From the human T2T-CHM13v2.0 reference genome, Homo sapiens: a DNA stretch of 64,000 bases. Positions 1 through 64,000 of the stretch are shown here, piece after piece. The notes under the pieces are model-generated. The model was not told where the DNA came from. It saw only the letters and a program-made list of their open reading frames with translations, and searched no databases. Both the position numbers and the translations under genes were made by a program. The DNA lies in assembly GCA_009914755.4 (NCBI GenBank), contig CP086569.2, forward strand, positions 31,040,001 to 31,104,000. Reading direction: 5' to 3'. Every line of letters begins with the position of its first letter. Position 1 is the first letter of the stretch.

Positions 1-1010
1 CGGTTATATACAATATATACTATGTTACCTATAATGTATAATTTATTACATGTAAAATAAAGAATGCAATATATTATGTGTAATTTATTATATACAATAT
101 GTGGAATGTGATATATATAACATATAATATATGATATATGATATACAGTATATGATATATAACATACAATATATGATACCTAATATATATGATATACAAT
201 ATATATTTTATGATATGTATTCTATATGTTTTATATTCTGTTATATATAACTATTTGAAATTATATATAACTGTATATTTTATGTAAATATGTAATATAA
301 TATATATAACTATATAATATATTATATATAACTATATATTATGTTATATATACTTTTATAACTTAATTTACATAAAATATCATAGTATAATATATATTAT
401 ATTACTTCACATTACATAATATATATTACATATCACCCAATATAAGTAACATACATAATATTATAATATACATTATATTATGTTATATTAAATATCATAT
501 ATATCATGTATCATATATTCTATAATATATATTATACATTATATAATATGCATGTTGTCTATTATGTGATATATATAACTATATATATAATTATATTATT
601 ATACATATAACTAGATAAACATGTAATTCTACATATTTTCATTTATAATATATAGAATTACATAATCATATATAATTATTTATATTCTATAAAAAATTAT
701 ATCATTATATAAATTATAATATATAAAAATTATAATATGTACTACAAATATATATATTGTATATCATATATGATATAGTACCTTTGTTATATATGATAAT
801 ACATATAAATGTGTATTATGTTATCTATAATTATATAATTTCATATATAAGATGTATAATATTTATTATATATTATATATGTTATGTAATATATATAGTA
901 TATATAAGATGACACAGGATAAATATTATATACTATGACATATAAAATATATGAGGTTATATGTTACATATAAGGCATAGCACATAACATGTAATATATA
1001 TCATCTATAA
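1..1010. repeat. 3' portion of a truncated upstream unit (AT-rich segment only).
   Basis: It aligns to 2419-3430 of the next unit. Confidence 0.9.
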
Positions 1011-1310
<300 letters not shown>

Positions 1311-1880
1311 ATTTTTTAAATGAAAAAAAATTTCAAAGGTACTCTGCTTGGTACAATAATCAAATGTATAAACTGAGGAATAAAACATAACCATGAAACC
1401 TACTTATAAGTGCATATGGAAAATACAGAGGATAATTTTTTAAATAACATATTTTGAAAGCCTTAACTAGTAATTTGAAGAGTTGGCATTTGAAAGGCCA
1501 GTATGAATATACCTTCAAAGCAGCAACACAGGTTCCCCATGAGAAAAAGCAAACTCAGGGAAAATAAAACCACAAAGGTTCAATCTCTTCTGACCTTTGA
1601 AAGACACAGCACAGACAGTGGTCCTTAGGACGAAGAGCAGGAGACCCCTAATTCCGTCACCATGGCGATAGGGCATAAACACTGCTGGGTGAGGGCACAA
1701 TCCACATTGTGAGGTCCAACTGCTGCCAGGAAGACAGGAGTGCTTTTACATAGACCGAAAGGTCATTGAAGGCTCAGAGTTTTGTTTCAAGAACTGAATC
1801 CCAAGCCCACACGTTATTAGGCTGCGCTTCTTAAAACAAGTTATGAGATGGGAAAAAGGGCACCCACAAACATACGTATA
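1311..1880. other. Non-repetitive ~570 bp segment of the unit, with moderate GC and a few retained CpGs. Origin unknown; no coding or RNA-gene signal. The same segment recurs at an equivalent offset in every unit.
   Basis: It is complex, non-low-complexity sequence lying between the Alu and the AT-rich segment. It carries the recurring 61-aa and 71-aa minus-strand ORFs, which are interpreted as chance open frames. Confidence 0.8.
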
Positions 1881-3730
<1,850 letters not shown>

Positions 3731-5850
3731 ATTTTTTAAATGAAAAAAAATTTCAAAGGTACTCTGCTTGGTACAATAATCAAATGTATAAACTGAGGAA
3801 TAAAACATAACCATGAAACCTACTTATAAGTGCATATGGAAAATACAGAGGATAATTTTTTAAATCACATATTTTGAAAGCCTTAACTAGTAATTTGAAG
3901 AGTTGGCATTTGAAAGGCCAGTATGAATATACCTTCAAAGCAGCAACACAGGTTCCCCATGAGAAAAAGCAAACTCAGGGAAAATAAAACCACAAAGGTT
4001 CAATCTCTTCTGACCTTTGAAAGACACAGCACAGACAGTGGTCCTTAGGACGAAGAGCAGGAGACCCCTAATTCCGTCACCATGGCGATAGGGCATAAAC
4101 ACTGCTGGGTGAGGGCACAATCCACATTGTGAGGTCCAACTGCTGCCAGGAAGACAGGAGTGCTTTTACATAGACCGAAAGGTCATTGAAGGCTCAGAGT
4201 TTTGTTTCAAGAACTGAATCCCAAGCCCACACGTTATTAGGCTGCGCTTCTTAAAACAAGTTATGAGATGGGAAAAAGGGCACCCACAAACATACGTATA
4301 CATTATGTATATAATAATATACAGTATCATATATATAATATATATAACCTATGTATAATATTGTTTTACATCTTGCAACTTATATTATATATATTGTATA
4401 AAATATAATAATTGATAATATATAAGTTTTATATTTATACAATATGACATATAGTATATATTATAATTTATGACATATATAATATATGTTATATATCATA
4501 TATAGAATATATTATACGGTTAATATACGTATTAAATATAAATTATACATTATATGTATTATATATAATATATCTGCTATATATAATACCCATTATGCAT
4601 AATATATATATTATGTCTATGTTATGTATAGTATAAAACAACATATAATAATATATAATTGTATATATAAAATGCGACATATAATATATATTATATTTTA
4701 TGACATCTGTAATATATATTATATATTATATATAATACGTTGTATGTATAATACCTATATTAAATATATATTATATGACTATGTTATTAATTACATGTCA
4801 CATATGTTATATATTATATAGTTTACATAGAATATACCGGTTACATACAATATATACTACGTTACCTAAAATGTATAATTTATTACATGTAAAATAAAGA
4901 ATGCAATATATTATGTGTAATTTATAATATACAATATGTGGAATGTGATATATATAACATATAATATATGATATATGATATACAGTATATGATATATAAC
5001 ATACAATATATGATACCTAATATATGTGGTATACAATATATATTTTATGATATGTATTCTATATGTTTTATATTCTGTTATATATAACTATTTGAAATTA
5101 TATATAACTGTATAATATTTTATGTAAATATGTAATATAATATATATAACTATATAATATATTATATATAACTATATATTATGTTATATATACTTTTATA
5201 TCTTAATTTACATAAAATATCATAGTATAATATATATTATATTACTTCATATTACATAATATATATTACATATCACCCAATATAAGTAACATACATAATA
5301 TTATAATATACATTATATTAGGTTATATTAAACATCATATATATCATGTATCATATATTCTATAATATATATTATACATTATATAATATGCATGTTGTCT
5401 ATTATGTGATATATATAACTATATATATAATTATATTATTATACATATAACTAGATAAACATGTAATTCTACATATTTTCATTTATAATATATAGAATTA
5501 CATAATCATATATAATTATTTATATTCTATAAAAAATTATATCATTATATAAATTATAATATATAAAAATTATTATATGTACTACAAATATATATATTGT
5601 ATATCATATATGATATAGTACCTTTGTTATATATGATAATACATATAAATGTGTATTATGTTATCTATAATTATATAATTTCATATATAAGATGTATAAT
5701 ATTTATTATATATTATATATGTTATGTAATATATATAGTATATATAAGATGACACAGGATAAATATTATATACTATGACATATAAAATATATGAGGTTAT
5801 ATGTTACATATAAGGCATAGCACATAACATGTAATATATATCATCTATAA

Positions 5851-6150
<300 letters not shown>

Positions 6151-8246
6151 ATTTTTTAAATGAAAAAAAATTTCAAAGGTACTCTGCTTGGTACAATAAT
6201 CAAATGTATAAACTGAGGAATAAAACATAACCATGAAACCTACTTATAAGTGCATATGGAAAATACAGAGGATAATTTTTTAAATAACATATTTTGAAAG
6301 CCTTAACTAGTAATTTGAAGGGTTGGCATTTGAAAGGCCAGTATGAATATACCTTCAAAGCAGCAACACAGGTTCCCCATGAGAAAAAGCAAACTCAGGG
6401 AAAATAAAACCACAAAGGTTCAATCTCTTCTGACCTTTGAAAGACACAGCACAGACAGTGGTCCTTAGGACGAAGAGCAGGAGACCCCTAATTCCGTCAC
6501 CATGGCGATAGGGCATAAACACTGCTGGGTGAGGGCACAATCCACATTGTGAGGTCCAACTGCTGCCAGGAAGACAGGAGTGCTTTTACATAGACCGAAA
6601 GGTCATTGAAGGCTCAGAGTTTTGTTTCAAGAACTGAATCCCAAGCCCACACGTTATTAGGCTGCGCTTCTTAAAACAAGTTATGAGATGGGAAAAAGGG
6701 CACCCACAAACATACGTATACATTATGTATATAATAATATACAGTATCATAAATATAATATATATAACCTATGTATAATATTGTTTTACATCCTGCATCT
6801 TATATTATATATATTGTATAAAATATAATAATTGATAATATATAAGTTTTATATTTATACAATATGACATATAGTATATATTATAATTTATGACATATAT
6901 AATATATGTTATATATCATATATAGAATATATTATACGGTTAATATACGTATTAAATATAAATTATACATTATATGTATTATATATAATATATCTGCTAT
7001 ATATAATACCCATTATGCATAATATATATATTATGTCTATGTTATGTATAGTATAAAACAACATATAATAATATATAATTGTATATATAAAATGCGACAT
7101 ATAATATATATTATATTTTATGACATCTGTAATATATATTATATATTATATACAATACGTTGTATGTATAATACCTATATTAAATATATATTATATGACT
7201 ATGTTATTAATTACATGTCACATATGTTATATATTATATAGTTTACATAGAATATACCGGTTACATACAATATATACTATGTTACCTATAATGTATAATT
7301 TATTACATGTAAAATAAAGAATGCAATATATTATGTGTAATTTATAATATACAATATGTGGAATGTGATATATATAACATATAATATATGATATATGATA
7401 TACAGTATATGATATATAACATACAATATATGATACCTAATATATATGGTATACAATATATATTTTATGATATGTATTCTATATGTTTTATATTCTGTTA
7501 TATATAACTATTTGAAATTATATATAACTGTATAATATTTTATGTAAATATGTAATATAATATAAATAACTATATAATATATTATATATAAATACATATT
7601 ATGTTATATATACTTTTATAACATAATTTACATAAAATATCATAATATAATATATATTATATTATTTCATATTACATAATATATATTACATATCACCCAA
7701 TATAAGTAACATACATAATATTATAATATAGATTATATTATGTTATATTAAATATCATATATATCATGTATCATATAATCTATAATATATATTATACATT
7801 ATATAATATGTATGTTGTCTATTATGTGATATATATAACTATATATATAATTATATTATTATACATATAACTAGATAAACATGTAATTCTACATATTTTC
7901 ATTTATAATGTATAGAATTATATAATCATATATAATTATTTATATTCTATAAAAAATTATATCATTATAAAAATTATAATATATAAAAATTATAATATGT
8001 ACTACAAATATATATATTATATATCATATATGATATAGTACCTTTGTTATATATCATAATACATATAAATGTGTATTATGTTATCTATAATTATATAATT
8101 TCATATATTAATGTATAATATTTATTATATATTATATATGTTATGTAATATATATGGTATATATAAGATGACACAGGATAAATATTATATACTATGACAT
8201 ATAAAATATATGAGGTTATATGTTACATATAAGGCATAGCACATAA

Positions 8247-8569
<323 letters not shown>

Positions 8570-10664
8570 ATTTTTTAAATGAAAAAAAATTTAAAAGGTA
8601 CTCTGCTTGGTACAATAATCAAATGTATAAACTGAGGAATAAAACATAACCATGAAACCTACTTATAACTGCATATGGAAAATACAGAGGATAATTTTTT
8701 AAATAACATATTTTGAAAGCCTTAACTAGTAATTTGAAGAGTTGGCATTTGAAAGGCCAGTATGAATATACCTTCAAAGCAGCAACACAGGTTCCCCATG
8801 AGAAAAAGCAAACTCAGGGAAAATAAAACCACAAAGGTTCAATCTCTTCTGACCTTTGAAAGACACAGCACAGACAGTGGCCCTTAGGACGAAGAGCAGG
8901 AGACCCCTAATTCCGTCACCATGGCGATAGGGCATAAACACTGCTGGGTGAGGGCACAATCCACATTGTGAGGTCCAACTGCTGCCAGGAAGACAGGAGT
9001 GCTTTTACATAGACCGAAAGGTCATTGAAGGCTCAGAGTTTTGTTTCAAGAACTGAATCCCAAGCCCACACGTCATTAGGCTGCGCTTCTTAAAACAAGT
9101 TATGAGATGGGAAAAAGGGCACCCACAAACATACGTATACATTATGTATATAATAATATACAGTATCATATATATAATATATATAACCTATGTATAATAT
9201 TGTTTTACATCCTGCATCTTATATTATATATATTGTGTAAAATATAATAATTGATAATATATAAGTTTTATATTTATACAATAAGACATATAGTATATAT
9301 TATAATTTATGACATATATAATATATGTTATATATCATATATAGAATATATTATACGGTTAACATACGTATTAAATATAAATTATACATTATATGTATTA
9401 TATATAATATATCTGCTATATATAATACCCATTATGCATAATATATATATTATGTCTATGTTATGTATAGTATAAAACAACATATAATAATATATAATTG
9501 TATATATAAAATGCGACATATAATATATATTATATTTTATGACATCTGTAATATATATTATATATTATATATAATACGTTGTACGTATAATACCTATATT
9601 AAATATATATTATATGACTATGTTATTAATTACATGTCACATATGTTATATATTATATATTTTACATAGAATATACCGGTTACATACAATATATACTATG
9701 TTACCTATAATGTATAATATATTACATTTAAAATAAAGAATGCAATATATTATGTATAATTTATAATATACAATATGTGGAATGTGATATATATAACATA
9801 TAATATATGATATATGATATACAGTATATGATATATAACATACAATATATGATACATAATATATATGGTATACAATATATATTTTATGATATGTATTCTA
9901 TATGTTTCATATTCTGTTATATATAACTATTTGAAATTAAATATAACTGTATAATATTTTATGTAAATATGTAATATAATATATAAATATGTAATATATT
10001 ATATATAACTATATATTATGTTATATATACTTTTATAACATAATTTACATAAAATATCATAATATAATATATATTATATTATTTCATATTACATAATATA
10101 TATTATATATCACCCAATATAAGTAACATACATAATATTATATTATACATTATTTTATGTTATATTAAATATCATATATATCATGTATCATATATTCTAT
10201 AATATATATTATACATTATATAATATGTATGTTGTCTATTATGTGATATTTATAACTATATATATAATTATATTATTATACATATAACTAGATAAACATG
10301 TAATTCTACATATTTTCATTTATAATATATAGAATTATATAATCATATATAATTATTTATATTCTATAAAAAATTATAGCTTTATATAAATTATAATATA
10401 TAAAAATTATAATATGTACTACAAATATATATATTGTATATCATATATGATATAGTACCTTTGTTATATATGATAATACATATAAATGTGTATTATGTTA
10501 TCTATAATTATATAATTTCATATATAAGATGTATAATATTTATTATATATTATATATGTTATGTAATATATATAGTATATATAAGATGACACAGGATAAA
10601 TATTATATACTATGACATATAAAATATATGAGGTTATATGTTACATATAAGGCATAGCACATAA

Positions 10665-10987
<323 letters not shown>

Positions 10988-13084
10988 ATTTTTTAAATGA
11001 AAAAAAATTTCAAAGGTACTCTGCTTGGTACAATAATCAAATGTATAAACTGAGGAATAAAACATAACCATGAAACCTACTTATAACTGCATATGGAAAA
11101 TACAGAGGATAATTTTTTAAATCACATATTTTGAAAGCCTTAACTAGTAATTTGAAGAGTTGGCATTTGAAAGGCCAGTATGAATATACCTTCAAAGCAG
11201 CAACACAGGTTCCCCATGAGAAAAAGCAAACTCAGGGAAAATAAAACCACAAAGGTTCAATCTCTTCTGACCTTTGAAAGACACAGCACAGACAGTGGTC
11301 CTTAGGACGAAGAGCAGGAGACCCCTAATTCCGTCACCATGGCGATAGGGCATAAACACTGCTGGGTGAGGGCACAATCCACATTGTGAGGTCCAACTGC
11401 TGCCAGGAAGACAGGAGTGCTTTTACATAGACCGAAAGGTCATTGAAGGCTCAGAGTTTTGTTTCAAGAACTGAATCCCAAGCCCACACGTTATTAGGCT
11501 GCGCTTCTTAAAACAAGTTATGAGATGGGAAAAAGGGCACCCACAAACATACGTATACATTATGTATATAATAATATACAGTATCATATATATAATATAT
11601 ATAACCTATGTATAATATTGTTTTACATCCTGCATCTTATATTATATATATTGTGTAAAATATAATAATTGATAATATATAAGTTTTATATTTATACCAC
11701 ATGACATATAGTATATATTATAATTTATGACATATATAATATATGTTATATATCATATATAGAATATATTATACGGTTAACATACGTATTAAATATAAAT
11801 TATACATTATATGTATTATATATAATATATCTGCTATATATAATACCCATTATGCATAATATATATATTATGTCTATGTTATGTATAGTATAAAACAACA
11901 TATAATAATATATAATTGTATATATAAAATGCGACATATAATATATATTATATTTTATGACATCTGTAATATATATTATATATTATATATAATACGTTGT
12001 ATGTATAATACCTATATTAAATATATATTATATGACTATGTTATTAATTACATGTCACATATGTTATATATTATATAGTTTACATAGAATATACCGGTTA
12101 CATACAATATATACTATGTTACCTATAATGTATAATTTATTACATGTAAAATAATGAATGCAATATATTATGTGTAATTTATAATATACAATATGTGGAA
12201 TGTGATATATATAACATATAATATATGATATATGATATACAGTATATGATATATAACATACAATATATGATACCTAATATATATGGTATACAATATATAT
12301 TTTATGATATGTATTCTATATGTTTTATATTCTGTTATATATAACTATTTGAAATTATATATAACTGTATAATATTTTATGTAAATATGTAATATAATAT
12401 ATATAACTATATAATATATTATATATAACTATATATTATGTTATATATACTTTTATAACTTAATTTACATAAAATATCATAGTATAATATATATTATATT
12501 ACTTCATATTACATAATATATATTACATATCACCCAATATAAGTAACATACATAATATTATAATATACATTATATTATGTTATATTAAATATCATATATA
12601 TCATGTATCATATATTCTATAATATATATTATACATTATATAATATGCATGTTGTCTATTATGTGATATATATAACTATATATATAATTATATTATTATA
12701 CATATATCTAGATAAACATGTAATTCTACATATTTTCATTTATAATATATAGAATTACATAATCATATATAATTATTTATATTCTATAAAAAATTATATC
12801 ATTATATAAATTATAATATATAAAAATTATAATATGTACTACAAATATATATATTATATATCATATATGATATAGTACCTTTGTTATATATGATAATACA
12901 TATAAATGTGTATTATGTTATCTATAATTATATAATTTCATATATAAGATGTATAATATTTATTATATATTATATATGTTATGTAATATATATAGTATAT
13001 ATAAGATGACACAGGATAAATATTATATACTATGACATATAAAATATATGAGGTTATATGTTAGATATAAGGCATAGCACATAA

Positions 13085-13407
<323 letters not shown>

Positions 13408-15502
13408 ATTTTTTAAATGAAAAAAAATTTCAAAGGTACTCTGCTTGGTACAATAATCAAATGTATAAACTGAGGAATAAAACATAACCATGAAACCTAC
13501 TTATAAGTGCATATGGAAAATACAGAGGATAATTTTTTAAATAACATATTTTGAAAGCCTTAACTAGTAATTTGAAGAGTTGGCATTTGAAAGGCCAGTA
13601 TGAATATACCTTCAAAGCAGCAACACAGGTTCCCCATGAGAAAAAGCAAACTCAGGGAAAATAAAACCACAAAGGTTCAATCTCTTCTGACCTTTGAAAG
13701 ACACAGCACAGACAGTGGTCCTTAGGACGAAGAGCAGGAGACCCCTAATTCCGTCACCATGGCGATAGGGCATAAACACTGCTGGGTGAGGGCACAATCC
13801 ACATTGTGAGGTCCAACTGCTGCCAGGAAGACAGGAGTGCTTTTACATAGACCGAAAGGTCATTGAAGGCTCAGAGTTTTGTTTCAAGAACTGAATCCCA
13901 AGCCCACACGTTATTAGGCTGCGCTTCTTAAAACAAGTTATGAGATGGGAAAAAGGGCACCCACAAACATACGTATACATTATGTATATAATAATATACA
14001 GTATCATATATATAATATATATAACCTATGTATAATATTGTTTTACATCCTGCATCTTATATTATATATATTGTATAAAATATAATAATTGATAATATAT
14101 AAGTTTTATATTTATACAATATGACATATAGTATATATTATAATTTATGACATATATAATATATGTTATATATCATATATAGAATATATTATACGGTTAA
14201 CATACGTATTAAATATAAATTATACATTATATGTATTATATATAATATATCTGCTATATATAATACCCATTATGCATAATATATATATTATGTCTATGTT
14301 ATGTATAGTATAAAACAACATATAATAATATATAATTGTATATATAAAATGCGACATATAATATATATTATATTTTATGACATCTGTAATATATATTATA
14401 TATTATATATAATACGTTGTATGTATAATACCTATATTAAATATATATTATATGACTATGTTATTAATTACATGTCACATATGTTATATATTATATATTT
14501 TACATAGAATATACCGGTTACATACAATATATACTATGTTACCTATAATGTATAATATATTACATGTAAAATAAAGAATGCAATATATTATGTATAATTT
14601 ATAATATACCATATGTGGAATGTGATATATATAACATATAATATATGATATATGATATACAGTATATGATATATAACATACAATATATGATACATAATAT
14701 ATATGGTATACAATATATATTTTATGATATGTATTCTATATGTTTTATATTCTGTTATATATAACTATTTGAAATTATATATAACTGTATAATATTTTAT
14801 GTAAATATGTAATATAATATATAAATATGTAATATATTATATATAACTATATATTATGTTATATATACTTTTATAACATAATTTACATAAAATATCATAA
14901 TATAATATATATTATATTATTTCATATTACATAATATATATTATATATCACCCAATATAAGTAACATACATAATATTATAATATAGATTATATTATGTTA
15001 TATTAAATATCATATATATCATGTATCATATATTCTATAATATATATTATACATTATATAATATGTATGTTGTCTATTATGTGATATATATAACTATATA
15101 TATAATTATATTATTATACATATATCTAGATAAACATGTAATTCTACATATTTTCATTTATAATATATAGAATTATATAATCATATATAATTATTTATAT
15201 TGTATAAAAAATTATAGCTTTATATAAATTATAATATATAAAAATTATAATATGTACTACAAATATATATATTGTATATCATATATGATATAGTACCTTT
15301 GTTATATATGATAATACATATAAATGTGTATTATGTTATCTATAATTATATAATTTCATATATAAGATGTATAATATTTATTATATATTATATATGTTAT
15401 GTAATATATATAGTATATATAAGATGACACAGGATAAATATTATATACTATGACATATAAAATATATGAGGTTATATGTTACATATAAGGCATAGCACAT
15501 AA

Positions 15503-15825
<323 letters not shown>

Positions 15826-17938
15826 ATTTTTTAAATGAAAAAAAATTTCAAAGGTACTCTGCTTGGTACAATAATCAAATGTATAAACTGAGGAATAAAA
15901 CATAACCATGAAACCTACTTATAACTGCATATGGAAAATACAGAGGAAAATTTTTTAAATCACATATTTTGAAAGCCTTAACTAGTAATTTGAAGAGTTG
16001 GCATTTGAAAGGCCAGTATGAATATACCTTCAAAGCAGCAACACAGGTTCCCCATGAGAAAAAGCAAACACAGGGAAAATAAAAACACAAAGGTTCAATC
16101 TCTTCTGACCTTTGAAAGACACAGCACAGACAGTGGTCCTTAGGACGAAGAGCAGGAGACCCCTAATTCCGTCACCATGGCGATAGGGCATAAACATTGC
16201 TGGGTGAGGGCACAATCCACATTGTGAGGTCCAACTGCTGCCAGGAAGACAGGAGTGCTTTTACATAGACCGAAAGGTCATTGAAGGCTCAGAGTTTTGT
16301 TTCAAGAACTGAATCCCAAGCCCACACGTTATTAGGCTGCGCTTCTTAAAACAAGTTATGAGATGGGAAAAAGGGCATCCACAAACATACGTATACATTA
16401 TGTATATAATAATATACAGTGTCATATATATAATATATATAACCTATGTATAATATTGTTTTACATCCTTCATCTTCTGTTATATATATTGTATAAAATA
16501 TAATAATTGATAATATATAAGTTTTATAATTATACAATATGACATATAGTATATATTATAATTTATGACATATATAATATATGTTATATATCATATATAG
16601 AATATATTATACGGTTAATATACGTATTAAATATAAATTATACATTATATATATTATATATAATATATCTGTTATATATAATACCCATTATGCATAATAT
16701 ATATATTATGTCTATGTTACATATAGTATAAAACAACATATAATAATATATAATTGTATATATAAAATGCGACATATAATATATATTATATTTTATAACA
16801 TATGCAATATATATTATATATAATACGTTGTATGTATAATACCTATATTAAATATATATTATATGACTATGTTATTAATTACATGTCACATGTGTTATAT
16901 ATTATATATTTTACATAGAATATACCGGTTACATACAATATATACTATGTTACCTATAATGTATAATTTATTACATGTAAAATAAAGAATGCAATATATT
17001 ATGTAAAATTTATAATATACATTATGTGGAATGTGATATATATAACATATAATATATGATATATGATATACAGTATATGATATATAACATACAATATATG
17101 ATTCCTAATATATATGGTATACAATATATATTTTATGATATGTATTCTATATGTTTTATATTCTGTTATATATAACTATTTGAAATTATATATAACTGTA
17201 TAATATTTTATGTAAATATGTAATATAATATATATAACTATATAATATATTATATATAACTATATATTATGTTATATATACTTTTATAACATAATTTACA
17301 TAAAATATCATAATATAATATATATTATATTATTTCATATTACATAATATATATTACATATCACCCAATATAACTAACATACATAATATTATAATATAGA
17401 TTATATTATGTTATATGAAATATCATATATATCATGTATCATATATTCTATAATATATATTACACATTATATAATATGTATGTTGTCTATTATGTGATAT
17501 ATATAACTCTATATATAATTATATTATTATACATATAACTAGATAAACATGTAATTCTACATATTTTCATTTATAATATGTAGAATTATATAATCATATA
17601 TAATTATTTATATTCTATAAAAAATTTTATCATTATATAAATTATAATATATAAAAATTATAATATGTACTACAAATATATATATTATATATCATATATG
17701 ATATAGTACCTTTGTTATATATCATAATACATATAAATGTGTATTATGTTATCTATAATTATATAATTTCATATATAAGATGTATAATATGTATCATATA
17801 TTATATATGTTATGTAATACATATAGTATATATAAGATGACACAGGATAAATATTATATACTATGACATATAAAATATATGAGGTTATATGTTACATATA
17901 AGGCATAGCACATAACATGTAATATATACCATATATAA

Positions 17939-18238
17939 TTTTTTTTTAGACAGAATCTTGTCCTGTTGCACAGGGTGGGGTACAATGGCGCCATCTTTGC
18001 TCACTGCAACTTCTGCCTCACGGGTCCAAGCGATTGTCCTCCCTCAGCCTCCCAGGTAGCTGGGACCACACCACACTGGGACTACACCAGCTGCCACCAT
18101 GCCTAGCTAATTTTTTGGATTTTTAGTAGTGACAGCGTTTCACTGTATTGGCCAGGATGGTCTTGATCTCTTCACCTTGTGATCCCCTTGCCTTGGCCTC
18201 CAAATTTGCTGGGATTACAGGCCTGAGCCAAGATCCAT
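17939..18238 (-). mobile_element. Alu copy 8 (B, early variant with 'gggaccacaccacactgg').
   Basis: Periodic copy. Confidence 0.95.
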
Positions 18239-20331
18239 ATTTTTTAAATGAAAAAAAATTTCAAAGGTACTCTGCTTGGTACAATAATCAAATGTATAAA
18301 CTGAGGAATAAAACATAACCATGAAACCTACTTATAACTGCATATGGAAAATACAGAGGATAATTTTTTAAATAACATATTTTGAAAGCCTTAACTAGTA
18401 ATTTGAAGAGTTGGCATTTGAAAGGCCAGTATGAATATACCTTCAAAGCAGCAACACAGGTTCCCCATGAGAAAAAGCAAACACAGGGAAAATAAAAACA
18501 CAAAGGTTCAATCTCTTCTGACCTTTGAAAGACACAGCAAAGACAGTGGTCCTTAGGACGAAGAGCAGGAGACCCCTAATTCCGTCACCATGGCGATAGG
18601 GTATAAACATTGCTGGGTGAGGGCACAATCCACATTGTGAGGTCCAACTGCTGCCAGGAAGACAGGAGTGCTTTTACATAGACCGAAAGGTCATTGAAGG
18701 CTCAGAGTTTTGTTTCAAGAACTGAATCCCAAGCCCACACGTTATTAGGCTGCGCTTCTTAAAACAAGTTATGAGATGGGAAAAAGGGCACCCACAAACA
18801 TACGTATACATTATGTATATAATAATATACAGTATCATATATATAATATATATAACCTATGTATAATATTGTTTTACATCCTGCATCTTATGTTATATAT
18901 ATTGTATAAAATATAATAATTGTTAATATATAAGTTTTATATTTATAAAATATGACATATAGTATATATTATAATTTATGACATATATAATATATGTTAT
19001 ATATCATATATACAATATATTATACGGTTAATATACGTATTAAATATAAATTATACATTATATATATTATATATAATATATCTGTTATATATAATACCCA
19101 TTATACATAATATATATATTATGTCTATGTTATATATAGTATAAAACAACATATAATAATATATAATTGTATATATAAAATGCAACATATAATATATGTT
19201 ATATTTTATAACATATGTAATATATATTATATATTATATATAATACGTTGTATGCATAATACCTATATTAAATATATATTATATGACTATGTTATTAATT
19301 ACATGTCACATGTGTTATATATTATATATTTTACATAGAATATACCGGTTACATACAATATATACTATGTTACCTATAATGTATAATTGATTACATGTAA
19401 AATAAAGAATGCAATATATTATGTATAATTTATAATATACAATATGTGGAATGTGATATATATAACATATAATATATGATATATGATATACAGTATATGA
19501 TATATAACATACAATATATGATTCCTAATATATATGGTATACAATATATATTTTATGATATGTATTCTATATGTTTTATATTCTGTTATATATAACTATT
19601 TGAAATTATATATAACTGTATAATATTTTATGTAAATATGTAATATAATATATAACTATATAATATATTATATATAACTATATATTATGTTATATATACT
19701 TTTATAACATAATTTACATAAAATATCATAACATAATATATATTATATTATTTCATATTACATAATATATATTACATATCACCCAATATAACTAACATAC
19801 AAAATATTATAATATAGATTATATTGTTATATTAAATATCATATATATCATGTGTCATATATTCTATAATATATATTACACATTATATAATATGTATGTT
19901 GTCTATTATGTGATATATATAACTCTATATATAATTTTATTTTTATACATATAACTAGATAAACATGTAATTCTACATATTTTCATTTATAATATGTAGA
20001 ATTATATAATCATATATAATTATTTATATTCTATAAAAAATTTTATCATTATATAAATTATAATATATAAAAATTATAATATGTACTACAAATATATATA
20101 TTATATATCATATATGATATAGTACCTTTGTTATATATCATAATACATATAAATGTGTATTATGTTATCTATAATTATATAATTTCATATATAAGATGTA
20201 TAATATGTATCATATATTATATATGTTATGTAATATACATAGTATATATAAGATGACACAGGATAAATATTATATACTATGACATATAAAATATATCAGG
20301 TTATATGTTACATATAAGGCATAGCACATAA

Positions 20332-20654
<323 letters not shown>

Positions 20655-22773
20655 ATTTTGTAAATGAAAAAAAATTTCAAAGGTACTCTGCTTGGTACAA
20701 TAATCAAATGTATAAACTGAGGAATAAAACATAACCATGAGACCTACTTATAACTGCATATGGAAAATACAGAGGATAATTTTTTAAAAAACATATTTTG
20801 AAAGCCTTAACTAGTAATTTGAAGAGTTGGCATTTGAAAGGCCAGTATGAATATACCTTCAAAGCAGCAACACAGGTTCCCCATGAGAAAAAGCAAACTC
20901 AGGGAAAATAAAACCACAAAGGTTCAATCTCTTCTGACCTTTGAAAGACACAGCACAGACAGTGGTCCTTAGGACGAAGAGCAGGAGACCCGTAATTCCG
21001 TCACCATGGCGATAGGGCATAAACATTGCTGGGTGAGGGCACAATCCACATTGAGAGGTCCAACTGCTGCCAGGAAGACAGGAGTGCTTTTACATAGACC
21101 GAAAGGTCATTGTAGGCTCAGAGTTTTGTTTCAAGAACTGAATCCCAAGCCCACACGTTATTAGGCTGCGCTTCTTAAAACAAGTTATGAGATGGGAAAA
21201 AGGGCACCCACAAACATACGTATACATTATGTATATAATAATATACAGTATCATATATATAATATATATAACCTATGTATAATATTGTTTTACATCCTGC
21301 ATCTTATATTATATATATTGTATAAAATATAAAATTCATAATACATAACGTTTATATTTATACAATATGACATATAGTATGTATTATAATTTATGACATA
21401 TATAATATATGTTATATATCATATATAGAATATATTATACGGTTAATATACGTATTAAATATAAATTATACATTCTATATATTATATATAATATATCTGT
21501 TATATATAATACCCATTATGCATAATATATATATTATGTCTATGTTATATATAGTATAAAACAACGTATAATAATATATAATTGTATATAAAAAATGCGA
21601 CATATAATATATATTATATTTTATAACATATGTAATATATATTATATATTATATATAATACGTTGTATGTATAATACCTATATTAAATATATATTATAGG
21701 ACTATGTTATTAATTACATATCACATGTGTTATATATTATATATTTTACATAGAATATACCGGTTACATACAATATATACTATGTTACCTATAATGTATA
21801 ATTTATTACATGTAAAATAAAGAATTCAACATATTATGTATAATTTATAATATACAATATGTGGAATGTGATATATATAACATATAATATATGATATATG
21901 ATATACAGTATATGATATATAACATACAATATATGATTCCTAATATATATGGTATACAATATATATTTTATGATATGTATTCTATATGTTTTATATTCTG
22001 TTATATATAACTATTTGAAATTATATATAACTGTATAATATTTTATGTAAATATGTAATATAATATATATAACTATATAATATATTATATATAACTATAT
22101 ATTATGTTATATATACTTTTATAACATAATTTACATAAAATATCATAATATAATATATATTATATTATTTCATATTACATAATATATATTACATATCACC
22201 CAATATAACTAACATACATAATATTATAATATAGATTATATTATGTTATATGAAATATCATATATATCATGTATCATATATTCTATAATATATATTACAC
22301 ATTATATAATATGCATGTTGTCTATTATGTGATATATATAACTCTATATATAATTATATTATTATACATATAACTAGATAAACATGTAATTCTACATATT
22401 TTCATTTATAATATGTAGAATTATATAATCATATATAATTATTTATATTCTATAAAAAATTTTATCATTATATAAATTATAATATATAAAAATTATAATA
22501 TGTACTACAAATATATATATTATATATCATATATGATATAGTACCTTTGTTATATATCATAATACATATAAATGTGTATTATGTTATCTATAATTATATA
22601 ATTTCATATATAAGATGTATAATATGTATCATATATTATATATGTTATGTAATACATATAGTATATATAAGATGACACAGGATAAATATTATATACTATG
22701 ACATATAAAATATATGAGGTTATATGTTACATATAAGGCATAGCACATAACATGTAATATATACCATATATAA

Positions 22774-23073
22774 TTTTTTTTTAGACAGAATCTTGTCCTG
22801 TTGCACAGGGTGGGGTACAATGGCGCCATCTTTGCTCACTGCAACTTCTGCCTCACGGGTCCAAGCGATTGTCCTCCCTCAGCCTCCCAGGTAGCTGGGA
22901 CCACACCACACTGGGACTACACCAGCTGCCACCATGCCTAGCTAATTTTTTGGATTTTTAGTAGTGACAGCGTTTCACTGTATTGGCCAGGATGGTCTTG
23001 ATCTCTTCACCTTGTGATCCCCTTGCCTTGGCCTCCAAATTTGCTGGGATTACAGGCCTGAGCCAAGATCCAT
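22774..23073 (-). mobile_element. Alu copy 10 (B, early variant).
   Basis: Periodic copy. Confidence 0.95.
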
Positions 23074-25163
23074 ATTTTTTAAATGAAAAAAAATTTCAAA
23101 GGTACTCTGCTTGGTACAATAATCAAATGTATAAACTGAGGAATAAAACATAACCATGAAACCTACTTATAACTGCATATGGAAAATACAGAGGATAATT
23201 TTTTAAATAACATATTTTGAAAGCCTTAACTAGTAATTTGAAGAGTTGGCATTTGAAAGGCCAGTATGAATATACCTTCAAAGCAGCAACACAGGTTCCC
23301 CATGAGAAAAAGCAAACACAGGGAAAATAAAAACACAAAGGTTCAATCTCTTCTGACCTTTGAAAGACACAGCAAAGACAGTGGTCCTTAGGACGAAGAG
23401 CAGGAGACCCCTAATTCCGTCACCATGGCGATAGGGCATAAACATTGCTGGGTGAGGGCACAATCCACATTGTGAGGTCCAACTGCTGCCAGGAAGACAG
23501 GAGTGCTTTTACATAGACCGAAAGGTCATTGAAGGCTCAGAGTTTTGTTTCAAGAACTGAATCCCAAGCCCACACGTTATTAGGCTGCGCTTCTTTAAAC
23601 AAGTTATGAGATGGGAAAAAGGGCACCCACAAACATACGTATACATTATGTATATAATAATTTACAGTATCATGTATATAATATATATAACCTATGTATA
23701 ATATTGTTTTACATCCTGCATCTTATGTTATATATATTGTATAAAATATAATAATTGATAATATATAAGTTTTATATTTATACAATATGACATATAGTAT
23801 ATATTATAATTTATGACATATATAATATATGTTATATATCATATATAGAATATATTATACGGTTAATATACGTATTAAATATAAATTATACATTATATAT
23901 ATTATATATAATATATCTGATATATATAATACCCATTATGCATAATATATATATTATGTCTATGTTATATATAGTATAAAACAACATATAATAATATATA
24001 ACTGTATATATAAAATGCGACATATAATATATATTATAATTTATAACATATGTAATATATATTATATATAATACGTTGTATGTATAATACCTATATTAAA
24101 TATATATTATATGACTATGTTATTAATTACATGTCACATGTGTTATATATTATATATTTTACATAGAATATACCGGTTACATACAATATATACTATGTTA
24201 CCTAAAATGTATAATTTATTACATGTAAAATAAAGAATGCAATATATTATGTATAATTTATAATATACCATATGTGGCATGTGATATATATAACATATAA
24301 TATATGATATATGATATACAGTATATGATATATAACATACAATATATGATTCCTAATATATATGGTATACAATATATATTTTATGATATGTATTCTATAT
24401 GTTTTATATTCTGTTATATATAACTATTTGAAATTATATATAACTCTATAATATTTTATGTAAATATGTAATATAATATATATAACTATATAATATATTA
24501 TATATAACTATATATTATGTTATATATACTTTTATAACATAATTTACATAAAATATCATAATATAATATATGTTATATTATTCCATATTACATAATATAT
24601 ATTACATATCACCCAATATAACTAACATACATAATATTATAATATAGATTATATTATGTTATATTAAATATCATATATATCATGTATCATATATTCTATA
24701 ATATATATTACACATTATATAATATGTATGTTGTCTATTATGTGATATATATAACTATATATATAATTATATTTTTATACATATAACTAGATAAACATGT
24801 AATTCTACATATTTTCATTTATAATATGTAGAATTATATAATCATATATAATTATTTATATTCTATAAAAAATTTTATCATTATATAAATTATAATATAT
24901 AAAAATTATAATATGCACTACAAATATATATATTATATATCATATATGCTATAGTACCTTTGTTATATATCATAATACATATAAATGTGTATTATGTTAT
25001 CTATAATTATATAATTTCATATATAAGTTGTATAATATGTATCATATATTATATATGTTATGTAATATATATAGTATATATAAGATGACACAGGATAAAT
25101 ATTATATACTATGACATATAAAATATATGAGGTTATATGTTACATATAAGGCATAGCACATAA

Positions 25164-25486
<323 letters not shown>

Positions 25487-27599
25487 ATTTTTTAAATGAA
25501 AAAAAATTTCAAAGGTACTCTGCTTGGTACAATAATCAAATGTATAAACTGAGGAATAAAACATAACCATGAAACCTACTTATAACTGCATATGGAAAAT
25601 ACAGAGGATAATTTTTTAAATAACATATTTTGAAAGCCTTAACTAGTAATTTGAAGAGCTGGAATTTGAAAGGCCAGTATGAATATACCTTCAAAGCAGC
25701 AACACAGGTTCCCCATGAGAAAAAGCAAACACAGGGCAAATAAAAACACAAAGGTTCAATCTCTTCTGACCTTTGAAAGACACAGCACAGACAGTGGTCC
25801 TTAGGACGAAGAGCAGGAGACCCCTAATTCCGTCACCATGGCGATAGGGCATAAACATTGCTGGGTGAGGGCACAATCCACATTGTGAGGTCCAACTGCT
25901 GCCAGGAAGACAGGAGTGCTTTTACATAGACCGAAAGGTCATTGAAGGCTCAGAGTTTTGTTTCAAGAACTGAATCCCAAGCCCACACGTTATTAGGCTG
26001 CGCTTCTTTAAACAAGTTATGAGATGGGAAAAAGGGCACCCACAAACATACGTATACATTATGTATATAATAATATACAGTATCATGTATATAATATATA
26101 TAACCTATGTATAATATTGTTTTACATCCTGCATCTTATGTTATATATATTGTATAAAATATAATAATTGATAATATATAAGTTTTATATTTATACAATA
26201 TGACATATAGTATATATTATAATTTATGACATATATAATATATGTTATATATCATATATAGAATATATTATACGGTTAATATACGTATTAAATATAAATT
26301 ATACATTATATATATTATATATAATATATCTGTTATATATAATACCCATTATGCATAATATATATATTATGTCTATGTTATATATAGTATAAAACAACAT
26401 ATAATAATATATAACTGTATATATAAAATGCGACATATAATATATATTATATTTTATAACATATGTAATATATATTATATATAATACGTTGTATGTATAA
26501 TACCTATATTAAATATATATTATATGACTATGTTATTAATTACATGTCACATGTGTTATATATTATATATTTTACATAGAATATACCGGTTACATACAAT
26601 ATATACTATGTTACCTATAATGTATAATTTATTACATGTAAAATAAAGAATGCAATATATTATGTATAATTTATAATATACAATATGTGGAATGTGATAT
26701 ATATAACATATAATATATGATATATGATATCCAGTATATGATATATAACATACAATATATGATTCCTAATATATATGGTATACAATATATATTTTATGAT
26801 ATGTATTCTATATGTTTTATATTCTGTTATATATAACTATTTGAAATTATATATAACTCTATAATATTTTATGTAAATATGTAATATAATATATATAACT
26901 ATATAATATATTATATATAACTATATATTATGTTATATATACTTTTATAACATAATTTACATAACATATCATAATATAATATATATTATATTATTTCATA
27001 TTACATAATATATATTACATATCACCCAATATAACTAACATACATAATATTATAATATAGATTATATTGTGTTATATTAAATATCATATATATCATGTAT
27101 CATATATTCTATAATATATATTACACATTATATAATATGTATGTTGTCTATTATGTGATATATATAACTATATATATAATTATATTTTTATACATATAAC
27201 TAGATAAACATGTAATTCTACATATTTTCATTTATAATATGTAGAATTATATAATCATATATAATTATTTATATTCTATAAAAAATTTTATCATTCTATA
27301 AATTATAATATATAAAAATTATAATATGTACTTCAAATATATATATTATATATCATATATGCTATAGTTCCTTTGTTATATATCATAATACATATAAATG
27401 TGTATTATGTTATCTATAATTATATAATTTCATATATAAGTTGAATAATATGTATCATATATTATATATGTTATGTAATATATATAGTATATATAAGATG
27501 ACACAGGATAAATATTATATACTATGACATATAAAATATATGAGGTTATATGTTACATATAAGGCATAGCACATAACATGTAATATATATCATATAGAA

Positions 27600-27899
27600 T
27601 TTTTTTTTAGACAGAATCTTGTCCTGTTGCACAGGGTGGGGTCCAATGGCGCCATCTTTGCTCACTGCAACTTCTGCCTCACGGGTCCAAGCGATTGTCC
27701 TCCCTCAGCCTCCCAGGTAGCTGGGACTACACCACACTGGGACTACACCAGCTGCCACCATGCCTAGCTAATTTTTTGGATTTTTAGTAGTGACAGCGTT
27801 TCACTGTATTGGCCAGGATGGTCTTGATCTCTTCACCTTGTGATCCCCTTGCCTTGGCCTCCAAATTTGCTGGGATTACAGGCCTGAGCCAAGATCCAT
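27600..27899 (-). mobile_element. Alu copy 12 (B, variant X).
   Basis: Periodic copy. Confidence 0.95.
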
Positions 27900-30012
27900 A
27901 TTTTTTAAATGAAAAACAATTTCAAAGGTACTCTGCTTGGTACAATAATCAAATGTATAAACTGAGGAATAAAACATAACCATGAAACCTACTTATAACT
28001 GCATATGGAAAATACAGAGGATAATTTTTTAAATAACATATTTTGAAAGCCTTAACTAGTAATTTGAAGAGTTGGCATTTGAAAGGCCAGTATGAATATA
28101 CCTTGAAAGCAGCAACACAGGTTCCCCGTGAGAAAAAGCAAACACAGGGAAAATAAAAACACAAAGGTTCAATCTCTTCTGACCTTTGAAAGACACAGCA
28201 CAGACAGTGGTCCTTAGGACGAAGAGCAGGAGACCCCTAATTCCGTCACCATGGCGATAGGGCATAAACATTGCTGGGTGAGGGCACAATCCACATTGTG
28301 AGGTCCAACTGCTGCCAGGAAGACAGGAGTGCTTTTACATAGACCGAAAGGTCATTGAAGGCTCAGAGTTTTGTTTCAGGAACTGAATCCCAAGCCCACA
28401 CGTTATTAGGCTGCGCTTCTTAAAACAAGTTATGAGATGGGAAAAAGGGCACCCACAAACATACGTATACATTATGTATATAATAATATACAGTATCATA
28501 TATATAATATATATAACCTATGTATAATATTGTTTTACATCCTGCATCTTATGTTATATATATTGTATAAAATATAATAATTGATAATATATAAGTTTTA
28601 TATTTATACAATATGACATATAGTATATATTATAATTTATGACATATATAATATATGTTATATGTCATATATAGAATATATTATACGGTTAATATACGTA
28701 TTAAATATAAATTATACATTATATATATTATATATAATATATCTGTTATATATAATACCCATTATGCATAATATATATATTATGTCTATGTTATATATAG
28801 TATAAAACAACATATAATAATATATAATTGTATATATAAAATGCGACATATAATATATATTATATTTTATAACATATGTAATATATATTATATATAATAC
28901 GTTGTATGTATAATACCTATATTAAATATATATTATATGACTATGTTATTAATTACATGTCACATGTGTTATATATTATATATTTTACATAGAATATACC
29001 GGTTACATACAATATATACTATGTTACCTATAATGTATAATTTATTACATGTAAAATAAAGAATGCAATATATTATGTAAAATTTATAATATACCATATG
29101 TGGAATGTGATATATATAACATATAATATATGATATATGATATACAGTATATGATATATAACATACAATATATGATTCCTAATATATATGGTATACAATA
29201 TATATTTTATGATATGTATTCTATATGTTTTATATTCTGTTATATATAACTATTTGAAATTATATATAACTGTATAATATTTTATGTAAATATGAAATAT
29301 AATATATATAACTATATAATATATTATATATAACTATATATTATGTTATATATACTTTTATAACATAATTTACATAAAATATCATAATATAATATATATT
29401 ATATTATTTCATATTACATAATATATATTACATATCACCCAATATAACTAACATACATAATATTATAATATAGATTATATTGTGTTATATTAAATATCAT
29501 ATATATCATGTATCATATATTCTATAATATATATTACACATTATATATTATGTATGTTGTCTATTATGTGATATATATAACTATATATATAATTATATTT
29601 TTATACATATAACTAGATAAACATGTAATTCTACATATTTTCATTTATAATATGTAGAATTATATAATCATATATAATTATTTATATTCTATAAAAAATT
29701 TTATCATTCTATAAATTATAATATATAAAAATTATAATATGTACTACAAATATATATATTATATATCATATATGCTCTAGTACCTTTGTTATATATCATA
29801 ATACATATAAATGTGTATTATGTTATCTATAATTATATAATTTCATATATAAGTTGTATAATATGTATCATATATTATATATGTTATGTAATATATATAG
29901 TATATATAAGATGACACAGGATAAATATTATATACTATGACATATAAAATATATGAGGTTATATGTTACATATAAGGCATAGCACATAACATGTAATATA
30001 TATCATATATAA

Positions 30013-30312
30013 TTTTTTTTTAGACAGAATCTTGTCCTGTTGCACAGGGTGGGGTACAATGGCGCCATCTTTGCTCACTGCAACTTCTGCCTCACGGGTC
30101 CAAGCGATTGTCCTCACTCAGCCTCCCAGGTAGCTGGGACTACACCACACTGGGACTACACCAGCTGCCACCATGCCTAGCTAATTTTTTGGATTTTTAG
30201 TAATGACAGCGTTTCACTGTATTGGCCAGGATGGTCTTGATCTCTTCACCTTGTGATCCCCTTGCCTTGGCCTCCAAATTTGCTGGGATTACAGGCCTGA
30301 GCCAAGATCCAT
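30013..30312 (-). mobile_element. Alu copy 13 (B, variant Y with 'cctcactcagcc' and 'agtaatgacagc').
   Basis: Periodic copy. Confidence 0.95.
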
Positions 30313-32432
30313 ATTTTTTAAATGAAAAAAAATTTCAAAGGTACTCTGCTTGGTACAATAATCAAATGTATAAACTGAGGAATAAAACATAACCATGAAA
30401 CCTACTTATAACTGCATATGGAAAATACAGAGGATAATTTTTTAAATAACATATTTTGAAAGCCTTAACTAGTAATTTGAAGAGTTGGCATTTGAAAGGC
30501 CAGTATGAATATACCTTCAAAGCAGCAACACAGGTTCCCCATGAGAAAAAGCAAACACAGGGAAAATAAAAACACAAAGGTTCAATCTCTTCTGACCTTT
30601 GAAAGACACAGCACAGACAGTGGTCCTTAGGACGAAGAGCAGGAGACCCCTAATTCCGTCACCATGGCGATAGGGCATAAACATTGCTGGGTGAGGGCAC
30701 AATCCACATTGTGAGGTCCAACTGCTGCCAGGAAGACAGGAGTGCTTTTACATAGACCGAAAGGTCATTGAAGGCTCAGAGTTTTGTTTCAAGAACTGAA
30801 TCCCAAGCCCACACGTTATTAGGCTGCGCTTCTTAAAACAAGTTATGAGATGGGAAAAAGGGCACCCACAAACATACGTATACATTATGTATATAATAAT
30901 ATACAGTGTCATATATATAATATATATAACCTATGTATAATATTGTTTTACATCCTGCATCTTATGTTATATATATTGTATAAAATATAATAATTGATAA
31001 TATATAAGTTTTATATTTATACAATATGACATATAGTATATATTATAATTTATGACATATATAATATATGTTATATGTCATATATAGAATATATTATACG
31101 GTTAATATACGTATTAAATATAAATTATACATTATATATATTATATATAATATATCTGTTATATATAATACCCATTATGCATAATATATATATTATGTCT
31201 ATGTTATATATAGTATAAAACAACATATAATAATATATAATTGTATATATTAAATGCGACATATAATATATATTATATTTTATAACATATGTAATATATA
31301 TTATATATTATATATAATACGTTGTATGTATAATACCTATATTAAATATATATTATATGACTATGTTATTAATTACATGTCGCATGTGTTATATATTATA
31401 TATTTTACATAGAATATACCGGTTACATACAATATATACTATGTTACCTATAATGTATAATTTATTACATGTAAAATAAAGAATGCAATATATTATGTAT
31501 AATTTATAATATACAATATGTGGAATGTGATATATATAACATATAATATATGATATATGATATACAGTATATGATATATAACATACAATATATGATTCCT
31601 AATATATATGGTATACAATATATATTTTATGATATGTATTCTATATGTTTTATATTCTGTTATATATAACTATTTGAAATTATATATAACTGTATAATAT
31701 TTTATGTAAATATGTAATATAATATATATAACTATATAATATATTATATATAACTATATATTATGTTATATATACTTTTATAACATAATTTACATAACAT
31801 ATCATAATATAATATATATTATATTATTTCATATTACATAATATATATTACATATCACCCAATATAACTAACATACATAATATTATAATATAGATTATAT
31901 TGTGTTATATTAAATATCATATATATCATGTATCATATATTCTATAATATATATTACACATTATATAATATGTATGTTGTCTATTATGTGATATATATAA
32001 CTCTATATATAATTATATTTTTATACATATAACTAGATAAACATGTAATTCTACATATTTTCATTTATAATATGTAGAATTATATAATCATATATAATTA
32101 TTTATATTCTATAAAAAATTTTATCATTCTATCAATTATAATATATAAAAATTATAATATGTACTACAAATATATATATTATATATCATATATGATATAG
32201 TACCTTTGTTATATATCATAATACATATAAATGTGTATTATGTTATCTATAATTATATAATTTCATATATAAGATGTATAATATGTATCATATATTATAT
32301 ATGTTATGTAATATATATAGTATATATAAGATGACACAGGATAAATATTATATACTATGACACATAAAATATATGAGGTTATATGTTACATATAAGGCAT
32401 AGCACATAACATGTAATATATATCATATATAA

Positions 32433-32732
32433 TTTTTTTTTAGACAGAATCTTGTCCTGTTGCACAGGGTGGGGTACAATGGCGCCATCTTTGCTCACTG
32501 CAACTTCTGCCTCACGGGACCAAGCGATTGTCCTCCCTCAGCCTCCCAGGTAGCTGGGACTACACCACACTGGGACTACACCAGCTGCCACCATGCCTAG
32601 CTAATTTTTTGGATTTTTAGTAGTGACAGCGTTTCACTGTATTGGCCAGGATGGTCTTGATCTCTTCACCTTGTGATCCCCTTGCCTTGGCCTCCAAATT
32701 TGCTGGGATTACAGGCCTGAGCCAAGATCCAT
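32433..32732 (-). mobile_element. Alu copy 14 (B, variant Z with 'cacgggaccaagc').
   Basis: Periodic copy. Confidence 0.95.
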
Positions 32733-34828
32733 ATTTTTTAAATGAAAAAAAATTTCAAAGGTACTCTGCTTGGTACAATAATCAAATGTATAAACTGAGG
32801 AATAAAACATAACCATGAAACCTACTTATAACTGCATATGGAAAATACAGAGGATAATTTTTTAAATAACATATTTTGAAAGCCTTAACTAGTAATTTGA
32901 AGAGTTGGCATTTGAAAGGCCAGTATGAATATACCTTCAAAGCAGCAACACAGGTTCCCCATGAGAAAAAGCAAACACAGGGAAAATAAAAACACAAAGG
33001 TTCAATCTCTTCTGACCTTTGAAAGACACAGCACAGACAGTGGTCCTTAGGACGAAGAGCAGGAGACCCCTAATTCCGTCACCATGGCGATAGGGCATAA
33101 ACATTGCTGGGTGAGGGCACAATCCACATTGTGAGGTCCAACTGCTGCCAGGAAGACAGGAGTGCTTTTACATAGACCGAAAGGTCATTGAAGGCTCAGA
33201 GTTTTGTTTCAAGAACTGAATCCCAAGCCCACACGTTATTAGGCTGCGCTTCTTAAAACAAGTTATGAGATGGGAAAAAGGGCACCCACAAACATACGTA
33301 TACATTATGTATATAATAATATACAGTGTCATATATATAATATATATAACCTATGTATAATATTGTTTTACATCCTGCATCTTATGTTATATATATTGTA
33401 TAAAATATAATAATTGATAATATATAAGTTTTATAATTATACAATATGACATATAGTATATATTATAATTTATGACATATATAATATATGTTATATATCA
33501 TATATAGAATATATTATAGGGTTAATATACGTATTAAATATAAATTATACATTATATATATTATATATAATATATCTGTTATATATAATACCCATTATGC
33601 ATAATATATATATTATGTCTATGTTATATATAGTATAAAACAACATATAATAATATATAATTGTATATATAAAATGCGACATATAATATATATTATATTT
33701 TATAACATATGTAATATATATTATATATTATATATAATACGTTGTATGTATAATACCTATATTAATTATATATTATATGACTATGTTATTAATTACATGT
33801 CACATGTGTTATATATTATATATTTACATAGAATATACCGGTTACATACAATATATACTATGTTACCTATAATGTATAATTTATTACATGTAAAATAAAG
33901 AATGCAATATATTATGTATAATTTATAATATACCATATGTGGAATGTGATATATATAACATATAATATATGATATATGATATACAGTATATGATATATAA
34001 CATACAATATATGATTCCTAATATATATGGTATACAATATATATTTTATGATATGTATTCTATATGTTTTATATTCTGTTATATATAACTATTTGAAATT
34101 ATATATAACTGTATAATATTTTATGTAAATATGAAATACAATATATATAACTATATAATATATTATATATAACTATATATTATGTTATATATACTTTTAT
34201 AACATAATTTACATAAAATATCATAATATAATATATATTATATTATTTCATATTACATAATATATATTACATATCACCCAATATAACTAACATACATAAT
34301 ATTATAATATAGATTATATTGTGTTATATTAAATATCATATATATCATGTATCATATATTCTATAATATATATTACACATTATATATTATGTATGTTGTC
34401 TATTATGTGATATATATAACTATATATATAATTATATTTTTATACATATAACTAGATAAACATGTAATTCTACATATTTTCATTTATAATATGTAGAATT
34501 ATATAATCATATATAATTATTTATATTCTATAAAAAATTTTATCATTCTATAAATTATAATATATAAAAATTATAATATGTACTACAAATATATATATTA
34601 TATATCATATATGCTCTAGTACCTTTGTTATATATCATAATACATATAAATGTGTATTATGTTATCTATAATTATATAAATTCATATATAAGTTGTATAA
34701 TATGTATCATATATTATATATGTTATGTAATATACATAGTATATATAAGATGACACAGGATAAATATTATATACTATGACATATAAAATATATGAGGTTA
34801 TATGTTACATATAAGGCATAGCACATAA

Positions 34829-35151
<323 letters not shown>

Positions 35152-37271
35152 ATTTTTTAAATGAAAAACAATTTCAAAGGTACTCTGCTTGGTACAATAA
35201 TCAAATGTATAAACTGAGGAATAAAACATAACCATGAAACCTACTTATAACTGCATATGGAAAATACAGAGGATAATTTTTTAAATAACATATTTTGAAA
35301 GCCTTAACTAGTAATTTGAAGAGTTGGCATTTGAAAGGCCAGTATGAATATACCTTCAAAGCAGCAACACAGGTTCCCCATGAGAAAAAGCAAACACAGG
35401 GAAAATAAAAACACAAAGGTTCAATCTCTTCTGACCTTTGAAAGACACAGCACAGACAGTGGTCCTTAGGACGAAGAGCAGGAGACCCCTAATTCCGTCA
35501 CCATGGCGATAGGGCATAAACATTGCTGGGTGAGGGCACAATCCACATTGTGAGGTCCAACTGCTGCCAGGAAGACAGGAGTGCTTTTACATAGACCGAA
35601 AGGTCATTGAAGGCTCAGAGTTTTGTTTCAAGAACTGAATCCCAAGCCCACACGTTATTAGGCTGCGCTTCTTAAAACAAGTTATGAGATGGGAAAAAGG
35701 GCACCCACAAACATACGTATACATTATGCATATAATAATATACAGTGTCATATATATAATTTATATAACCTATGTATAATATTGTTTTACATCCTGCATC
35801 TTATGTTATATATATTGTATAAAATATAATAATTGATAATATATAAGTTTTATATTTATACAATATGACATATAGTATATATTATAATTTATGACATATA
35901 TAATATATGTTATATGTCATATATAGAATATATTATACGGTTAATATACGTATTAAATATAAATTATACATTATATATATTATATATAATATATCTGTTA
36001 TATATAATACCCATTATGCATAATATATATATTATGTCTATGTTATATATAGTATAAAACAACATATAATAATATATAATTGTATATATTAAATGCGACA
36101 TATAATATATATTATATTTTATAACATATGTAATATATATTATATATTATATATAATACGTTGTATGTATAATACCTATATTAAATATATATTATATGAC
36201 TATGTTATTAATTACATGTCACATGTGTTATATATTATATATTTTACATAGAATATACCGGTTACATACAATATATACTATGTTACGTATAATGTATAAT
36301 TTATTACATGTAAAATAAAGAATGCAATATATTATGTATAATTTATAATATACAATATGTGGAATGTGATATATATAACATATAATATATGATATATGAT
36401 ATACAGTATATGATATATAACATACAATATATGATTCCTAATATATATGGTATACAATATATATTTTATGATATGTATTCTATATGTTTTATATTCTGTT
36501 ATATATAACTATTTGAAATTATATATAACTGTATAATATTTTATGTAAATATGTAATATAATATATATAACTATATAATATATTATATATAACTATATAT
36601 TATGTTATATATACTTTTATAACATAATTTACATAAAATATCATAATATAATATATATTATATTATTTCATATTACATAATATATATTACATATCACCCA
36701 ATATAACTAACATACATAATATTATAATATAGATTATATTGTGTTATATTAAATATCATATATATCATGTATCATATATTCTATAATATATATTACACAT
36801 TATATAATATGTATGTTGTCTATTATGTGATATATATAACTCTATATATAATTATATTTTTATACATATAACTAGATAAACATGTAATTCTACATATTTT
36901 CATTTATAATATGTAGAATTATATAATCATATATAATTATTTATATTCTATAAAAAATTTTATCATTCTATCAATTATAATATATAAAAATTATAATATG
37001 TACTACAAATATATATATTATATATCATATATGATATAGTACCTTTGTTATATATCATAATACATATAAATGTGTATTATGTTATCTATAATTATATAAT
37101 TTCATATATAAGATGTATAATATGTATCATATATTATATATGTTATGTAATATATATAGTATATATAAGATGACACAGGATAAATATTATATACTATGAC
37201 ACATAAAATATATGAGGTTATATGTTACATATAAGGCATAGCACATAACATGTAATATATATCATATATAA

Positions 37272-37571
37272 TTTTTTTTTAGACAGAATCTTGTCCTGTT
37301 GCACAGGGTGGGGTACAATGGCGCCATCTTTGCTCACTGCAACTTCTGCCTCACGGGACCAAGCGATTGTCCTCCCTCAGCCTCCCAGGTAGCTGGGACT
37401 ACACCACACTGGGACTACACCAGCTGCCACCATGCCTAGCTAATTTTTTGGATTTTTAGTAGTGACAGCGTTTCACTGTATTGGCCAGGATGGTCTTGAT
37501 CTCTTCACCTTGTGATCCCCTTGCCTTGGCCTCCAAATTTGCTGGGATTACAGGCCTGAGCCAAGATCCAT
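37272..37571 (-). mobile_element. Alu copy 16 (B, Z).
   Basis: Periodic copy. Confidence 0.95.
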
Positions 37572-39668
37572 ATTTTTTAAATGAAAAACAATTTCAAAGG
37601 TACTCTGCTTGGTACAATAATCAAATGTATAAACTGAGGAATAAAACATAACCATGAAACCTACTTATAACTGCATATGGAAAATACAGAGGATAATTTT
37701 TTAAATAACATATTTTGAAAGCCTTAACTAGTAATTTGAAGAGTTGGCATTTGAAAGGCCAGTATGAATATACCTTCAAAGCAGCAACACAGGTTCCCCA
37801 TGAGAAAAAGCAAACACAGGGAAAATAAAAACACAAAGGTTCAATCTCTTCTGACCTTTGAAAGACACAGCACAGACAGTGGTCCTTAGGACGAAGAGCA
37901 GGAGACCCCTAATTCCGTCACCATGGCGATAGGGCATAAACATTGCTGGGTGAGGGCACAATCCACATTGTGAGGTCCAACTGCTGCCAGGAAGACAGGA
38001 GTGCTTTTACATAGACCGAAAGGTCATTGAAGGCTCAGAGTTTTGTTTCAAGAACTGAATCCCAAGCCCACACGTTATTAGGCTGCGCTTCTTAAAACAA
38101 GTTATGAGATGGGAAAAAGGGCACCCAAAAACATACGTATACATTATGTATATAATAATATACAGTGTCATATATATAATATATATAACCTATGTATAAT
38201 ATTGTTTTACATCCTGCATCTTATGTTATATATATTGTATAAAATATAATAATTGATAATATATAAGTTTTATAATTATACAATATGACATATAGTATAT
38301 ATTATAATTTATGACATATATAATATATGTTATATATCATATATAGAATATATTATAGGGTTAATATACGTATTAAATATAAATTATACATTATATATAT
38401 TATATATAATATATCTGTTATATATAATACCCATTATGCATAATATATATATTATGTCTATGTTATATATAGTATAAAACAACATATAATAATATATAAT
38501 TGTATATATAAAATGCGACATATAATATATATTATATTTTATAACATATGTAATATATATTATATATTATATATAATACGTTGTATGTATAATACCTATA
38601 TTAAATATATATTATATGACTATGTTATTAATTACATGTCACATGTGTTATATATTATATATTTTACATAGAATATACCGGTTACATACAATATATACTA
38701 TGTTACCTATAATGTATAATTTATTACATGTAAAATAAAGAATGCAATATATTATGTATAATTTATAATATACAATATGTGGAATGTGATATATATAACA
38801 TATAATATATGATATATGATATACAGTATATGATATATAACATACAATATATGATTCCTAATATATATGGTATACAATATATATTTTATGATATGTATTC
38901 TATATGTTTTATATTCTGTTATATATAACTATTTGAAATTATATATAACTGTATAATATTTTATGTAAATATGAAATACAATATATATAACTATATAATA
39001 TATTATATATAACTATATATTATGTTATATATACTTTTATAACATAATTTACATAAAATATCATAATATAATATATATTATATTATTTCATATTACATAA
39101 TATATATTACATATCACCCAATATAACTAACATACATAATATTATAATATAGATTATATTGTGTTATATTAAATATCATATATATCATGTATCATATATT
39201 CTATAATATATATTACACATTATATATTATGTATGTTGTCTATTATGTGATATATATAACTATATATATAATTATATTTTTATACATATAACTAGATAAA
39301 CATGTAATTCTACATATTTTCATTTATAATATGTAGAATTATATAATCATATATAATTATTTATATTCTATAAAAAATTTTATCATTCTATAAATTATAA
39401 TATATAAAAATTATAATATGTACTACAAATATATATATTATATATCATATATGCTCTAGTACCTTTGTTATATATCATAATACATATAAATGTGTATTAT
39501 GTTATCTATAATTATATAATTTCATATATAAGTTGTATAATATGTATCATATATTATATATGTTATGTAATATATATAGTATATATAAGATGACACAGGA
39601 TAAATATTATATACTATGACATATAAAATATATGAGGTTATATGTTACATATAAGGCATAGCACATAA

Positions 39669-39991
<323 letters not shown>

Positions 39992-42111
39992 ATTTTTTAA
40001 ATGAAAAAAAATTTCAAAGGTACTCTGCTTGGTACAATAATCAAATGTATAAACTGAGGAATAAAACATAACCATGAAACCTACTTATAACTGCATATGG
40101 AAAATACAGAGGATAATTTTTTAAATAACATATTTTGAAAGCCTTAACTAGTAATTTGAAGAGTTGGCATTTGAAAGGCCAGTATGAATATACCTTCAAA
40201 GCAGCAACACAGGTTCCCCATGAGAAAAAGCAAACACAGGGAAAATAAAAACACAAAGGTTCAATCTCTTCTGACCTTTGAAAGACACAGCACAGACAGT
40301 GGTCCTTAGGACGAAGAGCAGGAGACCCCTAATTCCGTCACCATGGCGATAGGGCATAAACATTGCTGGGTGAGGGCACAATCCACATTGTGAGGTCCAA
40401 CTGCTGCCAGGAAGACAGGAGTGCTTTTACATAGACCGAAAGGTCATTGAAGGCTCAGAGTTTTGTTTCAAGAACTGAATCCCAAGCCCACACGTTATTA
40501 GGCTGCGCTTCTTAAAACAAGTTATGAGATGGGAAAAAGGGCACCCACAAACATACGTATACATTATGTATATAATAATATACAGTGTCATATATATAAT
40601 ATATATAACCTATGTATAATATTGTTTTACATCCTGCATCTTATGTTATATATATTGTATAAAATATAATAATTGATAATATATAAGTTTTATATTTATA
40701 CAATATGACATATAGTATATATTATAATTTATGACATATATAATATATGTTATATGTCATATATAGAATATATTATACGGTTAATATACGTATTAAATAT
40801 AAATTATACATTATATATATTATATATAATATATCTGTTATATATAATACCCATTATGCATAATATATATATTATGTCTATGTTATATATAGTATAAAAC
40901 AACATATAATAATATATAATTGTATATATTAAATGCGACATATAATATATATTATATTTTATAACATATGTAATATATATTATATATTATATATAATACG
41001 TTGTATGTATAATACCTATATTAAATATATATTATATGACTATGTTATTAATTACATGTCGCATGTGTTATATATTATATATTTTACATAGAATATACCG
41101 GTTACATACAATATATACTATGTTACCTATAATGTATAATTTATTACATGTAAAATAAAGAATGCAATATATTATGTATAATTTATAATATACAATATGT
41201 GGAATGTGATATATATAACATATAATATATGATATATGATATACAGTATATGATATATAACATACAATATATGATTCCTAATATATATGGTATACAATAT
41301 ATATTTTATGATATGTATTCTATATGTTTTATATTCTGTTATATATAACTATTTGAAATTATATATAACTGTATAATATTTTATGTAAATATGTAATATA
41401 ATATATATAACTATATAATATATTATATATAACTATATATTATGTTATATATACTTTTATAACATAATTTACATAAAATATCATAATATAATATATATTA
41501 TATTATTTCATATTACATAATATATATTACATATCACCCAATATAACTAACATACATAATATTATAATATAGATTATATTGTGTTATATTAAATATCATA
41601 TATATCATGTATCATATATTCTATAATATATATTACACATTATATAATATGTACGTTGTCTATTATGTGATATATATAACTCTATATATAATTATATTTT
41701 TATACATATAACTAGATAAACATGTAATTCTACATATTTTCATTTATAATATGTAGAATTATATAATCATATATAATTATTTATATTCTATAAAAAATTT
41801 TATCATTCTATCAATTATAATATATAAAAATTATAATATGTACTACAAATATATATATTATATATCATATATGATATAGAACCTTTGTTATATATCACAA
41901 TACATATAAATGTGTATTATGTTATCTATAATTATATAATTTCATATATAAGATGTATAATATGTATCATATATTATATATGTTATGTAATATATATAGT
42001 ATATATAAGATGACACAGGATAAATATTATATACTATGACATATAAAATATATGAGGTTATATGTTACATATAAGGCATAGCACATAACATGTAATATAT
42101 ATCATATATAA

Positions 42112-42411
42112 TTTTTTTTTAGACAGAATCTTGTCCTGTTGCACAGGGTGGGGTACAATGGCGCCATCTTTGCTCACTGCAACTTCTGCCTCACGGGACC
42201 AAGCGATTGTCCTCCCTCAGCCTCCCAGGTAGCTGGGACTACACCACACTGGGACTACACCAGCTGCCACCATGCCTAGCTAATTTTTTGGATTTTTAGT
42301 AGTGACAGCGTTTCACTGTATTGGCCAGGATGGTCTTGATCTCTTCACCTTGTGATCCCCTTGCCTTGGCCTCCAAATTTGCTGGGATTACAGGCCTGAG
42401 CCAAGATCCAT
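42112..42411 (-). mobile_element. Alu copy 18 (B, Z).
   Basis: Periodic copy. Confidence 0.95.
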
Positions 42412-44531
42412 ATTTTTTAAATGAAAAACAATTTCAAAGGTACTCTGCTTGGTACAATAATCAAATGTATAAACTGAGGAATAAAACATAACCATGAAAC
42501 CTACTTATAACTGCATATGGAAAATACAGAGGATAATTTTTTAAATAACATATTTTGAAAGCCTTAACTAGTAATTTGAAGAGTTGGCATTTGAAAGGCC
42601 AGTATGAATATACCTTCAAAGCAGCAACACAGGTTCCCCATGAGAAAAAGCAAACACAGGGAAAATAAAAACACAAAGGTTCAATCTCTTCTGACCTTTG
42701 AAAGACACAGCACAGACAGTGGTCCTTAGGACGAAGAGCAGGAGACCCCTAATTCCGTCACCATGGCGATAGGGCATAAACATTGCTGGGTGAGGGCACA
42801 ATCCACATTGTGAGGTCCAACTGCTGCCAGGAAGACAGGAGTGCTTTTACATAGACCGAAAGGTCATTGAAGGCTCAGAGTTTTGTTTCAAGAACTGAAT
42901 CCCAAGCCCACACGTTATTAGGCTGCGCTTCTTAAAACAAGTTATGAGATGGGAAAAAGGGCACCCACAAACATACGTATACATTATGTATATAATAATA
43001 TACAGTGTCATATATATAATATATATAACCTATGTATAATATTGTTTTACATCCTGCATCTTATGTTATATATATTGTATAAAATATAATAATTGATAAT
43101 ATATAAGTTTTATATTTATACAATATGACATATAGTATATATTATAATTTATGACATATATAATATATGTTATATGTCATATATAGAATATATTATACGG
43201 TTAATATACGTATTAAATATAAATTATACATTATATATATTATATATAATATATCTGTTATATATAATACCCATTATGCATAATATATATATTATGTCTA
43301 TGTTATATATAGTATAAAACAACATATAATAATATATAATTGTATATATTAAATGCGACATATAATATATATTATATTTTATAACATATGTAATATATAT
43401 TATATATTATATATAATACGTTGTATGTATAATACCTATATTAAATATATATTATATGACTATGTTATTAATTACATGTCACATGTGTTATATATTATAT
43501 ATTTTACATAGAATATACCGGTTACATACAATATATACTATGTTACCTATAATGTATAATTTATTACATGTAAAATAAAGAATGCAATATATTATGTATA
43601 ATTTATAATATACAATATGTGGAATGTGATATATATAACATATAATATATGATATATGATATCCAGTATATGATATATAACATACAATATATGATTCCTA
43701 ATATATATGGTATACAATATATATTTTATGATATGTATTCTATATGTTTTATATTCTGTTATATATAACTATTTGAAATTATATATAACTGTATAATATT
43801 TTATGTAAATATGTAATATAATATATATAACTATATAATATATTATATATAACTATATATTATGTTATATATACTTTTATAACATAATTTACATAACATA
43901 TCATAATATAATATATATTATATTATTTCATATTACATAATATATATTACATATCACCCAATATAACTAACATACATAATATTATAATATAGATTATATT
44001 GTGTTATATTAAATATCATATATATCATGTATCATATATTCTATAATATATATTACACATTATATAATATGTATGTTGTCTATTATGTGATATATATAAC
44101 TATATATATAATTATATTTTTATACATATAACTAGATAAACATGTAATTCTACATATTTTCATTTATAATATGTAGAATTATATAATCATATATAATTAT
44201 TTATATTCTATAAAAAATTTTATCATTCTATAAATTATAATATATAAAAATTATAATATGTACTTCAAATATATATATTATATATCATATATGCTATAGT
44301 TCCTTTGTTATATATCATAATACATATAAATGTGTATTATGTTATCTATAATTATATAATTTCATATATAAGTTGAATAATATGTATCATATATTATATA
44401 TGTTATGTAATATATATAGTATATATAAGATGACACAGGATAAATATTATATACTATGACATATAAAATATATGAGGTTATATGTTACATATAAGGCATA
44501 GCACATAACATGTAATATATATCATATAGAA

Positions 44532-44831
44532 TTTTTTTTTAGACAGAATCTTGTCCTGTTGCACAGGGTGGGGTCCAATGGCGCCATCTTTGCTCACTGC
44601 AACTTCTGCCTCACGGGTCCAAGCGATTGTCCTCCCTCAGCCTCCCAGGTAGCTGGGACTACACCACACTGGGACTACACCAGCTGCCACCATGCCTAGC
44701 TAATTTTTTGGATTTTTAGTAGTGACAGCGTTTCACTGTATTGGCCAGGATGGTCTTGATCTCTTCACCTTGTGATCCCCTTGCCTTGGCCTCCAAATTT
44801 GCTGGGATTACAGGCCTGAGCCAAGATCCAT
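44532..44831 (-). mobile_element. Alu copy 19 (B, X; matches copy 12).
   Basis: Periodic copy. Confidence 0.95.
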
Positions 44832-46944
44832 ATTTTTTAAATGAAAAACAATTTCAAAGGTACTCTGCTTGGTACAATAATCAAATGTATAAACTGAGGA
44901 ATAAAACATAACCATGAAACCTACTTATAACTGCATATGGAAAATACAGAGGATAATTTTTTAAATAACATATTTTGAAAGCCTTAACTAGTAATTTGAA
45001 GAGTTGGCATTTGAAAGGCCAGTATGAATATACCTTGAAAGCAGCAACACAGGTTCCCCGTGAGAAAAAGCAAACACAGGGAAAATAAAAACACAAAGGT
45101 TCAATCTCTTCTGACCTTTGAAAGACACAGCACAGACAGTGGTCCTTAGGACGAAGAGCAGGAGACCCCTAATTCCGTCACCATGGCGATAGGGCATAAA
45201 CATTGCTGGGTGAGGGCACAATCCACATTGTGAGGTCCAACTGCTGCCAGGAAGACAGGAGTGCTTTTACATAGACCGAAAGGTCATTGAAGGCTCAGAG
45301 TTTTGTTTCAGGAACTGAATCCCAAGCCCACACGTTATTAGGCTGCGCTTCTTAAAACAAGTTATGAGATGGGAAAAAGGGCACCCACAAACATACGTAT
45401 ACATTATGTATATAATAATATACAGTATCATATATATAATATATATAACCTATGTATAATATTGTTTTACATCCTGCATCTTATGTTATATATATTGTAT
45501 AAAATATAATAATTGATAATATATAAGTTTTATATTTATACAATATGACATATAGTATATATTATAATTTATGACATATATAATATATGTTATATGTCAT
45601 ATATAGAATATATTATACGGTTAATATACGTATTAAATATAAATTATACATTATATATATTATATATAATATATCTGTTATATATAATACCCATTATGCA
45701 TAATATATATATTATGTCTATGTTATATATAGTATAAAACAACATATAATAATATATAATTGTATATATAAAATGCGACATATAATATATATTATATTTT
45801 ATAACATATGTAATATATATTATATATAATACGTTGTATGTATAATACCTATATTAAATATATATTATATGACTATGTTATTAATTACATGTCACATGTG
45901 TTATATATTATATATTTTACATAGAATATACCGGTTACATACAATATATACTATGTTACCTATAATGTATAATTTATTACATGTAAAATAAAGAATGCAA
46001 TATATTATGTAAAATTTATAATATACCATATGTGGAATGTGATATATATAACATATAATATATGATATATGATATACAGTATATGATATATAACATACAA
46101 TATATGATTCCTAATATATATGGTATACAATATATATTTTATGATATGTATTCTATATGTTTTATATTCTGTTATATATAACTATTTGAAATTATATATA
46201 ACTGTATAATATTTTATGTAAATATGAAATATAATATATATAACTATATAATATATTATATATAACTATATATTATGTTATATATACTTTTATAACATAA
46301 TTTACATAAAATATCATAATATAATATATATTATATTATTTCATATTACATAATATATATTACATATCACCCAATATAACTAACATACATAATATTATAA
46401 TATAGATTATATTGTGTTATATTAAATATCATATATATCATGTATCATATATTCTATAATATATATTACACATTATATATTATGTATGTTGTCTATTATG
46501 TGATATATATAACTATATATATAATTATATTTTTATACATATAACTAGATAAACATGTAATTCTACATATTTTCATTTATAATATGTAGAATTATATAAT
46601 CATATATAATTATTTATATTCTATAAAAAATTTTATCATTCTATAAATTATAATATATAAAAATTATAATATGTACTACAAATATATATATTATATATCA
46701 TATATGCTCTAGTACCTTTGTTATATATCATAATACATATAAATGTGTATTATGTTATCTATAATTATATAATTTCATATATAAGTTGTATAATATGTAT
46801 CATATATTATATATGTTATGTAATATATATAGTATATATAAGATGACACAGGATAAATATTATATACTATGACATATAAAATATATGAGGTTATATGTTA
46901 CATATAAGGCATAGCACATAACATGTAATATATATCATATATAA

Positions 46945-47244
46945 TTTTTTTTTAGACAGAATCTTGTCCTGTTGCACAGGGTGGGGTACAATGGCGCCAT
47001 CTTTGCTCACTGCAACTTCTGCCTCACGGGTCCAAGCGATTGTCCTCACTCAGCCTCCCAGGTAGCTGGGACTACACCACACTGGGACTACACCAGCTGC
47101 CACCATGCCTAGCTAATTTTTTGGATTTTTAGTAATGACAGCGTTTCACTGTATTGGCCAGGATGGTCTTGATCTCTTCACCTTGTGATCCCCTTGCCTT
47201 GGCCTCCAAATTTGCTGGGATTACAGGCCTGAGCCAAGATCCAT
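46945..47244 (-). mobile_element. Alu copy 20 (B, Y; matches copy 13).
   Basis: Periodic copy. Confidence 0.95.
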
Positions 47245-49364
47245 ATTTTTTAAATGAAAAAAAATTTCAAAGGTACTCTGCTTGGTACAATAATCAAATG
47301 TATAAACTGAGGAATAAAACATAACCATGAAACCTACTTATAACTGCATATGGAAAATACAGAGGATAATTTTTTAAATAACATATTTTGAAAGCCTTAA
47401 CTAGTAATTTGAAGAGTTGGCATTTGAAAGGCCAGTATGAATATACCTTCAAAGCAGCAACACAGGTTCCCCATGAGAAAAAGCAAACACAGGGAAAATA
47501 AAAACACAAAGGTTCAATCTCTTCTGACCTTTGAAAGACACAGCACAGACAGTGGTCCTTAGGACGAAGAGCAGGAGACCCCTAATTCCGTCACCATGGC
47601 GATAGGGCATAAACATTGCTGGGTGAGGGCACAATCCACATTGTGAGGTCCAACTGCTGCCAGGAAGACAGGAGTGCTTTTACATAGACCGAAAGGTCAT
47701 TGAAGGCTCAGAGTTTTGTTTCAAGAACTGAATCCCAAGCCCACACGTTATTAGGCTGCGCTTCTTAAAACAAGTTATGAGATGGGAAAAAGGGCACCCA
47801 CAAACATACGTATACATTATGTATATAATAATATACAGTGTCATATATATAATATATATAACCTATGTATAATATTGTTTTACATCCTGCATCTTATGTT
47901 ATATATATTGTATAAAATATAATAATTGATAATATATAAGTTTTATATTTATACAATATGACATATAGTATATATTATAATTTATGACATATATAATATA
48001 TGTTATATGTCATATATAGAATATATTATACGGTTAATATACGTATTAAATATAAATTATACATTATATATATTATATATAATATATCTGTTATATATAA
48101 TACCCATTATGCATAATATATATATTATGTCTATGTTATATATAGTATAAAACAACATATAATAATATATAATTGTATATATTAAATGCGACATATAATA
48201 TATATTATATTTTATAACATATGTAATATATATTATATATTATATATAATACGTTGTATGTATAATACCTATATTAAATATATATTATATGACTATGTTA
48301 TTAATTACATGTCGCATGTGTTATATATTATATATTTTACATAGAATATACCGGTTACATACAATATATACTATGTTACCTATAATGTATAATTTATTAC
48401 ATGTAAAATAAAGAATGCAATATATTATGTATAATTTATAATATACAATATGTGGAATGTGATATATATAACATATAATATATGATATATGATATACAGT
48501 ATATGATATATAACATACAATATATGATTCCTAATATATATGGTATACAATATATATTTTATGATATGTATTCTATATGTTTTATATTCTGTTATATATA
48601 ACTATTTGAAATTATATATAACTGTATAATATTTTATGTAAATATGTAATATAATATATATAACTATATAATATATTATATATAACTATATATTATGTTA
48701 TATATACTTTTATAACATAATTTACATAAAATATCATAATATAATATATATTATATTATTTCATATTACATAATATATATTACATATCACCCAATATAAC
48801 TAACATACATAATATTATAATATAGATTATATTGTGTTATATTAAATATCATATATATCATGTATCATATATTCTATAATATATATTACACATTATATAA
48901 TATGTATGTTGTCTATTATGTGATATATATAACTCTATATATAATTATATTTTTATACATATAACTAGATAAACATGTAATTCTACATATTTTCATTTAT
49001 AATATGTAGAATTATATAATCATATATAATTATTTATATTCTATAAAAAATTTTATCATTCTATCAATTATAATATATAAAAATTATAATATGTACTACA
49101 AATATATATATTATATATCATATATGATATAGTACCTTTGTTATATATCATAATACATATAAATGTGTATTATGTTATCTATAATTATATAATTTCATAT
49201 ATAAGATGTATAATATGTATCATATATTATATATGTTATGTAATATATATAGTATATATAAGATGACACAGGATAAATATTATATACTATGACACATAAA
49301 ATATATGAGGTTATATGTTACATATAAGGCATAGCACATAACATGTAATATATATCATATATAA

Positions 49365-49664
49365 TTTTTTTTTAGACAGAATCTTGTCCTGTTGCACAGG
49401 GTGGGGTACAATGGCGCCATCTTTGCTCACTGCAACTTCTGCCTCACGGGACCAAGCGATTGTCCTCCCTCAGCCTCCCAGGTAGCTGGGACTACACCAC
49501 ACTGGGACTACACCAGCTGCCACCATGCCTAGCTAATTTTTTGGATTTTTAGTAGTGACAGCGTTTCACTGTATTGGCCAGGATGGTCTTGATCTCTTCA
49601 CCTTGTGATCCCCTTGCCTTGGCCTCCAAATTTGCTGGGATTACAGGCCTGAGCCAAGATCCAT
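49365..49664 (-). mobile_element. Alu copy 21 (B, Z; matches copy 14).
   Basis: Periodic copy. Confidence 0.95.
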
Positions 49665-51784
49665 ATTTTTTAAATGAAAAAAAATTTCAAAGGTACTCTG
49701 CTTGGTACAATAATCAAATGTATAAACTGAGGAATAAAACATAACCATGAAACCTACTTATAACTGCATATGGAAAATACAGAGGATAATTTTTTAAATA
49801 ACATATTTTGAAAGCCTTAACTAGTAATTTGAAGAGTTGGCATTTGAAAGGCCAGTATGAATATACCTTCAAAGCAGCAACACAGGCTCCCCATGAGAAA
49901 AAGCAAACACAGGGAAAATAAAAACACAAAGGTTCAATCTCTTCTGACCTTTGAAAGACACAGCACAGACAGTGGTCCTTAGGACGAAGAGCAGGAGACC
50001 CCTAATTCCGTCACCATGGCGATAGGGCATAAACATTGCTGGGTGAGGGCAAAATCCACATTGTGAGGTCCAACTGCTGCCAGGAAGACAGGAGTGCTTT
50101 TACATAGACCGAAAGGTCATTGAAGGCTCAGAGTTTTGTTTCAAGAACTGAATCCCAAGCCCACACGTTATTAGGCTGCGCTTCTTAAAACAAGTTATGA
50201 GATGGGAAAAAGGGCACCCACAAACATACGTATACATTATGTATATAATAATATACAGTGTCATATATATAATATATATAACCTATGTATAATATTGTTT
50301 TACATCCTGCATCTTATGTTATATATATTGTATAAAATATAATAATTGATAATATATAAGTTTTATAATTATACAATATGACATATAGTATATATTATAA
50401 TTTATGACATATATAATATATGTTATATATCATATATAGAATATATTATAGGGTTAATATACGTATTAAATATAAATTATACATTATATATATTATATAT
50501 AATATATCTGTTATATATAATACCCATTATGCATAATATATATATTATGTCTATGTTATATATAGTATAAAACAACATATAATAATATATAATTGTATAT
50601 ATAAAATGCGACATATAATATATATTATATTTTATAACATATGTAATATATATTTTATATTATATATAATACGTTGTATGTATAATACCTATATTAAATA
50701 TATATTATATGACTATGTTATTAATTACATGTCACATGTGTTATATATTATATATTTTACATAGAATATACCGGTTACATACAATATATACTATGTTACC
50801 TATAATGTATAATTTATTACATGTAAAATAAAGAATGCAATATATTATGTATAATTTATAATATACAATATGTGGAATGTGATATATATAACATATAATA
50901 TATGATATATGATATACAGTATATGATATATAACATACAATATATGATTCCTAATATATATGGTATACAATATATATTTTATGATATGTATTCTATATGT
51001 TTTATATTCTGTTATATATAACTATTTGAAATTATATATAACTGTATAATATTTTATGTAAATATGTAATATAATATATATAACTATATAATATATTATA
51101 TATAACTATATATTATGTTATATATACTTTTATAACATAATTTACATAAAATATCATAATATAATATATATTATATTATTTCATATTACATAATATATAT
51201 TACATATCACCCAATATAACTAACATACATAATATTATAATATAGATTATATTGTGTTACATTAAATATCATATATATCATGTATCATATATTCTATAAT
51301 ATATATTACACATTATATAATATGTATGTTGTCTATTATGTGATATATATAACTCTATATATAATTATATTTTTATACATATAACTAGATAAACATGTAA
51401 TTCTACATATTTTCATTTATAATATGTAGAATTATATAATCATATATAATTATTTATATTCTATAAAAAATTTTATCATTCTATCAATTATAATATATAA
51501 AAATTATAATATGTACTACAAATATATATATTATATATCATATATGATATAGTACCTTTGTTATATATCATAATACATATAAATGTGTATTATGTTATCT
51601 ATAATTATATAATTTCATATATAAGATGTATAATATGTATCATATATTATATATGTTATGTAATATATATAGTATATATAAGATGACACCGGATAAATAT
51701 TATATACTATGACATATAAAATATATGAGGTTATATGTTACATATAAGGCATAGCACATAACATGTAATATATATCATATATAA

Positions 51785-52084
51785 TTTTTTTTTAGACAGA
51801 ATCTTGTCCTGTTGCACAGGGTGGGGTACAATGGCGCCATCTTTGCTCACTGCAACTTCTGCCTCACGGGACCAAGCGATTGTCGTCCCTCAGCCTCCCA
51901 GGTAGCTGGGACTACACCACACTGGGACTACACCAGCTGCCACCATGCCTAGCTAATTTTTTGGATTTTTAGTAGTGACAGCGTTTCACTGTATTGGCCA
52001 GGATGGTCTTGATCTCTTCACCTTGTGATCCCCTTGCCTTGGCCTCCAAATTTGCTGGGATTACAGGCCTGAGCCAAGATCCAT
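51785..52084 (-). mobile_element. Alu copy 22 (B, Z-like).
   Basis: Periodic copy. Confidence 0.95.
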
Positions 52085-54204
52085 ATTTTTTAAATGAAAA
52101 AAAATTTCAAAGGTACTCTGCTTGGTACAATAATCAAATGTATAAACTGAGGAATAAAACATAACCATGAAACCTACTTATAACTGCATATGGAAAATAC
52201 AGAGGATAATTTTTTAAATAACATATTTTGAAAGCCTTAACTAGTAATTTGAAGAGTTGGCATTTGAAAGGCCAGTATGAATATACCTTCAAAGCAGCAA
52301 CACAGGTTCCCCATGAGAAAAAGCAAACACAGGGAAAATAAAAACACAAAGGTTCAATCTCTTCTGACCTTTGAAAGACACAGCACAGACAGTGGTCCTT
52401 AGGACGAAGAGCAGGAGACCCCTAATTCCGTCACCATGGCGATAGGGCATAAACATTGCTGGGTGAGGGCACAATCCACATTGTGAGGTCCAACTGCTGC
52501 CAGGAAGACAGGAGTGCTTTTACATAGACCGAAAGGTCATTGAAGGCTCAGAGTTTTGTTTCAAGAACTGAATCCCAAGCCCACACGTTATTAGGCTGCG
52601 CTTCTTAAAACAAGTTATGAGATGGGAAAAAGGGCACCCACAAACATACGTATACATTATGTATATAATAATATAGAGTGTCATATATATAATATATATA
52701 ACCTATGTATAATATTGTTTTACATCCTGCATCTTATGTTATATATATTGTATAAAATATAATAATTGATAATATATAAGTTTTATAATTATACAATATG
52801 ACATATATTATATATTATAATTTATGACATATATAATATATGTTATATATCATATATAGAATATATTATAGGGTTAATATACGTATTAAATATAAATTAT
52901 ACATTATATATATTATATATAATATATCTGTTATATATAATACCCATTATGCATAATATATATATTATGTCTATGTTATATATAGTATAAAACAACATAT
53001 AATAATATATAATTGTATATATAAAATGCGACATATAATATATATTATATTTTATAACATATGTAATATATATTATATATTATATATAATACGTTGTATG
53101 TATAATACCTATATTAAATATATATTATATGACTATGTTATTAATTACATGTCACATGTGTTATATATTATATATTTTACATAGAATATACCGGTTACAT
53201 ACAATATATACTATGTTACCTATAATGTATAATTTATTACATGTAAAATAAAGAATGCAATATATTATGTATAATTTATAATATACAATATGTGGAATGT
53301 GATATATATAACATATAATATATGATATATGATATACAGTATATGATATATAACATACAATATATGATTCCTAATATATATGGTATACAATATATATTTT
53401 ATGATATGTATTCTATATGTTTTATATTCTGTTATATATAACTATTTGAAATTATATATAACTGTATAATATTTTATGTAAATATGTAATATAATATATA
53501 TAACTATATAATATATTATATATAACTATATATTATGTTATATATACTTTTATAACATAATTTACATAAAATATCATAATATAATATATATTATATTATT
53601 TCATATTACATAATATATATTACATATCACCCAATATAACTAACATACATAATATTATAATATAGATTATATTGTGTTACATTAAATATCATATATATCA
53701 TGTATCATATATTCTATAATATATATTACACATTATATAATATGTATGTTGTCTATTATGTGATATATATAACTCTATATATAATTATATTTTTATACAT
53801 ATAACTAGATAAACATGTAATTCTACATATTTTCATTTATAATATGTAGAATTATATAATCATATATAATTATTTATATTCTATAAAAAATTTTATCATT
53901 CTATCAATTATAATATATAAAAATTATAATATGTACTACAAATATATATATTATATATCATATATGATATAGTACCTTTGTTATATATCATAATACATAT
54001 AAATGTGTATTATGTTATCTATAATTATATAATTTCATATATAAGATGTATAATATGTATCATATATTATATATGTTATGTAATATATATAGTATATATA
54101 AGATGACACCGGATAAATATTATATACTATGACATATAAAATATATGAGGTTATATGTTACATATAAGGCATAGCACATAACATGTAATATATATCATAT
54201 ATAA

Positions 54205-54504
54205 TTTTTTTTTAGACAGAATCTTGTCCTGTTGCACAGGGTGGGGTACAATGGCGCCATCTTTGCTCACTGCAACTTCTGCCTCACGGGACCAAGCGAT
54301 TGTCCTCCCTCAGCCTCCCAGGTAGCTGGGACTACACCACACTGGGACTACACCAGCTGCCACCATGCCTAGCTAATTTTTTGGATTTTTAGTAGTGACA
54401 GCGTTTCACTGTATTGGCCAGGATGGTCTTGATCTCTTCACCTTGTGATCCCCTTGCCTTGGCCTCCAAATTTGCTGGGATTACAGGCCTGAGCCAAGAT
54501 CCAT
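54205..54504 (-). mobile_element. Alu copy 23 (B, Z-like).
   Basis: Periodic copy. Confidence 0.95.
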
Positions 54505-56617
54505 ATTTTTTAAATGAAAAAAAATTTCAAAGGTACTCTGCTTGGTACAATAATCAAATGTATAAACTGAGGAATAAAACATAACCATGAAACCTACTTA
54601 TAACTGCATATGGAAAATACAGAGGATAATTTTTTAAATAACATATTTTGAAAGCCTTAACTAGTAATTTGAAGAGTTGGCATTTGAAAGGCCAGTATGA
54701 ATATACCTTCAAAGCAGCAACACAGGTTCCCCATGAGAAAAAGCAAACACAGGGAAAATAAAAACACAAAGGTTCAATCTCTTCTGACCTTTGAAAGACA
54801 CAGCACAGACAGTGGTCCTTAGGACGAAGAGCAGGAGACCCCTAATTCCGTCACCATGGCGATAGGGCATAAACATTGCTGGGTGAGGGCACAATCCACA
54901 TTGTGAGGTCCAACTGCTGCCAGGAAGACAGGAGTGCTTTTACATAGACCGAAAGGTCATTGAAGGCTCAGAGTTTTGTTTCAAGAACTGAATCCCAAGC
55001 CCACACGTTATTAGGCTGCGCTTCTTAAAACAAGTTATGAGATGGGAAAAAGGGCACCCACAAACATACGTATACATTATGTATATAATAATATACAGTG
55101 TCATATATATAATATATATAACCTATGTATAATATTGTTTTACATCCTGCATCTTATGTTATATGTATTGTATAAAATATAATAATTGATAATGTATAAG
55201 TTTTATATTTATACAATATGACATATAGTATATATTATAATTTATGAGATATATAATATATGTTATATGTCATATATAGAATATATTATACGGTTAATAT
55301 ACGTATTAAATATAAATTATACATTATATATATTATATATAATATATCTGTTATATATAATACCCATTATGCATAATATATATATTATGTCTATGTTATA
55401 TATAGTATAAAACAACATATAATAATATATAATTGTATATATAAAATGCGACATATAATATATATTATATTTTATAACATATGTAATATATATTATATAT
55501 AATACGTTGTATGTATAATACCTATATTAAATATATATTATATGACTATGTTATTAATTACATGTCACATGTGTTATATATTATATATTTTACATACAAT
55601 ATACCGGTTACATACAATATATACTATGTTACTTATAATGTATAATTTATTACATGTAAAATAAAGAATGCAATATATTATGTATAATTTATAATATACC
55701 ATATGTGGAATGTGATATATATAACATATAATAAATGATATATGATATACAGTATATGATATATAACATACAATATATGATTCCTAATATATATGGTATA
55801 CAATATATATTTTATGATATGTATTCTGTATGTTTTATATTCTGTTATATATAACTATTTGAAATTATATATAACTGTATAATATTTTATGTAAATATGT
55901 AATATAATATATATAACTATATAATATACTATATATAACTATATATTATGTTATATATACTTTTATAACATAATTTACATAAAATATCATAATATAATAT
56001 ATATTATATTATTTCATATTACATAATATATATTACATATCACCCAATATAACTAACATACATAATATTATAATATAGATTATATTGTGTTACATTAAAT
56101 ATCATATATATCATGTATCATATATTCTATAATATATATTACACATTATATAATATGTATGTTGTCTATTATGTGATATATATAACTCTATATATAATTA
56201 TATTTTTATACATATAACTAGATAAACATGTAATTCTACATATTTTCATTTATAATATGTAGAATTATATAATCATATATAATTATTTATATTCTATAAA
56301 AAATTTTATCATTCTATCAATTATAATATATAAAAATTATAATATGTACTACAAATATATATATTATATATCATATATGATATAGTACCTTTGTTATATA
56401 TCATAATACATATAAATGTGTATTATGTTATCTATAATTATATAATTTCATATATAAGATGTATAATATGTATCATATATTATATATGTTATGTAATATA
56501 TATAGTATATATAAGATGACACAAGATAAATATTATATACTATGACATATAAAATATATGAGGTTATATGTTACATATAAGGCATAGCACATAACATGTA
56601 ATATATATCATATATAA

Positions 56618-56917
56618 TTTTTTTTTAGACAGAATCTTGTCCTGTTGCACAGGGTGGGGTACAATGGCGCCATCTTTGCTCACTGCAACTTCTGCCTCAC
56701 GGGACCAAGCGATTGTCCTCCCTCAGCCTCCCAGGTAGCTGGGACTACACCACACTGGGACTACACCAGCTGCCACCATGCCTAGCTAATTTTTTGGATT
56801 TTTAGTAGTGACAGCGTTTCACTGTATTGGCCAGGATGGTCTTGATCTCTTCACCTTGTGATCCCCTTGCCTTGGCCTCCAAATTTGCTGGGATTACAGG
56901 CCTGAGCCAAGATCCAT
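56618..56917 (-). mobile_element. Alu copy 24 (B, Z-like).
   Basis: Periodic copy. Confidence 0.95.
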
Positions 56918-59003
56918 ATTTTTTAAATGAAAAAAAATTTCAAAGGTACTCTGCTTGGTACAATAATCAAATGTATAAACTGAGGAATAAAACATAACCA
57001 TGAAACCTACTTATAACTGCATATGGAAAATACAGAGGATAATTTTTTAAATAACATATTTTGAAAGCCTTAACTAGTAATTTGAAGAGTTGGCATTTGA
57101 AAGGCCAGTATGAATATACCTTCAAAGCAGCAACACAGGTTCCCCATGAGAAAAAGCAAACACAGGGAAAATAAAAACACAAAGGTTCAATCTCTTCTGA
57201 CCTTTGAAAGACACAGCACAGACAGTGGTCCTTAGGACGAAGAGCAGGAGACCCCTAATTCCGTCACCATGGCGATAGGGCATAAACATTGCTGGGTGAG
57301 GGCACAATCCACATTGTGAGGTCCAACTGCTGCCAGGAAGACAGGAGTGCTTTTACATAGACCGAAAGGTCATTGAAGGCTCAGAGTTTTGTTTCAAGAA
57401 CTGAATCCCAAGCCCACAGGTTATTAGGCTGCGCTTCTTAAAACAAGTTATGAGATGGGAAAAAGGGCACCCACAAACATACGTACACATTATGTATATA
57501 ATAATATACAGTGTCATATATATAATATATATAACCTATGTATAATATTGTTTTACATCCTGCATCTTATGTTATATATATTGTATAAAATATAATAATT
57601 GATAATATATGTTTTATAATTATACAATATGACATATAGTATATATTATAATTAATGACATATATAATATATGTTATATGTCATATATAGAATATATTAT
57701 ACGGTTAATATACGTGTTAAATATAAATTATACATTATATATATTATATATAATATATCTGTTATATATAATACCCATTATGCATAATATATATATTATG
57801 TCTATGTTATATATAGTATAAAACAACATATAATAATATATAATTGTATATATAAAATGCGACATATAATATATATTATATTTTATAACATATGTAATAT
57901 ATATTATATATAATACGTTGTATGTATAATACCTATATTAAATATATATTATATGACTATGTTATTAATTACATGTCACATGTGTTATATATTATATATT
58001 TTACATAGAATATACCGGTTACATACAATATATACTATGTTACCTATAATGTGTAATTTATTACATGTAAAATAAAGAATGCAATATATTATGTATAATT
58101 TATAATATACCATATGTGGAATGTGATATATATAACATATAATATATGATATATGATATACAGTATATGATATATAACATACAATATATGATTCCTAATA
58201 TATATGGTATACAATATATATTTTATGATATGTATTCTATATGTTTTATATTCTGTTATATATAACTATTTGAAATTATATATAACTGTATAATATTTTA
58301 TGTAAATATGTAATATAATATATATAACTATATAATATACTATATATAACTATATATTATGTTATATATACTTTTATAACATAATTTACATAAAATATCA
58401 TAATATTATATATTATATTATTTCATATTACATAATATACATTACATATCAACCAATATAAATAACATACATAATATTATAATATAGATTATATTGTGTT
58501 ATATTAACTATCATATATATCATGTATCATATATTCTATAATATATATTACACATTATATAATATGTATGTTGTCTATTATGTGATATATATAACTCTAT
58601 ATATAATTATATTTTTATACATATAACTAGATAAACATGTAATTCTACATATTTTCATTTATAATATGTAGAATTATATAATCATATATAATTATTTATA
58701 TTCTATAAAAAATTTTATCATTCTATCAATTATAATATATAAAAATTATAATATGTACTACAAATATATATATTATATATCATATATGATATAGTACCTT
58801 TGTTATATATCATAATACATATAAATGTGTATTATGTTATCTATAATTATATAATTTCATATATAAGATGTATAATATGTATCATATATTATATATGTTA
58901 TGTAATATATATAGTATATATAAGATGACACAGGATAAATATTATATACTATGACATATAAAATATATGAGGTTATATGTTACATATAAGGCATAGCACA
59001 TAA

Positions 59004-59326
<323 letters not shown>

Positions 59327-61443
59327 ATTTTTTAAATGAAAAAAAATTTCAAAGGTACTCTGCTTGGTACAATAATCAAATGTATAAACTGAGGAATAAA
59401 ACATAACCATGAAACCTACTTATAACTGCATATGGAAAATACAGAGGATAATTTTTTAAATAACATATTTTGAAAGCCTTAACTAGTAATTTGAAGAGTT
59501 GGCATTTGAAAGGCCAGTATGAATATACCTTCAAAGCAGCAACACAGGTTCCCCATGAGAAAAAGCAAACACAGGGAAAATAAAACCACAAAGGTTCAAT
59601 CTCTTCTGACCTTTGAAAGACACAGCACAGACAGTGGTCCTTAGGACGAAGAGCAGGAGACCCCTAATTCCGTCACCATGGCGATAGGGCATAAACATTG
59701 CTGGGTGAGGGCACAATCCACATTGTGAGGTCCAACTGCTGCCAGGAAGACAGGAGTGCTTTTACATAGACCGAAAGGTCATTGAAGGCTCAGAGTTTTG
59801 TTTCAAGAACTGAATCCCAAGCCCACACGTTATTAGGCTGCGCTTCTTCAAACAAGTTATGAGATGGGAAAAAGGGCACCCACAAACATACGTATACATT
59901 ATGTATATAATAATATAGAGTGTCATATATATAATATATATAACCTATGTATAATATTGTTTTACATCCTGCATCTTATGTTATATATATTGTATAAAAT
60001 ATAATAATTGATAATATATAAGTTTTATAATTATACAATATAACATATAGTATATATTATAATTTATGACATATATAATATATGTTATATATCATATATA
60101 GAATATATTATAGGGTTAATATACGTATTAAATATAAATTATACATTATATATATTATATATAATATATCTGTTATATATAATACCCATTATGCATAATA
60201 TATATATTATGTCTATGTTATATATAGTATAAAACAACATATAATAATATATAATTGTATATATAAAATGCGACATATAATATATATTATATTTTATAAC
60301 ATATGTAATATATATTATATATTATATATAATACGTTGTATGTATACCGATATTAAATATATATTATATGACTATGTTATTAATTACATGTCAGATGTGT
60401 TATATATTATATATTTTACATAGAATATACCGGTTACATACAATATATACTATGTTACCTATAATGTATAATTTATTACATGTAAAATAAAGAATGAAAT
60501 ATATTATGTATAATTTATAATATACAATATGTGGAATGTGATATATATAACATATAATATATGATATATGATATACAGTATATGATATATAACATACAAT
60601 ATATGATTCCTAATATATATGGTATACAATATATATTTTATGATATGTATTCTATATGTTTTATATTCTGTTATATATAACTATTTGAAATTATATATAA
60701 CTGTATAATATTTTATGTAAATATGTAATGTAATATATATAACTATATAATATATTATATATAACTATATATTATGTGATATATACTTTTATAACATAAT
60801 TTACATAAAATATCATAATATAATATATATTATATTATTTCATATTACATAATATATATTACATATCACCCAATATAACTAACATACATAATATTATAAT
60901 ATAGATTATATTGTGTTATATTAAATATCATATATATCATGTATCATATATTCTATAATATATATTACACATTATATAATATGTATGTTGTCTATTATGT
61001 GATATATATAACTCTATATATAATTATATTTTTATACATATAACTAGATTAACATGTAATTCTACATATTTTCATTTATAATATGTAGAATTATATAATC
61101 ATATATAATTATTTATATTCTATAAAAAATTTTATCATTCTATCAATTATAATATATAACAATTATAATATGTACTACAAATATATATATTATATATCAT
61201 ATATGATATAGTACCTTTGTTATATATCATAATACATATAAATGTGTATTATGTTATCTATAATTATATAATTTCATATATAAGATGTATAATATGTATC
61301 ATATATTATATATGTTATGTAATATATATAGTATATATAAGATGACACAGGATAAATATTATATACTATAACATATAAAATATATGAGGTTATATGTTAC
61401 ATATAAGGCATAGCACATAACATGTAATATATATCATATATAA

Positions 61444-61743
61444 TTTTTTTTTAGACAGAATCTTGTCCTGTTGCACAGGGTGGGGTACAATGGCGCCATC
61501 TTTGCTCACTGCAACTTCTGCCTCACGGGACCAAGCGATTGTCCTCCCTCAGCCTCCCAGGTAGCTGGGACTACACCACACTGGGACTACACCAGCTGCC
61601 ACCATGCCTAGCTAATTTTTTGGATTTTTAGTAGTGACAGCGTTTCACTGTATTGGCCAGGATGGTCTTGATCTCTTCACCTTGTGATCCCCTTGCCTTG
61701 GCCTCCAAATTTGCTGGGATTACAGGCCTGAGCCAAGATCCAT
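61444..61743 (-). mobile_element. Alu copy 26 (B, Z-like).
   Basis: Periodic copy. Confidence 0.95.
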
Positions 61744-63831
61744 ATTTTTTAAATGAAAAAAAATTTCAAAGGTACTCTGCTTGGTACAATAATCAAATGT
61801 ATAAACTGAGGAATAAAACATAACCATGAAACCTACTTATAACTGCATATGGAAAATACAGAGGATAATTTTTTAAATAACATATTTTGAAAGCCTTAAC
61901 TAGTAATTTGAAGAGTTGGCATTTGAAAGGCCAGTATGAATATACCTTCAAAGCAGCAACACAGGTTCCCCATGAGAAAAAGCAAACACAGGGAAAATAA
62001 AAACACAAAGGTTCAATCTCTTCTGACCTTTGAAAGACACAGCACAGACAGTGGTCCTTAGGACGAAGAGCAGGAGACCCCTAATTCCGTCACCATGGCG
62101 ATAGGGCATAAACATTGCTGGGTGAGGGCACAATCCACATTGTGAGGTCCAACTGCTGCCAGGAAGACAGGAGTGCTTTTACATAGACCGAAAGGTCATT
62201 GAAGGCTCAGAGTTTTGTTTCAAGAACTGAATCCCAAGCCCACACGTTATTAGGCTGCGCTTCTTCAAACAAGTTATGAGATGGGAAAAAGGGCACCCAC
62301 AAACATACGTATACATTATGTATATAATAATATACAGTGTCATATATATAATATATATAACCTATGTATAATATTGTTTTACATCCTGCATCTTATGTTA
62401 TATATATTGTATAAAATATAATAATTGATAATATATGTTTTATAATTATACAATATGACATATAGTATATATTATAATTAATGACATATATAATATATGT
62501 TATATGTCATATATAGAATATATTATACGGTTAATATACGTGTTAAATATAAATTATACATTATATATATTATATATAATATATCTGTTATATATAATAC
62601 CCATTATGCATAATATATATATTATGTCTATGTTATATATAGTATAAAACAACATATAATAATATATAATTGTATATATAAAATGCGACATATAATATAT
62701 ATTATATTTTATAACATATGTAATATATATTATATATAATACGTTGTATGTATAATACCTATATTAAATATATATTATATGACTATGTTATTAATTACAT
62801 GTCACATGTGTTATATATTATATATTTTACATAGAATATACCGGTTACATACAATATATACTATGTTACCTATAATGTATAATTTATTACATGTAAAATA
62901 AAGAATGCAATATATTATGTATAATTTATAATATACCATATGTGGAATGTGATATATATAACATATAATATATGATATATGATATACAGTATATGATATA
63001 TAACATACAATATATGATTCCTAATATATATGGTATACAATATATATTTTATGATATGTATTCTATATGTTTTATATTCTGTTATATATAACTATTTGAA
63101 ATTATATATAACTGTATAATATTTTATGTAAATATGTAATATAATATATATAACTATATAATATACTATATATAACTATATATTATGTTATATATACTTT
63201 TATAACATAATTTACATAAAATATCATAATATAATATATATTATATTATTTCATATTACATAATATATATTACATATCACCCAATATAACTAACATACAT
63301 AATATTATAATATAGATTATATTGTGTTATATTAAATATCATATATATCATGTATCATATATTCTATAATATATATTACACATTATATAATATGTATGTT
63401 GTCTATTATGTGATATATATAACTCTATATATAATTATATTTTTATACATATAACTAGATAAACATGTAATTCTACATATTTTCATTTATAATATGTAGA
63501 ATTATATAATCATATATAATTATTTATATTCTGTAAAAAATTTTATCATTCTATAAATTATAATATATAAAAATTATAATATGTACTACAAATATATATA
63601 TTATATATCATATATGATATAGTACCTTTGTTATATATCATAATACATATAAATGTGTATTATGTTATCTATAATTATATAATTTCATATATAAGATGTA
63701 TAATATGTATCATATATTATATATGTTATGTAATATATATAGTATATATAAGATGACACAGGATAAATATTATATACTATGACATATAAAATATATGAGG
63801 TTATATGTTACATATAAGGCATAGCACATAA

Positions 63832-64000
<169 letters not shown>

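What the first reader, a model, noticed from the sequence alone, without database searches (positions are those of the whole stretch)
15850..16100. Sharp subfamily A to B junction inside a single hybrid unit
Units 1-6 (and the Alu of unit 7 at 15526-15825) carry A-type diagnostics: 'agacagagtcttg', 'ggtggagtac', 'acatctgcc', 'aaactcaggg', 'aaaaccacaaagg' and 'aaacactgctgg'. From 16061 onward, in the same unit and in every later unit, the B-type states appear instead: 'aaacacaggg', 'aaaaacacaaagg' and 'aaacattgctgg', with the matching Alu and AT-rich states from the next unit on. The switch therefore lies within about 150 bp, between ~15910 and ~16060, inside unit 7's unique segment. This is the footprint of an unequal crossover or gene-conversion breakpoint joining two homogenised sub-arrays.
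Basis: seen in the sequence. Interest (0 to 1): 0.55.

Follow-up and report, generated by a model that had tools for sequence, protein, structure and literature searches.

The report
Variant-block boundary in human DYZ2 satellite
The window is an array of the human 2.4-kb DYZ2/HSat1B satellite, and the finding is a real but ordinary boundary where a locally amplified variant block meets near-consensus repeats inside one repeat unit.

Summary
The window holds 26 full 2.41-2.42 kb units plus two partial ones. Units 1-6 form an A group and units 10-26 a B group: 57 differences per unit between groups, 22-29 within. Unit 7 carries A states at 15542, 15566 and 15598, and B states from 16070 on.

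Fixed sites place the switch in 15599-16069. One derived base, c at 15961, is shared only with A units 2 and 5.

Unit 9 has A states at 20899, 20914 and 21308. Unit 25 has one at 59586. Unit 7 has an A-block-derived base at 17526.
- **Unit 7's marker combination is not unique.** The six-marker pattern AAA+BBB is the second commonest type in 37 outside copies (6 of 37). The AAA Alu states are ancestral.
- **B is mostly not a derived type.** B states are the family majority. Units 7-10 are heterogeneous mosaics, not a homogenised sub-array.

Unit length, composition and CpG density match published Yq12 DYZ2. In that satellite, whole-unit gains and losses and gene conversion have been seen directly in pedigrees. 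This is an ordinary instance of known satellite turnover, of low interest.

The parts
1..15525 (.). A block: a partial unit (1-1010) plus units 1-6. This is a locally derived variant of the repeat, 45-56 changes from the outside-majority consensus.
   Evidence: The A states at columns 671, 1125, 1146, 1195, 1276, 1855, 2061, 2272, 2276 and 2414 are absent from outside copies.
15526..15825 (-). Alu-derived part of unit 7, with A-type (ancestral) states at 15542 g, 15566 a and 15598 a.
   Evidence: The bases at 15542 and 15566 equal that consensus.
15599..16069 (.). Strict switch interval, between the last A-fixed site and the first B-fixed site in unit 7.
   Evidence: No A/B-fixed difference lies inside the interval. 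There is no indel, inverted repeat or PRDM9 13-mer there.
15962..16069 (.). Most likely switch interval. It runs from just after the A-subset marker c at 15961 to just before the first non-A base at 16070.
   Evidence: c at column 435 occurs only in units 2, 5 and 7; 0 of 44 outside copies carry it.
16070..17938 (.). Rest of unit 7, which is non-A. It carries the family-majority states plus derived states shared with B units (16421 g, 7-bp deletion after 16807, 17006 a, 17509 c). It also carries one A-block-derived base, 17526 a.
17939..25186 (.). Units 8-10, a heterogeneous transition zone. Unit 9 carries A states at 20899, 20914, 21308 and 22361, and has 20 private changes.
25187..64000 (.). 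B block: units 11-26 plus a partial unit. It is close to the family consensus (units 13-22 differ by 18-22 changes) and has its own internal duplications. A single A state occurs at 59586 in unit 25.

Best explanation
The window is a stretch of the human DYZ2/HSat1B satellite. Each unit is an AT-rich simple repeat, an old 5'-truncated AluY fragment, and a GC-richer segment annotated HSATI. The source is most likely Yq12.

Units 1-6 are a locally amplified, derived variant block (A). The other units are near the family consensus (B). The finding is the right-hand edge of the A block.

Inside unit 7, ancestry changes from A-block-related sequence to sequence related to the neighbouring B units. 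The change most likely falls in 15962-16069 and certainly within 15599-16069. It was produced by homologous exchange between repeat units: unequal sister-chromatid exchange or a gene-conversion tract. This is the normal turnover process that expands, contracts and homogenises this satellite.

- **Shown:** the block structure, the position of the switch, and derived markers on both sides of it.
- **Inferred:** the mechanism, and the 108-bp resolution, which rests on a single base.
For: **Identity**
- Unit lengths are 2,420 bp (11 units) and 2,413 bp (6 units). GC is 24.4%, there is one CpG per 148 bp, and ACATACG sits at the junction of the unique and AT-rich parts in every unit.
- Published Yq12 DYZ2 values are 2,413/2,420 bp, 24% GC, one CpG per 150 bp and the same heptamer.
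- The three-part anatomy and the ~20%-diverged AluY fragment match. The measured Alu identity is 78%.
- The same DNA turns up in 20 unrelated 'bacterial' assemblies and 24 metagenome stretches. Rhie et al. describe this for HSat1B contamination.

**Block structure**
- Supported.
- A is the derived type. It lies 45-56 changes from the outside-majority consensus, against 18-22 for units 13-22. Ten of its marker states are absent outside.

**Chimeric ancestry of unit 7**
- The left 544 columns equal unit 5 apart from 2 private changes. They share the derived c at 15961 with units 2 and 5 only.
- My estimate of a chance coincidence is about 3 x 8 / (544 x 3) = 0.015.
- The right part shares four locally derived states with B units.

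**Mechanism precedent**
- De novo gains or losses of 2,416-4,839 bp, each one or two whole DYZ2 units, occur about once per Y transmission. In addition, 29% of Yq12 de novo changes match non-orthologous copies.
- 17% of Yq12 events in another pedigree set are consistent with gene conversion.
- Sister-chromatid exchanges are seen in Yq12.
Against: - The narrow interval and the 'A' identity of unit 7's left part rest on one derived base (15961 c). The three Alu markers are ancestral states found in 16-31% of outside copies.
- Unit 7 is not a two-parent hybrid. The best fit uses unit 5 [columns 0-435], units 14/16 [436 to about 1476] and unit 9 [1477 to the end].
- Unit 7 carries an A-block-derived base at 17526, well to the right of the junction.
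- The chromosome of origin (Y versus an acrocentric short arm) was not established.
- No read-level data were available to exclude a false join in the assembly.
Confidence: 0.8

Rival explanations
1. Unit 7 is not a local recombinant. It is a surviving member of an older 'AAA+BBB' lineage of the repeat that happens to sit beside the A block. Its resemblance to A in the Alu is shared ancestral state, and the A block's edge lies at or near the unit 6/7 boundary.
For: - AAA+BBB is the second commonest six-marker haplotype outside (6 of 37).
- The intermediates BAA+BBB (2 copies) and BBA+BBB (2 copies) form a stepwise series towards BBB+BBB.
- The A states at 15542 and 15566 equal the AluY consensus.
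- Unit 7's left part differs from outside copy L010 by only 3 bases. Its AT-rich part is closest to the outside near-consensus copies L001 and L036 (9 differences in 1413 columns).
Against: - 15961 c is shared with A units 2 and 5 and with none of 44 outside copies. Independent recurrence has a probability of roughly 0.015.
- Four derived states tie the right part to local B units.
- Even under this reading, the A block has an edge made by the same exchange processes.
Confidence: 0.12
2. The junction is an assembly artefact: a false join between reads from two different DYZ2 arrays within a stretch where they are identical.
For: Satellite arrays are error-prone to assemble. A and B share 471 bp without any fixed difference at the junction.
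Against: - A and B differ by about 2.3% over each 2.4-kb unit. Long reads spanning several units would not be ambiguous.
- The junction is followed by four distinct units with private changes, rather than an abrupt jump into the homogeneous B core.
- This could not be tested directly here.
Confidence: 0.03
3. The junction marks an old exchange between different arrays or chromosomes (for example, another Yq12 block or an acrocentric HSat1B array), not an intra-array event.
For: - HSat1B exists on the Y and on acrocentric short arms. Yq12 carries multi-megabase iterative duplications.
- The A block has many states not seen in the outside sample.
Against: - The A block's Alu and proximal unique part are identical to a common outside type. 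A-to-consensus divergence is only about 2%, within the >98% identity typical of Yq12.
- Outside loci L021, L032 and L036 show units at only 81-91% identity to the window consensus, lying next to 93-99% units. Where those copies lie in the genome is unknown.
Confidence: 0.05

Closest known systems
DYZ2 / HSat1B satellite of human Yq12 (also on acrocentric short arms)
   Same: - Unit length of 2,413/2,420 bp.
- The three-part unit: AT-rich repeat, 5'-truncated and ~20%-diverged AluY fragment, and GC-richer HSATI segment.
- 24% GC and one CpG per ~150 bp.
- The ACATACG heptamer at the HSATI/AT-rich junction.
   Different: - Nothing structural differs.
- In this window the 2,413 versus 2,420 bp difference comes from a 7-bp 'tatatat' indel in the AT-rich part, not from ACATACG.
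- Chromosomal position was not established.
Local homogenisation blocks in satellite arrays made by unequal exchange and gene conversion, as described for Yq12 DYZ1/DYZ2 and for centromeric arrays
   Same: - Neighbouring units are more alike than distant ones.
- More divergent units sit at block edges.
- There are recent multi-unit duplications. Here a 7.36-kb stretch is repeated 7 units away at 99.9% identity.
   Different: This is simply one resolved boundary. The exchange point is pinned to 108-471 bp inside one unit, and no new property was seen.
De novo whole-unit DYZ2 structural variants and interlocus gene conversion seen in pedigrees (Porubsky et al. 2025, PMC12240836)
   Same: The same repeat, and the same classes of event that would create such a junction.
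   Different: Those are events observed in real time. Here only an old footprint is seen, and the event type is inferred.

Membership tests
DYZ2 / HSat1B | Tandem unit of about 2.4 kb, with modal lengths of 2,413 and 2,420 bp | tested here: met
   The 26 units measure 2,420 bp (11), 2,413 bp (6) and 2,409-2,419 bp (9).
DYZ2 / HSat1B | Unit made of an AT-rich simple repeat, a 5'-truncated old AluY fragment (~20% diverged) and a GC-richer HSATI segment | tested here: met
   The Alu lies at 15526-15825 on the minus strand. The unique part runs to about 16390, followed by about 1.55 kb of AT-rich repeat.
DYZ2 / HSat1B | 24% GC, about one CpG per 150 bp, and ACATACG at the HSATI/AT-rich junction | tested here: met
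   24.4% GC, one CpG per 148 bp, and ACATACG at the junction in all 26 units, against the published values.
DYZ2 / HSat1B | Sequence identity to the published DYZ2 consensus or to the T2T-Y annotation | not testable with these tools
   No human reference or DYZ2 consensus is held. Indirect support comes from the same sequence occurring as contaminant contigs in many unrelated bacterial assemblies, as reported for HSat1B.
DYZ2 / HSat1B | Location in Yq12, in blocks alternating with DYZ1 | not testable with these tools
   The window lies wholly inside one array and no DYZ1 is in view. An acrocentric origin is not excluded.
Recombinant (chimeric) repeat unit at a block boundary | Two flanking blocks that are distinct and spatially contiguous | tested here: met
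   Differences per unit are 57 between A and B, against 22-29 within each. There is a run of 147 A states followed by B states.
Recombinant (chimeric) repeat unit at a block boundary | Derived (not merely ancestral) markers of each block on either side of one breakpoint in one unit | tested here: met
   On the left there is one derived marker, 15961 c. On the right there are four: 16421 g, the 7-bp deletion, 17006 a and 17509 c. The left-hand support is thin, resting on a single site.
Recombinant (chimeric) repeat unit at a block boundary | A single switch, with no reversion to the first block's markers | tested here: not met
   Unit 7 has the A-block-derived a at 17526 and fits three or four donor segments best. 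Unit 9 has A states at 20899, 20914, 21308 and 22361.
Recombinant (chimeric) repeat unit at a block boundary | Distinguishing crossover from gene conversion | not testable with these tools
   This needs the reciprocal product, population haplotypes or pedigree data.

The most novel reading that the evidence does not exclude
The A block is an uncatalogued DYZ2 sub-variant. Ten of its marker states are absent from the outside copies that cover those sites (5 to 38 per site). Under this reading its edge in unit 7 records an exchange between different arrays or chromosomes. It could then serve as a stable landmark for tracing Yq12 or acrocentric rearrangements across haplogroups.
Probability: 0.05. 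Interest if true: 0.3.

Novelty: already known. Interest (0 to 1): 0.12.

Why it matters
It matters little on its own. It is a clean, base-resolved example of how a human heterochromatic satellite is patched together by exchange between repeat units, which recent complete Y assemblies and pedigree studies already document.

Its practical value is as a marker. The A-private bases and the chimeric unit 7 could be used to follow this particular block across Y haplotypes.

The analysis also carries a caution. Markers that look 'diagnostic' for local subfamilies can be old polymorphisms shared across the whole repeat family. A hybrid-looking unit is therefore not in itself proof of a local crossover.

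Tried and rejected
- **Viral contig scan.** A scan of viral contigs for a conserved 25-mer of the unit found nothing.
- **Published DYZ2 primers or probes.** I looked in the literature for sequences to test against the window and found none in the papers held.
- **Rfam.** A scan of unit 7 gave only a sub-threshold mir-1268 match inside the Alu (30 bits against a gathering score of 83). It is of no consequence.
- **Junction features.** There is no PRDM9 13-mer anywhere in the window. There is no inverted repeat or indel at the junction. Nothing marks the site as a special hotspot.
- **A-type AT-rich states outside the window.** I first read outside copies L036 (unit at 989) and L032 as carrying them. 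I rejected this because those units differ from the consensus at about 180-200 AT-rich columns, so they are misaligned or highly diverged. Site calls were then restricted to fragments within 4% of the consensus.
- **Unit 9 as a local conversion tract.** I considered that its A patch came from the A block. This is weakened because its six-marker haplotype BBB+AAB occurs in 5 of 37 outside copies.
- **Single-breakpoint fit.** The best one-break mosaic for unit 7 is not A|B. It is unit 14 | unit 9 at about column 1476. This shows that the A|B switch is only one of several ancestry changes in that unit.

Full report
**What is in the window**

The 64-kb window is one tandem array. A conserved 17-mer recurs 26 times at spacings of 2,409-2,420 bp. 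I cut 26 full units starting at the poly-T end of the Alu: 1011, 3431... 15526 (unit 7) ... 61444. Partial units remain at 1-1010 and 63861-64000.

Each unit has three parts:
- a minus-strand Alu fragment (15526-15825 in unit 7);
- about 565 bp of unique, GC-richer sequence;
- about 1.55 kb of AT-rich simple repeat.

**Identity**

| Feature | Window | Published Yq12 DYZ2 (Hallast et al., 10.1101/2022.12.01.518658) |
|---|---|---|
| Unit length | 2,420 bp (11 units), 2,413 bp (6 units) | 2,413 bp modal, 2,420 bp consensus |
| GC content | 24.4% | 24% |
| CpG density | 1 per 148 bp | 1 per 150 bp |
| ACATACG at the HSATI/AT-rich junction | in every unit | present |
| Architecture | AT-rich repeat, Alu, unique part | AT-rich repeat, 5'-truncated Alu, HSATI |

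- Rhie et al. (10.1101/2022.12.01.518724) describe an AluY fragment about 20% diverged.
- A conserved 25-mer of the unit occurs in 20 contigs of unrelated 'bacterial' assemblies and in 24 metagenome stretches. Rhie et al. report this contamination pattern for HSat1B.
- I could not test chromosomal position. Yq12 is most likely, and an acrocentric array is not excluded.

**Checking the observation**

- The unit alignment has 251 variable columns, 113 of them informative.
- Whole-unit distances give two groups. A is units 1-6 and B is units 10-26. There are 57 differences per unit between them, 29 within A and 22 within B.
- Nineteen sites are strictly fixed between the groups and five are nearly fixed.
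- Unit 7 is A at 15542, 15566 and 15598, and B from 16070 on. Along the array, 147 consecutive A states are followed almost only by B states.

No fixed site lies between 15598 and 16070. The strict interval is therefore 15599-16069.

The base c at 15961 (column 435) occurs only in A units 2 and 5 and in unit 7.

- unit 9 has A states at 20899, 20914, 21308 and 22361;
- unit 25 has one at 59586;
- unit 7 has 'A' states at 17408, 17526 and 17635.

**Polarising the markers with outside copies**

I added 49 outside fragments (L001-L044) to the alignment. Site calls were limited to fragments within 4% of the outside-majority consensus. This gave three results.

1. *B states are simply the family majority at nearly all sites.* A is the derived type. 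The A states at columns 671, 1125, 1146, 1195, 1276, 1855, 2061, 2272, 2276 and 2414 are absent outside. A units lie 45-56 changes from the outside consensus, units 7-12 lie 29-38, and units 13-22 lie 18-22. The 'A' states that units 7-10 keep at columns 1889 and 2116 are the majority state. There it is the B core that carries private derived bases.

2. *The proximal markers are old polymorphisms.* The six-marker haplotypes outside (columns 16, 40, 72, 544, 559, 671), omitting three copies with a non-A, non-B state at one or more markers:

| Haplotype | Copies (of 37) |
|---|---|
| BBBBBB | 16 |
| AAABBB | 6 |
| BBBAAB | 5 |
| BAABBB | 2 |
| BBABBB | 2 |
| BBBABB | 2 |
| AAAAAB | 1 |

So unit 7's combination (AAABBB) and unit 9's (BBBAAB) are both common elsewhere. 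The series AAA, BAA, BBA, BBB, together with agreement of the A states at 15542 and 15566 with the AluY consensus, says AAA is ancestral.

3. *Unit 7 still has derived markers on both sides of the switch*.
   - Left: 15961 c, seen in 0 of 44 outside copies and shared with units 2 and 5.
   - Right, shared with B units and rare or absent outside: 16421 g, a 7-bp deletion after 16807, 17006 a and 17509 c.
   - The left 544 columns of unit 7 equal unit 5 apart from two private changes.
   - I estimate the chance that one of unit 7's three non-generic bases in that segment coincides with one of the 8 A-block polymorphisms at about 0.015 (inference).

Unit 7 is therefore a genuine local chimera. 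The left-hand evidence is a single base.

**Unit 7 is more than a two-parent hybrid**

A copying-model fit gives 27, 19, 13 and 9 mismatches for 0, 1, 2 and 3 breakpoints. The best three-segment path is:
- unit 5 [columns 0-435];
- units 14/16 [436 to about 1476];
- unit 9 [1477 to the end].

Its AT-rich part is closer to the outside near-consensus copies L001 and L036 (9 differences in 1413 columns) than to any B unit. It also carries the A-block-derived a at 17526, as does unit 9.

Units 7-10 form a heterogeneous transition zone between the A block and the homogeneous B core. Unit 9 alone has 20 private changes. This matches the published observation that divergent units collect at the edges of homogenised stretches.

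**Context within the window and elsewhere**

Other exchange footprints are plentiful.
- 26469-33825 is repeated in register at 43401-50757, seven units away, with 6 mismatches in 7,357 bp.
- Unit 18 is a clean mosaic: 15 mismatches to its best single donor against 1 to a three-segment path.
- Outside loci L036, L032 and L021 hold neighbouring units that are 93-99% and 81-91% identical to the window consensus. Those are far sharper junctions than the A/B step of about 2.3%.
- Nothing marks the junction as a special site. There is no indel, no inverted repeat and no PRDM9 motif.

**Mechanism**

The mechanism is inferred from established behaviour of this satellite.
- De novo gains and losses of 2,416-4,839 bp, each one or two whole DYZ2 units, occur about once per Y transmission. 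In addition, 29% of Yq12 de novo base changes match non-orthologous copies, which is read as interlocus gene conversion (PMC12240836).
- A larger data set assigns 17% of Yq12 events to gene conversion (PMC13252187).
- Sister-chromatid exchanges and patterns of unequal exchange are reported for Yq12.

The junction is most simply the edge of a block amplified by such events. Its exchange point lies in the 108-471 bp stretch where A-type and non-A units are identical. Whether the event was a crossover or a conversion tract cannot be decided from one haplotype.

**Verdict**

There is a real ancestry switch, but most 'A' markers on its left are ancestral states common elsewhere, and the B side is not homogenised at the junction. 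The event type is open. This is an ordinary instance of a known process in a known satellite, so novelty is 'already known' and interest is low.

Noticed in passing
window 26469-33825 and 43401-50757: A 7,357-bp stretch is repeated in register seven units (16,932 bp) downstream with only 6 mismatches. Units 12 and 19 are identical, and units 13 and 20 differ by 1 base. This is a recent multi-unit duplication inside the B block.
   Followed up: yes
window 43400-43481 (unit 18): Unit 18 is a clean mosaic. It is like units 13/17 up to alignment column 1282 and like unit 11 from column 1289 (15 mismatches to the best single donor, 1 to the mosaic). This is the left edge of the duplication above.
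   Followed up: partly
alignment columns 1282-1288; in unit 7 just after window 16807: The 2,413 versus 2,420 bp unit lengths here come from a 7-bp 'tatatat' indel in the AT-rich part (units 7, 10-12, 19, 23, 24, 26). They do not come from the ACATACG heptamer named in the literature, which every unit has. None of 13 outside copies had the deletion.
   Followed up: partly
window 20355-22773 (unit 9): This is the most diverged unit, with 20 private substitutions. It carries the 'BBB+AAB' marker haplotype that is common in outside copies, and it shares its distal AT-rich part with unit 7.
   Followed up: partly
window 30013-42111 (units 13-17): Units alternate in a two-unit pattern. Units 13, 15 and 17 differ from one another by 6-9 changes, and units 14 and 16 by 7. 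Neighbouring units differ by about 19-24.
   Followed up: no
L006 5897-6920 (NZ_HF570958.1, Nostocoides japonicum T1-X7, 5.16-Mb scaffold): About 1 kb of this human satellite (97.8-100% identical to the window consensus) lies inside a large bacterial scaffold; the 8-kb locus also holds a 500-N run. Nineteen other bacterial assemblies hold short contigs of it. This is human contamination in public genomes.
   Followed up: partly
L036 216-5693; L032 1-4122; L021 1-13601: These outside contigs hold adjacent repeat units that are 93-99% and 81-91% identical to the window consensus. They look like array edges or diverged arrays, with much sharper subfamily junctions than the one studied.
   Followed up: no
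window 15647-15676: The Alu fragment carries an internal direct duplication, CTGGGACTACACCA, at a spacing of 16 bp. It is present as an insertion relative to the AluY consensus. A sub-threshold Rfam mir-1268 match (30 bits) overlaps it at 15630-15696 on the minus strand.
   Followed up: partly

What the first reader, a model, noticed from the sequence alone, without database searches (positions are those of the whole stretch)
26600..50830. Segmental duplication of a three-unit block at 7-unit (16,932 bp) spacing
A ~7.3 kb segment at ~26600-33900 reappears at ~43530-50830 with the same private variants. In unit X these are 'tccagtat' (26708 / 43663), 'cataacatatc', 'ataagttgaataat', 'gctatagttcc', 'aaacaatttc', 'ccttgaaagc' and 'ccccgtgag'. 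The X-unit 77-aa and 71-aa ORF variants are identical at 28056/27949 and 44988/44881. In unit Y these are Alu 'cctcactcagcc' and 'agtaatgacagc' (30113 / 47047). In unit Z these are 'cacgggaccaagc', 'cacataaaat', 'ttttataattatac' and 'attatagggtta' (33520 / 50440). The flanks do not share these states. Upstream, 26400 differs from 43340. Downstream, the unit at 34852 is Y-like whereas the unit at 51785 is Z-like. This points to a recent intra-array duplication or unequal sister-chromatid exchange spanning 7 units.
Basis: seen in the sequence. Interest (0 to 1): 0.6.

Follow-up and report, generated by a model that had tools for sequence, protein, structure and literature searches.

The report
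Recent two-unit copy in DYZ2 satellite
Inside an ordinary human DYZ2 (HSat1B) satellite array, two neighbouring 2.4-kb repeat units have recently been copied to a place seven units (16,932 bp) downstream, which is the kind of repeat shuffling already documented for this satellite.

Summary
The whole window is a tandem array of 26.4 units of 2,411-2,420 bp. GC is 24.4%, with one CpG per 148 bp. Each unit holds an AT-rich part, a 5'-truncated Alu and a more GC-rich part. This matches published descriptions of human DYZ2/HSat1B.

26469-31797 equals 43401-48729 (5,329 bp) with one mismatch, and 4,938 bp of that is exact. The next-longest exact repeat in the window is 1,858 bp. At every other unit offset the same tract is 97.5-99.4% identical.

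Only two units are specifically paired: X (u12/u19, nine substitutions found in no other unit) and Y (u13/u20, 0 differences). The third unit, Z (u14/u21), has 7 differences, no more alike than either is to u16.

One unequal exchange at a 7-unit offset would duplicate all 16.9 kb, but u15-u18 versus u22-u25 differ at 21-33 sites each. The best reading is a non-reciprocal, out-of-register copying event: long-tract gene conversion or SDSA, replacing or adding two units, probably u12-u13 into u19-u20. The main rival is a 7-unit duplication followed by deletion. This is ordinary satellite turnover, of low interest.

The parts
1..64000 (-). Tandem array of 26.4 DYZ2/HSat1B-type units (u1 to u26 start at 106, 2523, ..., 60536). 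The Alu-derived part lies on the minus strand.
   Evidence: A conserved 20-mer recurs 27 times at spacings of 2411-2420 bp. GC is 24.45% and there is one CpG per 148 bp. Unit lengths are 2420 bp (12 units) and 2413 bp (5 units). Each unit has an Alu match.
26469..31797 (.). Copy 1 of the near-identical tract, the probable donor. It comprises the end of u11, all of u12 (X), all of u13 (Y) and the first 273 columns of u14.
   Evidence: 5,329 bp with one mismatch to 43401-48729. u12 shares the column-1804 A state with its left neighbours u8 to u11, and column-168 C with u11.
43401..48729 (.). Copy 2 of the tract, the probable recipient or insertion. It comprises the end of u18, all of u19 (X), all of u20 (Y) and the first 273 columns of u21.
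   Evidence: Same calls as copy 1. u19 is an isolated 2,413-bp unit that carries the 'left-side' state at column 1804, sitting within a run of 2,420-bp units that carry G at that column.
26692..29104 (.). Unit u12 (type X, 2,413 bp). Its twin is u19 at 43624-46036.
   Evidence: One difference between the two. Nine substitutions occur in these two units only (columns 40, 642, 678, 753, 906, 952, 1414, 1437, 1688).
29105..31524 (.). Unit u13 (type Y, 2,420 bp). Its twin is u20 at 46037-48456.
   Evidence: No differences between the two. They share a private variant at column 1012 (30116/47048). u17 is the next closest unit, with 2 differences.
26859..26859 (.). The only mismatch inside the tract: C here versus G at 43791. 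The C is shared only with the left neighbour u11 (24446).
26415..26468 (.). Left edge of the tract. The last differences before identity begins are 26415 C / 43340 T, 26425 A / 43350 T, and the 7-bp TATATAT present at 43394-43400 but absent after 26468.
31798..33943 (.). The rest of unit u14 (type Z), with counterpart 48730-50876 in u21. It is not specifically paired and lies outside the event.
   Evidence: 7 differences (31798, 32955, 33120, 33723, 33766, a 1-bp indel after 33822, and 33934). u16 is equally close to both units.
29105..43623 (.). Older local two-unit (Y-Z, about 4,840 bp) alternation across u13 to u18: Y Z Y' Z Y Z'.
   Evidence: Type-specific variants alternate from unit to unit. 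The Y copies differ from each other by 0-9 sites and the Z copies by 5-13.
30013..30304 (-). Example of the Alu-derived segment of a unit (u13). It is 5'-truncated (starting at Alu position 13) and 77% identical to an AluY consensus.
   Evidence: blastn against an AluY consensus written from memory, E = 6e-42. A sub-threshold hit to the Alu-derived family mir-1268 occurs in each of the three units scanned (26400-34000).

Best explanation
The window is a human DYZ2/HSat1B satellite array, most probably from Yq12. Within it, one recent non-reciprocal, homology-templated repair event copied about two units to a position exactly seven units downstream. The copied units are X and Y: at least 26731-30116, and at most 26469-31797 without a second mismatch.

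Inferred mechanism. A break arose in the AT-rich part at the u18/u21 junction region. The broken end invaded a sister chromatid (or the same chromatid) misaligned by 7 units, at the end of u11. DNA synthesis then copied u12 and u13 into the start of u14. The new strand re-annealed in register to the Z-type unit on the other side of the break. Depending on where it annealed, this either replaced two resident units (long-tract gene conversion) or added two units (SDSA-type expansion of 4,833 bp).

The direction u12-u13 to u19-u20 is favoured. The single mismatch, 391 bp from the left edge, would be patchy heteroduplex repair or a later change.

Shown here: the identity patch, its edges, and the absence of a 7-unit duplication or a 7-unit higher-order repeat. 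Inferred: the break, the template choice, the direction, and whether copy number changed.
For: Identity patch:
- It is 5,329 bp with 1 mismatch, of which 4,938 bp is exact. The next-longest exact repeat in the window is 1,858 bp.
- The same tract is 97.5-99.4% identical at all other offsets.

Flanks:
- Both flanks are unrelated: u11/u18 have 34 differences and u15/u22 have 25.
- The third unit is no closer to its counterpart than either is to u16.
- The differences are non-uniform (p about 0.001-0.002).
- Register is preserved across both edges, so homology was used.

Direction:
- u19 carries column-1804 A, a state otherwise confined to u1-u6 and u8-u12.
- u19 also carries the 7-bp deletion found in u10-u12.
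- It sits among 2,420-bp units that have G at column 1804.

Order of events:
- The intervening Y/Z copies are more diverged from u13/u14 (2-9 and 6-13 differences) than u20 is from u13 (0). The Y-Z alternation is therefore older than the X-Y transfer.

Literature:
- Yq12 shows about one de novo DYZ2 structural variant per transmission, sized 2,416-4,839 bp (1-2 units), and 29% of Yq12 de novo SNVs match non-orthologous copies, which the authors interpret as interlocus gene conversion (PMC12240836).
- A later preprint classifies 17% of Yq12 events as gene conversion (PMC13252187).
- Sister-chromatid exchanges are seen in Yq12 (10.1101/2022.12.01.518724).
- Own knowledge: DSB repair within tandem arrays by SDSA gives expansions and contractions (Paques, Leung & Haber 1998), and long-tract gene conversion between sister chromatids spans several kb (Johnson & Jasin 2000).
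Against: A tract of 3.4-5.3 kb is long for human gene conversion. The median tract in Y palindromes is 542 bp (PMC13252187). With about one unit-scale DYZ2 structural variant per transmission, multi-step histories are not improbable. A single haplotype cannot show whether the event was reciprocal, which copy is the donor, or whether the array gained units. No read-level data are available to exclude an assembly error.
Confidence: 0.55

Rival explanations
1. Two-step reciprocal history. An unequal sister-chromatid exchange at a 7-unit offset first made a 16.9-kb tandem duplication (u12-u18 twice). A later unequal exchange then deleted most of the second copy, leaving only X, Y and the start of Z.
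For: The spacing is exactly the sum of seven unit lengths. Unequal exchange is the mechanism proposed for Yq12 duplications, and local deletions and expansions are documented in HSat1B sub-arrays (Extended Data Fig. 8 legend). De novo DYZ2 unit gains and losses occur about once per transmission, so a second hit in a 17-kb region within hundreds to thousands of generations is plausible.
Against: It needs two events where one suffices. The right part of u21 matches neither u16 nor u18 specifically: over columns 274-2420 it has 5 and 12 differences to them, and u22 is not Y-like. The deletion would therefore have had to remove more than 4.8 units and end outside the duplicated block. Observed de novo events span 1-2 units, not 5-7.
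Confidence: 0.25
2. Assembly artefact. Reads from one place in a near-identical satellite array were placed twice, or a local mis-join created a false second X-Y copy.
For: Satellite arrays of 98-99% identity are the hardest regions to assemble. The second copy is almost error-free and in register.
Against: Both copies have distinct, informative flanks within a few hundred bp on each side. The patch (5.3 kb) is shorter than typical long reads. The two copies differ at one site, which a duplicated read placement would not produce. The window otherwise shows a smooth gradient of variants.
Confidence: 0.08
3. A circular two-unit (4,833 bp) extrachromosomal copy of X-Y was excised or copied from a sister chromatid. 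It then reintegrated by homologous recombination five units downstream.
For: The informative duplicated block is exactly two whole units, and the junctions lie in sequence shared by many units. This is what homologous integration of a unit-multiple circle would give. Own knowledge: circles derived from satellites are known in human cells.
Against: There is no direct evidence. The sequence outcome is indistinguishable from an SDSA expansion, and this route needs more steps.
Confidence: 0.05
4. A 7-unit higher-order repeat of the array that is only partly preserved.
For: The local order X Y Z Y' Z Y Z' | X Y Z looks periodic.
Against: Along the +7 diagonal the median is 81 differences per 5,336 columns, worse than offsets 1-6 (56-79). 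u5-u11 vs u12-u18 and u15-u19 vs u22-u26 show no excess identity.
Confidence: 0.02

Closest known systems
DYZ2 / HSat1B satellite of human Yq12 (also present on acrocentric short arms)
   Same: Unit lengths are 2,413 and 2,420 bp. GC is 24% and there is one CpG per about 150 bp. The unit is composite: a part with more than 85% AT, a diverged 5'-truncated AluY and a more GC-rich part. Neighbouring units are 97-99.9% identical (compared).
   Different: Nothing structural differs. The chromosome of origin (Y or acrocentric) cannot be determined here.
Recent local duplications and deletions in HSat1B sub-arrays, attributed to unequal exchange (Rhie et al. 2023, Extended Data Fig. 8; Hallast et al. 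2023)
   Same: In-register, unit-multiple rearrangement inside a DYZ2 array, visible as a run of exact long-k-mer matches off the main diagonal.
   Different: The two copies here do not abut. A 4.8-5.3 kb patch sits 16.9 kb from its source with unrelated units between, so one reciprocal exchange cannot produce it.
Interlocus (intra-array) gene conversion in Yq12 inferred from pedigrees (Porubsky et al. 2025, PMC12240836; PMC13252187)
   Same: Non-allelic transfer of variants between DYZ2 copies on the same chromosome. The donor lies nearby and the register is kept.
   Different: The pedigree events are single SNVs or small clusters (within 300 bp). This patch carries at least 10 linked variants over at least 3.4 kb, so it is a long tract.
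SDSA-type expansion or contraction of tandem repeats during double-strand-break repair, and long-tract gene conversion between sister chromatids (Paques et al. 1998; Johnson & Jasin 2000; own knowledge)
   Same: It predicts a non-reciprocal, in-register copy of a whole number of units from a misaligned template, with an unchanged donor.
   Different: Those mechanisms were shown in yeast and in reporter constructs. Here the mechanism is only inferred from the sequence footprint.

Membership tests
DYZ2 / HSat1B satellite | Tandem unit of about 2.4 kb, with 2,413 bp the commonest length and a 2,420-bp consensus (Hallast 2023) | tested here: met
   There are 26 units. Lengths are 2420 bp (12 units), 2413 (5), 2411 (3), and five others between 2415 and 2419.
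DYZ2 / HSat1B satellite | Composite unit: an extremely AT-rich part, an ancient 5'-truncated AluY (about 20% diverged), and a more GC-rich (HSATI) part | tested here: met
   About 1,540 bp of the unit is at 7-22% GC. An Alu match runs from Alu position 13 to the poly-A tail at 77% identity (the consensus was recalled from memory). A part of 26-51% GC follows. The HSATI label itself was not tested against a repeat library, because none is available.
DYZ2 / HSat1B satellite | 24% GC and about one CpG per 150 bp | tested here: met
   24.45% GC and one CpG per 148 bp, compared.
DYZ2 / HSat1B satellite | Human origin; located on Yq12 rather than on acrocentric short arms | not testable with these tools
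   The support is indirect only. Copies at 98-99.9% identity occur as short stray contigs in 17 unrelated bacterial assemblies and in metagenomes, which is the contamination pattern Rhie et al. report for HSat1B. Inter-unit identity of 97-99.9% fits the Y arrays. No human reference genome was available.
Tandem duplication by one unequal crossover or sister-chromatid exchange | The duplicated length equals the spacing, so the two copies abut and the whole 16.9 kb is present twice | tested here: not met
   Only 5.3 kb of the 16.9 kb is shared. u15-u18 vs u22-u25 differ at 25, 21, 33 and 26 sites.
Higher-order repeat (7-unit HOR) | Raised identity along the whole diagonal at the HOR period | tested here: not met
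   The median is 81 differences per 5,336 columns at +7 units, against 56-79 at +1 to +6.
Non-reciprocal transfer (gene conversion or SDSA patch) | An in-register patch of near-identity, bounded on both sides by sequence with unrelated variant states | tested here: met
   The left edge is at 26468/43400. The right edge is at 31798/48730, or at the latest 32955/49887.
Non-reciprocal transfer (gene conversion or SDSA patch) | Donor unchanged and no reciprocal product; the state of the recipient before the event is known | not testable with these tools
   This needs the orthologous array from related haplotypes or a pedigree.
Non-reciprocal transfer (gene conversion or SDSA patch) | Short tract typical of human gene conversion (hundreds of bp; median 542 bp in Y palindromes) | tested here: not met
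   The tract is at least 3,386 bp (26731-30116) and up to 5,329 bp. If it is conversion, it is of the long-tract kind.

The most novel reading that the evidence does not exclude
The patch is the footprint of a single long-tract (at least 3.4 kb) out-of-register templated repair event in Yq12 heterochromatin, with a patchy-repair site near one end. If so, such patches could be catalogued across complete Y assemblies. That catalogue would measure the tract length, distance and direction of the non-reciprocal exchange that homogenises DYZ2, and the patches would serve as rare-event markers of Y lineages.
Probability: 0.5. Interest if true: 0.25.

Novelty: already known. Interest (0 to 1): 0.12.

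Why it matters
It matters little beyond bookkeeping. It is one clean, base-resolved example of how a human macrosatellite is homogenised locally, and it shows that not every off-diagonal stripe in a satellite array is a simple unequal-crossover duplication. The practical lesson for the scan is that unit-type variants shared by many units (here the Z type) must not be counted as private markers of a duplication. Separately, this satellite turns up as human contamination in bacterial genome assemblies.

Tried and rejected
- The repeat finder on 24000-53000 reported only 300-nt in-register families and did not isolate the long pair. An earlier call failed on a parameter limit.
- A strict self-blastn returned no rows. 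I replaced it with a direct string comparison and an exact 1,000-mer diagonal scan.
- Global ungapped autocorrelation is dominated by indel phase and does not single out 16,932.
- An X-specific 44-mer spanning two private variants had no match in metagenome contigs, so no outside copy of the X type was found. The general 44-mer gave only short or more diverged copies, which say nothing about the event.
- Rfam gave only sub-threshold, Alu-derived mir-1268 hits.
- The 77-aa and 71-aa ORFs are mechanical TTG-start ORFs in a satellite and were not pursued.
- I rejected the model 'three-unit XYZ tandem duplication, later split by insertion of Y-Z dimers'. The intervening Y/Z copies are more diverged from u13/u14 than u20 is from u13.
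- I rejected a 7-unit higher-order repeat.
- The heptamer ACATACG mentioned by Hallast et al. occurs once per unit, but it is too short to count as evidence.
Full report
**What the window is**

A conserved 20-mer recurs 27 times at spacings of 2,411-2,420 bp, so the whole 64 kb is one tandem array. I cut it into 26 complete units (u1 to u26, starting at 106, 2523..., 60536) and aligned them in 2,420 columns.

- Unit lengths are 2,420 bp (12 units) and 2,413 bp (5 units), with a few of 2,411-2,419 bp.
- GC is 24.45%, with one CpG per 148 bp.
- Each unit has about 1.5 kb at 7-22% GC. It has a minus-strand Alu fragment that starts at Alu position 13 and is 77% identical to an AluY consensus, which I wrote from memory. 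It also has a part at 26-51% GC.

Hallast et al. (bioRxiv 10.1101/2022.12.01.518658) describe DYZ2/HSat1B in matching terms:
- a unit of about 2.4 kb
- an AT-rich repeat fused to a 5'-truncated Alu, followed by HSATI
- 24% GC and one CpG per 150 bp
- 2,413 bp as the commonest length and a 2,420-bp consensus

Rhie et al. (10.1101/2022.12.01.518724) add an AluY about 20% diverged and units mostly more than 98% identical.

A conserved 44-mer of the unit also occurs in 17 short contigs of taxonomically unrelated bacterial assemblies and in 23 metagenome stretches. Those long enough to compare are mostly 98-99.9% identical to the window's units. This is the human-contamination pattern Rhie et al. 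report for HSat1B.

I therefore file the window as human DYZ2/HSat1B, probably from Yq12. Y versus acrocentric origin cannot be tested here.

**Checking the observation**

Unit-by-unit differences (mismatch plus gap columns):

| Pair | Differences |
|---|---|
| u12/u19 | 1 |
| u13/u20 | 0 |
| u14/u21 | 7 |
| u11/u18 | 34 |
| u15/u22 | 25 |

- On the raw sequence, 26469-31797 and 43401-48729 (5,329 bp) differ only at 26859 C / 43791 G. Within that, 26860-31797 is an exact 4,938-bp match to 43792-48729.
- An alignment-free scan finds only 11 maximal exact repeats of at least 1 kb in the window. This is the longest, and the next is 1,858 bp.
The tract is 99.98% identical at +7 units, against 98.7-99.4% at +1..+12 and 97.5-98.9% at -1..-10.
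- u12 and u19 share nine substitutions found in no other unit. u13 and u20 share one private variant.

The core observation is real and far beyond chance.

- The third unit is not part of the specific pairing. u14/u21 (7 differences) are no closer than u14/u16 (6) or u21/u16 (5), and they share no private variant.
- All four 'private' Z motifs also occur in u16, and mostly in u22 to u26 as well.
- The eight differences over 26469-33943 are non-uniform (KS p = 0.0018; 1 per 5,329 bp vs 7 per 2,146 bp, p = 0.001).
- The 223 bp to the left of X is identical in u11, u16, u18 and u22. The 273 bp to the right of Y is identical in u8, u10, u14, u16, u18 and u21 to u23.

The informative copied block is therefore exactly X+Y (4,833 bp). 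The bounds are:
- minimum from private markers: 26731-30116
- maximum with one mismatch: 26469-31797
- maximum with two mismatches: 26469-32954

**Local context**

Units u12 to u22 read X Y Z Y' Z Y Z' X Y Z Z. The Y-Z alternation in u13 to u18 is an older two-unit periodicity. Its copies differ from u13/u14 by 2-9 and 6-13 sites, which is more than u20 differs from u13 (0). This rules out a three-unit duplication later split by dimer insertions.

There is no 7-unit higher-order repeat. The median along the +7 diagonal is 81 differences per 5,336 columns, worse than offsets 1-6.

**Mechanism**

A single unequal exchange at a 7-unit offset would leave two abutting 16.9-kb copies. That is not seen: u15-u18 vs u22-u25 have 21-33 differences each. 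The pattern is instead an in-register patch with unrelated flanks.

The simplest cause is one non-reciprocal templated repair event with a 7-unit misalignment. This could be long-tract gene conversion that replaced two units, or an SDSA-type event that added two units.

The direction u12-u13 to u19-u20 is favoured for three reasons:
- u19 carries the column-1804 A state, otherwise confined to u1-u6 and u8-u12.
- u19 has the 7-bp deletion found in u10 to u12.
- u19 sits isolated among 2,420-bp units that carry G at column 1804.

The lone mismatch (C, shared only by u11 and u12) lies 391 bp from the left edge. That is compatible with patchy heteroduplex repair or a later change. Both strict edges fall in the AT-rich part of the unit.

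The main rival is a 7-unit duplication followed by a deletion. That deletion must end outside the duplicated block, because the right part of u21 matches neither u16 nor u18 specifically and u22 is not Y-like. It needs two events but is not far-fetched, given about one DYZ2 unit gain or loss per Y transmission (PMC12240836).

Against simple gene conversion, the tract of 3.4-5.3 kb is long. The median in Y palindromes is 542 bp (PMC13252187).

Assembly error and reintegration of a two-unit circle cannot be excluded, but nothing specifically supports them.

**Age (inference)**

There is one difference in 5,329 bp.
- At the Yq12 rate of 3.86e-7 per bp per generation, this gives about 240 generations (95% range 6-1,350).
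- At about 3e-8 (own knowledge, Y euchromatin), it gives about 3,100 generations.

Both are recent on the human time-scale, so the patch may be polymorphic among Y lineages.

**Comparison with what is known**

Local expansions and deletions, unequal exchange, sister-chromatid exchange and interlocus gene conversion in DYZ2 are all published. This is one more instance, and it is unusual only in being a clean multi-kb non-abutting patch.

**Verdict**

Novelty: already known. Interest is low.

Noticed in passing
window 29105-43623 (u13-u18): Local two-unit (Y-Z, about 4,840 bp) higher-order alternation. The Y copies u13/u17/u20 differ by 0-2 sites and u15 by 7-9. The Z copies u14/u16/u21/u22 differ by 5-10. 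This alternation is older than the X-Y transfer.
   Followed up: partly
window 106-14619 (u1-u6) versus 17031-62946 (u8-u26): The array changes sub-family across the window. u1 to u6 differ from each other at 12-40 sites but from u8 to u26 at 46-75 sites. u7 is intermediate. u9 (19451-21865) is the most divergent unit, with 44-76 differences and several small deletions.
   Followed up: no
window, alignment columns 2191-2197 of each unit (e.g. 43394-43400 present; absent after 26468): A 7-bp TATATAT indel separates the shorter (2,411- and 2,413-bp) units (u7, u10, u11, u12, u19, u23, u24, u26) from the 2,420-bp units. These two length classes are the same as those reported for DYZ2, although the published 7-mer at the HSATI/AT-rich junction is a different one (ACATACG).
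   Followed up: partly
window 24446 and 26859 (column 168 of u11 and u12): A G>C transversion is shared only by two adjacent units and is absent from u19, the near-perfect twin of u12. It may be a short conversion between neighbouring units, or an ancestral state that was restored in the copy.
   Followed up: partly
loci L024-L040 (e.g. LZSC01000004.1 Mycobacterium sp., NZ_QLZA01000025.1 Bifidobacterium tibiigranuli, BMTN01000090.1 Streptomyces kurssanovii): Short contigs (0.3-2.5 kb) in 17 species-representative bacterial genome assemblies carry an exact 44-mer of this satellite. Sixteen gave alignments of at least 600 bp, at 96-99.9% identity (mostly above 98%). They are almost certainly human DNA contamination.
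   Followed up: partly
loci L001/L009/L022 (BNJT01002008.1, 54 kb) and L004 (BNJU01004413.1, 54.6 kb): Two long metagenome contigs hold arrays of the same satellite at only 95-98% identity to the window's units. They may be a different HSat1B sub-family (for example acrocentric) or noisy long-read assembly.
   Followed up: no
window 27704-27770, 30117-30183, 32537-32603 (minus strand): Sub-threshold Rfam hits to mir-1268 (33.9 bits against a gathering score of 83) occur in each of the three units scanned (26400-34000). They fall inside the Alu-derived part and are not evidence of a miRNA gene.
   Followed up: yes
The 77-aa form is specific to X units (61 aa in the Y unit). They are identical in the two copies only because the DNA is identical, and nothing suggests they are coding.
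   Followed up: yes
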